Part shown: piece after piece, positions 1 to 64,000 of the stretch
How the letters are laid out: each line of letters begins with the position of its first letter
Numbering within the stretch: position 1 is the stretch's first letter
Assembly: GCA_963776275.1 (NCBI GenBank)
Contig: CAVZMI010000023.1
Span: 1-64,000 of the forward strand
Direction: 5' to 3'
DNA: 64,000 nt
From: Ignavibacteriota bacterium
Lineage (GTDB): Bacteria; Bacteroidota; Ignavibacteria; UBA10030; CAVZMI01
The notes under the pieces: model-generated
What the model saw: only the letters and a program-made list of their open reading frames with translations
Told to the model about the DNA's origin: nothing
The model's database searches: none
Translations under genes and position numbers: made by a program

Positions 1-266
1 TCGCTGGTTTTTCGGTTCGTCTGCTTGGCATCAGTCTTCTGAGCATCCTTCCGGACAAGAATTTTCCCATTGAACACGCCTTTTGATTTTCCGGCGAGAA
101 TCCCCTTGTAGAGCTCATGACTGTTGCAGTGCGGCTTCGCATGGTCAATCGTCGTGTGGTTATCAACGTGTTGTTCGTCGGCCACGACGTAGAGCCCGTT
201 CAACGTGCACTCAGCTCCCTCTCCATCCAGAACGGCGGTAACATTGTTTCTTACCAGAGCACCGCT
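1..266 (-). pseudogene. sufD: Internal fragment of Fe-S cluster assembly protein SufD (no start; runs off window)
   Basis: Manual minus-strand translation: SGALVRNNVTAVLDGEGAECTLNGLYVVADEQHVDNHTTIDHAKPHCNSHELYKGILAGKSKGVFNGKILVRKDAQKTDAKQTN. An in-frame TAG lies about 8 codons upstream, with no N-terminal half. Confidence 0.85.
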
Positions 267-270
267 GTAA

Positions 271-897
271 GATACATTCGTGATGTTTATCTATCTTTCG
301 TTCGCTGCCCGGCTACCGTTTCGTATTTTTATGCCGACGTTATTATTTTTAAATACCATGTTTCTTTTTGTGCATAAGGATTTTCAATTTTCTGTCTTGA
401 AGAAAGGAAAGCCTACAAAAAAGCGTATGAGCATTGCGGCACTATTGTTAGCAGTATTTTTATTATTGCCATTGCACCTTTTGATTTTATATAATCAGGG
501 GAAAGCTAACCAAGAGAAGTATCTATCTATGAAGAATGGGCTGCGATTATTATCTGCTGGAAAAGATAAATTGTATATAGTATGGGGACCGGACGCAATG
601 AACCTTCAAGATACTTCGCCGTTTTCAGATCTAAAAGAATTTTCCAATTTGAACTTTGTGTTTGCAGGGAGATTACACGATCCCTTCAATAAAAGAATAC
701 TTGCAAATTTCGGAGTTGAAAATGTTTACCTCTCCTTCACCAGGGAGATGAATATATTTCTTATTATGTACAATGATCGAATGTACCAGGATATGTTGAG
801 TAAGTTTATAATGGAGCATTTCCAAAAAAGTGTCGATTTTATAGTTGTCGATAAGTATAAGAACATGGGCATATATAAAATGGCTGTAGCCAATTAG
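271..897 (+). pseudogene. C-terminal part of a polytopic membrane protein (possible GT-C type), N-terminus missing
   Basis: Hydrophobic segments (FIYLSFAARLPFRIF..., AALLLAVFLLLPLHLLIL) followed by a soluble tail. The frame is closed by TAA at 268-270, next to the sufD fragment. Confidence 0.5.
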
Positions 898-956
898 GAT
901 TCCGAAGCTGTAGCCGCAAACGGTTACTTTATAATAACCAACGAGGAAAAGCCGCG

Positions 957-2123
957 GTGAAAATACCATTTAACAAACCTTATGCAACCGGGAATGAATT
1001 AACGTATATTCACGATGCTATAAAACGCGGCCATTTATCAGGAAACGGCGAGTATACGAAGAAATGTCAAACCTGGCTGATCGAGAACATCGGCTGTAAA
1101 AAAGCGCTGTTGACTAATTCCTGTACCGCGGCATTGGAGATGACCGCCGTCATTACGGATATACAGCCGGGCGATGAAGTCATCATGCCGTCCTTTACTT
1201 TTGTTTCGACCGCCAATGCTTTCGTATTGCGGGGCGGAGTCCCGGTATTTGTCGATATTCGCCCGGATACTCTGAATATTGATGAGACAAAAATCGAAGC
1301 AGCCATTACGGAAAGAACAAAAGCCATTGTTCCGGTGCATTATGCAGGAGTAGCCTGTGAGATGAATGCAATCATGGCGATCGCTGAAAAGTATAACCTG
1401 TTGGTCATCGAAGACGCTGCTCACGGTATTATGTCGCGATATAAAGGTCGGACACTGGGAAGTATCGGACATTTGGCCGCATTGAGTTTTCATGAAACGA
1501 AGAATATTATCTCCGGAGAAGGCGGAGCATTATTGATCAACGATCTCCGTTTTGCAGAAAGAGCGGAGATTATTTGGGAAAAGGGGACGGATCGGAGTAA
1601 ATTTTTCCGGGGCGAAGTCGATAAATATACCTGGCTCGATATCGGTTCCTCATATCTGCCGAGTGAAATTGTTGCTGCCTTCTTATGGGCTCAAATGGAA
1701 CAGGCGGAATCATTAGTAGCATCCCGGCTTGATATTTGGAACACCTATCACAAGGCTTTTCAAAAATTTGAGATGGATGGGCTGATCAGGCGCCCGATCA
1801 TTCCAGTTGATTGTACTCAGAACGGACATATGTATTATTTATTATTGCCGGATCTTAAATGCCGCAATGCATTTATTGCTTTTTTAAAAGAAAACGGGAT
1901 CCATGCAGTTTTTCATTATATCCCGCTTGATAGATCGCCCGGAGGTATTAAGTTCGGCAGGAAGCACGGGGAAATGAAAATAACATATGAGATAAGCGAT
2001 AGGTTGGTGAGATTACCGTTCTATCTTGAATTAGACGAAATGTCCATCAATTATATTATAAATATAATCACGAGGGCATTGACGTGCCCTACAATAGTAA
2101 ATACTTCCCCGCAGAGAGCTTGA
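957..2123 (+). CDS. wecE: dTDP-4-amino-4,6-dideoxygalactose transaminase (DegT/DnrJ family)
   Basis: Motifs IPFNKPY, SCTAALE, SFHETKN, KGTDRSKFFRGEVDKYTW and VFHYIPL, typical of WecE/RffA. Confidence 0.92.
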   Translation: MKIPFNKPYATGNELTYIHDAIKRGHLSGNGEYTKKCQTWLIENIGCKKALLTNSCTAALEMTAVITDIQPGDEVIMPSFTFVSTANAFVLRGGVPVFVDIRPDTLNIDETKIEAAITERTKAIVPVHYAGVACEMNAIMAIAEKYNLLVIEDAAHGIMSRYKGRTLGSIGHLAALSFHETKNIISGEGGALLINDLRFAERAEIIWEKGTDRSKFFRGEVDKYTWLDIGSSYLPSEIVAAFLWAQMEQAESLVASRLDIWNTYHKAFQKFEMDGLIRRPIIPVDCTQNGHMYYLLLPDLKCRNAFIAFLKENGIHAVFHYIPLDRSPGGIKFGRKHGEMKITYEISDRLVRLPFYLELDEMSINYIINIITRALTCPTIVNTSPQRA

Positions 2124-2156
2124 GTAACGAAACTAATAATTTCAAAAGAAAATCGT

Positions 2157-3362
2157 ATGAAAATAAAGTACGCGCTTTTACAAGTTATGAAAAAGGAAAA
2201 ATTGAACTCGTATTTGAGTTTAATCACTAAGAAAAGTACTATCACATTCTCTATTATCACATTATTAGCGTTTTGTATTTTTTTTAATCAAGCGAGTTGC
2301 AGGATAATTCGTTCTGACCTGGGTGCTCATATCCAGTTCATGAAACAACATTTTGAACAAGGAAGGAGACTCGATCATCCATTTTTTCACTATGTTACTT
2401 ACTATATATCACAGCTATTTTCCTTTAATCTGGTGGCTACGGCAATTGTCATCTTGACATTATCTGTTTTAATCAGTGCGATTATAATTTTTTTAATATT
2501 AAATGAATCTCTTCGCAATGACTATTCAGAAAATATTATTTTGTTTTTTACTTTTTGTCTGATGATCGTTTCGGCTATTTATTTGCCCTTTTTTAATAAA
2601 AATATTTACCTCGGACAAAGTTCACCGAATGTATGGCATAATCCGACCACGGTAGTCGTAAAGCCCTTTGCATTTTTATCGATTCTTCTATTCATCTATT
2701 TGTTGAATATAGAGAATACAAAGAAATTGATAATGTTTTCTATTCTCGAAGCGGCTTTGATTGCTATAAGTGTATCCGCCAAGCCGAATTTTTTTATGTC
2801 ATTTTTCCCTGCTGTATATATTTTTTTATTGTTAAGAGTTAATCTTTTTAAAAAATATTTTTGGAAGTTTACCGTGATCTCGATACCGGCATTGGCCATT
2901 CTTGCATGGGAATATTTTATGAGATTCGAAGAGGGAGGAGAAAGCAAGATTATAATTGATTTTTTAGGAGTCTGGAGCCATTATACTCCAAATGTCTTTA
3001 TATCATTACTATTACTGATAGCCTTTCCAATTTCTGTGCTTATTTTTTATTTTAAAAAGGTCATCAAGAATGATTTTTTAGTCTTAAGTTGGCTGGTATT
3101 TCTCATTGCTTTGCTTCAATACTCTATATTTGCCGAAGCATATCCGCACCATTATCACGGGAATTTTGGCTGGGGCAGGCAGATAATACTTCCCATGGTA
3201 TTTACATTTTCAGTAGTCGAGTTTATGAAATTGATCAAAGAACCACATAGAAATAAATGGGGCAGATATAAAAAATATTTTGTTTCGCTCTGTTTTTCCT
3301 TGCATGTAATTTCTGGCCTGTGTTATTTGGCAATGATGTTCATCACCGGGAGTTTTCATTAA
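2157..3362 (+). CDS. Polytopic membrane protein, putative GT-C glycosyltransferase
   Basis: About 10 TM segments with loop motifs SDLGAH, PNVWHNPT and AKPNF; sits near a GtrB-like GT2. Confidence 0.55.
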   Translation: MKIKYALLQVMKKEKLNSYLSLITKKSTITFSIITLLAFCIFFNQASCRIIRSDLGAHIQFMKQHFEQGRRLDHPFFHYVTYYISQLFSFNLVATAIVILTLSVLISAIIIFLILNESLRNDYSENIILFFTFCLMIVSAIYLPFFNKNIYLGQSSPNVWHNPTTVVVKPFAFLSILLFIYLLNIENTKKLIMFSILEAALIAISVSAKPNFFMSFFPAVYIFLLLRVNLFKKYFWKFTVISIPALAILAWEYFMRFEEGGESKIIIDFLGVWSHYTPNVFISLLLLIAFPISVLIFYFKKVIKNDFLVLSWLVFLIALLQYSIFAEAYPHHYHGNFGWGRQIILPMVFTFSVVEFMKLIKEPHRNKWGRYKKYFVSLCFSLHVISGLCYLAMMFITGSFH

Positions 3363-3364
3363 CG

Positions 3365-4324
3365 ATGAGACAAAAACTTTTTAATTGGTTAAAACTCCTT
3401 ATTAGCGGGGCATTAATTTATTTTTTATTGAAAGTTCTCGATATCAAGCGCATATGGCTGATCTTACACAATGTAAATATAGGATACAGTGCCCTGGCCT
3501 TTCTTTGTTCGGGATTTGTCTTACCGATTCTAGCATTTCGTTGGAAACGGGTATTGAAAGCCTCTGAAATACTTGTTCCCGTTACCCGGCTGATACGGAT
3601 AAATCTCATCGGGATTTGTTCCAGTAATTTTTTCCCGGGTTTGTTTGGTGGAGATTTAATACGCCCGCTCTATTTGCTCCAAGATTATCGGAATAAAAAA
3701 ATTCCTTTATATGCTTCCGTTTTTTTTGAACGGATATGCGGATTTATGGGGATACTGCTTCTGGGACTGATAAGCGGTATCTGGTTGGCCTTTATGATAA
3801 AAGAGTGGTATTATATTTTGATAACTGTTGTAATCGGCGCAGCTTTTATTTTTGTTTTTTTCTTTTTCAATCGGTTAGGTGCATCTAAAACATCACTACC
3901 CGGATTCTTGAAACGGTTTCAGTCTTTCGTGCATCGTTTTTATTCGAGTTTCATACTGTATGCAAATAACAGACGATTATTAGCGGAAACTGTCTGTTGG
4001 AGTTTATTGTCCCAAATCATCAGTATATTAATGTATTGGATATTACTGGCCGGAACGGGAAGCATTGTCAATCCTATGATGGTAATAATTGCCGTCTCTC
4101 TGGCATGGCTTGTAGCGTTAATTCCAGTTTCTCTGAACGGATTGGGTTTACGCGAGGGGAGTATGGTGTATTTACTGACCCGATTCGGAGTGGCTCCGGA
4201 TAGAGCTGGAATTGCAGTTTTATTGGGTCTAGTACCGACTTTATTTTTTTCCATTATTGGAGCCATGTTGTTAACTTCCGGGATCAATCTCAAGAAAATA
4301 ATGAAAGAAGTAAAACATGAGTAA
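3365..4324 (+). CDS. Lysylphosphatidylglycerol-synthase TM domain (UPF0104) flippase-like protein
   Basis: Motifs AFRW, NFFPGLFGGDLIR, FERICG and IPVSLNGLGLREG; ATG 3365 directly follows the upstream stop. Confidence 0.85.
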   Translation: MRQKLFNWLKLLISGALIYFLLKVLDIKRIWLILHNVNIGYSALAFLCSGFVLPILAFRWKRVLKASEILVPVTRLIRINLIGICSSNFFPGLFGGDLIRPLYLLQDYRNKKIPLYASVFFERICGFMGILLLGLISGIWLAFMIKEWYYILITVVIGAAFIFVFFFFNRLGASKTSLPGFLKRFQSFVHRFYSSFILYANNRRLLAETVCWSLLSQIISILMYWILLAGTGSIVNPMMVIIAVSLAWLVALIPVSLNGLGLREGSMVYLLTRFGVAPDRAGIAVLLGLVPTLFFSIIGAMLLTSGINLKKIMKEVKHE

Positions 4325-4390
4325 TGTTGGTGAATCCAGATCAGGTGCTGCATTGAAATATCGATGATAAAAAAGCGAGGAGGATTAACA

Positions 4391-5231
4391 ATGAAAAGAT
4401 TGATAATCAATCTTTCTCCTACCGGTATGGTTCCCACTAAGAAAATGACGCCTCACGTTCCTGAGAGTCCGTCGGAAATTATCGAAGATGTGCTGAAATG
4501 TACAACTCTCGGAGTGTCTATGGCGCATTTGCATGCACGCGATGCAAATGGAGCCCCTACCTATAAAAAAGAAACTTATAATGAGATTATAACCGGGATT
4601 AAGGAAAAAAATAAAGATTTGGTGGTTGTAGTATCGACAAGCGGTAGGAATTTTACTGAATTCTGGCAGCGTTCGGATGTGCTTGACCTTGAAGGAGAAG
4701 TAAAACCGGATATGGCCAGTTTGACGTTGAGTTCATTGAATTTCATTAAAACGGCCAGTATGAACAGTCCTGATATGGTCATCAAACTGGCCGAAAAGAT
4801 GCAGGGAAATGGTATCAAACCCGAGCTGGAAGTTTTTGATTTCGGAATGGTTAATTTTGCGCATTATCTGATTAAGAAAGAAATAATACAGCCGCCATAT
4901 TACTTTAATATTCTTTTAGGTAATATTGCAACGGCACAGGCTAAATTATTACAACTGGGTTTGATCATATCGGAACTGCCGGAAAATTCTGTCTGGTCGA
5001 TAGCCGGTATCGGTGAATGCCAATGTAGAATGAATGCAATCAGTATTCTTGAGGGTGGAGGAGTACGCGTCGGGCTTGAAGATAACATCTGGTATGACGA
5101 AGAGCGGACTACTCTGGCCACTAATTATGCTCTGGTTGAGCGTCTCGTCAAGATTGCAACGGTAATCGGACGTTCCGATCGCCACTCCACTGGAAGTGCG
5201 GGAGTTATTGAAATTACGGCCTCCCGGGTAA
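4391..5231 (+). CDS. Beta-keto acid cleavage enzyme (BKACE/DUF849, Kce-like), with a +1 frameshift near 5174
   Basis: Motifs SPTG, HLHARD, KPELEVFD and GGVRVGLEDN; RBS GAGGAGG. Removing one T at 5173-5174 restores the family tail GRPIATPLEVRELLKL ending TAA 5229-5231. Confidence 0.85.
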
Positions 5232-5297
5232 TTTGCAGCTTGAAGGTTAATATAAACCAAAAATGATTACAACTATTCCTTTGTCTGGAGAGGATCG

Positions 5298-6243
5298 ATG
5301 ACAACTAAACGTCCGCTCTTTTCGGTAGTAATTCCGGTGTATAATAGTGAACGATCATTAAACGAATTATCGAAAAGAGTGATCGAGATCTTTAAGAAGG
5401 AGATCAAAGTTGATTATGAGATCATCTTTGTCGATGACGGATCGAATGATCGATCCTGGGATGTTTTAAAAGGATTAAAACATAATAACACCCGAATAAC
5501 CATCATTCAACTGTCGCGCAATTTCGGACAGCATAACGCGACTCTCTGTGGATTCAATTTTTGCCGGGGCGATTATATTGTCACACTGGATGACGATTTG
5601 CAGCATCCCCCGGAAGAAATCCCCAAGTTATATCGTCGAATGATCGAGACAGGAACAAACGTCGTCATCGGACGACCTGAGAAAAAGAAACATTCGTTGT
5701 TTCGAAATTTAGGCAGCTTGATTATTGATCAGGCATATCAGAAGATTTTTGATAAGCCGGCCGGACTATATATCGGAAGTTTCCGGCTTTTAAAGGGCTG
5801 GGTAGTCAAAGAAATAATTCTCAACAAGTCCCCCAATCCAATGATTGGTGGATTAATTCTCCAGACCACCGACAAGATCGTCAATGAAACTCTGGTTCAT
5901 TGCAAACGGGTGTATGGAACTTTCCAATTATAAAATAGGTAAGATTGTAAAATTGATTTTGGATCTTTTTGTGAATTATTCGACACTTCCGCTGAAAATC
6001 GTTTCCGGCTGTGGTTTTTTATTTTTCATCGTCAGCTTCGTCGCCGGAATTATTGTCGTCATACGAAAAATATTCGGTTTGATAACTGTACCGGGATGGG
6101 CATCCCTCATACTGTTGTTCTTGTTTTTTTCGGGAATGAATATGATCGTCCTTGGTGTTGTGGGGGAATACGTGGCAAGGATAATCAAAGAAGTTATGTG
6201 TTCGAAGCAGTACTTAATCAGAGAAAAATTGAACGGGGATTGA
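5298..6243 (+). CDS. GT2 polyprenol-phosphate glycosyltransferase (GtrB/ArnC-like), split by a +1 frameshift near 5922
   Basis: Motifs VIPVYN, VDDGS, SRNFGQHNA and DDDLQHPPE. The second frame carries two TMs and LGVVGEYVARI; removing one T gives YGTSNY. Confidence 0.85.
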
Positions 6244-6379
6244 AAACGGATGCCCTCCCCCGTTAAAAATGAAAGTAAAAAGGAATCTCCGGATCGATTC
6301 AATTTTGAATGCGAAAGAAAAAATCTGAGATTGTCACCTCGGCTCCCTTTTTAAATTGCTCTCAAAGGAGTGTGGAATT

Positions 6380-7019
6380 TTGAAGAAACTGTTTATCTAT
6401 GGGGCATCCTTCGGCGATGTAATAAAATTAGTCGATGCAATCAACCGAGTGACTGTATCCTGGACAATATCGGGTTTTTTAGATGATACAAGGGAATTGC
6501 TGGGAAAAACGCTTATGGGTTATAAAATCCTGGGAGGTCGGGAGCTACTCCCCGAACTGGCCGGACAGGAAGACAGCTATTTTTTTAATAATGTGAATGG
6601 CAGTCGGTTAGGGAATCAACATATCGCCGAACTATTGGATTCATTTCACTGTAATATTCCAAGTCTGGTTAGATCCATCGATTGATGTAAGTTACGTTAA
6701 AATCGGTCGAGGATGCATTATCCCGGATGGGTGTGTCATTGGAGCAAATGTGACGATTGGTGATTTTGTGACGGTTCGATATGGAAGTGTTATCAGTCAT
6801 GATGTAGAAATCGGAGAGAACGTATTGCTGGGCCCGGGTGTTACTGTCGGCGGTCGGGTCAAGATTAAGAAAGGTTGCGTGATTGGAGCAAGAGCGACAA
6901 TAATGATGGAGACAACGGTGGGGGAATTCGCTACGGTCGGGGCTGGAACCGTTGTCATACGGGATGTTCCTGCGCATACCACTGTGGTGGGGGTACCGGG
7001 TAGGGAAATAAAAAGTTAA
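6380..7019 (+). CDS. NeuD/PglD-family hexapeptide-repeat sugar acyltransferase, split by a +1 frameshift near 6670
   Basis: N-terminal LFIYGAS...GFLDD, C-terminal left-handed beta-helix with SHD and VVGVPGR. Removing one T gives PSLVDPSIDVSYVKIGRGCII; RBS AAGGAG precedes TTG 6380. Confidence 0.85.
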
Positions 7020-7064
7020 CGTATCGTTTGAGTGTTCCTCGGTAAATAATTCGTAACTTGGAGC

Positions 7065-8072
7065 ATGGAGAAGGAATATTTAAGAATGAAGATATCGGTA
7101 GCGTTATGTACATATAACGGTGAATCGTTCCTGAAAGACCAGCTCTCGAGTATAATCAGTCAAAGCCTGCCGCCGGATGAAGTGATCATTGGTGACGATC
7201 ATTCAACCGATAGAACTGTTGAAATTATCGACTCGTTCAAGACATCAAGTCCATTTCCTGTCACGGTCTATCGGAATCCTGTAAATTTGGGATCGACCAA
7301 GAATTTTGAAAAAGCCGTTCAACTTTGTCACGGTGATATTATTACCTTTGCCGATCAGGATGATGTCTGGAAGCCTCAGAAGCTCGAGATCATATCCAAA
7401 GTCTTCATAGCTTATCCAAATATCGGTTATGCCTTTTCGAATGCTGAATTAGTTGATGCCGAACTTAAATCCTTAGGGATGAATTTATGGGAATCGCTGG
7501 GTTTTACAGATAAAGAACTTCAAGATTACCTCGGAGGCAGGCAGCTTGAGGTTTTATTGAAACAGAATGTGGTGACGGGCGCGACTATGGCTTTCCGTGT
7601 ATTCCTTAAGGATTTGGTCTTGCCTTTCTCGGGAAATTGGATTCATGATGGATGGATTGCCATGTTGGCTTCGATTGTTGGGATTCAGGGATTGCCCATT
7701 CCAGAATCATTGGTATTATACCGGCAGCATAGTAAGCAACAATTGGGAGAATATAGGCAAAGTTATTGGGATATCGTCAATAATTCTCTAAGAATCAGTG
7801 CGGATGATTTTGGGAAATTGGCTTCAGCCTGTCAGGAAGTTGAAGAACGGATTATCGCGAGGCACCCCGGATTAAATCCGACCCAGTATGGCCGGATTGA
7901 ATTACTGGAAAGAAAAATAAATCATTTTCTAAAACGTAAATTGATCCATTCTTCTTCCGGCTTTCTAAGGTTTAAAACGATTCTTAATGAAGTCAAATTC
8001 AGAAATTATCAAAGCTTTTCTTGCGGATGGCTGAGTATCGGACGCGACTTATTTTTTAAACATCGATATTGA
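7065..8072 (+). CDS. GT2 glycosyltransferase
   Basis: Motifs VALCTYNG, DDHSTD, ADQDDVW, HDGWI and YRQH. Confidence 0.9.
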   Translation: MEKEYLRMKISVALCTYNGESFLKDQLSSIISQSLPPDEVIIGDDHSTDRTVEIIDSFKTSSPFPVTVYRNPVNLGSTKNFEKAVQLCHGDIITFADQDDVWKPQKLEIISKVFIAYPNIGYAFSNAELVDAELKSLGMNLWESLGFTDKELQDYLGGRQLEVLLKQNVVTGATMAFRVFLKDLVLPFSGNWIHDGWIAMLASIVGIQGLPIPESLVLYRQHSKQQLGEYRQSYWDIVNNSLRISADDFGKLASACQEVEERIIARHPGLNPTQYGRIELLERKINHFLKRKLIHSSSGFLRFKTILNEVKFRNYQSFSCGWLSIGRDLFFKHRY

Positions 8073-8079
8073 TACGAAA

Positions 8080-8844
8080 GTGATGAAGATGCCCGGGAAT
8101 CAAAATATAATTGTTTTAGGAATGCACCGCAGTGGAACTTCATTAATAGCAAGCATATTATACAAAATTGGATTTTTTATGGGGGAGGAACTTTTAGGGA
8201 AAAATATTTCCAACCCCCTGGGCCATTTCGAAGATCAAAATTTAATTGACTTGAATGATCAAATCCTTTCGGCGGCTGGCGGGACATGGTACGATCCCCC
8301 GGAGAGGGGAGCGATTCTCAATCAGTCCGGCAAATTTCAACAGGAAATAGTTTCATCGGTAGCTGCGATGCCATCCGGATTATGGGGATGGAAAGACCCG
8401 CGATTGTGTTTGACCATCGAATTATTTTTACCATACTTAGACACTCCGGTGTTTATCATATGCCGTCGGGAACCATCATCGATTGCAGAGTCGCTTTATC
8501 GTCGGAATCGCATCGACTATAAACGAGGTTTGTCGGTTGTCGATATATATCAAAAAAGGATCGACCTTTTTTTGGAAAAATATACCGATCATCGCCGGAT
8601 GATCATTCACTACGAGGAAATTTGCTCCAATCCGGACCAAGCCGTACGTCAGATCATCGATTTTCTCAAGCTGGAAATACCACCTAAAATATTTCGGGAA
8701 GCGGTGAAGTCTGTCGTATCAAGGACCAGAATCCATAGGATGGAAAAAAGAATAGAGAGGAATGATTTACTAAAAACTGCCTTCTTTCAATTTTTTAAAA
8801 ATCCAAAAGTTTTTTTTATCAAACTTAAAAATTACCTGACCTAA
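8080..8844 (+). CDS. Sulfotransferase-family (P-loop) protein
   Basis: Motifs VLGMHRSGTS, NPLGHFE, WGWKDPR and SIAESL..R. Confidence 0.8.
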   Translation: MMKMPGNQNIIVLGMHRSGTSLIASILYKIGFFMGEELLGKNISNPLGHFEDQNLIDLNDQILSAAGGTWYDPPERGAILNQSGKFQQEIVSSVAAMPSGLWGWKDPRLCLTIELFLPYLDTPVFIICRREPSSIAESLYRRNRIDYKRGLSVVDIYQKRIDLFLEKYTDHRRMIIHYEEICSNPDQAVRQIIDFLKLEIPPKIFREAVKSVVSRTRIHRMEKRIERNDLLKTAFFQFFKNPKVFFIKLKNYLT

Positions 8845-8954
8845 AACAATCTAGTGTCGATGGGGAAGCCTTATTCGAAATGCCCTTTAACATTGATACC
8901 ACATTTGAATGGCGAAGTTGTATTTATTGATAAAGAAACGGTGCCAGGGAGATC

Positions 8955-11111
8955 GTGTTCATGAAGATGAGTCGTGTTTCAATCGTTGTGCCCGTATTCG
9001 ATAGTAATGAGCATCTGAGTCGATGTTTGACAAGTCTCCGTCATCATGCCCGACGTGCCGAGAAAATCATCGTTATCAACGATACAAGCGCAGGTAGTGA
9101 TATCGAGCAGGTAATTATCCGTCTTATAAAAGGAGAAAATCGATTCCAATATTTCCGAAATGAAAAGAAAATCGGCTTCATTCGTACATGCAACAAAGCC
9201 GTTTTCGAATTGGATAAATCATCCAACGACATCCTTCTGTTGAATGCCGACACGGAAGTCACAAAAGGTTTTTTGGAAGAAATGATGTATTGTCTGAACG
9301 AATTTGAAAAAAATGCCGTATGTTCTCCCCGGAGCAACAATGCGACTATTATGACAATACCCCCGTTCTATTCAGATCGTCGTAACAATTTTTCAAAAGT
9401 GTGCTTTTCATGCTGGAAATCTCTCAGACATTCTTTTCGTCGGTATGAGGTTGTCCCGACTGCGGCAGGTTTTTGTATGTTAATCAAACGTCGGATGATC
9501 GACAATTTTGGCCTTTTCGATGAGCACTGTGAGTGTGAGCATAATGCGGATAATGATTTTTGCGCTCGTATTAACAGGTATGGATATTCGTCTATTCGGG
9601 CAAACCGCGCTTTTGTATATCACTACGCTGAACAATCATCGGGTAATAAGGAAAAAGATAGCGAAAAACGGGAATCTCAGGCTCTGATTAAAAGGTATCC
9701 GGAATGCAAATCTGCCCTAGAGAATTATTGTGAATGGGGGCGAAATGCGATTGATCACTTCAGTGATATTCTCGGTGGATGCTATCCTCGAAAAAGAATT
9801 TATTACGACCTTACGCGGCTTCAGCCTGTGTATAATGGAGCGAATGAACAGGCGATCCATATATTACTCGAAGCCTACCCGATTCTTTGCAAGAAGTGCG
9901 ATGTCACGATAGTCATTAATAAATACACCGATGATTTTCTGGGTCTTTCAAACCATATTCCCGCGGTCTCCTATCCCGATTCATTGTCCGCGGATATGCA
10001 TTATGATCTCGCTTTTGTTCCGCATCAAATTTATGAATACGAACAATTGTTTTACCTTAATAGAATTGCACTGCGTATTGCTGTAAACATACTCGATGTT
10101 ATCTTGCTTCGCAGCAATTATTTACATGACGTCTATCTAGAAAACCTATACCGTCATGTCGTCAAATGGACAGACGGCATTTTATCGATAAGCAGGCCCT
10201 CAATGAAAGATATCGATAATTATTACGGGAAAGAGATTATTCGGCGTTATAAGCGCAGCGCACATCCGGTTCTCATATCTAAGGCCGACAGGCGGTCGGA
10301 TGTCTGGACCGATAAATCAGCTTTAATTCCGGAAAATTTTATTCTTATCATAGGGAATAAATATTATCACAAAGCCGTATCGAGAGCGCTGGAAGAAATC
10401 GATTCTTCCTATCCCGTGATTGTCATAGGAGATGTTCCAACAAAAGATATTCCGGGAAATGTGCAGGTGTATCGAAGCGGGTATTTATCCGATGAATTTA
10501 TCGAATCGCTTTATAGCCGTTGTAAGGTATTACTTTTTCCAAGTCAATATGAAGGATTTGGCTTACCGGTATTGAATGCAATAACTTATGGGAAGCCCGT
10601 TATACTATTTCGTTCATCGGTCTTTCGAGAAATGTACACGAAATTCGATCACAAGAACGCGTTTCATTTTATAGATCGTTTTTCTGAAATACCTCCGCTC
10701 CTTCGTTCCATTTATTCTTCGAAAAATTCAAGTGCCTCTTTTTGTCCGTTATCCCGTACCTGGGCGCATGTCGGAAGGGAAACAGCCGAAGTATTTGAAA
10801 AAATTATATCACAAAGAGTCGATCCCGCGAAACTCGAGGAGAGATTCTTTGAATTGAAATCGCTCGAACATTATAGAATTATCGGTGCACCCGCGGAGAA
10901 TCTGAATGTTCACTCTGTTCCGGAGGCAATTTCACGACTCACAGCAATCGAGCAGTCTCTGAGCTATCGTGTCGGGAAGGTAATAACGTATCCACTACGA
11001 ATGATCTATGATAAGATTGCTTTCCCTTTATTAATGTATATGGGCCGGAGTTCATCGGATACATTTCGCCGCATTCATTTGTGGTGGACAAAAAAATTTC
11101 AGGGGCAGTAG
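8955..11111 (+). CDS. Two-domain GT2 + GT4 glycosyltransferase
   Basis: N-terminal SIVVPVF, GFIRTCN and LLNADT; C-terminal FPSQYEGFGLPVLNA. Confidence 0.85.
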   Translation: MFMKMSRVSIVVPVFDSNEHLSRCLTSLRHHARRAEKIIVINDTSAGSDIEQVIIRLIKGENRFQYFRNEKKIGFIRTCNKAVFELDKSSNDILLLNADTEVTKGFLEEMMYCLNEFEKNAVCSPRSNNATIMTIPPFYSDRRNNFSKVCFSCWKSLRHSFRRYEVVPTAAGFCMLIKRRMIDNFGLFDEHCECEHNADNDFCARINRYGYSSIRANRAFVYHYAEQSSGNKEKDSEKRESQALIKRYPECKSALENYCEWGRNAIDHFSDILGGCYPRKRIYYDLTRLQPVYNGANEQAIHILLEAYPILCKKCDVTIVINKYTDDFLGLSNHIPAVSYPDSLSADMHYDLAFVPHQIYEYEQLFYLNRIALRIAVNILDVILLRSNYLHDVYLENLYRHVVKWTDGILSISRPSMKDIDNYYGKEIIRRYKRSAHPVLISKADRRSDVWTDKSALIPENFILIIGNKYYHKAVSRALEEIDSSYPVIVIGDVPTKDIPGNVQVYRSGYLSDEFIESLYSRCKVLLFPSQYEGFGLPVLNAITYGKPVILFRSSVFREMYTKFDHKNAFHFIDRFSEIPPLLRSIYSSKNSSASFCPLSRTWAHVGRETAEVFEKIISQRVDPAKLEERFFELKSLEHYRIIGAPAENLNVHSVPEAISRLTAIEQSLSYRVGKVITYPLRMIYDKIAFPLLMYMGRSSSDTFRRIHLWWTKKFQGQ

Positions 11112-11135
11112 AGAACAATCCTTTTAGGGTAAGTA

Positions 11136-11399
11136 ATGAAGACAGCATTAATAACAGGTATTGCCGGACAGGATGACTCGTATCTCGCAGAGTTATTGCT
11201 GTTGAAAGGATATCATGTCATCGGTCAATGGAGACAAACGTCGCGAACCTTTTACAATTGACGGAAACCGGAGCGACCGTTGCGAATCCTGAGAAAGCAA
11301 AAAAGAATTTTCAGGTGGCTGCCAAAAACATCGTTTCCGGAGATGCTGGCCATGTTGGTGGAAAATCATCTGACAACACTACGCGGCGGATCGAATTAG
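11136..11399 (+). pseudogene. gmd: GDP-mannose 4,6-dehydratase remnant with a large internal deletion
   Basis: [30 protein letters not shown] (Gmd N-terminus) is joined to TETGATVANPEKAKK / WLPKTSFPEMLAMLVENHL (Gmd C-terminus), with frameshifts. Confidence 0.85.
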
Positions 11400-11431
11400 A
11401 AGGAAAAAGATAAAAAAGAAATTGTGGATAA

Positions 11432-11460
11432 TTGCCTAAATTTGTATACATTCGTATTAT
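11432..11460 (+). promoter_or_regulatory. Putative sigma70 promoter
   Basis: TTGCCT-17 nt-TATTAT upstream of the GT4 at 11596. Confidence 0.4.
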
Positions 11461-11466
11461 TCAAAT

Positions 11467-11521
11467 CGCACTGAGCGGGTCGTTGAGCGAAGTCGAAGGA
11501 AAATCGTGCCAGTCGAAGGGT
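11467..11521 (-). repeat. Degenerate nested TTCGAC..GCTCA hairpin repeats
   Basis: CTGAGCG...TTGAGCGAAGTCGAAGG...AGTCGAAGGG is the reverse complement of the unit seen at 52472 and 60642. Confidence 0.6.
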
Positions 11522-11595
11522 CGACTGTTTTCTTTTTTTCTTACAAACTGGTTATATTTATTAAGAGGAATTCATCCGAAGGAGGTCCTATACAA

Positions 11596-12660
11596 ATGTT
11601 TGTCAACGCACGATTCTTAACGAAGAGGATAACAGGCCTCGAGCGGTACGCCATCGGTGTTTCTCTCCGTTTAAAAACTTTGTCGCCCGAATCGGAATTT
11701 ATCGCACCACACGATATTATGCACAAGGAACATGCGCGTACCTTGGCTGTAAAGACTGTGGGATACTCGACCGGTCATGTATGGGAACAAACCGAACTTC
11801 CCGTGTATCTCGCCACCAATAAAACGCCGCTCCTGCTGGGTCTGACCAATACAGGCCCGCTGACATATACAAATCAAGTTGTGGTCATCCATGATCTCGC
11901 ATTTCTACGTGAACCGGGATGGTTCTCAAAGAAGGCTGCGCTATCGTTTAAATATCTTGTCTCGGGTGTGGTAAAAGTTGCACGGCGTATTATCACGAAC
12001 AGCGAATTTACAAAAAAAGAAGTGGTTGAACTTCTTGGAGTCGCGCCTGAAAAAATATCTGTCGCATACCCTGCAGTCCCTGAAAATATTCTTCGCCTGG
12101 CTGCGGTACCACATGAGAATAAATACGGCGATTATATACTCACGCTCTCCTCTCTGGATCCGCGGAAAAATCTGAAGAGTTTGATCAGAGCATACCGTCA
12201 GCTTGAGCTACGGGATGTAAAATTGGTCGTTGCAGGGGGGGAAAATCAGGATGTATTCGGGAAACATGCATTTGATCTGCGGGCTATAACAAAGGAAGAT
12301 GCAAATATTCAATTTACAGGATATTTGAGTGATGATCAGATCGTGGGTCTCTATCAAAATGCCCGCCTGTTTGTCTATCCATCGCTCTATGAAGGATTCG
12401 GCTTTCCGCCGCTCGAAGCGATGGCATGTGGTTGTTCTGTCGTTGCCTCAGAATCGAGTTCACTCCATGAAGCATTGGGATCAGCAGCACTCTATTCCGA
12501 CACGCGGGATATCAACAATCTGGCCGATACTATATCAAAAGCTTTGAACGAGCCGAGGACGGTACGTGCCGACGCCCGGGCCGAACAGGTAAAAAAATTT
12601 TCCTGGGAGAAAACAGCAACAGCAATCCTGGATGCGGTGAAGATGGTCGAGAAGAGTTAA
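11596..12660 (+). CDS. GT4 glycosyltransferase
   Basis: Motifs VNARFL, TGLERY, IHDLAF, DPRKN and YPSLYEGFGFPPLEAMACG; GGAGG upstream. Confidence 0.92.
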   Translation: MFVNARFLTKRITGLERYAIGVSLRLKTLSPESEFIAPHDIMHKEHARTLAVKTVGYSTGHVWEQTELPVYLATNKTPLLLGLTNTGPLTYTNQVVVIHDLAFLREPGWFSKKAALSFKYLVSGVVKVARRIITNSEFTKKEVVELLGVAPEKISVAYPAVPENILRLAAVPHENKYGDYILTLSSLDPRKNLKSLIRAYRQLELRDVKLVVAGGENQDVFGKHAFDLRAITKEDANIQFTGYLSDDQIVGLYQNARLFVYPSLYEGFGFPPLEAMACGCSVVASESSSLHEALGSAALYSDTRDINNLADTISKALNEPRTVRADARAEQVKKFSWEKTATAILDAVKMVEKS

Positions 12661-12686
12661 TCTCAAAGGGAATAAATCAGTCAGCA

Positions 12687-12734
12687 TGTTCTAAGGAAAA
12701 AGGAAAAAGATAAAAGATAAAAGATGAAATGGCT
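12687..12734. repeat. Left arm of an imperfect inverted repeat (7-mer A-rich tract) flanking the four-helix-bundle gene
   Basis: TGTTCT...AAAAGATAAAAGATAAAAGATG is complementary to 13160-13206. Confidence 0.7.
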
Positions 12735-12787
12735 GAGGGAGGGGAAAATATTTCATTCAATAGAAAAGAAAATAACAAGAAGGATTC

Positions 12788-13150
12788 TTGATGAAATTTA
12801 ATAATGATTTAATGGAAAGGTTGTTCTCTTTTTCTGTTGAGGTAATAAAATTTCTCCGGCTCCTTCCAGATAGTCCGGAAGCAAGAGTGATAAAACATCA
12901 ATTGATAAAAGCATCTACTTCAGGAGGAGCGAATTATGAGGAATCTCAAGCCGGAGTTTCAAGACGTGAGTTTAAAATGAAAGTAGCAATATCTTTGAAA
13001 GAGATACGAGAGGCAAATTATTGGTTGCGAATTATTTTAAAAACAGAATTGATTAGGGATGATCGGCTTACATACTTAATAAAAGAATCGAATGAATTGA
13101 AAGCAATCCTGGGGTCAATCGTTTCAAAAATACGGAACGAAGCCCACTAG
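12788..13150 (+). CDS. Four-helix-bundle protein (23S rRNA IVP / TIGR02436 family)
   Basis: Motifs QLIKASTSGGANYEE and ISLKEIREANYWLRI; about 120 aa. Confidence 0.9.
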   Translation: MMKFNNDLMERLFSFSVEVIKFLRLLPDSPEARVIKHQLIKASTSGGANYEESQAGVSRREFKMKVAISLKEIREANYWLRIILKTELIRDDRLTYLIKESNELKAILGSIVSKIRNEAH

Positions 13151-13159
13151 CTATTGAGA

Positions 13160-13206
13160 AGCCCCGTCTTTTATCTTTTTACTTTTGTCTTTACTCTTTC
13201 AGAACA
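13160..13206. repeat. Right arm of the imperfect inverted repeat flanking the four-helix-bundle gene
   Basis: GTCTTTTATCTTTTTACTTTTGTCTTTACTCTTTCAGAACA is complementary to 12687-12734. Confidence 0.7.
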
Positions 13207-13229
13207 GCCACATAATGAGAAAATAAACG

Positions 13230-14882
13230 ATGCGCGTCGGACTATTACAACTGAATTTCATCGTTGGTGATCTTGAAGGAAATGCGGAAAAGATCGCCAG
13301 CGCGGTAAAAAATACTCTCGGGGGAAAGGCCGACCTGTACGTTACCTCGGAGCTTTCTCTTCTGGGCTATCCCCCGCGCGATTTGTTGTTACAGAGAAGT
13401 TTTATCGAGCGCGGACTGCGGGTTCTGGAAGAACTTGCACGTAACGTGGCCAAGGGACCACCGGTACTGGTGGGGACGGCGATTCCCAATACCAGTCTGG
13501 CAGGCCGACCTCTTTTCAACAGCGCCGTCTTGCTGCATAAGGGAAGAGTGGGAGTGAGTTTTGCAAAAGCCCTTCTTCCTACTTATGATGTATTCGATGA
13601 GGATAGGTATTTCGAGCCGTCACAATCACCCGGGATCCTCATTATGGAAAGATTACGAATCGGTGTGACGATCTGTGAAGACATCTGGAACGATAAAGAT
13701 TTCATGTCGCGGCAACTTTATATAAGTGATCCCGTCGAGCAGATCATGAAAGCGAGTAACATCGATTTTTTTGTTAACCTTTCCGCCTCTCCCTTTACGG
13801 TCGGAAAACAATCTTTCCGTGAATCGATGTTCTCCAGCATCGCAAAAAAATACAAGGTGCCGATCATTTATGTAAATCAGGTCGGTGGGAATGACGATCT
13901 CGTTTTTGATGGTCGAAGCTGCATCTTCGATCGGGAAGGTGTGTTGATTACCCGGGCGAATTCTTTTAAAGAGGATGTCATCATTGCCGATGTCACGAAA
14001 CGCGGCAGGGTGGAAGAGGATGATTTCACGCCCGAATCAGAAATCTGGCGGGCACTGGTTCTCGGGACCCGTGACTATGTCCATAAATGCGGATTCAAGA
14101 GCGTTCTGTTGGGGTTATCGGGAGGGATCGACTCGGCGTTAACAGCGGCTATAGCTGTTGATGCTGTTGGAAAAGAAAATGTCCTCGGTGTTATGATGCC
14201 CTCCCCATATTCGAGTGGGGGAAGCATCGATGATGCAACCGAATTTACCCGACGGCTCGGGATTCGCACAATAACACTTCCTATTGTTTTAATCATGGGT
14301 GCGTACGCGACAACGTTAAAGGAAGTATTCCGGGATTATCCGGAGGATGTCACGGAAGAAAATATTCAATCGCGAATCCGGGGAAACCTTCTGATGGCTC
14401 TTTCAAATAAGTTTGGTTCACTTCTTTTGACGACGGGAAATAAATCGGAACTGGCAGTCGGGTATTGTACGATCTATGGTGACATGTCGGGCGGACTCGC
14501 CGTTATTGCCGATGTCCCCAAGACAATGATCTATCGGATAGCCCGGTGGGTGAATCTGACTAAAGGGCATCTGATCCCCGAAGAAATCATTAAGAAGCCA
14601 CCGTCGGCCGAGCTTCGACCAAACCAAACCGATCAGGATAGTCTGCCGCCTTATGATATTCTTGACGAGATTCTTCAACGCTTTATTGAATTACATCAAG
14701 GGTATGGAGAGATTATCAGAGCTGGATTCGATCCGGAGATTGTCAACAAAGTTCTTCATCTCGTTCGTATCGCAGAATTCAAACGAAGGCAGGCTGCCCC
14801 GGGACTGAAAGTCACAGATCAAGCGTTTGGTACCGGATGGCGGATTCCTATAGCACGTGCCGATCATGAGAGGATTTTCTGA
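13230..14882 (+). CDS. nadE: Glutamine-dependent NAD+ synthetase
   Basis: Nitrilase domain (GYPPRD, LPTYDVFDEDRYF, ICEDIW) plus GLSGGIDS, ENIQSRIRG, TTGNKSE and PPSAELRPNQ. Confidence 0.96.
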   Translation: MRVGLLQLNFIVGDLEGNAEKIASAVKNTLGGKADLYVTSELSLLGYPPRDLLLQRSFIERGLRVLEELARNVAKGPPVLVGTAIPNTSLAGRPLFNSAVLLHKGRVGVSFAKALLPTYDVFDEDRYFEPSQSPGILIMERLRIGVTICEDIWNDKDFMSRQLYISDPVEQIMKASNIDFFVNLSASPFTVGKQSFRESMFSSIAKKYKVPIIYVNQVGGNDDLVFDGRSCIFDREGVLITRANSFKEDVIIADVTKRGRVEEDDFTPESEIWRALVLGTRDYVHKCGFKSVLLGLSGGIDSALTAAIAVDAVGKENVLGVMMPSPYSSGGSIDDATEFTRRLGIRTITLPIVLIMGAYATTLKEVFRDYPEDVTEENIQSRIRGNLLMALSNKFGSLLLTTGNKSELAVGYCTIYGDMSGGLAVIADVPKTMIYRIARWVNLTKGHLIPEEIIKKPPSAELRPNQTDQDSLPPYDILDEILQRFIELHQGYGEIIRAGFDPEIVNKVLHLVRIAEFKRRQAAPGLKVTDQAFGTGWRIPIARADHERIF

Positions 14883-14917
14883 AGTAGCCCGATAATAGAA
14901 TAATTTTCTTTGACTAG

Positions 14918-15730
14918 TTGTCGAGAGTGATAATTCTGAATACACGACAAAAAAATCATCGCCGCCCGTGGCTTGCTGCCTTTGTATCCTATCGAGATAT
15001 TATTCGTGAATTTGCAGTTGCCGACTTTCGACTCAGGTATCATGATTCGGTGCTGGGGTACGTCTGGTTTTTATTGAGTCCCGCACTGATGTTCAGTATA
15101 TATTATCTTATTTTCACTAAGGTAATATTTGTCAGAATTCCGGAGTATGCTCTATACTTATTGTTAGGTATCATAGGTTATAATTTTTTTAAAGATTGCA
15201 CATTCAGCGCAATGTACAGTTTGAATTCAAAAGCATCCATCATTAAGAAAGTCTATTTTCCCCGTTACCTGATTGTGTACTCGTCTACGCTCACGGCTTT
15301 TTTCTCGCTTTTTGCAAATTTTTGCATTGTGTTGATCGTATGCTTTATCATCCATGGTGTTTCGCCGCTTGTTTTCCTGATTCCTATTCCTGTCCTCTGT
15401 CTAATTCTATTTTCAGCGGGAGTAGGTTTCTTGCTGACGATACTTTATGTACACTTCCGTGATCTCGGTCAAATCTGGGATGTCCTTGTACTTGCAATTT
15501 TTTGGATTACGCCTGTCGTCTATAATATTGACGCCCTGCCGGAGTCAACGCAGATCATCGTATTCCTGAATCCACTTGCACGGATTTTCATGCTCTTTCG
15601 CCATTACCTTTTATATGATTATTTCGATCTCCGATTTTTGCTGATCACAATCGGAATTTCCCTGTTGACGTATATTATTGGATTTTATATATTTCGAAAA
15701 TATCAGGACCAGATAGCGGAATATATTTAA
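14918..15730 (+). CDS. wzm: Polysaccharide ABC transporter permease (copy 1)
   Basis: Motifs DFRLRYHDSVLGYVW, IIKKVYFPR, FRDLGQIW and FWITPVVY. Start codon uncertain. Confidence 0.9.
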   Translation: MSRVIILNTRQKNHRRPWLAAFVSYRDIIREFAVADFRLRYHDSVLGYVWFLLSPALMFSIYYLIFTKVIFVRIPEYALYLLLGIIGYNFFKDCTFSAMYSLNSKASIIKKVYFPRYLIVYSSTLTAFFSLFANFCIVLIVCFIIHGVSPLVFLIPIPVLCLILFSAGVGFLLTILYVHFRDLGQIWDVLVLAIFWITPVVYNIDALPESTQIIVFLNPLARIFMLFRHYLLYDYFDLRFLLITIGISLLTYIIGFYIFRKYQDQIAEYI

Positions 15731-15742
15731 TCGGAATAAATC

Positions 15743-16465
15743 ATGATCGATCTGGACGATATCACAAAGATATTTAAGATACCGCATGAGCGGAAAAGGA
15801 CGCTCTATCATCGGTTGGTTTCAATCGTGAAAAGACAATATGATTTTGAACAGCTCCATGCACTCCGCAATATTTCACTGTCTATAGCCGATGGAGAATT
15901 CATCGGAATAATTGGGAGAAATGGATCCGGGAAATCGACGCTTCTCAAAATAATTTCACGGATTTATTGCCCGAGCAGCGGAAAAGTCCATGTGAAAGGC
16001 GATATATTTCCGATGTTGGAACTGGGCATCGGTTTTCAACCGGAATTCTCGTGCCGCGAGAATGTCTTTCTTCAGGGCGTGGTGCTCGGTTTCACACGAA
16101 AAGAAATCGTGAAACGGTTTGACGAAATAATTGCGTATGCAGAGCTGGAACGATTTGTCGACGCCAAATTGGGCACGCTGTCTTCAGGAATGTTGATGAA
16201 ATTGGGCTTTTCGATTGCCGCACAGTCCGATGCTTCAATTTTTCTTGTCGATGAGGCTTTTGCCGTCGGCGATCGGGCATTCGGTGCTAAATGCGAACAG
16301 AAGTTCAGGCAATTCAAATCGGAAGGAAAAACGGTCGTACTTGTCAGTCACGATCTTCAAACAGTTCAGAAATTTTGCCCACGTGTGATTGTTCTCCAAG
16401 ACGGACAAATTGTCAATGAAGGAGATCCGCAAGCAATGATCGCCTGGTACACCGCAAAATTATGA
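15743..16465 (+). CDS. wzt: Polysaccharide ABC transporter ATPase without a C-terminal CBM (copy 1)
   Basis: Motifs GRNGSGKS, LSSGM, VDEAFAVGD and VSHD; only 240 aa. Confidence 0.92.
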   Translation: MIDLDDITKIFKIPHERKRTLYHRLVSIVKRQYDFEQLHALRNISLSIADGEFIGIIGRNGSGKSTLLKIISRIYCPSSGKVHVKGDIFPMLELGIGFQPEFSCRENVFLQGVVLGFTRKEIVKRFDEIIAYAELERFVDAKLGTLSSGMLMKLGFSIAAQSDASIFLVDEAFAVGDRAFGAKCEQKFRQFKSEGKTVVLVSHDLQTVQKFCPRVIVLQDGQIVNEGDPQAMIAWYTAKL

Positions 16466-16523
16466 CGGTAAGGAAGAGTCCGTACAGGCTTATGGATTAT
16501 TTTGATTACAAGAGATTCTTTGA

Positions 16524-17184
16524 GAACCAGAAGTACCCTATATCTTTGATGAGCCAAACAGGACCAGACATGAATGGCTAATTTTTTTCTTCCACCGCGG
16601 CAATGCCCTTTGCCATCCCAGCGTCCTTATCCGCAGGGAGTGTTATGGCAGCTGCGGTCTTTACAGGTTAGGGGTGGCCCAAACAGGCGATTTTGATTTG
16701 TGGGTGAGGCTTTGCCTGAAATATGAAATTCATGTGCTACACGAAAAGCTGGTGCGCTTTCGCGTGCTTGCCAGTGAAGCCGATGCGAGCAGCAGCAGGC
16801 CGGGATCCCGCATCCGCAGCACAACGGAGTTCTATAACCTTATTAAAAATTATCCGGCGATAGAATCATTTGAAGAGCTGGTTGCCGTATTTCCTGAAGC
16901 AACCAAATATTATCGGGCAGACGGCTTTGATCTGAAATTTGTTCTTGCCATGTCGCGCTTGAAAAGAAACCCTTCCCTTTTACCGGGCTTTTAGGTATTG
17001 AACTGCTGTTTGAGACGATTGCTGATCCCGTTCGCGCGAAAGCAATTAAAGACATTTATAACTTTGATTATTTCGATTTTATCAATCTTACAGGAAAGCA
17101 TGATGGCTTTTCTGTCGAACGCTTATTCTCTAATAATCAGTCACTTTCTGTCGAACGAACAACTTTCGATAAATTAAAAAAATA
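16524..17184 (+). pseudogene. N-terminally truncated, frameshifted GT2 segment, probably once continuous with the ORF at 17185
   Basis: IFDEPNRTRHEWL...NALCHPSVLIRRECY...DFDLWVRL. A -1 shift near 16952 gives MVALEKKPFPFTGLLGIELLF; one more A in the A7 run at 17176-17182 fuses it to the 17185 frame. Confidence 0.65.
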
Positions 17185-18789
17185 TTGGCAGAATCTATAG
17201 ATGTGAAGCGTTCTATAGAAGAATATTTGCAGCGTCAATCTTGTCATATTTTGTTTAGGAGGGTTGCTTTGCCAATTGCCAAGAAAATATTTTTTCTTAT
17301 TTTAACAGGACGGATTTTTAAAGCGTGGCAATTGCTTAATTCCTATGTCGCCATTCGCCGTGCCGACTTATTTGATCCAATATATTATCTGGAACAATAC
17401 AGAGACGTTTCGTCCGCACATATTGATCCGATGCTTCACTATCTTCTAAGCGGAAGTTCTGAGCGGCGTAATCCAAGCGCACTTTTTGATACTGCTTTTT
17501 ATGTTGAACAACACCCTGAGGCGGGAAAAAAGGGCACAGACCCATTGCTTCACTATATTCGACATGGTCGGGACGCCGGCTTCAATACATCGCCGAAGCT
17601 TAATCCGTCCTCATCCGAAAAGACAAATCCTCGATCATTTTCTTCTGTCCCGCATTTATATCCTCCAAGGATAAGCATCATTATTCCCACGTATAACGGC
17701 GGTCCGTTGTTTAAAAGCGTGCTCGATGCCATTTCCGATCAGAACTTTAGAGGATTGCGGGAGTTGATCGTTGTTGATTCCGGATCCACCGACGGTACAG
17801 ATAAACTTGCCGAGCGTTACGGAGCCATTGTCAAACGTATTTCCAGGGAAGAGTTTCACCACAGTCGCACTCGTCAATGGGCTTTATCCTTTGCGCAATT
17901 TGACCGTGTCGTGTATATGGTTCAAGACGCAATTCCAGTTAATAAAACATGGTTACAGGCAACCAATAGCGCCTTAGATGAAAAGGTTGCTGCGGCTTAT
18001 GGGTGCCAAATCCCCCATAAAGATGCAGATCTTTATGCACGTTTCGAAATTGAAAGACATAGTGAATATCTGGGCAATGTTTCCCGTATCCAATGTCTTC
18101 CACCTGAGCATCGCGAATTTTCATATAAGGATGAGCTTTACCGTTATCGTTTTGACAATGTATGTTCTATCTATTGGCGTAAAGTACTTGACGATATTCC
18201 GTTTCCAGATACTCCATACGCCGAAGACATAGCATGGGCCCGAACTGCCATACGTAATGGGATAAGCATACGGTATGCTCCGGAAATTCAAATCTATCAT
18301 TCGCATAACCGTTCGCCTGATTATCGATTTAAGCGGGCAATAGTCGATATCGTTATGTGCGCCAAAATTCTAAATAAGCTTGAAAAGGATTTACGGCCTG
18401 CCGGAATATCGGAAATCAAGGCATTAGAAGAATCTTGTAAGCAGCTACTTGCCGAGAAAATGTTGAAATTTGATTCTTTCTCACGTCCACGTATCAAGTC
18501 TTTTAAAAAGACTTTTTTTGAACAAGTTTTTGCTAAGCGCTTGAAATATATTGGTAAGTCCGGTTCTCAAATTGTCTCCATTGTAGAATCTCATGTTGAC
18601 TTTTTATTAGATTTAATTGCCCAACGGTACACCGAAGCGACTGATACCGAAATCCGCGGATGTATTCCTCATGTCATTGCAGTTTCGCAGGGGGCAATAA
18701 TTGGGCAAATCTACGCGAGTTATCTTCTTAACAATGGGGTGCCTATAGAATTGGAAGAATATGTCCACCCTTTAATGACGGGGGTGTAA
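17185..18789 (+). CDS. GT2 glycosyltransferase (rhamnosyltransferase-like) with N-terminal FD..YY / DPxLHY repeats
   Basis: LFDPIYYL..DPMLHYL..RNPSALFD repeats; IIPTYNG, VDSGSTD, FHHSRTR, VQDAIP and HSHN. True start uncertain. Confidence 0.8.
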   Translation: MAESIDVKRSIEEYLQRQSCHILFRRVALPIAKKIFFLILTGRIFKAWQLLNSYVAIRRADLFDPIYYLEQYRDVSSAHIDPMLHYLLSGSSERRNPSALFDTAFYVEQHPEAGKKGTDPLLHYIRHGRDAGFNTSPKLNPSSSEKTNPRSFSSVPHLYPPRISIIIPTYNGGPLFKSVLDAISDQNFRGLRELIVVDSGSTDGTDKLAERYGAIVKRISREEFHHSRTRQWALSFAQFDRVVYMVQDAIPVNKTWLQATNSALDEKVAAAYGCQIPHKDADLYARFEIERHSEYLGNVSRIQCLPPEHREFSYKDELYRYRFDNVCSIYWRKVLDDIPFPDTPYAEDIAWARTAIRNGISIRYAPEIQIYHSHNRSPDYRFKRAIVDIVMCAKILNKLEKDLRPAGISEIKALEESCKQLLAEKMLKFDSFSRPRIKSFKKTFFEQVFAKRLKYIGKSGSQIVSIVESHVDFLLDLIAQRYTEATDTEIRGCIPHVIAVSQGAIIGQIYASYLLNNGVPIELEEYVHPLMTGV

Positions 18790-20219
18790 TGAATGATCGC
18801 TCCCCGAAAAAGTGGATACACAAAGAATCTGTTTGGGTACGATGTATGGCGAAATTAAAGTCATTATGGACAGTTCTTCTTTTAATGAAAAGACGTGCCG
18901 GCAGCATAAAAAATACGATCGATAAGTCATTAAAAGCAGTTGTGAAGAATGGGATCCGAAGGGGCATTCGTTTCTACCGTGCCAGGGCTCCTATTGAAAG
19001 ATTTGAAAGCAAAACAACTATGGGAACTGTTTTATTTGTCGGACACGATGCCTTGCTGGCAGGAGCGCAATTATTACTTCTTAGTTTAATCAAATGGCTT
19101 AGCGAACATACCGGGATAGAAATTAAAATAATACTTCTCCGTGGTGGTGTGCTTCTTGGTAGGTTTAAAAAAATCGCTCCTGTTTTGATATGGAAAGATT
19201 TTATTGGCAAATATCCTGACGAAAAAAAAAGGAAAAGGATCTTATATAAATTTGTCGGAAAGCCTGATTTGATTTATGGAAATACCGTGCTTTCATCCGC
19301 TATTTATGATGAGTTGAAGTATCTTCATGTTCCTTATGTGACACATGTTCATGAGCTTGAAAAATCGATAAAAATGTATGCTGAAAAAACCACTATAGAA
19401 AAAATGCGACTATATACCCATAACTTTATCGCTTGTTCGAATCCGGTCGGATTGAATCTGAAAAACAATCACAATATTGACCCTGGAAAAATCACAACGA
19501 TTCACGAATTCATAGAAGACAGGGAAATAAATTTTACTCATCCCAAGAAAGATCTTCAAAAAAAACTAGGCTTAATTAAAGACGGGTTGATTGTTCTTGG
19601 TTGCGGCTCAATATATTGGAGGAAAGGTGTTGATCTTTTCATTGAAACCGCCTTGATGTTAAAGCGAAAAGGCCTCTCAAACTTCCATTTTTATTGGATA
19701 GGAGAACAAGTTTGGGATTCAGATCCTGCCTCTCAAATGATTTGTTCCTGGGATAAACTCGAACTCAAGATGCTTCATAATGGACTAAAAAACCACATTA
19801 CTTTCCTTGGGGTGAAAGATAATGTCTTTGATTATTTCCTTGCAGGTGATCTGTTTTATTTGCCTTCCAGGGAGGATCCGTTCCCACTGGCCTGTCTTGA
19901 AGCGGCTCAATGCAGTATTCCCGTTATTTGTTTTAAAAATGCAGGGGGGATGCCCGATTTTGTCGAAGATGACGCGGGGTTTGCTGTCCCCTACGAAGAT
20001 GTCAATGAAGCGGCCGAAAAAATAATTTACTTGAATAACAATCGTGGCAGGTTAAGAGAGCTTGGTGCGACAGCAAGGGAAAAAATTCTTTTACGCCATA
20101 GTTTGGATATCGCCGCTCCTAAAATTCTCGATTTTTGCCAAAAGGTGGTAAACCTACAGCCGGCTGTTTCGACTATCGTCCCGAATTATAATCGCAAAAA
20201 GTACTTCGAAAAAAAATGA
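18789..20219 (+). CDS. GT4 glycosyltransferase ending in a truncated GT2 N-terminus
   Basis: Motifs GHDALLAGAQ, HVHE, WRKGVDLF and SREDPFPLACLEAA; tail PAVSTIVPNYN. Confidence 0.85.
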   Translation: MNDRSPKKWIHKESVWVRCMAKLKSLWTVLLLMKRRAGSIKNTIDKSLKAVVKNGIRRGIRFYRARAPIERFESKTTMGTVLFVGHDALLAGAQLLLLSLIKWLSEHTGIEIKIILLRGGVLLGRFKKIAPVLIWKDFIGKYPDEKKRKRILYKFVGKPDLIYGNTVLSSAIYDELKYLHVPYVTHVHELEKSIKMYAEKTTIEKMRLYTHNFIACSNPVGLNLKNNHNIDPGKITTIHEFIEDREINFTHPKKDLQKKLGLIKDGLIVLGCGSIYWRKGVDLFIETALMLKRKGLSNFHFYWIGEQVWDSDPASQMICSWDKLELKMLHNGLKNHITFLGVKDNVFDYFLAGDLFYLPSREDPFPLACLEAAQCSIPVICFKNAGGMPDFVEDDAGFAVPYEDVNEAAEKIIYLNNNRGRLRELGATAREKILLRHSLDIAAPKILDFCQKVVNLQPAVSTIVPNYNRKKYFEKK

Positions 20220-20235
20220 AACGGTATTCTAAATA

Positions 20236-20330
20236 GGTGATTATAAATATATTGCCGATGCTGTATCGGCACTATCTGGATATCTCGAGTTTCGCTCGAA
20301 GAAGGTGTCGCTCGCACCGTGAAGTGTTGG
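20236..20330 (+). pseudogene. NAD-dependent epimerase/dehydratase remnant
   Basis: GDYKYIADAVSAL, then in another frame WISRVSLEEGVARTVKCW, matching the SDR epimerase RDxxYxxD and WxPxxSLEEGLxRT motifs. Confidence 0.55.
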
Positions 20331-20357
20331 TGTTCGAAAAAGGGAGAAAGGCGATAT

Positions 20358-21299
20358 ATGGAAAACGATAATATAATAAAAGCTGCGCAATACTGGGATA
20401 AGAATGTGCATATACGCGATAAAGCCTCTACACAGATGATTAATTGGTTGAACTCTCCACTTGTCGGAAAATACTGCCTCAATAAACTCAAGGTTGGAGA
20501 TAAGATTATGAGCGTTTTCCAGTGGTTGCCGTGGGTCAAAGAAAAATACATACCGGAAGTTTTGGATTATGGGCTTTCTTTTGGGTGCGGTGACGGCACG
20601 CTTGAGCGGCAAGGATTATCAATGAATATATGTAAAGAGTTTGACGCCTTTGATATATCTAAACGATCCATAAGCATCGCTGTAGAGGAAGCTAAGAAGA
20701 AGGGGGTATCTAACAGATTACATTATCTGGCTGCAGATATAAATCATATTAAACTCGAAACCGATAAATACAATATTGTTTTTTTTAACTCTGCTATGCA
20801 TCATTTTCATAATTTAGAACATGTGATAAAGGAGACTCAAAAAAGCCTGGGAAAAAATGGGTTACTTGTCGCTAACGAGTTTATCGGGCCATCACAGTTT
20901 CAATGGACAGAAAAACAACTGCAAATCATGAATAAGCTTTTACAATTATTACCGCTAAGACTTAGATATGACGTTACAACAGGTCGAACAAAATTGCCGA
21001 TTGACAAGCCGACTGTTGAACATATGAATACGAATGATCCGTCCGAAGCAATACGTTCTGCGGAGATAATCAATTTTCTTGAAAAATCATTTGAGATTAT
21101 TGAAAGGATTGACTTTGGCGGAACCATCCTACATTATTTATTGCATGGAATTATTGATAATTTTGATGCATCCAGGGAGGATGATATTGCTATACTAAAA
21201 ATGTTGGGCTATATAGAAGATATTTTGATTAGAGAGAGTGTGTTGTCGAGCGATTTTACGATTATAGTCGCAAGAAATAAAAAGTCGGTGTCTATTTAA
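20358..21299 (+). CDS. Class I SAM-dependent methyltransferase
   Basis: Motifs LSFGCGDG, FDIS, AMHH, NEFIGP and DPSEAIRS. Confidence 0.88.
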   Translation: MENDNIIKAAQYWDKNVHIRDKASTQMINWLNSPLVGKYCLNKLKVGDKIMSVFQWLPWVKEKYIPEVLDYGLSFGCGDGTLERQGLSMNICKEFDAFDISKRSISIAVEEAKKKGVSNRLHYLAADINHIKLETDKYNIVFFNSAMHHFHNLEHVIKETQKSLGKNGLLVANEFIGPSQFQWTEKQLQIMNKLLQLLPLRLRYDVTTGRTKLPIDKPTVEHMNTNDPSEAIRSAEIINFLEKSFEIIERIDFGGTILHYLLHGIIDNFDASREDDIAILKMLGYIEDILIRESVLSSDFTIIVARNKKSVSI

Positions 21300-21377
21300 T
21301 GTCCAAGTTTCGAAAAGGATTGCGGCACAGGTGAAAGGTATACGATTATTCAACATTATCAATGATACGACAGTGGA

Positions 21378-22190
21378 GTGAATATACAGGAGTTGTATAT
21401 GAATTCAGAATACATAGATTTGAGCGCTGAAAAAGAGAAATTAATGCTGGAGTATCCGGAGGAATCGTTAGAGTTCAATTTGCTTAAGAAGGTCAAAAGC
21501 ACGATATCTAAAAAAGATGATATGTACTTTGGAAATGCCGATCATTATTTAAAGGTTGGTTTGTCGGCAATTCAGTGTATTAACGATTCCATTAGTAACG
21601 TTGAGAATCCCAAGATTATTAATATTCTTGATATGCCTTGTGGTTATGGAAGGGTGCTGAGGTTCTTATGCCAACGATTTCCAAATGCAAATCTCGCTGC
21701 TATGGATATAGTTGAAGAAGGGGTCGATTTCTGCACGCATACGTTTGGGGTTCAGGGAATCTATTCTAAAAAGAGACTGGACTTATTAACAGTCGGGAGT
21801 AAATTCGATCTAATCTGGTGCAGTTCATTATTAACACATCTAGACGCAATATTTGCAGTTGACCTGCTTAATTTTTTCAACCGGCACCTTTCTGTTGGCG
21901 GGCTTCTCATTTTCTCTTCGCACGGTAAGTTTGTCTGGGAAACTATTAAAGATGGCAAAAATACCTATGGTCTGGAAAAAGGAGGGGTCTCGCAATTAAT
22001 CCGTTCTTATGCAGAATCAGGATATGGCTACGCCAATTATCCAGGACAGGCGGACTACGGTATTTCCGTCACCTCAACAGAATGGCTGCAAGGTCAATTC
22101 AATAAAATACATGGCTGGAAAGAGATTTATTGTAAAGAACAAGGATTGGATAACAATCAGGATGTTTTCTGTATTCAGAAATCCTGTTAA
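21378..22190 (+). CDS. Class I SAM-dependent methyltransferase
   Basis: Motifs ILDMPCGYGRVLR, FDLIWCSSLLTHL and LSVGGLLIFSSHG. Confidence 0.88.
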   Translation: MNIQELYMNSEYIDLSAEKEKLMLEYPEESLEFNLLKKVKSTISKKDDMYFGNADHYLKVGLSAIQCINDSISNVENPKIINILDMPCGYGRVLRFLCQRFPNANLAAMDIVEEGVDFCTHTFGVQGIYSKKRLDLLTVGSKFDLIWCSSLLTHLDAIFAVDLLNFFNRHLSVGGLLIFSSHGKFVWETIKDGKNTYGLEKGGVSQLIRSYAESGYGYANYPGQADYGISVTSTEWLQGQFNKIHGWKEIYCKEQGLDNNQDVFCIQKSC

Positions 22191-22209
22191 ATGCTTCTTG
22201 ATATATAAA

Positions 22210-23964
22210 ATGCTAAAAAGATTCTTTGCTACACTTATTCGTCGGTTCAATCTAATAAAGCGATTGTCCGTTCCTTTTCCGGAAACACGATTTATTTTTC
22301 CTCCATGGTTTTGGGTAATCTTGTTTGTATTGGCGATGATAAAGTTATGGTTGGTAAGCGCGCAAACAATGCCTGCTTATCATTCACCGCATGATGATGA
22401 GCTTTTCTTAAAACTTGCGCGACACATAGCTTCGGGCGGGTGGCTTGGAGAGTATAATAATGTAACATTAGCAAAAGAACCGTTCTATCCCTTCTGGATA
22501 GCCGTAATGTTTTGGTCAGGAGTGCCGCTCTCTCTTTCTCAACATCTTCTCTATGTTTGTACCTGCGTGGTGTTCATAATCGCAATACGGCCATTACTTC
22601 GCAATATGGCGCTGCCTTTTCTTTTTATCTACTTCGCGCTGTTGTTCCATCCAATCAGCTATGATACCGCTGTCATGGCAAGAGTGATTCGTGAAGGAAT
22701 TTATGTATCGCTTGCGTTATTGGTGTCGTCATTTGCGATAGGCATTTTATTAAGAAAAGATGTATCCTTAAAAGTGCTCATAAAGTGGAATATCGGTCTG
22801 GGGCTTTCCTTTGCTGCTTTCTGGTTGACCAGAGAAGAAGGTGTATTGATATTGCCTTCTTTGTTTCTTTTATCGGGAGCTTCGTTTATTTCTATTCTGT
22901 TATTTTCTAAGAATAAAATAAGGCGTATTATAATATGCTGTATTCCAATAATTTTTTTTGTTGGCATAATAACTTTAGTGGCAGGAGTAAATAAATTATA
23001 TTATGGTATTTTTACTACATGTGAAGAGAAACAACAGGATTTTGTCGAGGCGTATGGTTCTTTGTTGCGTGTCCAGCCGAAACAGTTTCAGCAATATCTT
23101 CAAGTTCCTCGTGAGACCCGGGAGCGCATTTATGCCGTAAGCCCTGCGTTTATGGAACTGCGTCAATTTTTAGAAGGAGACCTTGGGAAAGCATGGGGAA
23201 AATATGGTCCCTATGCCGGGAAAGACATTAGTACTCATTTTAATTGGGCATTGCGAGACGCGGTCGTGCTGGCAGGATATGGCTCGTTTGGAGATGTCGC
23301 AGCGAGGTATTACCACCGCCTATCTTCAGAGGTAAACAACGCATGTGATAAAGGTCTACTTGAGTGCTATGGACGACATAATTCTTTAGTGCCTATATGG
23401 CGCACAGAATACCTTAAACCTCTACTTTCTACTTCTGTAAGGACGGCGTTTTCAGTTATTCGTCTGGATAATTTTGTAGTTGGGCCATGCACGCCAAGCA
23501 ATGGTTCAGATGAAATAATTTATTTATTTGAGGATATTACGCAAAGCAGAATCTCACCAAGGCAGAATGATCTTCCGGTGTTGCCTTATCTACAGCGGGT
23601 AGATTCATTAAAAATGAGCGCATTGAATTTATTACTTTCGTGCTTTCGTTTTTTTATGTTTATTTTTACTTCATTAGGAATTGTTTCATACATCTGTCAT
23701 ATAGTAATAATTTTTATGAAGCGTAAGGTTAGTTTTTCATTTATCATAATGACAGCATTGTTGCTTTATGTCCTCGCTAGAATCTTTTTGGTTTCACTGC
23801 TTGATGTAACCACATGGCCGAATATAGCAAAAGATTTGACCTATCGCGCATCACTCTACCCTTTGCTTACGGCTTTTTCTTCGCTATCAATATTAGCTCT
23901 AATTTTAAAAAATGGAGAAAAATCAGACTTGTCCAAAATAGCTTTTATAAAAGAACAGTGTTAA
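22210..23964 (+). CDS. Polytopic membrane protein, putative GT-C; C-terminus altered by a MITE insertion
   Basis: HDDELF after the first TM, WLTREE, many TMs and a large loop. ATG 22210 preferred over 22009. Confidence 0.6.
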   Translation: MLKRFFATLIRRFNLIKRLSVPFPETRFIFPPWFWVILFVLAMIKLWLVSAQTMPAYHSPHDDELFLKLARHIASGGWLGEYNNVTLAKEPFYPFWIAVMFWSGVPLSLSQHLLYVCTCVVFIIAIRPLLRNMALPFLFIYFALLFHPISYDTAVMARVIREGIYVSLALLVSSFAIGILLRKDVSLKVLIKWNIGLGLSFAAFWLTREEGVLILPSLFLLSGASFISILLFSKNKIRRIIICCIPIIFFVGIITLVAGVNKLYYGIFTTCEEKQQDFVEAYGSLLRVQPKQFQQYLQVPRETRERIYAVSPAFMELRQFLEGDLGKAWGKYGPYAGKDISTHFNWALRDAVVLAGYGSFGDVAARYYHRLSSEVNNACDKGLLECYGRHNSLVPIWRTEYLKPLLSTSVRTAFSVIRLDNFVVGPCTPSNGSDEIIYLFEDITQSRISPRQNDLPVLPYLQRVDSLKMSALNLLLSCFRFFMFIFTSLGIVSYICHIVIIFMKRKVSFSFIIMTALLLYVLARIFLVSLLDVTTWPNIAKDLTYRASLYPLLTAFSSLSILALILKNGEKSDLSKIAFIKEQC

Positions 23965-24339
23965 TGGTGTCACTTTCTTTTTGAAAAGAAAGTGACAGAA
24001 AGAAAACAGGACAAAATCGCAACCCGCTTTAGGTGGCATCCCACCCGCGCTGTTGCGATGGCAGCCGCGAGTCCGTCGATCTCGGCCTTATTATTCAAGG
24101 ATAATGAGACGAATATCTTTTTATAAGCCTCGATCGAAACGCACGAAATTGCGCCAACACACGGCCTCGCTTCTTCCCGCCGCTCACCAGCGATTTTGTC
24201 GTCAAGAATTTATTTACTATTAAAAAAAGGCATTGACTAATCAAGATAGCCGAATTTGACAATTCAAAATCAAAGTGGTTCAAAAATTATATTTAGTGTG
24301 GATTTTCAGCGTTTCTTAAATTATTTTGGACAGGTCTGA
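23924..24339. mobile_element. MITE (non-autonomous IS derivative, about 416 bp)
   Basis: TIRs TCAGACTTGTCCAAAATA (23923-23940) and TATTTTGGACAGGTCTGA (24322-24339), 17/18 match. Direct repeat AGAAAAAT at 23916-23923 and 24340-24347. No transposase ORF. Confidence 0.8.
23968..24200. repeat. Structured palindromic element inside the MITE
   Basis: Hairpin TGTCACTTTCTTTT/AAAAGAAAGTGACA (23968-23997) and 11-bp IR GACAAAATCGC (24010-24020) / GCGATTTTGTC (24190-24200). Confidence 0.7.
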
Positions 24340-24455
24340 AGAAAAATATACTTTTACATTACTTACAGAAGAAAAGATGCTATACCGCAAAGTGGTACTG
24401 CATGGGAAAATCTCAATACCGGTGACGAGGAAATTATAGGTACTAGGAGTCACAG

Positions 24456-25610
24456 ATGAGTAAAATTGAACTGACAATTCTGATGCCCTCACTCAATGAG
24501 TCGGCAACTATTGCCAAGTGTATACGAAAGGCGCGTGGGTTTCTTGATCGGGAAGGAATTCATGGAGAGGTTCTAGTTGCAGACAACGATAGCACCGATG
24601 GATCGCAATCAATTGCAGAACAATCGGGTGCTCGAGTCATCCATGTCGAACAAAAAGGGTATGGAAGTGCGCTCCTTGGAGGGATTCAGGCAGCAAGGGG
24701 CACCTTCGTAATCATGGGAGATGCGGACGATAGTTATGATTTCGCCAATCTTAAACCCTTTGTCGATCGACTACGAGAAGGGTACGACCTGGTAATGGGG
24801 AACCGTTTTAAAGGAGGCATTGCCCCGGATGCTATGCCTTTTCTCCATCGCTATCTCGGCAATCCGGTTCTTACCTGGCTTGGAAAGATATTATTCCACA
24901 GTCCATGCGGTGATATTTATTGCGGACTTAGGGGATTTAAGCGGGAGAGTATATTGGACCTCGATTTACGGACAACGGGAATGGAATTTGCAATCGAAAT
25001 GATTGTAAAAGCACCGCTTCGTGGAATGAAAATAACTGAAGTTCCTACAATGTTATCACCGGACGGGCGGAGCCGACCACCTCATCTTCTAACATGGAGA
25101 GACGGGTGGCGGAGTCTCCGCTTTCTCATTTTATACAGCCCCACGTGGTTATTTCTGTATCCCGGATTTGTACTCATGGCGCTGGGTATCATCGGCGGGT
25201 CTGTGTTGATTTTTGGCGGACCTCTAAAAATCGGCTCTGTGTATCTGGATATTCATTCGCTGCTCCTTTCGAGTCTTTTGGTTATTCTTGGTTTTCAATC
25301 TATTTCATTTGCTTTTATGAGCAAATTATTTGCTATAACAGAAAAACTGTTGCCACAGAGCCGACGATTTACAAAGCTGTTTAGGTTTTTTACATTGGAA
25401 AAAGGATTAATAACGGGATTTATTGAGGTATTTTTTGGTTTCGCGGGAATAGCCTATGCGGTGATCTTATGGGGAGAGCGATCTTTTGGTGAGCTCAACG
25501 CTTCCCAGATGATGCGTGTGGTGATCCCGGCATTCACTTTTTTGGCTCTTGGCGTTCAAACCATTTTAACAAGTTTTCTCTTAAGTTTCATCGGACTAAA
25601 AAGGCGATGA
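24456..25610 (+). CDS. GT2 dolichol/polyprenol-phosphate sugar synthase with C-terminal TMs
   Basis: Motifs LMPSLNE, KGYGSAL, MGDADDSYDF, VMGNRF and TWRDGWR; four TMs. Confidence 0.9.
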   Translation: MSKIELTILMPSLNESATIAKCIRKARGFLDREGIHGEVLVADNDSTDGSQSIAEQSGARVIHVEQKGYGSALLGGIQAARGTFVIMGDADDSYDFANLKPFVDRLREGYDLVMGNRFKGGIAPDAMPFLHRYLGNPVLTWLGKILFHSPCGDIYCGLRGFKRESILDLDLRTTGMEFAIEMIVKAPLRGMKITEVPTMLSPDGRSRPPHLLTWRDGWRSLRFLILYSPTWLFLYPGFVLMALGIIGGSVLIFGGPLKIGSVYLDIHSLLLSSLLVILGFQSISFAFMSKLFAITEKLLPQSRRFTKLFRFFTLEKGLITGFIEVFFGFAGIAYAVILWGERSFGELNASQMMRVVIPAFTFLALGVQTILTSFLLSFIGLKRR

Positions 25611-26227
25611 AGATTATTGATCTGCTGCACGAGAAATTTATTTACCAGCGGCGCATAAAAATCCTTGCCCATCATCTTGCGAAACTCATCCCTCCTAATG
25701 CTAGTGTATTGGATGTCGGTTGTGGCGATGGCCTGCTTGACCGGACGATAATGACTCTCCGTACCGATATAACAATCTTTGGAATAGACGTTCTCATACG
25801 CGGGACTTCACATATCGCCATGCGGAAGTTCGATGGAAAAAACATTCCGTTCGACAGTTCAAGATTTGATGTCGTAATGTTTATCGATGTGCTTCATCAT
25901 ACAAAAAATCCCGAGGATTTACTAAAAGAAGCGATGAGAGTGTCGCGGGGAATACTTGTGTTGAAAGATCATCTCAAGCACGGAATATTTGCAGGAACAA
26001 TACTGAAATTAATGGATGATATCGGCAATTATCGACATGGTATTAATCTAGTCTATAATTACTTCACAAAAAAAGAATGGGATAAAACATTTGCATCGCT
26101 CGGATTATCTGTGACCAATTGGGACACCGTGATCCGTTTGTATCCTTGGCCGTTGAGTTTAGTTTTTGGTCGAATTCTCCATTTCATTGTGAGGTTGAAT
26201 CTTCCACAGAAATATTATTTACAATAA
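25607..26227 (+). CDS. Class I SAM methyltransferase (type 11-like)
   Basis: Motifs VLDVGCGDG and DVLHH; ATGA overlap with the upstream gene. Confidence 0.88.
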   Translation: MKIIDLLHEKFIYQRRIKILAHHLAKLIPPNASVLDVGCGDGLLDRTIMTLRTDITIFGIDVLIRGTSHIAMRKFDGKNIPFDSSRFDVVMFIDVLHHTKNPEDLLKEAMRVSRGILVLKDHLKHGIFAGTILKLMDDIGNYRHGINLVYNYFTKKEWDKTFASLGLSVTNWDTVIRLYPWPLSLVFGRILHFIVRLNLPQKYYLQ

Positions 26228-26241
26228 CAGGGATATCAACA

Positions 26242-26790
26242 GTGCGAAAGCTGGATCGAGCAATACAGCTGTTGCGTATAAAAAAAGCTGTTCAATTCAT
26301 ACCTGACGGAGCATCTGTCCTGGATATCGGTTGCATGGAAGGTGAATTGTTTAAGTATCTTGGTGATCGCATTGGATCGGGTATAGGTGTGGATCCGAGA
26401 CTTCCTTCCCCTGTTCGTACACCTCGCTATACACTTATCCGCGGACGATGGCCCGAAGATGTACCTCCGACTATGGCGTTCGATGTGGTAACCCTCCTTG
26501 CGGTTATCGAGCACTTACCCGAAGATATACTTGCAATCTTCAGTTCACGGTGTGCTCAGATGATGAAACCGGGAGGTCGATTGATCCTCACGGTTCCTTC
26601 CCCATTTGTTGATGTTTTGTTGCGTGTCCTTAAGACTTTGAGGCTCATGGATGCTATAGCGTTTGAAGAACATCATGGTTTTGTTCCGGCAAATATTTTT
26701 GAATTTATTGGTTCGCCATATTTTCGTCTATATCATCATGAACGTTTTGAATTTGGGTTTAATCATATATTTGTGTTCGCAAGGATCTGA
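26242..26790 (+). CDS. Class I SAM methyltransferase
   Basis: Motifs VLDIGCMEG, LAVIEHL and MKPGGRLILTVP; GTG 26242. Confidence 0.85.
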   Translation: MRKLDRAIQLLRIKKAVQFIPDGASVLDIGCMEGELFKYLGDRIGSGIGVDPRLPSPVRTPRYTLIRGRWPEDVPPTMAFDVVTLLAVIEHLPEDILAIFSSRCAQMMKPGGRLILTVPSPFVDVLLRVLKTLRLMDAIAFEEHHGFVPANIFEFIGSPYFRLYHHERFEFGFNHIFVFARI

Positions 26791-26848
26791 ATTCTAAATT
26801 GTGAATTCTTAAAAACGAGTTTACCGCAGCGCTTTGAATTCTAATCAC

Positions 26849-26944
26849 TAATCGGTATAAATCATGATCGTTCTTCATGACGGACAAATTGTCAATGAAG
26901 GAAATGCCGCAGAGATGATTTCCTGGTATAGTGGAAGGGTCTGA
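26849..26944 (+). pseudogene. wzt: Internally deleted wzt remnant
   Basis: 26849-26870 matches 15728-15749 at 21/22, then continues as the homologue of 16392-16465 (MIVLHDGQIVNEGNAAEMISWY). Confidence 0.85.
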
Positions 26945-27257
26945 ACGCTAAGAATAGGAGATTATTTATACGGTCTACTCTGAAAAAGTCTGCTCCGCTT
27001 TACTTTCATATATAGCATCTACGCATCATGAAGTTCGCCGGAATGATGTACTGTTTTAAACCAGTTAAAATATTAGTGCTTTAATATTAATTAAGAAATC
27101 ATTACATTTATAAAGGAATTTACGATGGTGAATTCTTTATTAAAATCTATTTTAGTAATATAAAAGGATGGGGGGTACTGAAGATACTCCATTGTAAGAG
27201 TATAACTGCCCTGAATTTCGATCAACAATGATGGTTTTCAAATAGTAAGGATGAAAA

Positions 27258-30056
27258 ATGTATAGTCTTGCCGCCTTCATTCATATTGTCGTGCTTTTGA
27301 TGATTACATGGTATTCCCTACGATCATATGATGAATGTTGGCTCCATAAGAGTTTCGCAGTACTGATTCTTGTTTGGTCAAATTTAGTTATTACGGCTTT
27401 GTTTCTGAGCCTCTTTTCTGCACTCGGTTCTCTACCCCTTTATTTCTTCGTCTCAATTATTCTTGCGATTGTAACGGCTCTCGTAGTGCCGCACTTTACA
27501 AAATCAATGGCTGCCAATTATTCCTGTACGATAATGCAGGGGAAAAGCGCCCGGTCATGGTTGATGACAACGTCATTGATTCTTCTGCTCATTTGCTTTA
27601 TTTGTACAAGTGTCATTTGCTTGTTATACTATCCAAACAACTGGGATACTGAATCGTATCGCTTTGGACGGGTATTTCTTTATTTAGGGCAGGGAAACTT
27701 GAGCCATATCCCCTGTCCGGATTCAAGACTTTCAGTGTATCCATTTAACGGCACACTTGCCTATCTATACTTCGCAGAATACGCACTCGATGGAAGATGG
27801 TTTAATCTTCTCAGCCTGATATTTTGGAGTTTCGGTGTTGCCGGTTGTTTTGCGTTCGCACGCGATTTGGGTGCTTCGAAAACAGGTTCATTGATTGCGG
27901 CGGCAATTTTTGGGACAACCCCAATCGTTGCGACTGTGGCGGCTTCGACAAATGACGAAATTATCGCAGCCGTACCGCTTCTTATCGGGCTCATATTTCT
28001 TTTTCGTTGGTGGAAATCCCGGAATCGATTCGATTCGATCGTCAGCGGACTTGCCCTTGGCTTGAGTGCAGGAACAAAACTACACATTGTTTTCTTCGTA
28101 CCAATCACAGCTGTAGTGGCAATAATTCTCCTTATTATCCTTATCCAAAAGAAGATGGTTCGTACTGTCATCCGTGAGCGCGGTAAAGGTGCATTGGTCA
28201 TTATAATAATTGCTATCTTCCTTTTTGTACCGTTTATGATTGTCAACATATCACAGGGAGGTTTTACATTTTTTAGTTCCAAATGGGTCAATCCTCTTTT
28301 AAATAAGCCCTTCGATGCAGGTATGGCACTCAAAAACACAACGCTTTTTTCATCTCAATTATTTCTCAGCCCGATTCCCGACCTGATTATTTCACCGGAT
28401 GACGACTTTAAACGAAAGTGTTATCAAAATTTTAATGACTTTTTCAACAAATTGGTTTTTAATAATGTGAATGACGATAAGAATTATTCATTCGCTCATT
28501 ATCGCTTCAGGGGTGTCGCAAATCCGGATGGTTTTTACTCGTTTGAACAAACCTTCTGGCTTGGTTTCATTCCTTTCCTTTTTGTATACGGGCTGATCAC
28601 CCTTTATCGAAACAGGAAATATGTTACTTTTGTGCCTTTCATTCTTATAATACTTTTCTTCTCATGGCACTTTGCCCGTAGTATGCTGACAAAATATATT
28701 GAAACGACGGGAGTATATTATGTATATCCATTTACAATCGCGGCAATGGCGATTGCAGCGATCTGGGATCTTCGTGAACATCAGGGAAGAATTGGTCGAA
28801 AAATAACTCTGATTGGTTTTTCCATAATTATTCTTAGTAACGGAATATTTCTTTCGAACTTGTTCATATATAATATTCAAAGAAATTTCAGTCGGCTTTA
28901 TCAATCACATTTCATTCTGCAGCAGAAATATATGTCAAGAGAAGTCGTCAAGGCAATGCAGGAATCACCAAAAATGAATTTTATTTATACCCGGAGGGGA
29001 TTTCCATACTTCCAGTTTGCGGCTCGAAGTCCGGAAACGCGTTTCACGACAGATACGCAACTTGATCCCACAAAAGTCGATATCCTGAATCTTATGATTT
29101 ATCCTTTCAGAAGCGAGTACGGTCACATACCTATAAAAGTACCCCATCCTCAGAATAATTTATTGACACTCATGGGCTATCTGGAAAATGTTTACGGAAG
29201 AGAAGGAATTTTTGGATTTGGTGGAAATGGCCGTGAGTATAATACCTATGGAACGGACTATAACCTTTTACATTATAAACCAATTTATGATGAAAACGCC
29301 TCGATCCCTAAAACACTCGTTTTCTCTCCAAAGTTGGAGGTGCCGCTCGATTCTCCGTACCAATTTCGATTACTGGTTGTGGAGCCTTCCGGTTCATCTT
29401 TCTATCTGACAGAATGGATCGAGAAGGAACGTATTAGGATGCAAATTCCTCTTCCTCCGATTCCTAGTGGATCAAAGCTGAAGGTTCAAATGCGGCTTCG
29501 GTCTGCGCCTCTGGATATTACTGAAACTCTGTTTCCGCTTGATCGAGGTATTGAGTGGGATATATCGCAAAAAAGTATAACACCAACGGAGTTAGATATC
29601 GGTAAAAGGAATAGACTTGAGGGCGAGGTCTTTCGATGTGATTTGATCGAAAATATCGTACAGAAGGGTTTTTCAGTAAATGGAATGCGGGAACCGGAGG
29701 GCCCGTATGAAAAATGGCAATTGCCACGTGTCCGTTGGGCGAACAATCCTGTCGTAACGCTTACGGTTTCGGAGGAACTGTCAAGGTCGATAAATACTCT
29801 TTCATTGATGTTCAGTATTAGGCCGCAAATTCGGCCGTCGTCTTCATTTTTTGTTCGTCTCAATAATAAAATCATAAAGAAATACGAGCTGAATGATCCG
29901 ACCACATGGGTTGATGATGTAATCGAGTTGCATCCTATGAAAGGATTGAATAAGATTGAACTCATCAGCCGGAGTAAGTTCAAGGTGGCTGCACCATCTG
30001 AAAATCTCCACATATTATTCCGTTCTCTTATGGTAACGGGTAAAAGAAGACACTAG
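27258..30056 (+). CDS. GT-C (ArnT/PMT_2-like) membrane glycosyltransferase with large C-terminal extracytoplasmic domains, paralogue 1
   Basis: Motifs NNWDTESYR and GLSAGTK; about 13 TMs; C-terminal PEGPYEKWQLPRVRWA. Confidence 0.7.
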   Translation: MYSLAAFIHIVVLLMITWYSLRSYDECWLHKSFAVLILVWSNLVITALFLSLFSALGSLPLYFFVSIILAIVTALVVPHFTKSMAANYSCTIMQGKSARSWLMTTSLILLLICFICTSVICLLYYPNNWDTESYRFGRVFLYLGQGNLSHIPCPDSRLSVYPFNGTLAYLYFAEYALDGRWFNLLSLIFWSFGVAGCFAFARDLGASKTGSLIAAAIFGTTPIVATVAASTNDEIIAAVPLLIGLIFLFRWWKSRNRFDSIVSGLALGLSAGTKLHIVFFVPITAVVAIILLIILIQKKMVRTVIRERGKGALVIIIIAIFLFVPFMIVNISQGGFTFFSSKWVNPLLNKPFDAGMALKNTTLFSSQLFLSPIPDLIISPDDDFKRKCYQNFNDFFNKLVFNNVNDDKNYSFAHYRFRGVANPDGFYSFEQTFWLGFIPFLFVYGLITLYRNRKYVTFVPFILIILFFSWHFARSMLTKYIETTGVYYVYPFTIAAMAIAAIWDLREHQGRIGRKITLIGFSIIILSNGIFLSNLFIYNIQRNFSRLYQSHFILQQKYMSREVVKAMQESPKMNFIYTRRGFPYFQFAARSPETRFTTDTQLDPTKVDILNLMIYPFRSEYGHIPIKVPHPQNNLLTLMGYLENVYGREGIFGFGGNGREYNTYGTDYNLLHYKPIYDENASIPKTLVFSPKLEVPLDSPYQFRLLVVEPSGSSFYLTEWIEKERIRMQIPLPPIPSGSKLKVQMRLRSAPLDITETLFPLDRGIEWDISQKSITPTELDIGKRNRLEGEVFRCDLIENIVQKGFSVNGMREPEGPYEKWQLPRVRWANNPVVTLTVSEELSRSINTLSLMFSIRPQIRPSSSFFVRLNNKIIKKYELNDPTTWVDDVIELHPMKGLNKIELISRSKFKVAAPSENLHILFRSLMVTGKRRH

Positions 30057-30136
30057 AATTATTATTTCATAACAAAAAAGGATTAATTATATTTGTCTTG
30101 TCGTTGAATGATAAATATCAAAATTGATTATAGCAT

Positions 30137-30859
30137 ATGAATATTCCGACACTATTTCACATCACGCATTGGAAGGCTGGATCGCAATGGGTTGCAAAAG
30201 TACTCAAGGAGCTATTCCCTGATGAAATCATTCCACCGAGAATTGCGGCTGCCCAGGTTCTCCAAATGCCGATACAAGAACACAAAGTCTATTTGTGTGT
30301 CTATATTGCGAAAGGACAATGGGACCAAATCCAACTTCCAAAAGAGACACGGCGGTTTCTGATTATTCGCGATCTTCGGGATACACTGGTCTCGGCATAT
30401 TTCTCAATGCGATATAGCCATCCCATCATGATAAATCAAATGGAAGAATGGCGTAATTTTTTAAGGACAAATAGTTTGCGTGATGGCATGGTGTATTTAA
30501 TGGAAAATTGGCTTCCGGACAGCGCGAATATACAGCGATCCTGGTTGAAAGCAGGGGAAAAATTTTTCCGTTTTGAAGATATTCTAAAAAACGATATTGT
30601 TTGCTTCGAGAAAATACTTATTGACCATTGTCAGTTACCCATTGAAAAAGCAGTGCTTCATGATATAGTTCGACGAAATAGATTCAACACGTTAAGTAAA
30701 GGCCGGAATCCGGGTGCAGAAGATCGGTTGTCGCATTATCGAAAAGGACTTCCGGGTGATTGGCAGAACTATTTCAGTGAAGAAACAAAAAAGGAATTTA
30801 AGAAACGTTTCAATGATGTTCTCATTCTGACCGGGTATGCGGACAACGATACCTGGTGA
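30137..30859 (+). CDS. Sulfotransferase (Sulfotransfer_1 type)
   Basis: Motifs HITHWKAGSQW (5'-PSB), IRDLRDTLVSAYFS (3'-PB) and RKGLPGDWQNYF. Confidence 0.85.
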   Translation: MNIPTLFHITHWKAGSQWVAKVLKELFPDEIIPPRIAAAQVLQMPIQEHKVYLCVYIAKGQWDQIQLPKETRRFLIIRDLRDTLVSAYFSMRYSHPIMINQMEEWRNFLRTNSLRDGMVYLMENWLPDSANIQRSWLKAGEKFFRFEDILKNDIVCFEKILIDHCQLPIEKAVLHDIVRRNRFNTLSKGRNPGAEDRLSHYRKGLPGDWQNYFSEETKKEFKKRFNDVLILTGYADNDTW

Positions 30860-30879
30860 AAAGTATTTCGATAAAGATA

Positions 30880-31682
30880 ATGGGAAGATGATCAAACTAT
30901 TCGTATGTTTCCGTGAGTTATGGAATAGGCGCGAATTATTATTTTCGCTTACAAAGCGGGATATTAAATCGCGATATCAACAGACTTTTTTTGGAATGGG
31001 CTGGTCTTTGTTTCAGCCGGTAATGCAGGCTGTAGTCTATACAGTTGCCTTCTCGTTGATACTTAAAGTGCCGATTCGCGAAGGAATACCGTACATGAAT
31101 TTTGTGTTCTGTAATCTCACACTCTGGGCCTATTTTGCATCAACAACCCTCAGCGCAATGAACAGCATACGTATGAATTCCGCTTTGATAACACGGGTAG
31201 CGTTCCCGCGTGAAATAATTCCTTTTTCGACCATTCTGTCAGGACTATTCGATTTCATAATTATGTTTATCGTCCTGGTTATTCTAAACGCTTTTGTCGG
31301 CTTTTATCCAAATATCCGATTTCTGTATTTGCCCACGATTATTTTGATTGAAATTCTTTTCATTCTGAATATTTCATTAGTATTAAGTGTGATTTCGATT
31401 GTACGTCGTGATATTACCCATGTCGTGAATTATTTTATTATGCTTTATATGTTTATATCGCCGGTCTTTTTTCCGTTCTCGGCACTACCGGCTGAAATAC
31501 AGCGATATTATTTTCTCAATCCGATGGGGACTCTTCTTGAAGGATTTAAGAATATTATATTTCTTGACAAAGAACCCCGCTGGTTTGCATTGATGATGGT
31601 GATCATAATACTGATCGTTCTTTTTTTCCCCTGTTATATTTTTTTCAAAAAAGCTGAACGTTCCTTCACGGATGTACTATGA
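30880..31682 (+). CDS. wzm: Polysaccharide ABC transporter permease (copy 2)
   Basis: Motifs RDIKSRYQQTFFGMGW, ITRVAFPRE and FLNPM. Start approximate. Confidence 0.9.
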
Positions 31683-33079
31683 TTGCACTTCGTTTCAATA
31701 ATGTCACGAAAATTTATGATCTGCAGGCGGGTCGGGACACTTTTCTCACGACTCTCAGGTTTACTCTGGGCAATGTTAAGCGGAATGATTTCTTCCATGC
31801 CGTTCGTGATATAAATATTGAAATAAAAAAAGGCGAAGCAGTCGGTATCATCGGACGTAATGGAGCGGGGAAAAGTACACTGCTGAAACTTGCGGTCGGG
31901 ATTACCTATCCGACATATGGATCGGTTGAAGTGAACGGTTCGATTGCCGCACTCATAGGACTTGGGGCAGGATTCAATCCCGATTTCACCGGTCGGGAAA
32001 ATATTTTCCTTAATGCTTCGCTATTGGGCGTTCCAAGGAAGAAAGTGGAGGAACGTTTTTCCGAGATTGTCGCCTTTGCAGAATTAGAAGATTTTATCGA
32101 TGTTCCGGTTAAGCGGTACTCTTCGGGGATGTACGCGCGGCTCGGATTTGCCATCGCGACTCACGTTGATGCCGATATCATTGTCATCGATGAAGTACTG
32201 GCTGTAGGAGACATATATTTTCAACAAAAATGCTTTTTATTTTTAGAATCGCTTCTTCAAAAAGGGAAAACTCTTCTATTTGTGAGTCATGATGTAGGCA
32301 GTGTGCGTGAACTATGCGATTCTGTAATATTGCTTGAGAAGGGCGTGAACATATTTCATGGAGATCCAAGAGAAGGTGTAAATAGATACTTACTATTACA
32401 GCAGAAAAAGGATACTGCAAAGGATTCCGAGAATGAAATTCGCGTGGAACCGAAGACTAGTACTGCATCAAATGTGGATATTACGGTTGATAATAAATCG
32501 CAGGAAGGGAAGAGGAAATTCCTGCCGCGCCAATGGTCCGACATCGATGCACTGGATCTTTCTTCCTCTGCTGTTCTTATTGGTGAGAGAGACGTTCATT
32601 GGAAGGGCGTCGTGATCTATGATAAGGACGGAAGTCGCTGCAATTCTTTTTCCATGGGGGATGAAGCGTGGTTTTATTATGAGTTTGAGGTTCTGCGTGA
32701 TATACTTACTCCGTTTGCCGGCGTTGCGATTTATGATAGGAAAGGAATTCTTGTTCACGGAAAGACGACATATCAGCATGGAATACAGCCGCGCCGTACA
32801 GTTGGAAAAAACGCGACGATCCGGGTTATTCAATCGATAAAGCTTCCATTGTCACCCGATACGTATACTTTTGAACTATGGCTCAGCATGATGGAGCCGG
32901 AGACTCATGAACAGCTTCAACATCTTAAAGCAGAACAAATTCAGGCAGGTGTCACCAAACTGATGCATATAAGCAGAGCAGGTTCGATCATTATTACCCC
33001 TAATCCGAACAATATTGCTATCAATAATTTTGGTATAGTCGACTTGCCGGGGAGTGGAGATCTGACAATACTCCCCTGA
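31679..33079 (+). CDS. wzt: Polysaccharide ABC transporter ATPase with a C-terminal carbohydrate-binding (Wzt_C) domain (copy 2)
   Basis: Motifs GRNGAGKS, YSSGMYARLGFA and DEVLAVGD; about 190-aa beta-rich C-terminal extension ending FGIVDLP. Confidence 0.92.
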   Translation: MIALRFNNVTKIYDLQAGRDTFLTTLRFTLGNVKRNDFFHAVRDINIEIKKGEAVGIIGRNGAGKSTLLKLAVGITYPTYGSVEVNGSIAALIGLGAGFNPDFTGRENIFLNASLLGVPRKKVEERFSEIVAFAELEDFIDVPVKRYSSGMYARLGFAIATHVDADIIVIDEVLAVGDIYFQQKCFLFLESLLQKGKTLLFVSHDVGSVRELCDSVILLEKGVNIFHGDPREGVNRYLLLQQKKDTAKDSENEIRVEPKTSTASNVDITVDNKSQEGKRKFLPRQWSDIDALDLSSSAVLIGERDVHWKGVVIYDKDGSRCNSFSMGDEAWFYYEFEVLRDILTPFAGVAIYDRKGILVHGKTTYQHGIQPRRTVGKNATIRVIQSIKLPLSPDTYTFELWLSMMEPETHEQLQHLKAEQIQAGVTKLMHISRAGSIIITPNPNNIAINNFGIVDLPGSGDLTILP

Positions 33080-33127
33080 TAAGTTTTTCCTAAAAAGAAT
33101 CTGATAATATTATCATAGAAGAGTTAT

Positions 33128-36100
33128 ATGATTACGAAAGCCGGAAAAAATCTTGCCTATATTTATTCAACTCCCCGCTCTGGCTCGACATTGCTTGCGG
33201 CGATGCTCGGCGGTCACGATAACGTCTATGTCCCTCCCGAACCATGGTTTCTACTTTTACTTCATTCTCTTCTCTCTTCTGATGATGCGATTGTTGCACA
33301 TTATGACGAAAATCTGGCACGCCGCGCATTTCGAGAATTGTCTCCGGAGAATATCATCACAGAAGCCTCGCAAAACTATGCATTGACGGTATATAATAGT
33401 CTGTTGGAGAAAAACAAAAAAAAATATTTTGTCGATAAAACTCCCCGATATTACCATGTCCTTGAATGGATCGATACGCTATTCCCTGAAGCCAAAAAAA
33501 TACTCTTAGTCCGAAATCCACTCGATATCTTTGCATCATATAAAGATGTGTGGGGAATCGAAGTAGAGGAAATGATCGGTGAACAGCCCTCTCCATTTTC
33601 ATTCGACGCCACGATAGCATATTTCAGATTTCAGGATTTTTATAAGCGATCGCATACAAATATGATCCGGATTTCCTATGAGAATCTTGTGATTGATCCC
33701 CATACCGTGATGCACGGGGTATGCAGTTTTTTAGGATTGGCATTTAACGAGAGGATGATATCCTATGGAGAGAATAAAGAACTACTGACATGGTACGCAA
33801 ATTCCAGCATGGGCGATCGAAAGGTACTTTCCGAAATAGCTCCGCATCGAAAATCATGCGGAAAATGGAAAACAATCCTGACCCCCATGGAAACTCAAAA
33901 GATTGTGACGACGCTCGGGACAAGGATATTCGAAGAGAACGGCTATAAGACCGAATTACAGGAAGCTCTGTTATTTGCTTCGCTGCAATATGAAAAGGTC
34001 GACCGCGAAGGCAGAAAGGAAGAACTCTTTAAACAATATCAGACCTATGTCGAGACGCGGCTTTCATCATCTACAGCCCTATCCAATGTGGCTCTCACAA
34101 GGAAGAATGAAGAGCTCCTGAAATATATAACTACAATAGAGAAGGATAGGCAGGATCGACTCGAGGCAATCCTACGTTATCAGGAACAACTGGATAACTC
34201 TCGTAATGCAATTGAGCAAAAAGAAAAACGAATACAACAACTTCTGGAGGAAACGCTCGGGATTCAGGATCAACTGCTAGACTCTCGTGATGCAATTAAA
34301 CAAAAAGAAAAACGAATACAACAACTTCTGAAGGAATCACTCGAGTTTCAGAATCAACTGGCAGACTCTCGTGATGCGATTGAGCAAAAAGAAATACGAA
34401 TCCAACAACTTCTGACAGGAACGTACGGGTTTCAAAATCAACTGACAGAACTCCGGGATGTCATAGCACAAATCGAAAAAGACAGACAGGCCAGACTCGA
34501 TTCGATACTCTATTACCAAAAAGAACTGGCGGAAGTACAGCGACGGAATCAGGAACTTATCGATACGATTTCTTCGATTGAAAACGACAGGCGGGCCAGA
34601 CTTGAGTCGATACTCTATTACCAAACAGTATTGTCGGATTTACAACATCGGTATGATGTGATCGAAAAAGACCATGCAAATCTTTTGATGTTAGTCGAAA
34701 CATTGAATGGTCATATTGCTGAACTCGGAACATTGGAAACGTCGTTACGCCGGTTCATTGAGTTGTCGTTACGCAGCATCGGTCTCTATGATTTTATTTT
34801 ACGCCACCGAAAAAAGCTTAACCAGGTTTTTCTGTTCGTATTGCACGCGGGGGCCGGATTAGCTTCTGTTATCCGCAAATTCCATCGCAAAAGGGAGCTT
34901 GGTGTAGTGAAAGCAGACACCGCTCCTTTACAAAAACAGACTCTTAAAGAAACATTAAACTCACCCGAGGTCAATGCTTATGTCAATTCACGGTTAATTC
35001 AGGGTGATCTGGAAGACAGTGTAATACACCATTTCCTCGATAATAATTCTTCGTTTTCATCCGTAATCTGTCTCATGCCGGACCCAAATGATCTTCAATT
35101 ACTGATTTTTCTTAAAGAACTCGGGAAATCTGTATTTGTTCTTCATTCTCCGTCCGAAAATTTAAGTCTCATTAAACCGAATATTTCTTTTACAGCGTGC
35201 ATCGCCGATGGATGGTTCATGAAGTATGGCCGGCCGGAACTTTCAAAATATGATGTTCTATTCATAGGAAAGAATTGTTCACATTCGTATTTCCAACTAT
35301 TAAAAAATTATGTTTCACCTCGAACGGCGATGATTCTTCATAATACCAGTTTTTCGGAAGAGTTATTTTTACTTGAGGGTAGGATTAAGGTGACAATCGG
35401 CAGCTTTGTTTCTCTATCTCCTTGCTCCAATTCAAAGGGATTATTCAAGGTATCCGAAGAACGCCGGACAATCGACGGTACACAATGGCCGTGGAAGCAG
35501 TTCAAGTCTGAAATCCCATCGACCATGCCCTCCGGCAGGCCCTGGCCGAGAATATCGGTCGTTACAGCCACACTCAATCAGGGTGATTTCCTTGAAGAGG
35601 CAATTCGCTCGGTGCTGTTACAACGTTATCCGAACCTTGAGTACATCCTCCTCGATGGGGGCTCGACCGATACAACACCCGAGATTCTCAACCGGTATAA
35701 AAATGAGTTCGCAGTGTGTCTAAGTCAAAAGGATAAAGGTCAGGCCGATGCGTTAAACAGGGGTTTCCATCATGCAACCGGAGAAATTCTTGCATGGCTG
35801 AATAGCGACGACCGATATCTTCCCAACACATTTCTTGATGTTGCGCTGGCATTTGATACGTATGCCTGTGATATGGTTGCAGGGGGATGTGCTCTGGTCA
35901 ATAATAACGAAGTAATTCCCTGGAGTGTACATCACACTTTATTACCTCTGGGGGAAAAAGTCCGGCTTCCACTCGATAATCTTCTCGATATCGATGGTTC
36001 CTGGCAAAAAGGCGATTTTTTTTATCAACCGGAAGTGTTCTGGAGCAGGAATATCTGGGAAAAAGCCGGGAGACGAATTGATAGTACTCTCCATTACAGC

Positions 36101-36280
36101 ATGGATTATGAACTCTGGGTAAGAATGGCGATCGCTGAAGCGTCCATTGTTCATATTCCCGAGACGCTTGCGTATTTTCGAATGCATCAACGGCAAAAAA
36201 CAAGCGGTAAGGATTTACCGTTTCTTCCGGAGTTACGAAAGTTGAATAAAAGGCTTCTTAAAGAATTGAGAAAAAAATAA
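33128..36280 (+). CDS. Sulfotransferase / coiled-coil / GT2 multidomain protein
   Basis: Sulfotransferase motifs STPRSGSTLL, VDKTPRY and VRNPLD; long heptad-repeat region; C-terminal GT2 (ISVVTATLNQG, DGGSTD, WLNSDD, MDYELW). Confidence 0.88.
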   Translation: MITKAGKNLAYIYSTPRSGSTLLAAMLGGHDNVYVPPEPWFLLLLHSLLSSDDAIVAHYDENLARRAFRELSPENIITEASQNYALTVYNSLLEKNKKKYFVDKTPRYYHVLEWIDTLFPEAKKILLVRNPLDIFASYKDVWGIEVEEMIGEQPSPFSFDATIAYFRFQDFYKRSHTNMIRISYENLVIDPHTVMHGVCSFLGLAFNERMISYGENKELLTWYANSSMGDRKVLSEIAPHRKSCGKWKTILTPMETQKIVTTLGTRIFEENGYKTELQEALLFASLQYEKVDREGRKEELFKQYQTYVETRLSSSTALSNVALTRKNEELLKYITTIEKDRQDRLEAILRYQEQLDNSRNAIEQKEKRIQQLLEETLGIQDQLLDSRDAIKQKEKRIQQLLKESLEFQNQLADSRDAIEQKEIRIQQLLTGTYGFQNQLTELRDVIAQIEKDRQARLDSILYYQKELAEVQRRNQELIDTISSIENDRRARLESILYYQTVLSDLQHRYDVIEKDHANLLMLVETLNGHIAELGTLETSLRRFIELSLRSIGLYDFILRHRKKLNQVFLFVLHAGAGLASVIRKFHRKRELGVVKADTAPLQKQTLKETLNSPEVNAYVNSRLIQGDLEDSVIHHFLDNNSSFSSVICLMPDPNDLQLLIFLKELGKSVFVLHSPSENLSLIKPNISFTACIADGWFMKYGRPELSKYDVLFIGKNCSHSYFQLLKNYVSPRTAMILHNTSFSEELFLLEGRIKVTIGSFVSLSPCSNSKGLFKVSEERRTIDGTQWPWKQFKSEIPSTMPSGRPWPRISVVTATLNQGDFLEEAIRSVLLQRYPNLEYILLDGGSTDTTPEILNRYKNEFAVCLSQKDKGQADALNRGFHHATGEILAWLNSDDRYLPNTFLDVALAFDTYACDMVAGGCALVNNNEVIPWSVHHTLLPLGEKVRLPLDNLLDIDGSWQKGDFFYQPEVFWSRNIWEKAGRRIDSTLHYSMDYELWVRMAIAEASIVHIPETLAYFRMHQRQKTSGKDLPFLPELRKLNKRLLKELRKK
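34181..34460 (+). repeat. Intragenic 84-bp (28-aa) tandem repeat, three full copies plus a partial
   Basis: Units start at 34181, 34265, 34349 and 34433; consensus QxQLxDSRDAIEQKEKRIQQLL. Confidence 0.9.
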
Positions 36281-37521
36281 TGGAGTGGAAGATCGGAGAA
36301 TACCTTCATTCTGGAAAACGGCTTCGTGTGCTTTTCCTTAATGATGTTGGCTTTCAATATGGAGCGGGAATAGCGCAAATGCGGCAGATTCAATCGTTTC
36401 TACTGATGGGGTGTGAAGTGGCAGGGTTGTGCTGGAGTCATGGAGTTGAAGCGCAGATCCCGTTCATACCTCACGATGCATCGGGCACATGGTTGGGATT
36501 ACGGCAAATGCCTCATCTTCATCGCAGCAGAGGTAGCGATGATGAAATGATTATTAAAGGCCTTCTGGAAGAAATATACGACATTTCTCCCGATCTTATT
36601 GTTGTTGGAAATCTTCATGGAGCACGCTGGCCTTTGGAATTACTCTCTGTTTTGCGGGAACAGGGAATCCCCATGGTTGTATATATGCATGATTTGTTCT
36701 GGCTGAGTGGACGCTGTGCATACTCGGGGGAATGCCTCAAATTTATTTCCGGGTGTGATGCCACCTGTCCTACAGCACATGAATATCCGGAACTTGAGCC
36801 TTCGAAAATCGAGAACGCGTGGAAATTACGCCGTTCACTTTTTTGTGGTCCCGACGGCATCCCGTTAGCAACAAACAGCGACTGGATCACCCGCCTGGCT
36901 CACGATGCACTTGCACCGACTACGAAATCGGAAACGATATATCTCGGTCTGGATACCTGTTTCTATCGTCCAATCGATAAAAAACTTGCCCGTCGTTTGC
37001 TTCGCCTTTCGCAGGATGAATTTATCATTCTTAGCGGTGCCGTTAATGTGTACGAAAACAGAAAAGGAGTAAAATATTTACAGGAAATAATACATTATTT
37101 ACATTCTTCTGCGACGTTCATCGTCTTTGGAGAGAATTCGCTAACGATGGATGGAGTCTATTCTTCCGGTCTCCTGCGGGATTACCGGAAGATGATTCTA
37201 TTATATAATGCCGCAGATGTCTTTATAGGTACAGCCCTGCAAGAGGCTTTCGGCCAGACATTTTGCGAAGCTTCGGCATGCGAGCTCCCTGTCGTCGCAT
37301 TTAATATCGGAGGTGTATCCGAAGTCATCACTGATGCACAGACAGGAATTCTTGTCCCGCCCGGTGATAATAAAGAAATGATTAAAGCGATTGGGACGCT
37401 TCGAAACGATCGTGCATTTCGCGTAGTACTCGGCCGTGCCGGACGGCAACGGATTGAAGAAAAATTTTCGCTGGAAAAACAGAAAGAACGCTGGGTCAAT
37501 TTTTTATTGAATATCAATTAA
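36280..37521 (+). CDS. GT4 glycosyltransferase (WcaC-like)
   Basis: Motifs GNLHG, MHDLFWLSGRCAY, NRKG and EAFGQTFCEA. Confidence 0.88.
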   Translation: MEWKIGEYLHSGKRLRVLFLNDVGFQYGAGIAQMRQIQSFLLMGCEVAGLCWSHGVEAQIPFIPHDASGTWLGLRQMPHLHRSRGSDDEMIIKGLLEEIYDISPDLIVVGNLHGARWPLELLSVLREQGIPMVVYMHDLFWLSGRCAYSGECLKFISGCDATCPTAHEYPELEPSKIENAWKLRRSLFCGPDGIPLATNSDWITRLAHDALAPTTKSETIYLGLDTCFYRPIDKKLARRLLRLSQDEFIILSGAVNVYENRKGVKYLQEIIHYLHSSATFIVFGENSLTMDGVYSSGLLRDYRKMILLYNAADVFIGTALQEAFGQTFCEASACELPVVAFNIGGVSEVITDAQTGILVPPGDNKEMIKAIGTLRNDRAFRVVLGRAGRQRIEEKFSLEKQKERWVNFLLNIN

Positions 37522-37537
37522 AGAAAAAAGATAGAAG

Positions 37538-38401
37538 ATGTTTAAAGTCTCTCCATCGCCGACATTATATTATAACGATCGCTCACTTGATAGTATGCGT
37601 CCGAGTTATCAGCGTGATGATGTTTTTATTAATGAAGAACATAGGATGATTTTTGAAGTGACGAAAGACATACCGGGATGGCAAATGGAAGCAGATTCAT
37701 ATAAGTTGTATGAACTCGGTTACTATGCCGGCGATGTGATTCTGGAAATCGGTACATACGGAGGCCGTTCGGCGGTCATCGAGCTGCGTGGGGCATTGAG
37801 TAATCCGGATAGGTTGGGACCACCCCAATTCTTCGGTGTTGACGTTGATCGTAAATCTATTCGTCGTACATTCTACATGTTGAACAGGTTCGGTGTATTA
37901 GAAAACGCATTTCTCTTTCGTGGTACTCTCTACCAGTTTATTCATAGGTACCAGATATCACCGACAATGGTGTTTATGGATGCAAACCATCGTTATGAAG
38001 ATATCGTGGAGGATATTCGTCAACTAACGACGATTCTTCCTGCCGGTGTTCCTGTTTTATTCCACGATTTTTTAAATTCGGAAAATGATACAGGTGAGTA
38101 CGGTGTCCGGCGAGCAGTGACTGAGTGGGAAAATGATGGATACGGAACTTTCATCGGTGCATTCGGTTGTTCGGCATTGTTCGTCAGCGGACAGCGTTGT
38201 CGCGGAAACGGGAATTCATTATCCCGGGATGAATTCGATCAATCCCGACATAGACTATTCAGATCGTATAAATTGATGGAAAAAAATGGGGATAAAACAA
38301 TCATAGTTCCTGAAGAGAAAAGAATCTGGTCTTTCCATGATGATATTTCACTGCTGTCGAGAATAAAGACAAGAATACTTCATATGTTGAGGCCGAGGTA
38401 A
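37538..38401 (+). CDS. Class I SAM methyltransferase (Methyltransf_24-like)
   Basis: Motifs LEIGTYGGRS, FMDANHRY, LFHD and YGVRRAV. Confidence 0.85.
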   Translation: MFKVSPSPTLYYNDRSLDSMRPSYQRDDVFINEEHRMIFEVTKDIPGWQMEADSYKLYELGYYAGDVILEIGTYGGRSAVIELRGALSNPDRLGPPQFFGVDVDRKSIRRTFYMLNRFGVLENAFLFRGTLYQFIHRYQISPTMVFMDANHRYEDIVEDIRQLTTILPAGVPVLFHDFLNSENDTGEYGVRRAVTEWENDGYGTFIGAFGCSALFVSGQRCRGNGNSLSRDEFDQSRHRLFRSYKLMEKNGDKTIIVPEEKRIWSFHDDISLLSRIKTRILHMLRPR

Positions 38402-39372
38402 TGGATATCAATTCATGGTTAAAGCAATGGCGGGAGAAGGCGGGGATTATTTATGTCTCACAACCCCACCGATTTGCTCATGACGAAACCAAGTATGACG
38501 AACAATATAAGATCGATCCGAAGGATATACAGGCGGGGAAGGGGTTGGTCTCGTTGTTGCGGCGCCGTGATGCTTCATTCAGGGGCCCTGCGTTGGAAAT
38601 CGGTTGCGGTACCGGCCGTTTATCATTGGGTCTGGTCCAGGAAAATGTGTACCCCGTAACACTTCTGACCGATCCGTCTGTTAAATTCCTCAAAATTGTG
38701 CAGGAGAAAATAACACGCTTATCCATAAATCAGAATTCAATACGATATGCGGTTCTGTCCGCCGAAGAAATCGGTGTATTACCAGAAAATACATTTTCGC
38801 TAATTGCACTGCGCTCGACATTACATCATGTCCTCGATGTATCGAAATTTATTCATGAAGCCGCCCGAGCATTGTTAACCGGGGGAATATTGACGTTCGA
38901 GGAGCCATGCCGCGAAGGATTTATAATAATGGGGATGATGGCGCAATTCATGATTCCGATGTTAGAGGCAAAAGGAATCGGTATTTCCGGTAAGCATCAG
39001 TCACAGATAAAGACGTTTATTGATGTAATGAAATTTTATTCCCGTTACGATGTCGATAAAACATCGAGCGAGGATAAACATGTCTTTCGAGTCGATGACG
39101 TAATGAAACAGGGTCAATCAGCCGGATTAAAAGTGGAATTTCTGCCGAACCGTGTGTTCGATGAGTTTATTTATCAGCCCGTATCTCCTCACGATAGAAA
39201 ATTTTTTAATGTTTTTTTTAAAAAATACCTCTCTTACTGTATGTCATTTGATAACGAGCTGATAGGTATTCTTGATAAACACTTCTTTAAACATTTTCCA
39301 TTTATAGAAGATATATCGGAGGGAGATAACGCTCCATATATGCACGGTGTTTTTATTTGCATAAAATTATAA
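38401..39372 (+). CDS. Class I SAM methyltransferase
   Basis: Motifs ALEIGCGTG, STLHH and GGILTFEEP. Confidence 0.88.
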   Translation: MDINSWLKQWREKAGIIYVSQPHRFAHDETKYDEQYKIDPKDIQAGKGLVSLLRRRDASFRGPALEIGCGTGRLSLGLVQENVYPVTLLTDPSVKFLKIVQEKITRLSINQNSIRYAVLSAEEIGVLPENTFSLIALRSTLHHVLDVSKFIHEAARALLTGGILTFEEPCREGFIIMGMMAQFMIPMLEAKGIGISGKHQSQIKTFIDVMKFYSRYDVDKTSSEDKHVFRVDDVMKQGQSAGLKVEFLPNRVFDEFIYQPVSPHDRKFFNVFFKKYLSYCMSFDNELIGILDKHFFKHFPFIEDISEGDNAPYMHGVFICIKL

Positions 39373-39419
39373 ACAACAACAACGTGAATATTTTTGGTCT
39401 CATAATTGATCCATACCCC

Positions 39420-42158
39420 ATGATAATATTCTTGATTCATCTTTTTCTTATTTCCTTTGTTTCATACAAGATCACACAGCGGTTTCTGCCGGATGTGCTC
39501 GAGAGGGTACTGGCCGCTTTCATCCTCGTGTGGGCGAATCTTGTCGTTACCGCCCTTCTTCTTTCTTGTTTTATTCTCTTAGGAAACCGTTATTTCTATT
39601 TTAGTCTCTCGGTTCTGATGACGCTCGTAGGATATGGAATTGTATATAAGAAGAATCCATATCCATCGATAGAGTGGAAAAGTATCATGCGACAATTCTT
39701 CCGGCGTTCGTATTCACTCTGGGATATTTTTCTATTTCTGACATTTATATTCTTTGTATGTGTTAACATCGTGGTTGCATTTTCTTTCAGACCAAATGGT
39801 TGGGATTCATTGGCTTATCACCTCCCACGTATTTATTTTTATTTGGGGCAGGGGCATCTGGGCCATTTCACAACCGGTGATTTCCGAATGATTTTCTTTC
39901 CATTTAATTATGAATTATTACAACTACTGTGTGTGACATACGGGCAGCCAGACTGGCTGTTGAATTATGCAAATCTCTTTTGCTGGATATTTGCCGGAAT
40001 TGCACTTTTTGTCATATGTCGTAGAATTGGCCTGAAAACCGGTACAGCACTTCTTTCGAGCTGGATTGGATTGACTGCGACACTGGTACTTGCTTATGCA
40101 ACAATAACATATAATGATCTTCCAACAGCAGTACCGCTTCTCATCGGTGTGGTATTTGCACTTCGATGGTTTGATGATCAACAGTGGAAGTATGTGGTAT
40201 TCGCTGGAATCGCGTTTGGACTCTCGGCAGGGAGTAAGCTTACCATATTCTTTTTCTGGCCGATGGGGATCATCATTCCTGGATTCATACTTTATCGCAT
40301 TATTAAAAAGAAGATCACGCTACAACAGGCCTTTCAAGGAGTACGGCATTGGATTGTCGGTGCTCTCATCGCATTTATTCTCACGGCACCGTTTATGATG
40401 ATAAACTACTACTATGCGAAGCAATTGATAACACCGGGAAGCGATTTCATGTTAAATAGACCGTTTAATTGGCGAAGCCCGGGGAAAACCCTTTATACCT
40501 ATGGCCTGCAATTGGTATTGGATCCTTTTCAAAGAGTGGCGATCGATATGCCCGGGAAAAACGTCACGGCAGGAGCGAGAAATTTTTTAGAGCCGCGAGT
40601 CCGGAAATATCTTCTTCCGGATTGGGATCTTAATTACACAGCTTCCAATTTATCTATTTTGTATTCAGGTTTGACCGAAGATTTTGTTTGGTTCGGATTT
40701 GCTGGTCCTCTTGTTGTGATTTCAGTCCTGTGGACATTGATGTCGCGGTCAGCCCGAAAATCAGCCGTTTTCTGGATAGGCCTTGCGGGTATGATCTGGA
40801 TGATAACGTATTGCACTCAATTTAAGTGGTATTATGGCATTCAACGCTATTTTATTTGTGCATTCCTTCTAGGCGTTCCGTGTGCTGGTTATTTCATTGA
40901 AACCCTGCTTCAGCGGTCTTACGTCATCCAATATATTATCAAGTTTTGTATCGTATCTATCGCTCTGACGTCGGCACTCTTTGGTTATACATACGTAATG
41001 AATAAGGCACTACTACTTTTAGTTGATCCGGCATATTACAGCGAGTCACGACAACGCTCACCCCGAATACTCCAGGAGTTATCGCATCAGAAAAATATAA
41101 ATATTGTATTCGGTCAGGAATACCTCAATTTTAGTCAGGAGCATTTCGGCGAAAAATTATATAATCTTATGAATATAGGCCGAGCGCAAACGTTCCGGTT
41201 GGATACGGTGACAAGGAAAGGTTGGTATAACATATATTCATGTCCGTCAGCATCGAAAGAAATTCTATATTCAAACAGACCTTCGACATCGTCGTATGTA
41301 ACGATTGCTATCCCGGATAAGAAAACACCCGGAGTGGAGTTCCTCGACTCTATATACTTTATTGGGTCATTATATTTTCATTACTATGGGTACGATGATG
41401 GGATAAAAGCTGCGGATTCATTGAAGGATAACAATTTAATTATGATCAAAGTGGTATTTGATGGAATTACCGGAGACGGCTTTTCGAAACTTCGATTGAG
41501 TCTGAATGGTTGCCGTGATGCTGACAGCCTTACAACCGAAGTATATTATAAAGATATCATCGGGAATGGAACTCTTGGATGCACATTTACGAAAGATTCG
41601 ATACAGTCGCTGGTCGTCCCCCAATTTTTTACCGGCCTCAACGTCCTTGTGCATGAAAAGCAGACCGGCATCTTGAAGGGAGAGGGAGAAATAAAGGTGA
41701 GAGAATTTAATTCCGGACAGACTACAACATCGGGTACTATTACCAAAGAAGATCTTATTAAAGTGGCATTGCCCCATAGAGTATTGCTTGATGGTTTTCG
41801 CTTACCGGAAGGTCCATATCCCCAATGGGACTTACCCGCTGTGCGTTGGGCGAATAAATCGAGGGTGCGATTGGCTTTTTATAGTCAGGAGGATGCACCC
41901 GGCAAACCAATATTGCTTTCGATGAGTTTCCGACCTCATATACGCCAGATGGCGTTGATGGTTGTAAGCTTTAACGGGAAAAAGCTCAAAGAGTACACTC
42001 TCACGAGTGGAAATTCTTGGAGGGATGACGAATTGCAGCTTACTCCAAAGGGCGGGGCAAATACTCTTGAGTTCGAATTTCCATTAATGAAAAACGAAAA
42101 ACCCTTGCCGGACTCGCTCTTTATGCTCTTTAAAACGCTTTCTGTTAGTGGTTTTTAG
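39420..42158 (+). CDS. GT-C (ArnT/PMT_2-like) membrane glycosyltransferase, paralogue 2
   Basis: Motifs NGWDSLAYHLPR, GLSAGSK and PEGPYPQWDLPAVRWA; aligns end to end with 45576. ATG 39420. Confidence 0.72.
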   Translation: MIIFLIHLFLISFVSYKITQRFLPDVLERVLAAFILVWANLVVTALLLSCFILLGNRYFYFSLSVLMTLVGYGIVYKKNPYPSIEWKSIMRQFFRRSYSLWDIFLFLTFIFFVCVNIVVAFSFRPNGWDSLAYHLPRIYFYLGQGHLGHFTTGDFRMIFFPFNYELLQLLCVTYGQPDWLLNYANLFCWIFAGIALFVICRRIGLKTGTALLSSWIGLTATLVLAYATITYNDLPTAVPLLIGVVFALRWFDDQQWKYVVFAGIAFGLSAGSKLTIFFFWPMGIIIPGFILYRIIKKKITLQQAFQGVRHWIVGALIAFILTAPFMMINYYYAKQLITPGSDFMLNRPFNWRSPGKTLYTYGLQLVLDPFQRVAIDMPGKNVTAGARNFLEPRVRKYLLPDWDLNYTASNLSILYSGLTEDFVWFGFAGPLVVISVLWTLMSRSARKSAVFWIGLAGMIWMITYCTQFKWYYGIQRYFICAFLLGVPCAGYFIETLLQRSYVIQYIIKFCIVSIALTSALFGYTYVMNKALLLLVDPAYYSESRQRSPRILQELSHQKNINIVFGQEYLNFSQEHFGEKLYNLMNIGRAQTFRLDTVTRKGWYNIYSCPSASKEILYSNRPSTSSYVTIAIPDKKTPGVEFLDSIYFIGSLYFHYYGYDDGIKAADSLKDNNLIMIKVVFDGITGDGFSKLRLSLNGCRDADSLTTEVYYKDIIGNGTLGCTFTKDSIQSLVVPQFFTGLNVLVHEKQTGILKGEGEIKVREFNSGQTTTSGTITKEDLIKVALPHRVLLDGFRLPEGPYPQWDLPAVRWANKSRVRLAFYSQEDAPGKPILLSMSFRPHIRQMALMVVSFNGKKLKEYTLTSGNSWRDDELQLTPKGGANTLEFEFPLMKNEKPLPDSLFMLFKTLSVSGF

Positions 42159-42266
42159 TGATTGTGCACCGTGATCAAATTAGAGCCATAGTATATGGGA
42201 AAACAATGAAAATTTGGCAATAAAAATGAAACTCTGGGAATTGATCCTATTTGAGCACATTAAAAA

Positions 42267-43145
42267 ATGGTGATAAGCATAATGCCGTTCTATAAGCGAA
42301 TCCCTTTCACTCGAAAAAAAATTGCTATTGCAAAAATACTTTATCGACTGGTTAAAATCTTTTATCATTCAGATCAACAGATTATTGTGAGGAACGGTCT
42401 CAACTATCAGGTTGATCTAAGCAAGGGGATTGATCTTTCGATATTTCTATTTGGAGATTTTCAGAAATGGATTCATAATTCCAAAAATGTCCGCATTCCC
42501 CATGACGGTGTTATGTTTGACGTCGGGGCGAACATCGGGACAATGACTCTTCAATTGGCAGGAAGAGTCCCTCACGGTCTCGTGTATGCGTTTGAACCGA
42601 CCGATTATGCATATGCGAAACTCATTCGGAATATTTCGTTGAATCCTGATATAGCAGGGAGGATTCGTCCATTTCAGATTTTTATATCCGATTATGATCG
42701 TGCAGTTCATACTATCAAGGCGTATTCAAGCTGGAAAATTGATGGGTCGGGGATTTCCGTGCATCCCCTCCACGGCGGCTCAATTAAATCGGCTGCTTCA
42801 ATTCCTTCGGTTACTATTGATCATTTCTGTGAAATTAACAACATCCACAGAATCGATTTTATCAAAATTGACACCGATGGGCATGAATATCAAGTCTTAA
42901 AGGGTGCAGAAAAGACGTTAAAAAACTATCATCCATATATCGTTTTCGAAATCGGTTTCTATCTCATGAAAGAATCGGGAGTAAATTTCGAAGAATATTA
43001 CAATTACTTATCAGCTTTAAACTATTATTTAGTAAATAGTAAAAACGATCAAATTGTTTCAATGGAAAATTACCATCGTCAGATCCCATACAATTCAACG
43101 ACGGATCTTATCGCTATTCCGACAGTTCGTGGTTCTGGAACATGA
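42267..43145 (+). CDS. FkbM-family methyltransferase
   Basis: Motifs FDVGANIG, YAFEP and IKIDTDGHEYQVLKGA. Confidence 0.9.
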   Translation: MVISIMPFYKRIPFTRKKIAIAKILYRLVKIFYHSDQQIIVRNGLNYQVDLSKGIDLSIFLFGDFQKWIHNSKNVRIPHDGVMFDVGANIGTMTLQLAGRVPHGLVYAFEPTDYAYAKLIRNISLNPDIAGRIRPFQIFISDYDRAVHTIKAYSSWKIDGSGISVHPLHGGSIKSAASIPSVTIDHFCEINNIHRIDFIKIDTDGHEYQVLKGAEKTLKNYHPYIVFEIGFYLMKESGVNFEEYYNYLSALNYYLVNSKNDQIVSMENYHRQIPYNSTTDLIAIPTVRGSGT

Positions 43146-43239
43146 GATTAGCGAGACCGGATCATAATAATGATCCGTGATTTTAAGTGAAGGAATATCA
43201 TTTGTTGTTACGATAACCAGATACCAGCCAATCGAGGCC

Positions 43240-44670
43240 ATGGGATTATCTAAAAGAAAACAATCGATCCGGGAGCTGTCGGATGCGTTGGCACCGATGC
43301 GTGATCGATGGATTGCGCGCAACAGGTATTTTTATGAGTCGGATTATCGATACATGCGATTCCTTATACCCGAAGGATCGAATGTTCTCGATCTGGGATG
43401 CAGTACAGGACGGCTTTTGTCGGAATTGCGGCCGAAAAGGGGAGTCGGTATCGACATCAGCGACCGGATGATTAAAATTGCACAACGAAATTATCCGGCA
43501 TACGAATTTTATCAGGGTGACGTTGAAGATAAAACATTCATAGAAACGATCCAGGGGCCGTTTGATTATATCATACTCTCAGATACGATCGGGTCTCTCG
43601 ATGACTGTGAATCGACTCTTCAGCAGCTGCACACCTTATGCACGCCGGAAACACGAATTGTAATTTCGTATTATTCCGCTCTCTGGGAACCCATTCTCGT
43701 ATTTGGAGAATTGCTGAAGTTGAGAATGCGCCAGGTGAAACAGAATTGGTTATCGACAGACGATATCATGAATATCCTTTTTCTGGCGGGGTATGAGACT
43801 ATTAAGAGGGAATGGAGGCAATTGATACCGAGACGCCTTTTAGGATTGGGTTCGCTTATTAACCGGTATATAGCACCTCTCGCAATAATCCGCCGGCTCT
43901 GTCTGCGGAATTATATTGTGGCCCGTCCGACAACAGGAGCTATTGATAGATTACACTCGGCCTCGATCATTATCCCATGCCGTAATGAAAAAGGGAACAT
44001 CGAGACAGCCGTTCAACGCATCCCGCGTTTTTGTGGTAGGTGTGAAATCATTTTTGTTGAAGGACACAGCGATGATGGTACTCTTGACGAGATTCATAGG
44101 ATTATCGACAAATATACGGAGAAAAAAATTAGAGTTTTCGTGCAGGATGGGAAAGGGAAGGGAGACGCAGTTCGGAAGGGTTGTACCAATGCTACGGAAG
44201 ATATCCTCATTATCCTTGATGCCGATTTAACAGTACCGCCGGAGGTGCTGCCAAAATTTTACAACGCGATTATCTCCGGGAAAGGAGAGTTCGTCAACGG
44301 GACGCGGCTTGTGTATCCAATCGAGAAGGATTCGATGCGATGGTTGAATTTTATTGCCAACAAGATGTTTTCCTGGATGTTTAGCTGGCTTTTAAACCAG
44401 CGATTTACCGATACACTGTGTGGTTCAAAAGCATTACCAAGAATTTATTATAATAAGATTGCACAGAATAGAAGTTATTTTGGCGATTTCGATCCATTCG
44501 GGGACTTTGACCTCATCTTTGGAGCGGCTAAGCTTAATATGAAAATTGTCGAGATACCTATCAAGTATGCTCAACGAACATATGGTGAGACACAGATATC
44601 GCGCTTTCTGCACGGGTGGCTTTTGCTCCGTATGGTACTGTTTGCGCTAAAGAAATTCAAAATGTTCTAA
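43240..44670 (+). CDS. Methyltransferase / GT2 (polyprenol-phosphate synthase-like) fusion
   Basis: N-terminal VLDLGCSTG; C-terminal IIPCRNE, GKGDAVRKG, LDADLTVPPE, DTLCGSK and DPFGDFDL. Confidence 0.88.
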   Translation: MGLSKRKQSIRELSDALAPMRDRWIARNRYFYESDYRYMRFLIPEGSNVLDLGCSTGRLLSELRPKRGVGIDISDRMIKIAQRNYPAYEFYQGDVEDKTFIETIQGPFDYIILSDTIGSLDDCESTLQQLHTLCTPETRIVISYYSALWEPILVFGELLKLRMRQVKQNWLSTDDIMNILFLAGYETIKREWRQLIPRRLLGLGSLINRYIAPLAIIRRLCLRNYIVARPTTGAIDRLHSASIIIPCRNEKGNIETAVQRIPRFCGRCEIIFVEGHSDDGTLDEIHRIIDKYTEKKIRVFVQDGKGKGDAVRKGCTNATEDILIILDADLTVPPEVLPKFYNAIISGKGEFVNGTRLVYPIEKDSMRWLNFIANKMFSWMFSWLLNQRFTDTLCGSKALPRIYYNKIAQNRSYFGDFDPFGDFDLIFGAAKLNMKIVEIPIKYAQRTYGETQISRFLHGWLLLRMVLFALKKFKMF

Positions 44671-45413
44671 TGAATAATACACAATTATACGAGCGTCGGG
44701 ATATCTGGACCCACAAACCGACTTTGAGAACTATCTACCATGATTTTTTTCAGAGAATTTCCAGGCAATGCCGGAGAGGAAAAATCCTTGAAGTCGGTGG
44801 AGGAACCGGCAATCTAAAAGAATTCTTTCGTGAAAATCTATCATGCGATATTGTATCAATTGATATTGTGTCCTTTCCCTCGCTTGACGTCATAGCGGAT
44901 GCCCATGAGTTGCCTTTTAAATCTGATTCTTTTGCGAATATTGTAGCGATTGATGTTCTTCACCATCTGGAACGGCCGAAGTTTTTTTTTAATGAAGTAC
45001 AGCGTGTGCTCCAGCCGAAAGGGCGACTAATTTTGATCGAACCGGCTCTCACACCGGTGAGCAAAATAATCTATTCAATATTCCATCATGAACCGATAAT
45101 AATGAATGCAAATCCTATTGAGGATGGGCCGAGGGAGACCACACGCGATTCTTTTGAAGCAAACAGCGCGATCCCCACACTCATATTTAATAAGTATAGG
45201 GCAGTTTTTGAAAAAACGTACCCTGCATTGAATGTTGTTAAAATCTATTATTTCAGCCTCATGGCATATCCACTCTCGGGAGGATTCCAGCACTGGACGC
45301 TCCTGCCTCATTGGGCAGTCCATACTCTATTAAAGTTTGAAAACAAAATTTATCCATTCGTTGGTAAATATATTGGGTTTCGGCTCTTCGTTGTTTTAGA
45401 AAAAATGTACTGA
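44670..45413 (+). CDS. Class I SAM methyltransferase (type 11-like)
   Basis: Motifs ILEVGGGTG, DAHELPF, DVLHH and YPLSGGF; TAATG overlap. Confidence 0.88.
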   Translation: MNNTQLYERRDIWTHKPTLRTIYHDFFQRISRQCRRGKILEVGGGTGNLKEFFRENLSCDIVSIDIVSFPSLDVIADAHELPFKSDSFANIVAIDVLHHLERPKFFFNEVQRVLQPKGRLILIEPALTPVSKIIYSIFHHEPIIMNANPIEDGPRETTRDSFEANSAIPTLIFNKYRAVFEKTYPALNVVKIYYFSLMAYPLSGGFQHWTLLPHWAVHTLLKFENKIYPFVGKYIGFRLFVVLEKMY

Positions 45414-45437
45414 TGACCCTTAGATATTATCGAATTT

Positions 45438-45540
45438 AGATCGTTTGGAGACTTCAATCTCTTATTCGGAGCGGACGAACCCGGAATGAAATTATTGGAA
45501 TATAAATCAAGGATTTACATTGTATGGTTGGTACGCTGCG
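45438..45540 (+). pseudogene. Degraded remnant of a GT2 C-terminus homologous to the 43240 gene
   Basis: FGDFNLLFGADEPGMKLLE versus FGDFDLIFGAAKLNMKIVE in the 43240-44670 protein. Confidence 0.6.
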
Positions 45541-45575
45541 GATTTTATCATCACAATAAAACCTCATAATGTCCT

Positions 45576-48302
45576 ATGGTAATATTTATTATCCACCTTT
45601 TACTTGTTTCCTTTTTCTCGTACAAGATCGCTCAGCGATTTGTACCGGAAGTCCTCGAGAGAATACTGGCAGCATACCTCATCGTGTGGACGAATCTCGT
45701 CGTTACTGCCCTTTTTCTTTCCTACTTCTCTCTCCTGGGAGACCGACAACTTTATTTTCGCTTTTCGGTACTGGCGACACTTATCGTTTTTGGGATTGTG
45801 TATAGAAAGAATCCATACCCATCCCTTGATTTGAGAAATAATGTAGTTAAATTCTTCCGGCGCTCCTTTTCTCTCTGGGAAACTTTTCTCCTTGTAACAT
45901 TTCTTTTCTTTCTCTGTGCCAATATCGTGATCGTATTTTCTTTCAGTCCCAATAACTACGATTCATTGACTTATCACCTTCCACGCATTCATTTTTATCT
46001 TTCACAAGGTCATCTGGGTCATTTCACGACTATTAATACACGTATGACATTCTTTCCTTTTAATTTTCAATTGTTACAATTGATATGCGTAACATACGGG
46101 CAGCCCGATTGGTTGATCAACTTTCCGAACCTACTTTCGTGGATTCTTGCAGGGCTCGCACTCTTTGTATTATGCAGAAGGGTCGGATTATCAGTATCGA
46201 CCGCATTTCTTTCAAGCTGGATTGGATTGACATCGACGCAGGTGCTCGCGCAGGCAACAACGACGACCGTCGATCTCCCTGTCGCGGTTCCCCTGCTTAT
46301 TGGCGTAATCTTTTCAATTCGATGGCTGAACGAACGAAAATTGAAAAATATCGTATTCGCGGGTCTCGCCTTCGGGTTATCAGCCGGCAGCAAGATAACA
46401 ATATTTTTTTACTGGCCGGTCGGATTTGCTCTAGCCGGTTTCATCATCTTCCGTATTTTTCAAAAGAAAATTTCTCTCCAGCAAGCTTTTCGGGGAATCA
46501 AGCATTGGTTAGTTGCCGGACTCATTGCAGTAAGCCTTTCAACACCATTCTTGATGATAAATTATTATTATTCGAAACAATTGATGACATCGGAATATGA
46601 CTTCCTTCTCAATAAGCCGTTCAATTGGAAGTGTGCTGTTCAGACAATATATACTTACAGTTTACAATTGGCTGTTGAACCCTTGCAGCGTACGGCGATT
46701 GACATACCGGGGATAAACATCAGCGGAGCAGCGAGAAGTTATTTGGAACCGCGAGTCCGGAAATATTTTCTTCCTACGTGGAACCCAAATTACGCGGTAT
46801 CTGATTTATTTGTCTTCCCCCCGGATTTAAATGAGGATCATGTCTGGTTCGGATTTGCAGGCCCATGTATCATGCTCTCCGTGCTCCTGGTTATCGTGCT
46901 CCGTTCGCCCCGTAAAACAGTCATTTTCTGGCTGGGTCTTGCCAGTATAATGTGGCTTTTCACATATTGTAGTCAAAACAAATGGTCACTCTATACTCAA
47001 CGCTATTTCATAGGGGCATTTCTCCTGGGCATTCCGTGTGCCGGTTATTTCATTGAGAACCTGACAAATCGAATTTCTGTTCTAAGGCATTTCGTTAATA
47101 TTTGTATTGTATTTCTTGTGACAACTTCGGCGCTCTTTGGCTACATCTATGTTATGACGAACACTACACGGGCTCTCCCGCTTATTTTTGATCCGACACA
47201 ATCGCGCGGATTCCCGCAACGCCCGCATCAGATGCTCGAGACATTATCACAATACAATAAAATTAATATAGTCTATGCCGGAAAGGAACACGGGAACGAA
47301 CGTTTATATTGTCTCATGAATACGAGGAGATCGCAGGAATTCCTGATTGGCACGATGACAAGGCCGGATTGGTATAATGTCTATTCGCATTGGTCTCCAT
47401 CGAAAGAAGCCCTCTATGTAAATATACCGTCCACTTCATCGTATATTACTCTTACTATACCGGATAAAAAAACACCCGGATTGAATTACCTCGGTTCAAT
47501 TGGCACCGGATTGACCGGCTATGATTATTATGGATATGATGCGACAACCAACGCGGCGGATTCGCTAAAACTAAGCAATTTAATCATGATGACAGCGGTG
47601 TTTGATGGATTTGCGGACAACAGGCTGTCAGATCTCCAATTACACCTCAACGGTATTCGAGAAGCCGATAGCCTTTATGTAAAAATCTATTCTGACGATG
47701 GAATGGGGAATAGAACAGATCTGGCGACTTTTTCAAAGGATGCAATGCAGCATGTTGCTACCCCCAAAAAATATAAGTATCTACTTGTTGTTGTGTATGA
47801 GAAATCGACTAACAATATTGTATCGCAGGGACAATTTCTGGTAAAAAATTATGAAGGAGAAAAAGGCATTGTCTCGAACACGACTCAGACCGTCGATCTT
47901 ATAGCCGAGCGGAAATCCGTTAAGGTGTCACTCGATGGTTTTAAAAATCCTGAAGGACCATACCCGCAATGGAACTTGCCTCTGGTGCGGTGGGCAAATA
48001 AATCAATCGCACAATTTACCTTCAATAATGATATAATATCATCTGCCCGTCCCGTCGTACTCTCGTTGAGTTTCCGGCCGCAGATACGGCCGGCAGCCAC
48101 CATGGTTGTTCAATTCAATGATAAGATAATGAAGACATATCAACTTACAAATGCCACTGCATGGAATAATGACGAGTTAAAATTATACCCTATAAAAGGT
48201 ATGAATACAATCGAGTTCTCATTTCCTATGATGAAGGGGGAGAAACCCTTGCCGGATTCTCTCTATATGCTTTTTAAAACACTTTCTTTTAGCGGTCTGT
48301 AG
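45576..48302 (+). CDS. GT-C (ArnT/PMT_2-like) membrane glycosyltransferase, paralogue 3
   Basis: Motifs NNYDSLTYHLPR, GLSAGSK and PEGPYPQWNLPLVRWA. Confidence 0.72.
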   Translation: MVIFIIHLLLVSFFSYKIAQRFVPEVLERILAAYLIVWTNLVVTALFLSYFSLLGDRQLYFRFSVLATLIVFGIVYRKNPYPSLDLRNNVVKFFRRSFSLWETFLLVTFLFFLCANIVIVFSFSPNNYDSLTYHLPRIHFYLSQGHLGHFTTINTRMTFFPFNFQLLQLICVTYGQPDWLINFPNLLSWILAGLALFVLCRRVGLSVSTAFLSSWIGLTSTQVLAQATTTTVDLPVAVPLLIGVIFSIRWLNERKLKNIVFAGLAFGLSAGSKITIFFYWPVGFALAGFIIFRIFQKKISLQQAFRGIKHWLVAGLIAVSLSTPFLMINYYYSKQLMTSEYDFLLNKPFNWKCAVQTIYTYSLQLAVEPLQRTAIDIPGINISGAARSYLEPRVRKYFLPTWNPNYAVSDLFVFPPDLNEDHVWFGFAGPCIMLSVLLVIVLRSPRKTVIFWLGLASIMWLFTYCSQNKWSLYTQRYFIGAFLLGIPCAGYFIENLTNRISVLRHFVNICIVFLVTTSALFGYIYVMTNTTRALPLIFDPTQSRGFPQRPHQMLETLSQYNKINIVYAGKEHGNERLYCLMNTRRSQEFLIGTMTRPDWYNVYSHWSPSKEALYVNIPSTSSYITLTIPDKKTPGLNYLGSIGTGLTGYDYYGYDATTNAADSLKLSNLIMMTAVFDGFADNRLSDLQLHLNGIREADSLYVKIYSDDGMGNRTDLATFSKDAMQHVATPKKYKYLLVVVYEKSTNNIVSQGQFLVKNYEGEKGIVSNTTQTVDLIAERKSVKVSLDGFKNPEGPYPQWNLPLVRWANKSIAQFTFNNDIISSARPVVLSLSFRPQIRPAATMVVQFNDKIMKTYQLTNATAWNNDELKLYPIKGMNTIEFSFPMMKGEKPLPDSLYMLFKTLSFSGL

Positions 48303-48333
48303 TGACATGCCAATAGTGTAAAGAAAAAAACGA

Positions 48334-49494
48334 ATGAATGAAAATAGGATGGCAAATCCGCAACAGAAGCGACAGTACGATAATCGTATTGATTTACTGA
48401 AAGGTATAGCAATTTTTGGTGTTGCATGTATCCATTTCGGAGGGAGTTTTGTCGGCGATTCCGTAGTTTTATGGACTGCTCCTTTTTACGTCGGATTATT
48501 TCTCAACCAATTTTTTAGCTTCTCCGTGGCGTTGTTTATTTTTCTTTCAGGATGGCTTCTTGAGTATCAATATACCTCGAGGCCTTTCCATGTGTCGACA
48601 TTTTATCGCCGTCGTCTCATTCGCATTTTGATCCCTTATACTGTTGTTGTGGGCGCATATTTTGTGTTATTACCGGAGTCGGAAATCATCAAAGCCGTTA
48701 CTCCATCGAACTTTTTAATTAAATTCTTCTATTATGGCGTCCAAGGAACACAATATTTCATATCGCTTATCCTCCAGCTCTATATCGTATATCCGGTACT
48801 GCGGTGGATAAAAAACAAAATTTCTTCAACCGGCATACGCTGGCTATCTTACGTACCAATGTTAGTCTTAATCGCTATTCATGGAACGCTTGGTTTTATG
48901 ACATATTCAAACAAACTCGATTACTATACATGGTGCAGACCCTTTTCTCTCTTTTGGATGGTATTTTTTTATGGGGGAATGGTGGCATATTCATCTCGTC
49001 AGTCAATGAAACAGCCGGTCAGCATGTATTTATTTTTGGGTGCGGTGTTTTCTTTTTTGATCGGAATGTTCATCCTTATCATGAGTCGTCTCTTGAATCC
49101 GGCGATTGTGGGGATGGATTTTGGGAAATCAATGATCGATTATGCCTATTCGCGGCCGGAGATTATGTTCTACAACATCATATGGATCATTATCATAGCG
49201 TTTGTTCTGCGACTCCAGTGGTCTTTTCGTGCCGCCTTACTCGAGCAATGGGGAAAAAATTCTTACACAATCTATCTCTGGCATATTTTGTTCATTTATT
49301 ACATTGCATGGAATCAGCCGGTGGTCCTTGAGACATGCAGAAATTTCCCCGAAGTGATCGTTTTTGTGTGTATATTTGCATGCATGGTGATCTCGGCGGC
49401 AAGCCGCTGTATCGATTACGCTCAGGCATTTCTTCTGATTCAGTGGAAATCTTTGCGGGCAAGGCTGGTGCCCTCCAAAGTAGAAGGATCGTAG
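48334..49494 (+). CDS. Acyltransferase-3 family (OafA/WecH-like) membrane O-acyltransferase
   Basis: Motifs IDLLKGIAIFGVACIH, FIFLSG, FYRRRLIRILIPY, QLYIVYP and GKNSYTIYLWH. Confidence 0.9.
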   Translation: MNENRMANPQQKRQYDNRIDLLKGIAIFGVACIHFGGSFVGDSVVLWTAPFYVGLFLNQFFSFSVALFIFLSGWLLEYQYTSRPFHVSTFYRRRLIRILIPYTVVVGAYFVLLPESEIIKAVTPSNFLIKFFYYGVQGTQYFISLILQLYIVYPVLRWIKNKISSTGIRWLSYVPMLVLIAIHGTLGFMTYSNKLDYYTWCRPFSLFWMVFFYGGMVAYSSRQSMKQPVSMYLFLGAVFSFLIGMFILIMSRLLNPAIVGMDFGKSMIDYAYSRPEIMFYNIIWIIIIAFVLRLQWSFRAALLEQWGKNSYTIYLWHILFIYYIAWNQPVVLETCRNFPEVIVFVCIFACMVISAASRCIDYAQAFLLIQWKSLRARLVPSKVEGS

Positions 49495-49528
49495 AAGCAA
49501 CTTATGACAGGTACTCCGGTAGACAGCG

Positions 49529-50254
49529 GTGATATCGTCTATGACGTTCTTGGGCGATCCATACTATGTTGAAGATCTTCAGATGATGGCGAAAGCGGTC
49601 CGTTATAGGCAATGGCTCTATGATCTTCTTCATCCTTTCCTGGGGACGCAAATTCTGGAAGTAGGAGGAGGAATTGGAAATTACACATTGATGTTTGTCG
49701 GGAATGCAGAATCAGTGGTGAGCATCGAACCGAATGCATATTGTTTTGACAGGCTGTCCGAAGCCACGAAAGATGATCCAAAAATACAAATCTTGAAGAC
49801 AGACCTGGAACACCTGCATTTTTCACTGTTAGATTCGAAAGAGTTCGATACGGTAGTCTCGATTAATGTTTTGGAGCATATCGCGGATGATATGAAGGCT
49901 GTCGAAAAGATGAAGTCGTACCTTCTTCCCGGCGGGAGACTTGTCCTGATCGTTCCGGCTGTCCCTGCGGCTTTTGGTGGTATCGACCGGAAGGTAGGCC
50001 ACTACCGACGCTACTCCCGTAAGATGATCCGGGAATTATTTCGGAAGGCAGGGATGGAGAGCGAAATTATACGATATTTCAATTTCGCTGGCCTTCTTGG
50101 GTGGTTCTGGAACGCAAAAATCTGGCCGAGGAATACACAGAGCGAACGGCAAATTATGATTTTTGACACCTATCTCGTCCCTCTGATCTCGCGCCTTGAA
50201 TATGTCGTGTCAGCCCCCGTCGGGCAATCGCTTCTAGCTGTGGCGCGAAAATGA
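49529..50254 (+). CDS. Class I SAM methyltransferase
   Basis: Motifs ILEVGGGIG, NVLEHIADD, LIVPA and GHYRRY. Confidence 0.88.
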   Translation: MISSMTFLGDPYYVEDLQMMAKAVRYRQWLYDLLHPFLGTQILEVGGGIGNYTLMFVGNAESVVSIEPNAYCFDRLSEATKDDPKIQILKTDLEHLHFSLLDSKEFDTVVSINVLEHIADDMKAVEKMKSYLLPGGRLVLIVPAVPAAFGGIDRKVGHYRRYSRKMIRELFRKAGMESEIIRYFNFAGLLGWFWNAKIWPRNTQSERQIMIFDTYLVPLISRLEYVVSAPVGQSLLAVARK

Positions 50255-50320
50255 TATGCGTGGAAAATAGTAATTAGGGAAATTTCACCGGATAGTTTCC
50301 TCGAAACGGAGCGGAACTCT

Positions 50321-51265
50321 ATGGATATAGCCATTCTTATTCCATGCTACCAGGAAGAACTCACAATCGGAAAAGTCGTCGCGGATTTCCGTCGCGAACT
50401 GCCGAAAGCGAAGATTTACGTCTACGATAATAATTCCACGGATGCGACATATGCGAAAGCACGGAAAGCCGGCGCCATCGTATGCCGTGAGAAGAAACAG
50501 GGGAAGGGGTATGTGGTTGCCTCGATGTTCGAGAATATCGATGCAGACATCTATGTTCTGGTCGACGGCGACGACACCTACGATGCTCAATCTGTTCATC
50601 AGCTGATTGCGCCGTTGAAAAACGAAGAGGCAGACATGGTGGTCGCAAATCGGCTGGGAAATCATCGGGGTAGTGGTTTCAGAAAGTTCCATGTGTTCGG
50701 AAACCGGCTGGTCTGTTTTTTTATCAATATGATATTCCGCTCATCTATAAAGGATCTTTTTTCGGGATACCGTGCGATGACGAAAGAATTGGTGAAAACG
50801 ATCCCGGTGATAGCATTCGGTTTCGATATTGAAACGGAGTTGACGCTGCAAACACTCTATCGCAGATTCGTCATCAAAGAAATTGACGCACCATACGGTG
50901 AACGCCCGTCCGGCAGCGAATCAAAATTAAGAACGGTGCATGATGGCATCCGGGTTCTCGTGAGGGCGTTCTTCATTTTCACATCATACAAGCCGTTGAC
51001 GTTTTTCGGTAGTATCGGTATCATACTCTGTATTCTGGGATTACTGGCTGGATATCAGCCGGTGATGGAATACATCAGGTATCACTATGTCTTCAGTGTT
51101 CCCCGTGCCGTTCTTGCCACTGCGTTCATGATCTTATCATCAGGCGCCGTTGCGTTGGGACTTTTGCTTCACAGCGTCAATTTTCGGCTTTTGGAAATCG
51201 AAAAAGCGCTGATAAAACGCACGCTGAATTCAAGCAAAAGCCGGTCAAAGCGATCCGGAAATTAA
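50321..51265 (+). CDS. GT2 polyprenol-phosphate glycosyltransferase with two C-terminal TMs
   Basis: Motifs LIPCYQE, YDNNSTD, QGKG, VDGDDTYD, DLFSGYR and FDIETE. Confidence 0.9.
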   Translation: MDIAILIPCYQEELTIGKVVADFRRELPKAKIYVYDNNSTDATYAKARKAGAIVCREKKQGKGYVVASMFENIDADIYVLVDGDDTYDAQSVHQLIAPLKNEEADMVVANRLGNHRGSGFRKFHVFGNRLVCFFINMIFRSSIKDLFSGYRAMTKELVKTIPVIAFGFDIETELTLQTLYRRFVIKEIDAPYGERPSGSESKLRTVHDGIRVLVRAFFIFTSYKPLTFFGSIGIILCILGLLAGYQPVMEYIRYHYVFSVPRAVLATAFMILSSGAVALGLLLHSVNFRLLEIEKALIKRTLNSSKSRSKRSGN

Positions 51266-51479
51266 AAATGAATTTCGGAACGATAATCGTTCTCATTACG
51301 TCATCTTTATGAGTCGTTACTCCATTACCGTCGTTATGCTATTTGATATACAAAACACAAGAATACTCTTCGCTTCGAATAAGTTCGGTAAAAAGCGATG
51401 AAAAGTAAAAAGAGAGATATTCCCTCTATCGGGCCATCGGACACATTTTACTTTTTTTAAAACAAAATTAAAATTACAA

Positions 51480-52409
51480 ATGATCAGCATCGTCACCCCG
51501 TCATCCAATAGCGGGAAATATATTCAACAAGCGATCCGAAGCGTTCTTGAACAGGAAGGAATTAAGTTAGACTATATTATTGTCGATGATGGTTCCACAG
51601 ATGAGACTCTCGATATTATACGCTCGTTCGAAAATAGACTGCGCTACATCTCGGAACCAGATCGGGGACAGTCGGAAGCCATCAACAGGGGCATCAGGAT
51701 GTCGCACGGGGATATTATCGGATGGCTTAATGCAGACGATTACTATCACCCGGGAACGCTTCGATTTATTGATGATTATTTTGCGAAGAATCCGGAAGTG
51801 ATGCTTTTGTATGGCGACGGTACGTTGGTGAAAGAAGATGGAACGGTTATAAAACCATTTCCGACAGAGGAGTACTCCCTTGAGAGATTGGCGTATCGGT
51901 GCATTATATGTCAGCCGGCGGCGTTTTGGCGGCGGTCGCTATGGGAAAAAGTCGGACCATTGGATATCTCGCTTCATTATGCGATGGATCTCGATTTCTG
52001 GATCCGTGCAGGTAAAGCTCTTAAACGGCATCCGGAGTGGCGGTTCGTTTATATTCCAAAAGTCTTTGCATATTCTCGAATGCATCGGCACACAAAAACA
52101 ATGGCCCAGCATCGGGAAGTTTTGCACGAAGTTGTCGGGGTAATGAAAAAACATTTCGGCTATGTGTCTTTTCCCTGGGTATATGGAATCGAAGAGGTCC
52201 GCGATCCGCGTTACGACGGGATCATCAAGAAAAGTCCGGTTTCCTTCTCATTGATTGCAAAGAGCCTAATAAAATGGATATGGCAGAACAGGATGCGGCC
52301 CGATCACATTATTCACTTTATCGGTATGGTCCTATTTTCGCCCCGAAAGAGCTGGCAGACAATGATGGAGAGAACAAGAGATGAAGAGGAGGGGTCGAGA
52401 GCGAAGTAG
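51480..52409 (+). CDS. GT2 glycosyltransferase
   Basis: Motifs ISIVTPS, DRGQSEAINRG, WLNADD, CQPAAF and MDLDFW. Confidence 0.9.
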   Translation: MISIVTPSSNSGKYIQQAIRSVLEQEGIKLDYIIVDDGSTDETLDIIRSFENRLRYISEPDRGQSEAINRGIRMSHGDIIGWLNADDYYHPGTLRFIDDYFAKNPEVMLLYGDGTLVKEDGTVIKPFPTEEYSLERLAYRCIICQPAAFWRRSLWEKVGPLDISLHYAMDLDFWIRAGKALKRHPEWRFVYIPKVFAYSRMHRHTKTMAQHREVLHEVVGVMKKHFGYVSFPWVYGIEEVRDPRYDGIIKKSPVSFSLIAKSLIKWIWQNRMRPDHIIHFIGMVLFSPRKSWQTMMERTRDEEEGSRAK

Positions 52410-52440
52410 AAGCTCTTTATTGAAGTGGCTATATCTAAGG

Positions 52441-52644
52441 AAAAAGTAAAAATTAAAAATGAAAAAGTAAATCCTTCGACCCTTCGACTTGCCTCGACTG
52501 GTGGTTCGACCGTTTGATAAGGTCTCGACAAGCTCGACCCAAGGCTCACGGCAAGCAAGCATGTCCCGAGTATATCGAGGGGCTCACCACAAGCTCGGCA
52601 CGAGCCGCTCAGGGCAGGCATGCTCAGGACAAGAATTAAAAAGT
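52441..52644. repeat. A-rich 7-mer tandem tract (AAAAA[GT][TG]) interrupted by nested hairpin elements
   Basis: AAAAAGT AAAAATT AAAAATG AAAAAGT AAA|AATT AAAAGTT. TCTAAGGAAAAAG is shared with the left arm at 12690. Confidence 0.7.
52472..52633. repeat. Seven nested 22-24 nt REP-like hairpin units
   Basis: Manual un-nesting yields seven units of the form stem-TCGAC-N2-3-GCTC-stem'-CARG that sum exactly to 162 nt. Confidence 0.85.
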
Positions 52645-52681
52645 TTATCCCACGTAGCGATACTAAGTGATAAGAAGCGAT

Positions 52682-52750
52682 TTGACTTTTAATAGGGAAA
52701 ACCTTATTTTTACTCAATGTACTGAGTAAAAATACTCAACATAGTGAGTA
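52682..52750 (+). promoter_or_regulatory. Putative sigma70 promoter followed by two tandem palindromic operators
   Basis: TTGACT-17-TATTTT (52682-52710); TACTCA-N6-TGAGTA at 52711-52728 and 52733-52750. Confidence 0.7.
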
Positions 52751-52760
52751 AATTAATGCC

Positions 52761-53948
52761 ATGACATATAAAAGGCCGCAATTTCATCGACTTCGTTCGA
52801 GATTGGAAGAGCGCAGAAAATTCATCCAGGTGCTCTCCGGACCACGGCAGTGTGGTAAAACGACGCTCGCACGGCAGGTCGCGGACTCTCTGAAAATACC
52901 GACGCATTTTGTCTCCGCCGATTCACCCGTCCCGTATAATTCATCATGGGTCGAGCAGCAATGGGAAACTGCTCGGTTCCTTGCGACGAAAGACAGTCGA
53001 AACGGTACGGTGCTAATACTCGATGAAATCCAAAAAGTAGCCGGCTGGTCGGAAGTTGTGAAGAAGTTATGGGATGAAGATACCGCAAATAAACGCAATG
53101 TGAAAGTGCTCATTCTCGGTTCCGCGCCGCTCCTCGTGCATCATGGACTCACAGAGAGCCTTTCCGGACGCTTCGAATTGATACAACTCTCCCATTGGAG
53201 TTATGCCGAGATGCGCGATGCTTTCGGTTGGAGCCTTGAACAATTTATTTTTTTTGGAGGATATCCCGGTTCTGCCGATCTCGTCGATGAACCGGAGCGA
53301 TGGTCTCACTATATCCAGGATTCGCTCATTGAAACAACCATATCACGCGATGTTCTCCTTATGACACGGATCGACAAACAGGCACTCCTCCGCCAATTAT
53401 TCAGGGTCGGTACGGCATATTCCGGCCAGATTGTATCATACCAGAAGTTGCTCGGACAGTTGCACGATGCAGGAAATACGACAACGCTTGCACATTACTT
53501 GCATATTCTGTCCGATGCCGGACTGTTAACCGGCCTTCAGAAATATTCCGGCTCCCAGATACGCCAACGATCTTCAAGCCCGAAATTCTTGGCCCTTAAC
53601 AATGCGCTCATTACTGCTCAATCGCAATATAGTTTTCAGGAGGCACAGCAAAAGAGAGATGTTTGGGGCAGACTTGTTGAATCCGCTGTCGGCGCTCATT
53701 TGTACAACAGCAGTATAGGGACAAATGTCAAAGTGATGTACTGGCGCGAGGGTTCACGCGAAGTCGATTTCATAGTCCAGAATGGAATGAATATTACAGC
53801 CATTGAAGTAAAAAGCGGAAGAGTAAACGATACCATCCCCGGAATGGAATCTTTTACCAGACAATACAAACCCAAAAGAAAATTGCTCATCGGTGATAGA
53901 GGAATTTCGGTGAAGGATATTTTACTTACATCCGCCGTCGAATGGTGA
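52761..53948 (+). CDS. AAA_14 ATPase with DUF4143 and a C-terminal PD-(D/E)XK-like motif
   Basis: Motifs GPRQCGKTT, LILDEIQ, LGSA, ESLSGR, GGYP, GRLVES and EVDF...IEVKSG. Confidence 0.9.
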   Translation: MTYKRPQFHRLRSRLEERRKFIQVLSGPRQCGKTTLARQVADSLKIPTHFVSADSPVPYNSSWVEQQWETARFLATKDSRNGTVLILDEIQKVAGWSEVVKKLWDEDTANKRNVKVLILGSAPLLVHHGLTESLSGRFELIQLSHWSYAEMRDAFGWSLEQFIFFGGYPGSADLVDEPERWSHYIQDSLIETTISRDVLLMTRIDKQALLRQLFRVGTAYSGQIVSYQKLLGQLHDAGNTTTLAHYLHILSDAGLLTGLQKYSGSQIRQRSSSPKFLALNNALITAQSQYSFQEAQQKRDVWGRLVESAVGAHLYNSSIGTNVKVMYWREGSREVDFIVQNGMNITAIEVKSGRVNDTIPGMESFTRQYKPKRKLLIGDRGISVKDILLTSAVEW

Positions 53949-54134
53949 AAAAAAAGAAAATATTTAGGGTCGGGGTCTAGGTCGGGAATTTTTTTAGAGA
54001 TGGTTGTACGTAAGCAGCCATACAGATATTATATAAATCTTTTGTCTTCGCTCTGTCAATACAGTCGTTCTTTTTGGAAATAATCAACGATGTGCGTCGG
54101 ATTCCTGCAACCGAATTTCATCACAGAAGACATC

Positions 54135-56705
54135 ATGATTTTATTGAAAGAAGCTTTACGGGTAATAATTAAAGAAGGAATCGGCAGTTTTCACAGGAAG
54201 TCGGTCCGCTACGGGAATTTGAAATTCCATGGAATACTCTTTAAGCTTAAAATGCTTGCGAGAAAACGAAAAGCCGTGATATTCCCGTATGACGCAATGA
54301 TGATGCCCGAAGTTAACAAGGGAAAAAATGTAGCTTTTACTATCGGAACAAAAAGTCATCTGCATCGTTCATTGACACTCCGGGACTCGTTCCTGAAGCA
54401 TAATCCCGATTGGAAATTTATAATCTTTATATCAGACATGCTGCAGAGCAACGATGAAATGATATATTGCAAAAACCTGATCGAGAAAGGTGTTGACATA
54501 ATTTTTGTTCACGCACTTAAAAACAGGATACGTATCGACACACTGGAAGAGATGTTTTTTAAATATACCGTATTTGAGATGAGTACGTCCTTAAAACCAT
54601 TCCTGCTGGAATATTTTTTGCAGCAGGGTTGCGAAAAGGTAATATATTTCGATTCCGATATCTACTGCCTCAATTCCATCGAGCAGGTTACGGCTCTTTT
54701 AGACAATTACGATATTATCCTGACACCTCATATACTGAAGCCGTATGACGATGACAAGAATCCGGACGAGATACAAATTCTCCTTTCGGGTTCATTTAAT
54801 CTCGGGTTCATAGCCGTAAGGAATTCCGGCGAGACACTGCAATTCTGCCGTTGGTGGCAGCAACGTCTTTTTGAGCGTTGTTTTATGGATGTGCATAATG
54901 GAATCCATGCCGATCAAAAATGGATCGATCTGATTCCCTCATTTTTCAATAATTATTATATCTTAAAAAATCCGGGATATAATGTCGCTTATTGGAACCT
55001 TCATGAGAGAAAAATCCGGCAGGAAAGAGGAACCTGGTACGTCAATGATGAAAAATTGGTTTTATTTCATTTTAGCGGATTAGATATCAACGATCTGTTT
55101 GCGATTTCGATACATCAAAATCGGTATACGCTTTATGATGTGCCGTCGTTGTATCCGCTGTTTGAGGAATACAGGGAGGAGATTTTCAAACACGGTTATG
55201 ATATTGATAGGAATTGGAAATACTATTTCGACTATTTACCGACGACGACGATACGAATTCCGGATTCTGTCCGGCGCTTATTCTATAAAGATGTATTACG
55301 GGAAACGAAAAATCCGTATACCCCGGATGCTGAAATTCTAAATAAAACGATCAATTCACTGACACGTGAGGTCGAAAGCGGGAGCGGGATTAATCGGATC
55401 GCCTATTCTCTCTGGAACGCGAGGAGTGATCTCCGCCAGACCTATCCGAATCTCAGCGATAGAAATGAGCAACAACGTTTCAGAGATTGGTATCTCGGCT
55501 CGGCGAATCGCGAAAATCAAATCGATAAAATATTTATTCAGGAGGACCCGGATGTAAAAGAAATTGCACCACCTGATAATGTAACGCCGGGGATCAACAT
55601 CATAGGATATTTCCCCTACGATTTTGGGAATGCCATAACAACGCGAATATTCGTCAAGAAGGTGTATGAAACCGGGATACCATTCACACTATTTCCATTG
55701 CAGACGGGTGAACATGCGTTGATAAATCCGGAAGAACAGGCTGAATTTAAGATGTATTATGCACAACAACCGCTCTTCAAAAAAAATATTTTTTTTGTGA
55801 ATGCGGATATCATAGGGTCTATCAGGAGAAATTATCCGGCGTTATTCAAGGGAAGGCAGAACTCGGCCGTGTGGTGGTGGGAGTTTGAGAATGTCTTTCC
55901 ATTTTCCGATTCCTTTCAGTATATCGACGAGGTGATCGTTTTTTCAGATTTTGTGCATTCTGTGATCGCCAAATACGCGCCTCCGCATGTGAGCGTGAAT
56001 AAGATGCGATATCCTTTTATTCAGGACTGGAAGATAGTGACATCACCGCATAGTGTGCGAGAGGCGTTGGGGTTTTCCGACGATAATTTTATTTTTATTT
56101 TTAATTTTGATTTCTTGAGTTCGTATGAGCGCAAAAACCCGGAAGCAGTCGTACGTGCGTTCGCTCAGGCATGCCGGGAACGGAAGGAAGCTCGCCTGAT
56201 AATCAAAACGTCGCACGGGTATGCGTTTCCGGAAAGATATGCACAATTAAAAAAATGCATAGCCAATTCCACAATATCTAATCAGATTGTTCTGATTGAA
56301 GATATATTCCCCCGGAACGAGTTTATGAATTTGATGAACGCGGTTGACTGTTATGTTTCACTGCATCGCTCCGAGGGTTTCGGACTCGGCATGTTCGAGG
56401 CGATGGTGATGGGGAAGCCTGTGATCGCGACGGCCTATGGCGGGAATTGCGAATTTATGCACGACACTCATTCGCTGCTTGTAGATTATGAATTGACCAC
56501 ATCGAAGGATACACTTATTAATGTTTATCAAAAGGGATGGGTGTGGGCCGAGCCGAAGATTTCACCTGCCGTTGAGTATATGCACGAGCTGTGCGTTAAT
56601 CCCTCACGGGCACGGGAGATTGGAAAACGCGGGAAGGCGTTTGTGGATACGTTCCGCAACAGCGCAGCATTTTCAGCCGATTTCTATGATTATTTAGGAC
56701 GATGA
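54135..56705 (+). CDS. Two-domain glycosyltransferase (GT-A-like N-terminal domain + GT4)
   Basis: N-terminal TSLKP, YFDSDI, LTPH, FNLGF, DQKW, YNVAYWN and HFSG; C-terminal ERKNP and SLHRSEGFGLGMFEAM. Confidence 0.85.
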   Translation: MILLKEALRVIIKEGIGSFHRKSVRYGNLKFHGILFKLKMLARKRKAVIFPYDAMMMPEVNKGKNVAFTIGTKSHLHRSLTLRDSFLKHNPDWKFIIFISDMLQSNDEMIYCKNLIEKGVDIIFVHALKNRIRIDTLEEMFFKYTVFEMSTSLKPFLLEYFLQQGCEKVIYFDSDIYCLNSIEQVTALLDNYDIILTPHILKPYDDDKNPDEIQILLSGSFNLGFIAVRNSGETLQFCRWWQQRLFERCFMDVHNGIHADQKWIDLIPSFFNNYYILKNPGYNVAYWNLHERKIRQERGTWYVNDEKLVLFHFSGLDINDLFAISIHQNRYTLYDVPSLYPLFEEYREEIFKHGYDIDRNWKYYFDYLPTTTIRIPDSVRRLFYKDVLRETKNPYTPDAEILNKTINSLTREVESGSGINRIAYSLWNARSDLRQTYPNLSDRNEQQRFRDWYLGSANRENQIDKIFIQEDPDVKEIAPPDNVTPGINIIGYFPYDFGNAITTRIFVKKVYETGIPFTLFPLQTGEHALINPEEQAEFKMYYAQQPLFKKNIFFVNADIIGSIRRNYPALFKGRQNSAVWWWEFENVFPFSDSFQYIDEVIVFSDFVHSVIAKYAPPHVSVNKMRYPFIQDWKIVTSPHSVREALGFSDDNFIFIFNFDFLSSYERKNPEAVVRAFAQACRERKEARLIIKTSHGYAFPERYAQLKKCIANSTISNQIVLIEDIFPRNEFMNLMNAVDCYVSLHRSEGFGLGMFEAMVMGKPVIATAYGGNCEFMHDTHSLLVDYELTTSKDTLINVYQKGWVWAEPKISPAVEYMHELCVNPSRAREIGKRGKAFVDTFRNSAAFSADFYDYLGR

Positions 56706-56888
56706 ACCGGTGCAATTTCAATGAAGGATTTTTAAAATTGAAAAATTATCCGAATATCGAATTGATATGGGCAAATCAGCATGAATTGTTGATTTTTTAA
56801 GCAGACGATATTGGGTGTCATATAATCGAGAGATTGTTATTTCTATTAATTCACATTCGAGATCATATTATCATCTTTCAGAATATCT

Positions 56889-58190
56889 ATGAAATCCGAA
56901 CTCCTCTCTAAAATCGAAAACAAACAGGCTGTTGTTGGCGTTGTCGGACTTGGCTACGTCGGATTGCCGCTCCTGCTCTGCTTCGTCGAAAAAGGCTTCC
57001 ATACCATCGGCCTCGATATCGATTGCCGAAAAACCGAAGCGCTGATGAAGGGCGATTCATATATCAAACACATTCCCGCATGGAGAATTCACAATGCGGT
57101 GAAGTCAGGTTTATTTCAAGCGACGACAGATTTTTCTGCGGCATCATCGTGTGACGCGATTCTCATTGCCGTACCGACGCCGTTGAACAAAAACCGCGAA
57201 CCGGATATGACGTATATAACCTCGACATGCGAATCGCTTGTTCCATATATCCATCGGAATCAGGTAATCGTCCTCGAATCCACAACATATCCCGGAACCA
57301 CGGTCGAGGTTATGATCCCCATCCTTGAAAAAAGCGGATTGAAAGTCGATAAGGATTTCTATGTATCATTTTCTCCAGAGCGGGAAGACCCTAACCGATC
57401 AGATTACTCCACGGAGACGATTCCGAAAGTGGTCGGTTCGACATCGGCTGATGGCCTGGAGATGACCGACTTATTATATCGACAGATCGTTGTTCGAACG
57501 GTCATCGTCTCTTCAACGCAAATTGCGGAAGCCACTAAGCTTATGGAAAATATTTTCAGATCGGTGAATATTGCCCTCGTGAATGAGCTGAAAATGATAT
57601 TCATGAAAATGGGAATAGATATATGGGAGGTAATTGAAGCAGCTAAGACGAAGCCCTTCGGTTTCATGCCCTTCTATCCCGGCCCCGGTTGGGGCGGACA
57701 CTGTATTCCGATCGATCCGTTTTATTTAACCTGGAAAGCTCGAGAATGTGGTGTCCCGACAAAGTTTATCGAACTTGCCGGTGAGATAAACACGGCGATG
57801 CCGGATTTCGTTGTAAGAAGAGTTATGGAAGTTCTAAATCTTTATGGGAAAACCCTAAAAAATTCGCATATTCTCATTCTTGGACTCGCATATAAACCGA
57901 ATGTCGACGATGCTCGTGAATCTCCATCGTTTCACCTGATGTCGAAACTGGAGGAATTGGGGTGCAGAGTAAGTTACAACGATCCGTATATTCCTGTGAT
58001 CGGACCGACACGCGCATTTCCACACTATGAAGGAAAGACGTTGAGAGAAATCAGCAATGATTTTGATCTTATTCTTATATCGACGGCACACGATTTTTAT
58101 GAAACTATCGATTTTGATAAAATGTTAATCCCCGTTGTCGATACAAGAAATATCGTGAAGAGCAAAGGTAAAAATATTTTCCGGGCATAA
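56889..58190 (+). CDS. wbpA: UDP-N-acetylglucosamine 6-dehydrogenase (nucleotide-sugar dehydrogenase)
   Basis: Motifs GLGYVGLP, AVPTPL, LESTTYPGTT, SPEREDP, FYPGPGWGGHCIPIDPFYL and AYKPNVDDARESP. Confidence 0.85.
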   Translation: MKSELLSKIENKQAVVGVVGLGYVGLPLLLCFVEKGFHTIGLDIDCRKTEALMKGDSYIKHIPAWRIHNAVKSGLFQATTDFSAASSCDAILIAVPTPLNKNREPDMTYITSTCESLVPYIHRNQVIVLESTTYPGTTVEVMIPILEKSGLKVDKDFYVSFSPEREDPNRSDYSTETIPKVVGSTSADGLEMTDLLYRQIVVRTVIVSSTQIAEATKLMENIFRSVNIALVNELKMIFMKMGIDIWEVIEAAKTKPFGFMPFYPGPGWGGHCIPIDPFYLTWKARECGVPTKFIELAGEINTAMPDFVVRRVMEVLNLYGKTLKNSHILILGLAYKPNVDDARESPSFHLMSKLEELGCRVSYNDPYIPVIGPTRAFPHYEGKTLREISNDFDLILISTAHDFYETIDFDKMLIPVVDTRNIVKSKGKNIFRA

Positions 58191-58200
58191 AAATAGATGT

Positions 58201-58458
58201 AGAGGCGTTGGGGTTTTCCGACGATAATTTTATTCTTAATTTTGATTTCTTGAGTTTGTATGAGAGCAAGAACCCGGAAGCAGTTACACATGCGTTCGCT
58301 CAGGCATGCCGAGAACGGAAGGAAACTCGACTGATAATTAAGACGTTGCAAGGGTATACCTTTATGGATATGTTCCGCGGCAGCGCGGCATTTTCAAATG
58401 ATTTCTACAACTATGTAAGACGATGAGCCGGTGCAATCTCGATGAAGAATTTTCAAAT
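58201..58458 (+). pseudogene. Internally deleted copy of the 3' part of the 54135-56705 glycosyltransferase
   Basis: Matches 56060-56228 joined to 56643-56738, including the stop codon and downstream sequence. Confidence 0.9.
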
Positions 58459-58528
58459 AAGAGATACGGGATATAATCCGGTGCAGGCAATATTATGACG
58501 AAATAATAATCAAGGATGGGTTTGATTT

Positions 58529-59461
58529 ATGAAGAAAGGAAGAGTTTCAATAGCTTTAACGACATATAATGGATCGACATATCTCCCGCAGTTGTTGGAT
58601 TCAATTTTTAGCCAGACATATGACGACCTTGAGGTCGTCGCCAGCGATGATTGCTCGACGGACGATACGGTAGCAATTCTGAAAGAATATCAGAGGAAAT
58701 GCAATCTTTCATATTCAATCAACCCGAGTCGGTATGGATTTCTTAGAAACTTTGACCGGGCAATATCGTCATGTAATGGGGAATACATCGCACTTGCCGA
58801 CCAGGATGATATCTGGCATCCCCGGAAACTCGAGATCTTGGTAACCCGGATCGGGAATTCATCGTTGATATGCTCGGATTGTTCCATAATTGATAAAGAC
58901 GGGAATCCTATTGCCCCATCATTTCAAAAAGCACTTCAGATCCCTATCCCCTCAAGCGAGTTTCAATATTATGGTTTAGCATTTCTTAATTTCGTCATGG
59001 GATGTACCACACTGTTCCGGAAGGAATTAAAAGAACATGCTCTTCCCATCCCGGACGAAGCCCTTTCACACGATTGGTGGCTTGGAATGTGCGCATGCCG
59101 ATTACGAGGTGTGTTATATCTTCCGGAGCCCCTTGTCTCTTACCGCCAGCATGATACAAACACTGGAGGCGGAAGAAAATTGTGGAGCCTGCAGGGAATC
59201 GTGAAATATATATTTTCACAGGGACGGCGAGAAATTTTTCATCGCGAGCAGCAAAGAATTAAGTATTACATCGATCATCACATCTATGACGACATAGATC
59301 AGGAGAACTATCTCCAGGATCTATTGAGCCATTATCGTTCTATCGTGAATACGCCGGTTCATATTAAGGCTTTCCGAATACTCTTTAAATACAGGAAAAT
59401 ACTTTTGTCGAATATCACTCCCCTTGCACGGTGGAAATATCTTCTTGGAAGACTTGTATAG
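58529..59461 (+). CDS. GT2 glycosyltransferase
   Basis: Motifs IALTTYNG, SDDCSTD, LADQDDIW, HDWW and YRQH. Confidence 0.9.
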   Translation: MKKGRVSIALTTYNGSTYLPQLLDSIFSQTYDDLEVVASDDCSTDDTVAILKEYQRKCNLSYSINPSRYGFLRNFDRAISSCNGEYIALADQDDIWHPRKLEILVTRIGNSSLICSDCSIIDKDGNPIAPSFQKALQIPIPSSEFQYYGLAFLNFVMGCTTLFRKELKEHALPIPDEALSHDWWLGMCACRLRGVLYLPEPLVSYRQHDTNTGGGRKLWSLQGIVKYIFSQGRREIFHREQQRIKYYIDHHIYDDIDQENYLQDLLSHYRSIVNTPVHIKAFRILFKYRKILLSNITPLARWKYLLGRLV

Positions 59462-59684
59462 TTGCAGGATCCTGTGGCAGTATTTGTTGAGGGCGTTTTT
59501 CGGGTGTCACTAAATTGCAGTGTGTTTTCTATATAGCGGATTTTTATAGTGCACGTTTTACAACATTTCTAGGTTTCACTAAATTTTAAAATCAGGGCGA
59601 TCTTATTAAACAAGAAATAGCTTTTTCTTTAGTCCCGTAGAATAATTTACCCACACATCAAAAAAAATGTGATTGGAAATTATA

Positions 59685-60707
59685 ATGAAAAATTTTGCTA
59701 TAACAGGCGTAGCCGGATATATTGCCCCGCGTCATCTTCAGGCTATACGGGACACAGGAAACCGGCTCGTTGCTGCTCTTGATCCGCATGATTCGGTCGG
59801 GATTCTTGATCGATATTTTCCGGATGTCGATTTTTTTACGGATTTTGAACGATTCGACCGCCATCTGGATAAACTGCGGCGCGGCCCGGAAAAAGAGCGG
59901 ATTCACTATCTCAGCATTTGTTCTCCAAACTATCTACATGATGCCCAAATTCGCCTCGCATTGAGAACTGGAGCGGATGCTGTGTGTGAAAAACCTATCG
60001 TTCTCAATCCCTGGAACCTTGATGCCCTCCGGGAGTTGGAAAGGGAAACAGGTCGGTCCGTGAAGACGATCCTTCAGCTGCGAATCCATCCATCATTGCT
60101 TGAGTTGAAATCGCGGTTTGAAAAGGAATCGCGGGATCGAAAACATGAAGTAATACTCACCTATATTACATCACGCGGTCCTTGGTATCTGTATTCATGG
60201 AAGAATTCGGTAGAACGGTCGGGTGGACTGGCGACAAACATTGGAATTCATATTTTCGATCTTCTCCTCTGGTTCTTTGGGAGCGTGCAGCGAATTGAAA
60301 TACATTATTCAGACTCCCGATGTGTCGGCGGTTTTTTCGAATTACAGAAAGCGAACGTGCGGTGGTTCCTTTCTATTAAAAAGGAAGATCTTCCGGAGGG
60401 AGAACTCAAACAAGGTAAATCCATATTCCGGTTCATCAAAATCGATGGGAAGGAAATCGAGTTCAGCGAAGGATTCGCCGATCTGCATACCAGGGTATAT
60501 GAGGAAATTCTTGCTGGAAGAGGATCAGGGATCGAGGATGCAAGACCGTCCGTAGAATTGGCATATCAGGTGCGGAATGCGCGTATTACGCCACCGGCGG
60601 ATATAGTGCATCCGATGGTCGAGAGAATAGGTCGAGGTCAATCCTTCGACTCGTCCCGATATAGAACATCGGGACTCGCTCAGGACAAGGGTCGAGATCG
60701 CGTGTAA
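59685..60707 (+). CDS. wbpB: UDP-GlcNAcA 3-dehydrogenase (Gfo/Idh/MocA family)
   Basis: Motifs GVAGYIAPRH, DPHDSVG, ICSPNYLHD, CEKP, YITSRG, GGLATNIGIH and EFSEGFADLH. Confidence 0.9.
   Translation: MKNFAITGVAGYIAPRHLQAIRDTGNRLVAALDPHDSVGILDRYFPDVDFFTDFERFDRHLDKLRRGPEKERIHYLSICSPNYLHDAQIRLALRTGADAVCEKPIVLNPWNLDALRELERETGRSVKTILQLRIHPSLLELKSRFEKESRDRKHEVILTYITSRGPWYLYSWKNSVERSGGLATNIGIHIFDLLLWFFGSVQRIEIHYSDSRCVGGFFELQKANVRWFLSIKKEDLPEGELKQGKSIFRFIKIDGKEIEFSEGFADLHTRVYEEILAGRGSGIEDARPSVELAYQVRNARITPPADIVHPMVERIGRGQSFDSSRYRTSGLAQDKGRDRV
60642..60689 (+). repeat. TCCTTCGAC..GCTCAGGACAAG hairpin unit carrying a nested GTCCCGAT..ATCGGGAC hairpin
   Basis: Same outer unit as 52472; 48 nt, inserted in frame into the wbpB tail. 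Confidence 0.85.
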
Positions 60708-60768
60708 AAAAGTTCTGAATGTAAGACAGAAAATCGTCTTGAATATGTGAAAATAGCAGGCTATTTTG

Positions 60769-61524
60769 ATGAAAGCAATCATGAAAATGTCGACAACATC
60801 ACCTCTTCTGGTTCTCATTCCGGCTTACAATGAAGAGGATCGTATCGGGGGCGTTATTGCGGGAATTAAAAAATTCGTCCCGTCAGCAGATATAATTGTC
60901 GTTGATGATGGATCGAACGATAGGACTGCGATTGTTGGTCGGCATGCAGGTGCGATGGTTATCAGTCATCCGTTTAATCTGGGTGTCGGCAGTGCGCTGC
61001 AAACGGGATATAAATATGCCGAGCAGAAGGGATTCCAAACACTTGTCCAACTCGACGGGGACGGGCAGCACGATCCTGCTCATATCCGGTTTCTTCTTTC
61101 GACTCTCGAATCGACACAGGCAGATCTGGTGATCGGCTCACGGTTTCTTTCCGATAATTTCCGCACCATGTCGATTCCACGGAGAATCGGAGTATGGTTA
61201 TTTGCCTGGCTGTTATCGGTTCTTATCAGGGAACGCATTACCGATCCCACGTCGGGTTTTCGTGCGATGACGCAGCGCGTTCTAAAATTTTGCACGCAGG
61301 ATATCTATGGATTCGATTATCCCGATGCAAATTTTCTTCTCACGCTCCATCGTTCCGGATTCAAGCTCGCCGAGGTTCCGATTGAAGTGAAGCCGCGCAT
61401 AGGCGGGACATCGCAACATCGTGGATTAAAACCGGTCTATTATTTTGTGAAGATGTTTCTATCGATTTTTGTTATCCTGCTTCGGAAAAAATCGATCAAG
61501 GAAAATCAAATAAAAAATAATTAG
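60769..61524 (+). CDS. GT2 DPM1/GacI-like polyprenol-phosphate sugar synthase
   Basis: Motifs LIPAYNE, VDDGS, NLGVGSALQTG, DGDGQH, IGSRF and DPTSGFR. Start approximate. Confidence 0.9.
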   Translation: MKAIMKMSTTSPLLVLIPAYNEEDRIGGVIAGIKKFVPSADIIVVDDGSNDRTAIVGRHAGAMVISHPFNLGVGSALQTGYKYAEQKGFQTLVQLDGDGQHDPAHIRFLLSTLESTQADLVIGSRFLSDNFRTMSIPRRIGVWLFAWLLSVLIRERITDPTSGFRAMTQRVLKFCTQDIYGFDYPDANFLLTLHRSGFKLAEVPIEVKPRIGGTSQHRGLKPVYYFVKMFLSIFVILLRKKSIKENQIKNN

Positions 61525-61540
61525 TCCGCCGCTATAAGTT

Positions 61541-61622
61541 CTACGGTCTACCGACCTCTACGAGCCGCAGGCCGTAGGGATCGTAGATCGTAGACCCTAC
61601 GGGCCGTAGGCCCACGGGGCGG
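61541..61622. repeat. GC-rich cluster of CTACG/CGTAG mini-hairpins
   Basis: CCTCTACGAGCCGCAGG, GATCGTAGATCGTAGA and CCCTACGGGCCGTAGG packed into about 80 nt. Confidence 0.6.
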
Positions 61623-61646
61623 CATGGATTGGCAAAGGAGGCATTT

Positions 61647-61997
61647 ATGTCCACTCGTTTGCAGGTATGGGTGATAATCATTAGTATCATTATCCTTGTA
61701 GGGATTGTCGATCTGGTACGAAGACGAAAATTACGAGAAGAATACTCATTTCTCTGGTTGGTATTGGGATTTGGTTTGCTGGTGTTGGCAATCTTCCCAA
61801 AAATTCTGAGCACTATTTCGCGTGCTGTCGGAATATCAATGCCGGTGAATACTTTGTTTTTCATCGGTTTATTGTTCATTTTTCTAATCTGTCTGTACTT
61901 CTCTTTACGGATTTCGAGTTTGACAAATCAGGTAAAAAATCTGACACAAGAGGTCGCCCTCCTGGAAGCCCGGCTTCAAAATAAGGTTGAACAATGA
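61647..61997 (+). CDS. DUF2304 (GacJ-like) small membrane protein
   Basis: Motifs VRRRKLREEYSFLW, IFPKIL and ISSLTNQVKNLTQEVALL; follows a DPM1-like GT2. Confidence 0.88.
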   Translation: MSTRLQVWVIIISIIILVGIVDLVRRRKLREEYSFLWLVLGFGLLVLAIFPKILSTISRAVGISMPVNTLFFIGLLFIFLICLYFSLRISSLTNQVKNLTQEVALLEARLQNKVEQ

Positions 61998-64000
61998 AGC
62001 ATACAATGAAAAGTACCGGTTCAGAGAAGGACAATAAAGTTGTCGATTCTGTAGGACCAATACTCTCCATCGCATTAATATGTTTGGCTGGATTTCTTAT
62101 CTATTCGAATACACTTTCAAGTACTTTTCACTTTGATGATAGAACGTCGATTGTCGAGAACAGGGTTATTCGTGAAATCGATAATTTCCGATTGCTCTGG
62201 AAAAAAACACCGACCAGAGTCTTTTCATACTGGACCTTCGCTTTAAATTATCATTGGAACGACCTGGATGTTCTCGGATATCATCTCGTCAATATAGCCA
62301 TTCACATTCTTTCGGGAATATCTCTCTGGTGGCTGATTCAACTTCTTTTCAAGACGCCGGTGCTTAGAGAGACACCCGCCAGCCGTTACAAGAAAATACT
62401 TTCTCTTGCAGGAGCACTCATTTTTATAGTGCATCCGATACAAACACAGGCGATTACCTACATCGTGCAGCGTATCGCATCGCTGGCGGCGTTGCTGTAC
62501 CTTGTTACTATGTGTTGCTTTATCAGAGCCCGTCTGGAAAAACATAGCAGGAACAAGCGAATTATGTTCTTTCTGTTTTCATTTTTCTCGGCTATACTGG
62601 CGATATTTTCGAAAGAGACAGCATACACACTGCCATGCGCTATTGTATTGTATGAGCTGTTTTTTATGAGGGAGAAATCAGGAATCTGGAAACTCATCAT
62701 TCTACTTTTCGGCGGTGCGACGATTGTAGTACCGCTACTTCTTTATTTTATGGGAAAATTCCCGCCAGTAGATGCCCCGGACATTTCGCGAATAGAATAT
62801 CTCTGGACACAATTCGCCGTGATTCCCATGTATATGAGACTACTGGTGCTTCCTGTTCATCAAAACCTCGATTATGACGTGGCCGTGATAAAATCTCTTA
62901 CAAATCCCTGGGCGTTATCCGGACTTGCACTGATAATTGCCGTTCTGGCAGCCGGCGTCCTTCTTTATCGACGGCACCGTTTGCTCTCATTCGGTATTTT
63001 CTGGTTTTTTCTGACATTGGTGGTTGAATCGAGTATTATCCCTATCCGCGACGTGATCTTTGAACACCGGCTCTATCTTCCAATGGCTGGATTTTGTTTT
63101 ATTGCTATCGCACTTGTTGAGGGTGCAAACAGGTACGTTTCCCATTATGTTCTCCGTTATACTGTGGGATTCATCATACTTATTTTCGCTGTTACGGCAT
63201 ATGCCCGCAATGAAGTCTGGAAAGATGAGATTACTTTATGGAATGATTGTGTGATGAAATCACCGAACAAGTCGCGGGTATACCTGAATCGCGGATTGGC
63301 GTATCATAAACAGCAGATGTTTAATGAAGCACTGCGCGATTATGAGAGCGCTCTACGACTGAAGCCAGATAACTGGGCGGCATTGAGTAATACAGCGGCG
63401 ATTCTCGACACAAGGGGCGATTATGACAATGCAATTGCATTATACACGCGGGCGATTGAAGTCGGTAAAGGAGCGGGAATAGAAGTATATTTCAGCCGGT
63501 CTACGTCATATGCAAAAAAAGGTCTCTATGCGGAGGCACTTCGTGATCTCGATTTATTCATCAGATGGAGGACCGATATGGCTGAGGCGTACTATAACCG
63601 CGGCTGCCTCAGGCGCACACTGAAAAATTCCGACGGGGCAATGACAGATTTCATAAAGGCTATTGCACTCGATTCTTCCCAGGGAGATTATTTCTTTGAC
63701 AGGGGAGTTCTCTATCAGGAGGCCGGACAGCTCGACAATGCAATCTCGGATTACGATAAAGCTATTCAAAGGAAATCACACGGTTTCGACTGTTACATCA
63801 ACAAGGGATACATTCTGATGCAACAGCATGCATATAAAGAAGCAATCCAACAATATACTCTGGCTTTGGAGTATGATCCGAATTCGGTTCATGTTTTGAA
63901 TGACCGGGGATTGACGTTCTATGACGACGGGGACTATAGCCGGGCATTGGAAGATTTTAATAAAGCTATTCGGCTTGATTCTCTCAATCCACGATTGTAT
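61994..64000 (+). CDS. TMTC-like GT-C membrane protein with C-terminal TPR repeats (partial, runs off window; absent from the ORF track)
   Basis: Manual translation from ATG 61994 (ATGA overlap): YSNTLSSTFHFDD, GYHLVNIAIH, HPIQTQAITYIVQR, FSKE, FEHRLYLP, RNEVWKDEITLW, then TPRs. Confidence 0.88.
   Translation, partial: MKHTMKSTGSEKDNKVVDSVGPILSIALICLAGFLIYSNTLSSTFHFDDRTSIVENRVIREIDNFRLLWKKTPTRVFSYWTFALNYHWNDLDVLGYHLVNIAIHILSGISLWWLIQLLFKTPVLRETPASRYKKILSLAGALIFIVHPIQTQAITYIVQRIASLAALLYLVTMCCFIRARLEKHSRNKRIMFFLFSFFSAILAIFSKETAYTLPCAIVLYELFFMREKSGIWKLIILLFGGATIVVPLLLYFMGKFPPVDAPDISRIEYLWTQFAVIPMYMRLLVLPVHQNLDYDVAVIKSLTNPWALSGLALIIAVLAAGVLLYRRHRLLSFGIFWFFLTLVVESSIIPIRDVIFEHRLYLPMAGFCFIAIALVEGANRYVSHYVLRYTVGFIILIFAVTAYARNEVWKDEITLWNDCVMKSPNKSRVYLNRGLAYHKQQMFNEALRDYESALRLKPDNWAALSNTAAILDTRGDYDNAIALYTRAIEVGKGAGIEVYFSRSTSYAKKGLYAEALRDLDLFIRWRTDMAEAYYNRGCLRRTLKNSDGAMTDFIKAIALDSSQGDYFFDRGVLYQEAGQLDNAISDYDKAIQRKSHGFDCYINKGYILMQQHAYKEAIQQYTLALEYDPNSVHVLNDRGLTFYDDGDYSRALEDFNKAIRLDSLNPRLY

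Follow-up and report, generated by a model that had tools for sequence, protein, structure and literature searches.

The gene cluster at positions 30137 to 37521 of this DNA raises the question of whether a sulfotransferase can take the place of the chain-terminating enzyme in a glycan export system, with sulfate serving as the export signal. In E. coli O9a, chain length is set by WbdD, which combines a kinase/methyltransferase with a coiled coil and an amphipathic helix; WbbB, with a polymerase, a coiled coil and a Kdo terminator, also sets chain length, and the carbohydrate-binding module of Wzt recognizes the cap. In the 64-kb window (the whole stretch of DNA analyzed), five plus-strand open reading frames (ORFs), with coordinates identical to those in the first-pass annotation, each overlap a neighbor or lie no more than 48 bp from it. 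They are given here in gene order, with the module of Wzt and the next gene downstream added:

30137..30859, plus strand: stand-alone sulfotransferase P0203, 240 aa (Pfam Sulfotransfer_1, 4.7e-10)
30837..31682, plus strand: Wzm, ABC-2 permease of the glycan exporter, 281 aa (Pfam ABC2_membrane, 1e-15)
31679..33079, plus strand: Wzt, ABC ATPase with a C-terminal extension, 466 aa (Pfam ABC_tran, 2.1e-18)
32582..32920, plus strand: Wzt_C carbohydrate-binding module, Wzt residues 302 to 414 (Pfam Wzt_C, 2.6e-14; 53.8 bits, cut-off 30.4)
33128..36280, plus strand: multidomain protein P0001, 1050 aa (Pfam and AlphaFold2)
36280..37521, plus strand: GT4 glycosyltransferase, 413 aa (Pfam Glycos_transf_1, 7.2e-20)
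37538..38401, plus strand: Methyltransf_24 methyltransferase, 287 aa (Pfam, 4e-10)

wzm shares 23 bp with the upstream sulfotransferase gene and 4 bp with wzt, and the start of the GT4 gene has 1 bp in common with the stop of P0001; ORF coordinates and Pfam confirmed that the 1050-aa protein follows a Wzt with a C-terminal domain and abuts a GT4. The cluster runs on well past 37521 (Pfam scan of the window), and the methyltransferase at 37538..38401, which lies beyond the stretch first annotated, probably belongs to the sulfotransferase/exporter system; in P0072 and L037, which are single-polypeptide versions, a Methyltransf_24 domain separates the sulfotransferase from GT2. At least 10 methyltransferase genes or domains occur in the island (with starts including 25607, 26119, 37538, 38401, 42267, 43177, 44616, and 49529), and three sulfotransferases were detected in the window (Pfam). 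No PAPS-synthesis genes were seen within the 64-kb window by Pfam scan.

The AlphaFold2 model of P0001 had a mean pLDDT of 84.8, all three globular domains being confident, and the protein is built in the following order:

33128..33982, plus strand: N-terminal PAPS-type sulfotransferase domain, residues 1 to 285 (Sulfotransfer_3, 7.7e-27; pLDDT ~97)
34016..34726, plus strand: heptad/coiled-coil region, residues 297 to 533 (AlphaFold2 helices 297 to 428 and 435 to 533; heptad periodicity)
34180..34449, plus strand: 84-bp tandem repeat, 3.2 copies, 84% matches (Tandem Repeats Finder, score 361)
34724..34897, plus strand: cationic amphipathic and hydrophobic helices, residues 533 to 590 (hydrophobic moment, AlphaFold2)
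34934..35422, plus strand: alpha/beta domain with a class I methyltransferase-like fold, residues 603 to 765 (pLDDT ~90; Foldseek)
35540..36217, plus strand: GT2 (GT-A fold) domain, residues 805 to 1030 (Glycos_transf_2, 4.9e-27)
36221..36274, plus strand: C-terminal cationic amphipathic helix, residues 1032 to 1049 (hydrophobic moment 0.70; AlphaFold2 helix)

Pfam placed Sulfotransfer_3 at residues 12 to 208 (95.4 bits; cut-off 27) and Glycos_transf_2 at residues 810 to 937 (95.3 bits; cut-off 23.3), in agreement with the N-terminal sulfotransferase and C-terminal GT2 of the first-pass annotation. The segment that had been singled out as amphipathic looking, SLRRFIELSLRSIGLYDFIL, corresponds to residues 539 to 558 and indeed lies within a cationic amphipathic region, where the hydrophobic moment reached 0.55 at residues 533 to 552 (and 0.56 at 570 to 588) with a net charge of +3 to +5. 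Among 19-residue stretches of P0001, hydrophobicity peaks at residues 564 to 582 (Kyte-Doolittle 1.66), short helices were modeled at 536 to 588, and the helical region at 533 to 590, which is shared with P0002, is probably a membrane-association region. The domain at residues 603 to 765, between the amphipathic segment and GT2, was absent from the original description. Its best Foldseek matches were sugar/catechol O-methyltransferases (MeT1 6g80, 2.7e-5, TM ~0.5, 12% identity), and an Atlas lead to Methyltransf_24 scored only 0.82; Pfam gave no match to these residues, hhalign gave no support, and no glycine-rich SAM loop was visible in the sequence after the first strand. The domain is probably not an active methyltransferase.

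GT2 of P0001 is probably a polymerase component, with the 413-aa GT4 as a probable second one. Sequence matches of GT2 were 6p61 (3.6e-13) and 9omh (8e-11), and its best Foldseek match was the O-polysaccharide fucosyltransferase WrtF of Rhizobium tropici (9omm, 2.3e-13), likewise a GT-A enzyme, from an O-polysaccharide pathway that uses an ABC transporter and a Wzt with a binding module. WrtF differs in being a stand-alone protein of ~280 aa with only 21 to 23% identity to GT2 of P0001, and its donor specificity is therefore not transferable. WrtF is reported to bind the membrane via a C-terminal segment (PMC12595478), which may be compared with the helix at residues 1032 to 1049, where the hydrophobic moment is the highest in P0001. 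Homologues of the 413-aa GT4 are fused at the C terminus of sulfotransferase-GT2 proteins in L030 (3.8e-73), L037 (5.9e-59), P0004, and P0005, which thus join a sulfotransferase-coil to GT2 plus GT4.

The placement of the sulfotransferase was assessed by scanning a single genome from each species, which gave 159 relatives, with 80 loci kept; a sulfotransferase ORF could be called in 75 of these, and 68 of the 75 also had at least 2.5 kb of upstream sequence. A tail of at least 150 aa after the sulfotransferase domain was present in 35 of the 68 loci (long-tailed) and lacking in 33 (short-tailed). A Wzt with Wzt_C was encoded at most 2.1 kb upstream of 29 of the 35 long-tailed versus 2 of the 33 short-tailed sulfotransferases (Fisher value of 4e-11, in which independence is overstated because the loci are phylogenetically related). 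By record titles, the 29 loci belong to six phyla (Bacteroidota, Verrucomicrobiota, Planctomycetota, Chloroflexota, Myxococcota, and Pseudomonadota), and the wzt(Wzt_C) and sulfotransferase genes abut, within 100 bp, in 27 loci. ABC_tran plus Wzt_C was detected in 34 of 47 scanned ABC-ATPase ORFs, with 30 of the 34 above the curated cut-off. No recognizable Wzt with Wzt_C was found upstream in 6 of the 35 long-tailed loci (L002, L008, L010, L022, L044, and L065), among which L044 has an abutting Wzt without any module. Since the sulfotransferase-coil is found repeatedly, in six phyla, directly downstream of wzt(Wzt_C), and since the gene order in some loci resembles that of O9a, there is support for the earlier proposal of a sulfotransferase in the terminator position. 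The computational checks suggested in the first-pass annotation (PAPS-binding residues, coil, and survey) all turned out in favor of it.

The resemblance to O9a is clearest in minimal versions of the locus (L004, L007, and L021), which encode Wzm, Wzt with Wzt_C, a sulfotransferase-coil only (535 to 679 aa), and an ~825-aa protein with two GT4 domains, the last being followed by GT2 in L007 and L021. Thus, the Opitutaceae loci L007 and L021 (and the first four genes of L004) have the order wzm, wzt, capping enzyme-coil, double GT4, which corresponds to the O9a order, wzm-wzt-wbdD-wbdA. With WbdD of O9a and Klebsiella O3, the system shares the ABC-transporter pathway, a Wzt with a C-terminal carbohydrate-binding module, a capping enzyme other than a glycosyltransferase at the N terminus of a coil, and amphipathic membrane-binding helices, whereas WbdD has a kinase and a methyltransferase in place of the predicted PAPS sulfotransferase and lacks the polymerase GT2 that the coil protein P0001 carries. 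WbbB of Klebsiella O12 and Raoultella terrigena and the Klebsiella O4/O7 proteins are alike in having an N-terminal terminator, a coil ruler, and C-terminal polymerase glycosyltransferase(s) in one polypeptide; their terminators are Kdo transferases (GT99 and GT137) or a methyltransferase-kinase instead of a sulfotransferase, and their polymerase modules come from other GT families than that of P0001. In PMC11231755, termination is assigned to a protein marked by a coiled-coil ruler.

A sulfotransferase tethered to a polymerase complex could also be a decorating enzyme, acting within the chain or on side branches, with the true cap being an O-methyl group added by a neighboring methyltransferase, or with some other terminator; we regard this as unlikely, though it is the best placed of the alternatives. 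In E. coli O8, an O-methyl sugar cap is read by Wzt. The many methyltransferases of the island, the methyltransferases in four of six neighborhoods examined in detail (L004, L032, L050, and L069), and the three sulfotransferases of the window, which suggest generally sulfated glycans, fit with decoration. So do the FkbM methyltransferases that fill the N-terminal slot of the sulfotransferase in sister architectures. Modular swapping as such speaks for a terminator: the C-terminal half, made up of the methyltransferase-like fold and GT2 and often including the coil end, recurs behind FkbM methyltransferase, GT4, GT9, or GT2 N-terminal domains, and methylation is an established cap chemistry (PMC9445017). 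The best solved relative of the window Wzt was full-length Aquifex aeolicus WzmWzt (8dku, 3.2e-66; also 7k2t), which has the same two-part design of ATPase and module; the 3.2e-66 match covers the nucleotide-binding domain, and the Aquifex module was matched by a weak second stretch. As described in PMC9445017, that module binds a 3-O-methyl mannose or rhamnose cap in a small hydrophobic pocket. The window module is very divergent. A methyl cap is a live alternative at this locus because of the at least 10 methyltransferases of the island and the 3-O-methyl cap read by the Aquifex Wzt. Decoration, however, has no evident need for a coil of 100 to 350 aa or for a strict place directly after wzt(Wzt_C), and the short-tailed family members lack this linkage (2 of 33). 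Moreover, no methyltransferase was found at E ≤ 1e-10 in L007 and L021 among the ORFs submitted (56 of 163 listed), and the sulfotransferase invariably sits N-terminal to the coil, remote from GT2, whereas Methyltransf_24 adjoins GT2 in P0072 and L037.

The 34 sulfotransferase-linked modules have a consensus from which the window Wzt_C departs at several positions, with E337 and H430 at mostly basic positions occupied by Arg in 21 and 22 of the 34, respectively, and, as judged by sequence, it is a divergent member of this set; it is the presumed cap reader. A comparison with Aeromonas salmonicida A450 counts against the sulfate-cap reading. There, in an ABC-transporter O-antigen cluster, ORF19, a gene with a sulfotransferase domain, directly follows wzt and lies next to the gene for the coil-bearing WbbB, yet its authors report that the known O-antigen structure contains no sulfate and assign ORF19 no role (PMC4483657). 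ORF19 differs from P0001 in standing alone, at 216 aa, and in having no coil, and the terminator is presumably the domain of WbbB itself.

In P0203, a PAPS loop-like motif lies around residue 13 and one of the RDxRDxxVS type around residues 78 to 86; close homologues of P0203 occur in 5 of the 80 related loci. In P0008, its type follows a sulfotransferase-linker protein as a fusion (46% identity over 237 aa), and in L008 and L045 it is joined to a Wzt_C-like module; going by these predicted gene fusions in other organisms, P0203 is functionally linked to the P0001 sulfotransferase. This second enzyme is a complication for the sulfate-cap reading that was not weighed in the first-pass annotation, and neither were the island's many methyltransferases, the divergence of the window Wzt_C, and a break in the coil.

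The coil of P0001, which we propose to be a molecular ruler, has no proline at residues 297 to 533 and a hydrophobic periodicity peaking at 3.5 residues, with a heptad score reached by 0 of 300 composition-preserving shuffles. The heptad repeats described previously were thus borne out by structure and coiled-coil prediction, at a length of ~237 aa rather than about 200. Inside the coil, the tandem repeat has a unit of 28 aa, exactly four heptads, which keeps the register. Such repeats, and the range of heptad-covered lengths across the family, would fit a tunable ruler. The sulfotransferase might nevertheless cap the chain while the helix serves for oligomerization or as a scaffold, possibly a hairpin, with length depending kinetically on the terminator-to-polymerase activity ratio. 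This we consider doubtful. It would accommodate the break at residues 429 to 434 in the monomer model, the pLDDT of only 55 to 80 along the helices, the very heterogeneous heptad-covered lengths in the family (~45 to ~350 aa by a crude score), and the proline-rich linkers of P0072 and P0080. Given the break, the modeled coil may be a folded-back hairpin, which would return the sulfotransferase to the vicinity of the membrane and so undermine a ruler. The preserved register and the four-heptad repeats argue against a mere scaffold, as do the established precedents of WbdD and WbbB, whose coils serve as rulers (PMC11231755).

Whether the sulfotransferase domain could act at all was judged from its motifs. 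The PAPS loop PRSGST, the DKTPRY segment, and the R129...S137 motif are intact, Glu38 matches the PPE Glu of the CurM and olefin synthase sulfotransferases in the alignment, and all 24 of the 24 family members aligned share P16, R17, G19, P36, E38, P39, W40, D103, K104, T105, P106, R107, R129, P131, and S137. With the PAPS-binding residues conserved in this way, the domain looks catalytically active. Its closest solved relatives, the olefin synthase (4gox, 1.3e-23) and CurM (4gbm, 7.1e-19) domains and TPST1/2, share the Sulfotransfer_3 fold and PAPS-binding motifs, but they act on acyl-carrier-protein-bound beta-hydroxyacyl chains or protein tyrosine, whereas the context of P0001 is glycan assembly. 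That 4gox and 4gbm, both "activating" sulfotransferases, were the best sequence and structure matches would fit a transient sulfate, a leaving group giving, for example, an unsaturated, anhydro, or substituted sugar as the mature cap. We find this very improbable: the matches have only 26 to 28% identity (Foldseek) and reflect the broad Sulfotransfer_3 family, including TPSTs; no thioesterase or other elimination partner domain is fused or adjacent at this locus (Pfam), and a carrier protein or thioesterase context is absent around P0001. In addition, Trp40 of P0001 lies at the position of the His that follows the catalytic Glu in CurM. That the domain is a catalytically dead structural or binding remnant is hardly credible, with PAPS-binding and catalytic-region residues invariant in 24 divergent members and a pLDDT of ~97.

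On balance, we favor, with modest confidence, an ABC-transporter-dependent and cap-dependent glycan assembly and export system like those of E. coli O8/O9a and Klebsiella O12, with a sulfate terminator, a Wzt that reads it, and a coil ruler. GT2 of P0001 and the adjacent GT4 would build the lipid carrier-linked polymer in the cytoplasm, while the cationic amphipathic helices would hold P0001 at the membrane and the ~237-residue coiled coil would project the PAPS-dependent sulfotransferase away from it. Once the growing non-reducing end reached the sulfotransferase, the terminal sugar, its likely acceptor, would be sulfated; sulfation would block elongation and create an epitope for the C-terminal module of Wzt, and Wzm/Wzt would export the chain after recognition of the sulfated end. 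We infer that the coil sets chain length, the modal value being adjustable in 28-residue steps. A sulfate cap is probably read by the Wzt module, and the cap may be composite, comprising sulfate with an O-methyl group or with a second sulfate from the 240-aa enzyme. A 2019 census by Mann may have predicted such a variant. If the sulfate-terminator reading is true, sulfate may be a new stop-and-export tag for glycan chains.

The first-pass annotation had proposed a candidate sulfate-capped glycan export system of five genes at 30137-37521, and this gene set is borne out: open reading frames (ORFs) are present at the coordinates below, overlapping or at most 48 bp apart, with wzm and wzt encoded together through a 4-bp gene overlap.

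30137-30859, plus strand: 240-aa sulfotransferase (Pfam Sulfotransfer_1, 4.7e-10)
30837-31682, plus strand: Wzm, 281 aa (Pfam ABC2_membrane, 1e-15)
31679-33079, plus strand: Wzt, 466 aa (ABC_tran, 2.1e-18; C-terminal carbohydrate-binding module Wzt_C at residues 302-414, 53.8 bits versus a cut-off of 30.4)
33128-36280, plus strand: P0001, 1050 aa (Sulfotransfer_3 at residues 12-208; GT2 at residues 810-937, 95.3 bits)
36280-37521, plus strand: GT4, 413 aa (Pfam)

In the sequence of the 240-aa enzyme, one motif resembles the PAPS loop and another is of RDxRDxxVS type. A single plus-strand island of glycan-synthesis genes fills the whole 64-kb window; its G+C content is near 0.42, dropping to 0.344 at 2001-4000 versus about 0.42 elsewhere; this segment spans a family-less ORF and the gene of an LPG_synthase_TM-type membrane protein. 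The upstream half of the island also encodes a third sulfotransferase (8080-8844, 254 aa, Sulfotransfer_3, 3.2e-11), with GT2 and GT4 genes around it. A second Wzm/Wzt pair lies at 14918-16465; its 240-aa Wzt has no C-terminal module, which points to an additional glycan pathway that is independent of a cap. Three paralogues of about 910 to 930 aa with weak PMT_2 (GT-C) matches are dispersed in the cluster (27258-30056, 39357-42158, and 45576-48302) and may act in the periplasm as glycosyltransferases, attaching side branches to the exported glycan. At least 10 genes or domains for methyltransferases, belonging to several Pfam types, were found at 20319-26790 and 37538-50254, among them a fusion of methyltransferase and GT2 (43177-44670) and one of FkbM type (42267-43145), and the cluster product may be heavily O-methylated. 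Two island ORFs (22009-23964, 651 aa, and 2157-3362, 401 aa) had no Pfam match at the thresholds used, and an AAA_14/DUF4143 ATPase gene (52761-53948) is situated in the midst of the glycosyltransferase island.

The structure of P0001 was predicted with AlphaFold2 from a 91-row alignment (mean pLDDT, 84.8). The model comprises the following parts.

Residues 1-300: sulfotransferase domain (pLDDT about 97)
Residues 297-428 and 435-533: two very long helices with a break at 429-434 (pLDDT 55-80)
Between residues 536 and 588: four short helices
Residues 603-765: alpha/beta domain (pLDDT about 90)
Residues 805-1030: GT-A domain (pLDDT about 97)
Residues 1032-1049: terminal helix

Pfam assigned the N terminus of P0001 to Sulfotransfer_3, with no kinase or methyltransferase family matching residues 1-300 and no GT99 Kdo-transferase terminator domain in the protein. 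The best solved relatives of this domain are the olefin-synthase sulfotransferase (4gox, 1.3e-23), CurM (4gbm, 7.1e-19), and TPST1 and TPST2 (1e-4 to 4e-3). PAPS-type features were recognized in the P0001 alignments as PRSGST (residues 16-21), the PPE glutamate (E38), DKTPRY (103-108), and R129...S137, and the conservation of PAPS-binding residues, which the earlier annotation had left to be checked, proved complete, the motif residues being invariant in 24 of 24 aligned family proteins. The PRSGST loop and R129...S137, which we take to be the 5'-phosphosulfate loop and the 3'-phosphate motif, respectively, align with CurM, the olefin-synthase sulfotransferase, and TPST. Glu38, within PPEPW, aligns with the PPE glutamate of 4gox and 4gbm, is invariant in the family alignment, and is presumably the catalytic base, as in CurM and TPST.

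The heptad-repeat coil that had been read from the sequence held up: helices 297-533 are proline-free, their hydrophobic periodicity peaks at 3.5 residues, and their heptad score, a crude home-made measure and not a published predictor, was equalled by none of 300 shuffles of the same residues. Within the coil, an 84-bp tandem repeat (34180-34449; 3.2 copies, 84% matches) has a unit of 28 residues, exactly four heptads, so that a change in copy number would alter the length of the coil but keep its register. The break at 429-434 may, judging from the model, indicate a hairpin. Prediction of a two-copy complex of residues 290-540 scored 0.29 (mark, 0.42), which counts neither way on self-association. 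A DRxARL-type motif occurs in P0001 at residues 340, 452, and 487 (three copies) and in the related database proteins P0009 (seven copies), P0027 (four copies), and P0026, is spaced at 21 or 28 residues in the coils of some family members, and is enriched in a 33-protein sulfotransferase set (0.64 versus 0.19 per 1,000 aa). As a family hallmark it was rejected, since only 6 of the 33 proteins checked contain it, and it is therefore not family-defining.

The segment previously described as amphipathic looking corresponds to residues 539-558 and indeed falls within a cationic amphipathic stretch (moment, 0.55 at 533-552 and 0.56 at 570-588), which also holds the most hydrophobic 19-mer of P0001 (564-582). 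The strongest amphipathic helix is at the extreme C terminus (moment, 0.70). P0001 thus has a WbdD-like feature in its model, an extended coil followed by predicted membrane-binding amphipathic segments (533-588 and 1032-1049).

The alpha/beta domain at 603-765, modelled alone (pLDDT, 82.6), has a methyltransferase-like Rossmann fold: Foldseek matched it to MeT1, CCoAOMT-like, and MycE O-methyltransferases (E values of 2.7e-5 to 1e-3, TM score of about 0.5), the best match being MeT1 (6g80, 2.7e-5, 12% identity), of the sugar and catechol O-methyltransferase kind. Membership by sequence in the class I SAM-dependent methyltransferases found no support in Pfam, hhalign, or Atlas, and the glycine-rich SAM-binding motif I was not seen. 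Residues 603-765 had no Pfam match, hhalign against the window's own Methyltransf_24 gene gave nothing (probability, 0.5%), the Atlas lead to Methyltransf_24 was weak (score, 0.82), and BLASTP aligned the domain only weakly, inside a longer GT2 alignment, with P0072, a sulfotransferase-Methyltransf_24-GT2-GT4 fusion. Because of the hhalign, BLASTP, and Atlas results we name the domain methyltransferase-like in fold only, and because, besides the Pfam, hhalign, and Atlas outcomes, its sequence contains no glycine-rich SAM loop (no GxG after strand 645-649), it is probably inactive. The GT2 domain fits the GT-A type (Glycos_transf_2, 95.3 bits; LDGGSTD and NSDD motifs in the sequence), and Foldseek matched it to WrtF, SpsA, and K4CP, with WrtF at the top (9omm, 2.3e-13). 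WrtF, a fucosyltransferase, polymerises the chain in an O-polysaccharide pathway of the ABC-transporter type; according to PMC12595478, it attaches to the membrane via a C-terminal segment, and the Wzt of its pathway also has a binding module.

Whether this architecture recurs beside Wzt_C genes was assessed in public loci encoding the same sulfotransferase family. A pattern scan, with one genome per species, yielded 159 relatives, and 80 loci were kept; the protein of locus L001 is 95% identical to P0001 over all 1050 residues. ORFs were called naively in the kept loci and searched with the window proteins, and 47 ABC-ATPase ORFs were then put through Pfam. ABC_tran plus Wzt_C was found in 34 of the 47 (in L020, L026, L028, and L029 under the curated cut-off), Wzt_C fused to Sulfotransfer_1 with no ATPase in 2, and ABC_tran only in 11, among which those of L064, L066, L068, and L070 look like a different ABC type. 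Five loci were omitted as having no sulfotransferase ORF by our criteria (L013, L016, L033, L045, and L057; in L013 and L057 a Wzt_C-bearing Wzt ends at the start of the match) and seven as having less than 2.5 kb upstream (L003, L006, L014, L015, L025, L030, and L054). In the final set of 68 loci, a tail of at least 150 aa after the sulfotransferase domain was counted as long, and the Wzt_C-bearing Wzt was sought within 2.1 kb upstream.

Tail length of the sulfotransferase and presence of an upstream Wzt_C-bearing Wzt gene in the 68-locus set
Long tail: Wzt_C Wzt upstream, 29; none, 6
Short tail: Wzt_C Wzt upstream, 2; none, 31

The survey thus agreed with the earlier expectation, with 29 of 35 long-tailed versus 2 of 33 short-tailed enzymes linked to a Wzt_C gene (Fisher value, 4e-11, which ignores kinship among loci and is to be read as "strong" only). 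The Wzt and sulfotransferase genes are at most 100 bp apart in 27 loci, often with a 4-base overlap. Judged by their record titles, the 29 loci with linkage are spread over Bacteroidota, Verrucomicrobiota, Planctomycetota, Chloroflexota, Myxococcota, and Pseudomonadota. The short-tailed enzymes belong mostly to Bradyrhizobium and relatives and have no Wzt nearby; two short-tailed enzymes are nevertheless linked, those of L011 (146-aa tail) and of L042, where the ORF runs off the locus. Six long-tailed enzymes were unlinked (L002, L008, L010, L022, L044, and L065). Of these, the one in L022 is abutted by a Wzt whose long extension is unrecognised by Pfam, and the one in L044 by a Wzt without any module. 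L002 also contains a free-standing 186-aa ORF (13951-14511, plus strand) consisting of a Wzt_C-like module alone (1.5e-6, under the cut-off), downstream of a 240-aa-type sulfotransferase and a sulfotransferase-GT2 protein and with no Wzt ATPase abutting. Two Acidobacteriota loci (L008:8491-9909 and L045:5059-6471, both minus strand) encode proteins of about 470 aa in which a Wzt_C-like module (residues about 49-151) is fused to a sulfotransferase (about 305-458) closely related to the window 240-aa enzyme; both lack an ABC domain and adjoin the family sulfotransferase gene. It is unusual for a sulfotransferase to carry a cap-reader module; PMC11231755 notes that no other terminators had shown modules of this kind.

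To compare gene orders, 56 of the 163 ORFs listed from nine loci were put through Pfam (E ≤ 1e-10). L004, L007, and L021 share the gene order wzm, wzt with Wzt_C, a sulfotransferase-coil protein only (535-679 aa), and an approximately 825-aa protein containing two GT4 modules, after which L007 and L021 have a GT2 gene. This layout equals what we take to be the wzm-wzt-wbdD-wbdA order of Escherichia coli O9a. Among the submitted ORFs, methyltransferases were found in the neighbourhoods of L004, L032, L050, and L069 and, at E ≤ 1e-10, none in L007 and L021.

An exhaustive search of representative proteins returned 187,218 proteins at E ≤ 1e-3, mostly GT2 matches. Among them, P0001's C-terminal module, which starts near residue 600 and often near 440, recurs behind other N-terminal domains. 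These were FkbM methyltransferase (P0065, P0070, P0071, P0082, and P0090), GT4 (P0066, P0069, P0073, P0074, P0085, and P0091), GT9 (P0061, P0063, P0068, P0099, and P0137), and GT2 (P0059 and P0079). The N-terminal slot is therefore interchangeable, its occupants including methyltransferases, a known cap chemistry. Fusions were found of the types sulfotransferase-GT2-GT4 (P0004, P0005, P0080, P0084, and L030), sulfotransferase-Methyltransf_24-GT2-GT4 (P0072 and L037), and sulfotransferase-linker-second sulfotransferase (P0008; 46% identity to the 240-aa enzyme over 237 aa), and they connect genes that are separate in the window. Every fusion has its sulfotransferase at the coil end remote from the GT2, and the Methyltransf_24 domain is on the GT2 side.

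With cap-dependent ABC export systems the window shares Wzm, the Wzt nucleotide-binding domain, and the Wzt_C module; its coil-bearing enzyme, a candidate terminator judging from sequence, is conserved beside Wzt_C genes. P0001 resembles WbdD, the terminator and ruler of E. coli O9a, in its extended coil and amphipathic segments but differs in its N-terminal catalytic domain, a sulfotransferase. With the WbbB-type fusion it shares the single-polypeptide order of putative terminator, coil, and glycosyltransferase (here sulfotransferase, coil, and GT2), to which relatives add GT4, whereas the GT99 Kdo-transferase of WbbB has no counterpart. Since the defining catalytic domains of both terminator families are absent, P0001 lies outside them. 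According to PMC11231755, the terminator is part of a protein that has a characteristic coiled-coil ruler. The caps characterised so far are methylation, (methyl)phosphorylation, and Kdo (PMC9445017), to which a methyltransferase-kinase and a Kdo transferase of family GT137 have most recently been added (PMC11231755). As a caution, the ORF after wzt in Aeromonas salmonicida encodes a sulfotransferase domain, yet the O-antigen there has no known sulfate (PMC4483657). Our search of the literature on sulfotransferases with Wzm/Wzt, rulers, or chain termination found no proposal of a sulfotransferase terminator; it did not take in the 2019 Glycobiology census of Mann, Kimber, and Whitfield (29:822), which is most likely to have predicted one and the abstract of which reportedly speaks of "new chemistries."

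We propose by analogy that the window system works like WbdD/Wzt and WbbB. GT2 and GT4 would polymerise the chain at the membrane, where the amphipathic helices would anchor P0001, with the coil as a spacer of fixed length for the sulfotransferase; once the chain had grown to that distance, its terminal sugar would be sulfated, and the sulfate would both stop elongation and be the ligand of the Wzt module, which would then allow export. Our demonstration extends to anatomy and genomic linkage only; acceptor, termination, recognition, and ruler function we infer from the likeness to WbdD and WbbB, and we hold the scheme as a whole to be slightly favoured. The main rival, in which a methyl group is the cap and the sulfotransferase merely decorates the chain, seems to us rather improbable: it accords with the many methyltransferases in the window and with the methyl-reading Wzt of Aquifex aeolicus (PMC9445017) but leaves unexplained why only coil-bearing family members follow Wzt_C genes. 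The full-length Aquifex O-antigen transporter WzmWzt is the best solved relative of the window Wzt (8dku, 3.2e-66); a mapping by hand of its methyl-pocket residues onto the window module was dropped as too unreliable. Alignment of 34 sulfotransferase-linked Wzt_C modules among themselves revealed no clear anion-binding signature; two columns are mostly basic, and the window module, which departs from the consensus of this set, has Glu and His there.

Among quality controls in glycan assembly, one of the best understood is the setting of chain length by cap, ruler, and cap-reading transporter. That sulfation of the non-reducing terminal sugar by a sulfotransferase-coil "ruler" family is a widespread, uncharacterised fourth chemistry of termination and export licensing for ABC-transporter-dependent bacterial glycans in at least six phyla, with the adjoining Wzt_C modules and the Acidobacteriota fusions as readers of sulfated glycans, is a proposal to which we give an even chance. 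If true, a sulfate cap would be a new chemistry beside methyl, (methyl)phosphate, and Kdo, and a large, easily recognised protein family would be defined (159 relatives with one genome per species; full linkage in 29 of 68 loci). The family would also offer a natural set of coil-length variants, including 28-residue repeat units, for tests of the ruler model. On this proposal, phyla of soil and water that have been little studied would be expected to bear surface glycans with terminal sulfate, and sulfated-sugar-binding modules useful as reagents would become available.

What the first reader, a model, noticed from the sequence alone, without database searches (positions are those of the whole stretch)
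52472..52633. Nest of seven ~23-nt hairpin micro-elements inserted into one another without target duplication
Seen: removing inner segments in turn reconstitutes seven units. These are TCCTTCGACATGCTCAGGACAAG (outer), CCCTTCGACTCCGCTCAGGGCAGG, TGCCTCGACTGCTCGGCACGAG, GTGGTTCGACAAGCTCACCACAAG, CCGTTTGATAAGCTCACGGCAAG, GGTCTCGACAAGCTCGACCCAAG (innermost, intact at 52521-52543) and a minus-strand unit CCCCTCGATATACTCGGGACATG (52560-52582). Their lengths (23+24+22+24+23+23+23) sum to the full 162 nt; a few boundaries can slide by 1 nt. Stems co-vary (TCCT/AGGA, CCCT/AGGG, TGCC/GGCA, GTGGT/ACCAC, CCGT/ACGG, GGTC/GACC) around a near-constant TCGAC..GCTC core and a CAAG/CAGG-like tail. Removing the whole nest restores the flanking 7-mer period (AAA|AATT), so there is no TSD. 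Inference: these are very small non-autonomous mobile hairpins that target the core of their own kind. HUH enzymes (RAYT, IS200/605 TnpA) are established hairpin-guided, TSD-free mobilisers, but none is encoded in this window.
Basis: partly seen in the sequence, partly recalled or inferred. Interest (0 to 1): 0.88.

Follow-up and report, generated by a model that had tools for sequence, protein, structure and literature searches.

The report
Nested 23-base mobile hairpin repeats
This intergenic stretch is a real pile-up of seven tiny (22-24 base) hairpin repeats sitting inside one another; they belong to a widespread family of very small mobile elements of a kind already described in cyanobacteria, and what moves them is still unknown.

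Summary
Window 52472-52633 parses into seven 22-24 nt units (4-bp co-varying stem, TCGAY..RCTC loop, C-R-R-G tail) nested up to six deep inside a heptamer tract. A peeling script recovers all seven. Genome-wide it finds 42 reconstituting nestings, against 0 in three controls.

The units behave as discrete insertions. In 12 orthologous locus pairs with a same-genus genome I found six indels of exactly 23-24 nt and four of 44-67 nt. None has a target duplication. One is a unit nested inside another unit in only one genome.

Targets are loops of their own kind, loops of GTAGG...CCTAC REP hairpins and other hairpins, and one A-rich motif. Composites recur and probably also move as blocks, so seven separate events are not needed.

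The genome is a Bacteroidota MAG. A covariance model also hits 26 of 151 cyanobacterial genomes (there inside heptamer arrays) and 17 of 88 genomes of a third phylum. Full hairpins also occur in viral contigs.

This matches the small dispersed repeats of Elhai et al. 2008, whose text I could not read.

The HUH/RAYT link is weak, and the richest outside genome has no Y1 gene. Reads did not confirm the locus.

Verdict: real, new member of a known kind, mobiliser unknown.

The parts
52441..52471 (+). Left flank: heptamer tract AAAAAGT AAAAATT AAAAATG AAAAAGT AAA. It holds the A-rich target motif (..GGAAAAAGTAAA^).
   Evidence: Read. The same motif is filled by a TCCT unit at C23:67857 and C8:34340, and the empty form GAAAAAGTAAAAATTAAAAAG occurs 7 times.
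52472..52479 (+). TCCT unit (outermost), 5' part TCCTTCGA
   Evidence: It is the last intact unit left after peeling.
52480..52489 (+). CCCT unit, 5' part CCCTTCGACT
   Evidence: An uninterrupted copy sits in the same host unit at C23:67864-67888.
52490..52500 (+). TGCC unit, 5' part TGCCTCGACTG (the last G may belong to the next unit)
52501..52509 (+). (G)TGGT unit, 5' part GTGGTTCGA
   Evidence: TGGT is the commonest stem type in the genome (17 intact).
52510..52520 (+). CCGT unit, 5' part CCGTTTGATAA
52521..52543 (+). GGTC unit, intact and innermost: GGTCTCGACAAGCTCGACCCAAG
   Evidence: Covariance model R1 scores it 35.1 bits, E 6.1e-6. The same unit sits in the same position of a CCGT/CCGC unit at C18:178400, C18:214620, C31 and C38:31105.
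52544..52555 (+). CCGT unit, 3' part GCTCACGGCAAG
52556..52559 (+). TGGT unit, loop remnant CAAG between its two inserts
52560..52582 (-). CCCC unit on the minus strand (CCCCTCGATATACTCGGGACATG), intact; its outer stem pair is mismatched
   Evidence: The same arrangement (minus-strand CCCC-type unit just before CTCACCAC) is at C5:3165, C8:56147 and C38:31088.
52583..52593 (+). TGGT unit, 3' part CTCACCACAAG
52594..52604 (+). TGCC unit, 3' part CTCGGCACGAG
52605..52618 (+). CCCT unit, 3' part CCGCTCAGGGCAGG
52619..52633 (+). TCCT unit, 3' part CATGCTCAGGACAAG
52634..52644 (+). Right flank AATT AAAAAGT, which continues the heptamer period
51480..52409 (+). Upstream gene, family-2 glycosyltransferase. 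The nest begins 62 nt after its stop codon.
   Evidence: ORF; Pfam PF00535, E 1.8e-27. 97% identical in same-genus genome G001.
52761..53948 (+). Downstream gene, AAA_14 + DUF4143 ATPase. Together with the nest it lies in a roughly 1.6 kb stretch that the G001 orthologous locus lacks.

Best explanation
The nest is a pile-up of very small (22-24 nt) non-autonomous mobile repeats of the small-dispersed-repeat (SDR) kind. Each unit is a 4-5 bp stem of free but self-complementary sequence, a conserved loop TCGA-Y-N(1-4)-R-CTC, and a 3' tail C-R-R-G (or TAAA). Copies are put in precisely, with no target duplication and 0-2 nt of junction ambiguity. They land at places that are single-stranded when DNA is extruded or unwound: the loop of another unit (anywhere between TCGA and CTC), the 3-nt loop of GTAGG-N7-loop-N7-CCTAC REP hairpins, loops of other hairpins, and the A-rich site GTAAA^AATT. 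Nested composites behave as units themselves, being copied to new sites and amplified in tandem. The window nest therefore probably arose in about three or four steps: a TCCT unit in the A-rich site, a CCCT unit in its loop, then a TGCC-framed composite carrying TGGT[CCGT[GGTC]][minus CCCC]. Shown here: the anatomy, the recurrence, the discrete gain/loss at orthologous and paralogous sites, the target classes, and the cross-phylum spread. Inferred: that the substrate is single-stranded DNA, and that a trans-acting activity recognises the conserved loop and tail. That activity is not identified; Y1 HUH enzymes are only weakly supported.
For: Anatomy and non-chance: (42 reconstituting nestings against 0 in three controls). 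Family: 81 units with family tails in 56 loci. Stem types are TGGT 17, CCCT 16, TGTC 15, CCCC 11, CCGT 10, TCCT 9, GGTC 7; the loop TCGACAAGCTC occurs 43 times. R1 gives 83 matches in G000 and 48 in G001. Discrete gain/loss: in 12 G001/G000 orthologous pairs with 93-97% flank identity there are six indels of exactly 23-24 nt, each one unit (L145, L185, L187, L188, L190, L191). There are four composite indels of 44-67 nt (L176, L189, L190, L191). In three loci the unit is conserved (L175, L179, L181). At L187 a CCGT unit sits inside a GGTC unit in G001 only. Paralogous sites: the A-rich motif is filled at three sites and empty 7 times. REP loops of 3 nt occur 12 times. Of four 27-nt loops, three hold a TGGT unit (C2 twice, C28:49999); C28:46792 has a 145-nt nest. 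Composites: plus the tandem 46-nt TGGT[CCGT] array at C28:91.1-91.7 kb. Units are depleted in coding sequence: 21 of 81 lie in ORFs of 150 aa or more, which cover 83% of the genome. Spread: R1 matches at E<=0.001 in 24 of 151 genomes of the own phylum, 26 of 151 cyanobacterial genomes and 17 of 88 of a third phylum. In viral contigs, 33 of 85 occurrences of a 14-mer core carry a full 4-bp stem, where 1 in 64 is expected. Nestings were also seen in loci of an order relative, a cyanobacterium and the third phylum (4 of 51 loci peeled).
Against: The direction of each indel (insertion or precise deletion) is not polarised by an outgroup. The stems are thermodynamically weak. The whole nest folds at -23.6 kcal/mol, z -0.40, and 66 of 200 shuffles fold as well. 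Seven single units fold at -2.2 to -3.4 kcal/mol, z -0.3 to -1.7. A free hairpin is therefore not shown, and the stem pairing in alignment A1 was imposed by my selection. There is no orientation bias relative to GC skew (21 against 25 loci), so nothing points to a replication-strand-specific single-strand route. No mobilising gene was found. The locus itself has no read-level confirmation. Identity with a published SDR family could not be checked, because the paper is not held.
Confidence: 0.78

Rival explanations
1. The units are REP-like substrates of a Y1 HUH enzyme (RAYT or IS200/IS605 TnpA) encoded elsewhere in the genome. It would cut and rejoin single-stranded hairpin DNA.
For: G000 has nine PF01797 matches. 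They include three RAYT-like genes with the HxH and Y motifs (C38:31286-31921 intact, C23:132292-132963, C2 broken). One nest lies about 100 nt upstream of the C38 gene. HUH transposition leaves no duplication (established knowledge of IS200/IS605). Across 41 relatives the Y1 match count and unit count correlate weakly: Spearman rho 0.375, p 0.016, with kin not independent. 6 of 9 unit-rich genomes (6 or more units) have a RAYT-like match at E<1e-30, against 8 of 32 unit-poor ones.
Against: The RAYT genes are flanked by their own GTAGG...CCTAC REPs, not by the units; the units lack GTAG. 7 of the 9 Y1 loci have no unit within 3 kb. Eight genomes with a strong RAYT-like match have 0-2 units. 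G028 (99% complete, 7 units) has no Y1 match. G399, with 55 or more units, has none either, though its completeness is unknown. In cyanobacteria only 2 of 8 genomes with 5 or more units match this RAYT at E<=1e-10. There is no conserved target tetranucleotide and no strand bias.
Confidence: 0.17
2. No dedicated enzyme is involved. The units spread by host replication or repair, through template switching or break repair at extruded hairpins that copies a unit from another locus. Nests then grow because every new unit offers a new loop.
For: Targets share a structure (loops) rather than a sequence. Junctions show 0-2 nt microhomology. Unit-rich genomes without Y1 genes exist. Tandem amplification of units and composites is common (C4:18784-18899, C16:27835-27955, C28:91.1-91.7 kb).
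Against: The insert boundaries are exact and the same in every copy (stem start to C-R-R-G tail), which a loose repair process would not be expected to give. The loop and tail are conserved across three phyla, which suggests recognition by a specific factor. The distribution is patchy (0 matches in most genomes) although all bacteria replicate and repair.
Confidence: 0.15
3. The units move through RNA: a small hairpin transcript is reverse-transcribed and integrated.
For: Only indirect support: the units are intergenic and could be co-transcribed with neighbours, and stem covariation is equally compatible with RNA pairing.
Against: There is no poly-A, primer-binding or other retroelement mark, and both orientations occur in one nest. 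No Rfam family matches. No RNA run holds the locus, so expression is untested. I did not test reverse transcriptase co-occurrence.
Confidence: 0.07
4. The stretch is not mobile DNA. It is either an assembly artefact of a repeat-rich metagenome bin, or a long structured palindrome or protein-binding array that evolved in place.
For: The genome is a 38-contig bin with 5.3% contamination. No read set confirms the locus, and the exact 34-nt nest junction is absent from the metagenome contig collection.
Against: Nests of the same grammar occur at 20 or more loci in G000, in the separately assembled genome G001 and in other phyla. Identical free-standing units occur at unrelated loci. Orthologous sites differ by whole units. 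The nest is no more stable than shuffled sequence, which argues against selection for one long hairpin.
Confidence: 0.04

Closest known systems
Small dispersed repeats (SDR1-8) of Nostoc punctiforme and relatives: Elhai, Kato, Cousins, Lindblad, Costa, Genome Res 2008;18:1484. The paper is not held. I saw only citing passages; further details are recalled from its abstract.
   Same: Unit size (21-27 nt there; 22-24 nt here). A dispersed family with a shared hairpin and compensatory stem changes. Embedding in tandem heptamer repeats. Units nested in one another. Precise insertion at a fixed point of a short target (SDR5 between bases 3 and 4 of HIP1, passage). Unknown mobiliser (origin listed as unresolved). 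Units with the same core as here (for example CCCTTCGACAAGCTCAGGGCAAG) occur in 26 of 151 cyanobacterial genomes, two of the eight loci read lying inside gactaat and taactga heptamer arrays.
   Different: The host here is a Bacteroidota bin with no excess of HIP1 (85 copies). A citing paper states that no SDR-like repeat was found outside Nostocaceae among HIP1-rich cyanobacteria. Here the family also appears in a third phylum and in viral contigs. REP-hairpin loops are a target class here. Nesting reaches six levels. Whether the unit equals a numbered SDR family could not be checked.
REP / REPIN elements mobilised by RAYTs (Nunvar 2010 and Ton-Hoang 2012, both recalled; Bertels and Rainey 2011, PMC3116915, abstract and passages read)
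   Same: Short extragenic palindromic repeats in hundreds of copies that form hairpins, with no target duplication. RAYT genes and classical GTAGG...CCTAC REPs are present in the same genome.
   Different: The units have no GTAG head, are not arranged as inverted doublets, do not flank the RAYT genes, and sit inside REP loops as guests. Co-occurrence with RAYT is weak.
IS200/IS605-derived miniature elements (PATEs) and IS608-type single-strand transposition (recalled)
   Same: Hairpin-bearing and free of target duplication, with single-stranded DNA as the presumed substrate.
   Different: Those have two different subterminal hairpins, insert 3' of a fixed tetra- or pentanucleotide, are 100 nt or more, and show replication-strand bias. 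Here there is one 23-nt hairpin, no fixed target and no bias.
IS elements that target REP or BIME loops (IS1397 and others; titles seen in the reference list shown)
   Same: Hairpin loops of extragenic palindromes serve as an insertion target.
   Different: Those are full-length, transposase-encoding IS elements. Here the guest is a 23-nt non-coding unit.

Membership tests
SDR (small dispersed repeats, Elhai et al. 2008) | Unit of 21-27 nt, dispersed in many copies | tested here: met
   Units are 22-24 nt. There are 83 R1 matches in G000 and 81 regex units in 56 loci. The size range comes from recall and the passage (21 nt for SDR5).
SDR (small dispersed repeats, Elhai et al. 2008) | Common hairpin supported by compensatory changes | tested here: met
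   Seven or more stem types surround one loop. In viral contigs 33 of 85 core 14-mers have a matching stem, against 1 in 64 expected. The 100% pairing in A1 was imposed by selection. Folding energies are weak.
SDR (small dispersed repeats, Elhai et al. 2008) | Often embedded in tandem heptamer repeats | tested here: met
   The window flanks are heptamers. Cyanobacterial loci L206 and L207 sit in heptamer arrays. G001 locus L190 does too. The feature itself is recalled from the abstract.
SDR (small dispersed repeats, Elhai et al. 2008) | Units nested within one another; precise insertion | tested here: met
SDR (small dispersed repeats, Elhai et al. 2008) | Sequence match to a published SDR consensus | not testable with these tools
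   The paper is not held. Motif strings find no relevant paper in the library.
SDR (small dispersed repeats, Elhai et al. 2008) | Host range: heterocystous cyanobacteria (Nostocaceae) | tested here: not met
   The host has a bacterial rpoB whose best solved relatives are the Porphyromonas gingivalis and Flavobacterium taeanensis polymerases. The same units do occur in 26 of 151 cyanobacterial genomes, whose families are not named to me.
REP / REPIN with RAYT | Conserved GTAG head followed by a palindrome | tested here: not met
   No GTAG in 41 aligned units. GTAGG...CCTAC hairpins are a separate family in this genome.
REP / REPIN with RAYT | Copies flank the cognate RAYT gene; co-occurrence across genomes | tested here: inconclusive
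   One nest lies upstream of the C38 RAYT. 7 of 9 Y1 loci have no unit within 3 kb. 6 of 9 unit-rich against 8 of 32 unit-poor relatives carry a RAYT-like gene. G399 and G028 have units but no Y1 match.
REP / REPIN with RAYT | Inverted doublets as the replicating unit | tested here: not met
   Units occur singly, nested or in direct tandem.
IS200/IS605-type miniature elements | Insertion 3' of a fixed short target, two distinct end hairpins, strand bias | tested here: not met
   The flanks share no consensus. Each unit has a single hairpin. 21 loci are on the G-rich strand against 25 on the other.
IS200/IS605-type miniature elements | No target-site duplication | tested here: met
   Empty and filled sites.
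DDE-type MITEs | Terminal inverted repeats plus a target-site duplication | tested here: not met
   No duplication is present. The 3' tail has no inverted partner at the 5' end.

The most novel reading that the evidence does not exclude
The 23-nt units are one pan-bacterial family of self-nesting hairpin elements, shared almost letter for letter by Bacteroidota, Cyanobacteriota, at least one further phylum and phage-like contigs. They would be moved by an activity that is not a Y1 HUH transposase, either an unrecognised enzyme or a host replication/repair route that reads the TCGAY..RCTC loop and C-R-R-G tail. The cyanobacterial SDRs would then be one local view of a much wider and still unexplained kind of mobile DNA, the smallest known.
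Probability: 0.33. Interest if true: 0.8.

Novelty: new member of a known kind. Interest (0 to 1): 0.5.

Why it matters
How elements of about 23 nt, too small to carry ends for a classical transposase, copy themselves has been open since the cyanobacterial SDRs were described. A 2011 paper still lists their origin as unresolved.

This genome and its same-genus partner give a clean set of filled, partly filled and empty sites with exact boundaries. The family's presence in at least three phyla makes a phylogenetic-profile search for the mobiliser feasible.

The elements also matter for annotation. They create spurious ORFs and break assemblies. They mark hairpin loops, REP elements and heptamer tracts as hot spots of structural change between close strains.

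Tried and rejected
Rfam: no match at gathering score in the window. Only chance-level rows in 52300-52800.

Read support: the look-up of sequencing runs listed four DNA runs with shares of 0.04-0.06 and no RNA holder. Laid contigs from 3 of 4 runs cover only 52502-52560 (the CCGT[GGTC] composite), 52704-52754 and 52815-52874, with unrelated flanks. None spans the nest. The nest is therefore neither confirmed nor contradicted by reads.

Metagenome contig scans: the 34-nt nest junction and a 31-nt composite stretch each gave 0 exact matches. Plasmid collection: no match to the 162-nt nest at E<=1.

Taxon: no 16S and no mcrA. NadE of the window is closest (about 65%) to Methanotrichaceae records, which misled me briefly. 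The protein atlas gave no taxa.

Search for an autonomous parent: two TGTC units 2.6 kb apart at C12 flank a duplicated intergenic module with a glycosyltransferase-like ORF and two small ORFs, not a transposase. IS200-type Y1 genes have no units within 3 kb.

Five arbitrary genomes of other phyla (handles G331-G335) gave no R1 match, as did five cyanobacterial bins.

Literature: Elhai 2008 is not held under its PMC id or PubMed id. Generic phrases such as 'nested hairpins' found nothing relevant. Neither did the core motif strings, where the two 14-nt strings occur in no held paper. Neither did six short peptide motifs recalled from, or translated from, such repeats. 'Not in print outside cyanobacteria' therefore rests only on these searches of an incomplete library and on recall. 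Supplements were not consulted.

I rejected CRISPR (no spacers; units abut or nest) and a single long functional hairpin (fold z -0.40).
Full report
THE OBSERVATION. It lies between a family-2 glycosyltransferase gene (51480-52409) and an AAA_14/DUF4143 ATPase gene (52761-53948), both on the plus strand.

I wrote a script that finds intact units: a 4-bp stem, T[CT]GA, 2-6 free bases, CTC, then the complementary stem. It removes a unit with its tail and asks whether a new intact unit forms across the junction. On 52401-52700 it returns GGTC, CCGT, minus-strand CCCC, TGGT, TGCC and CCCT units and leaves a TCCT unit. That makes seven in all.

The 162 nt are fully used (23+24+22+24+23+23+23). One G slides between two units. 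The TGGT unit carries two inserts, one after TCGA and one after CAAG. Taking the nest out restores the heptamer period AAAAAGT AAAAATT AAAAATG AAAAAGT AAA|AATT AAAAAGT with no duplicated bases.

NOT CHANCE, NOT UNIQUE. The whole genome (3.70 Mb, 38 contigs, 45% G+C) has 167 intact units by the strict pattern. Block shuffles give 50, 51 and 60, and the reversed genome gives 24.

Peeling all 212 loci gives 42 removals that reconstitute an outer unit. Two shuffled genomes and the reversed genome give 0. Other deep piles are at C31:2923-3322 (7 units), C5:3042-3434 (6) and C18:178134-178572 (5). At C28:91078-91738 a two-level composite TGGT[CCGT] is repeated in tandem with a 46-nt period.

Units fall into stem types: TGGT 17, CCCT 16, TGTC 15, CCCC 11, CCGT 10, TCCT 9, GGTC 7. 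They share a loop (TCGACAAGCTC 43 times) and a tail (CAAG 36, CAGG 21, CGAG 11, TAAA 8).

In an alignment of 41 distinct units the stem pairs are complementary by my selection. One loop pair that I did not select for also co-varies: C-G 26, T-A 12, other 2 of 40 distinct rows. I have no explanation for that pair, because it would close a two-base loop.

MOBILITY: PARALOGOUS SITES. The outer TCCT unit sits in ..GGAAAAAGTAAA^AATTAAAAAG... The same motif holds a lone TCCT unit at C8:34340. At C23:67857, 15 kb beyond the window, it holds a TCCT unit containing only the CCCT unit, with the same unusual loop letters as in the window. The similarity of the three sites ends about 14 nt to the left and 10 nt to the right of the insert. 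The unfilled motif GAAAAAGTAAAAATTAAAAAG occurs 7 times.

Classical REP hairpins GTAGG-N7-(3-nt loop)-N7-CCTAC occur 12 times with an empty loop. Of four with a 27-nt loop, three have the same loop split by a TGGT unit (C2 twice, C28:49999). One, C28:46792, has a 145-nt nest.

MOBILITY: ORTHOLOGOUS SITES. The same-genus genome G001 carries 48 R1 matches. I fetched 20 of the 29 G001 places that one search listed and added 2 G001 loci that the search itself had returned. These 22 loci hold 24 of the 29 places. 12 of them could be aligned end to end with G000, at 93-97% identity in aligned columns.

In these 12 pairs there are six indels of exactly 23 or 24 nt, each a single unit (L145, L185, L187, L188, L190, L191). 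Four are composite indels of 44-67 nt (L176, L189, L190, L191). In three loci the unit is shared with no indel of 8 nt or more (L175, L179, L181). One is a tandem-array length difference (L184).

At L187 a CCGT unit lies inside a GGTC unit in G001, while G000 has the GGTC unit whole. At L189 G001 has a three-level nest where G000 has the bare A-rich site. At L145 and L188 the guest sits in the loop of an unrelated hairpin. The junctions allow 0-2 nt of sliding and show no duplication.

I cannot say which state is ancestral. The window's own orthologous locus is uninformative. G001 keeps the glycosyltransferase (97% identity) but lacks about 1.6 kb containing both the nest and the ATPase gene.

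HOW THE NEST WAS BUILT. Composites recur. GGTC inside CCGT/CCGC, at the same loop position, is seen at the window, C18:178400, C18:214620, C31 and C38:31105. A minus-strand CCCC-type unit just before CTCACCAC of a TGGT unit is seen at the window, C5, C8 and C38. Pieces matching 52502-52560 also turn up with foreign flanks in contigs of three environmental runs.

Either each type has a strict preference for one host loop, or composites are copied whole. The tandem 46-nt array and the shared rare variants of the two-level outer composite favour the second. I therefore read the window nest as three or four events, not seven. This is inference.

WHO CARRIES IT. The genome is bacterial: rpoB is over the curated cut-off and there is no mcrA. 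Its RpoB aligns full-length best with PDB 8DKC and 9N9P. A preprint identifies 8DKC as the Porphyromonas gingivalis polymerase and deposits 9N9P with its Flavobacterium taeanensis structures (passages). The phylum is therefore Bacteroidota. The tallies suggest a class other than the one holding the largest family, but no names are given to me.

A covariance model of the unit (R1; 24 positions, 4 pairs) matches widely.
- In 41 order-level relatives: 83 times in G000, 48 in G001, 16, 14 and 10 in one other genus, 6-8 in four further genomes, and 0-3 in the other 32 (at most 150 candidates scored per genome).
- In a phylum sample: 24 of 151 genomes match at E<=0.001.
- In the phylum of a Phormidesmis bin, that is cyanobacteria: 26 of 151 genomes match, several with 9-17 copies. 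The eight loci read there carry the same core. In one the unit splits a gactaat array, and in another a taactga array.
- In the phylum (88 genomes held) of a bin titled 'uncultured Pseudomonadota': 17 of 88 match, one with at least 55 copies.
- In IMG/VR contigs: 33 of 85 occurrences of the 14-mer TTCGACAAGCTCAG in the 80 loci returned have a complementary 4-bp stem of varying sequence, where 1 in 64 is expected.

Peeling 51 fetched loci from other genomes found nestings in 4. These were one order relative, one cyanobacterium and two of the third phylum.

WHAT MOVES IT. No Y1 gene is in the window. The genome has nine PF01797 matches. They include three RAYT-like genes whose flanks carry GTAGG...CCTAC REPs, not the units. 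Only 2 of the 9 Y1 loci have a unit within 3 kb, about what density alone predicts.

Across the 41 relatives, 6 of 9 unit-rich genomes and 8 of 32 unit-poor ones have a strong RAYT-like match. PF01797 is in 33 of 41 genomes. Its count correlates weakly with unit count (rho 0.375, p 0.016, kin not independent).

Against a Y1 requirement: G028 (7 units, 99% complete) and G399 (55 or more units) have no PF01797 match. Only 2 of 8 unit-rich cyanobacteria match this RAYT. Unit orientation shows no bias relative to GC skew (21:25 loci). The units are intergenic: 21 of 81 lie inside ORFs of 150 aa or more, which cover 83% of the genome.

The hairpins are weak. The nest folds no better than shuffles (z -0.40), and single units reach only -2.2 to -3.4 kcal/mol. 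If pairing matters, it is probably read by a protein.

My best account is a trans-acting activity that recognises the conserved loop and tail and inserts copies into unpaired DNA. The activity is unidentified.

WHAT IS KNOWN. The closest description is the small dispersed repeats of Nostoc punctiforme (Elhai et al. 2008). I could not read that paper. Citing passages give a 21-nt SDR5 inserted precisely between bases 3 and 4 of HIP1. They also state that no SDR-like repeat was found outside Nostocaceae among HIP1-rich cyanobacteria, and that the origin of SDRs is unresolved. Heptamer embedding, shared hairpin and mutual nesting are recalled from its abstract.

Every one of those features is met here, and the same units occur in cyanobacterial genomes. 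I therefore file the window's nest as a new member of that known kind. The points that look new are the Bacteroidota host, the third phylum and the viral contigs, REP loops as targets, and six-level nesting. That rests on searches of an incomplete library.

LIMITS. There is no read confirmation of the locus. The indels are not polarised. R1 E-values are rough, and only 52-150 candidates per genome were scored. Genome names are hidden. The co-occurrence tests involve related genomes.

Noticed in passing
window 52704-52754: A second short repeat just upstream of the ATPase gene (..TACTCAATGTACTGAGTAAAAATACTCAACATAGTGAGTAAAT..) also matches contigs of three environmental runs with unrelated flanks. 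It may be an operator-like or mobile motif tied to AAA_14/DUF4143 genes.
   Followed up: no
window 52389-53990: About 1.6 kb holding the nest and the AAA_14/DUF4143 ATPase gene is absent from the orthologous locus of same-genus genome G001, where about 41 unrelated bases stand instead.
   Followed up: partly
alignment A1 columns 10 and 15 (for example window 52529 and 52532 in the GGTC unit): The loop letters after TCGA and before CTC co-vary (C with G 26 times, T with A 12, other 2 of 40 distinct rows), although they would enclose only two bases. This was not selected for and is unexplained.
   Followed up: partly
G000 C38:31286-31921, C23:132292-132963, C2:7205-7830 (outside the window): Three RAYT-like Y1 genes (one broken) are flanked by GTAGG..CCTAC REP hairpins. 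A REP carrying a TGGT unit lies inside the broken C2 copy.
   Followed up: partly
G000 C4:18784-18899, C16:27835-27955, C25:17172-17247, C28:91078-91738 (outside the window): Head-to-tail arrays of single units (23-25 nt period), and of a two-level composite (46-nt period). The C4 array differs in length between G000 and G001.
   Followed up: partly
window 13230-14882: The NAD+ synthase is most similar (about 65%) to Methanotrichaceae archaeal records rather than to bacterial ones among the 80 loci returned. This could be old gene transfer, or own-lineage records being withheld.
   Followed up: no
window 1-64000: Nearly all large ORFs are on the plus strand and many are glycosyltransferases or sugar-nucleotide enzymes, so this is a long polysaccharide-synthesis cluster. 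Four ORFs of 651-933 aa have no NCBIfam match.
   Followed up: no
G000 C12:56300-60000 (locus L343): A 2.2-2.6 kb direct duplication of an intergenic module carries terminator-like hairpins and TGTC units. It encloses a small two-gene pair (a 109-aa ORF and a 102-aa ORF) that I took for a toxin-antitoxin-like pair from its size and layout; neither was scanned against a family library.
   Followed up: no
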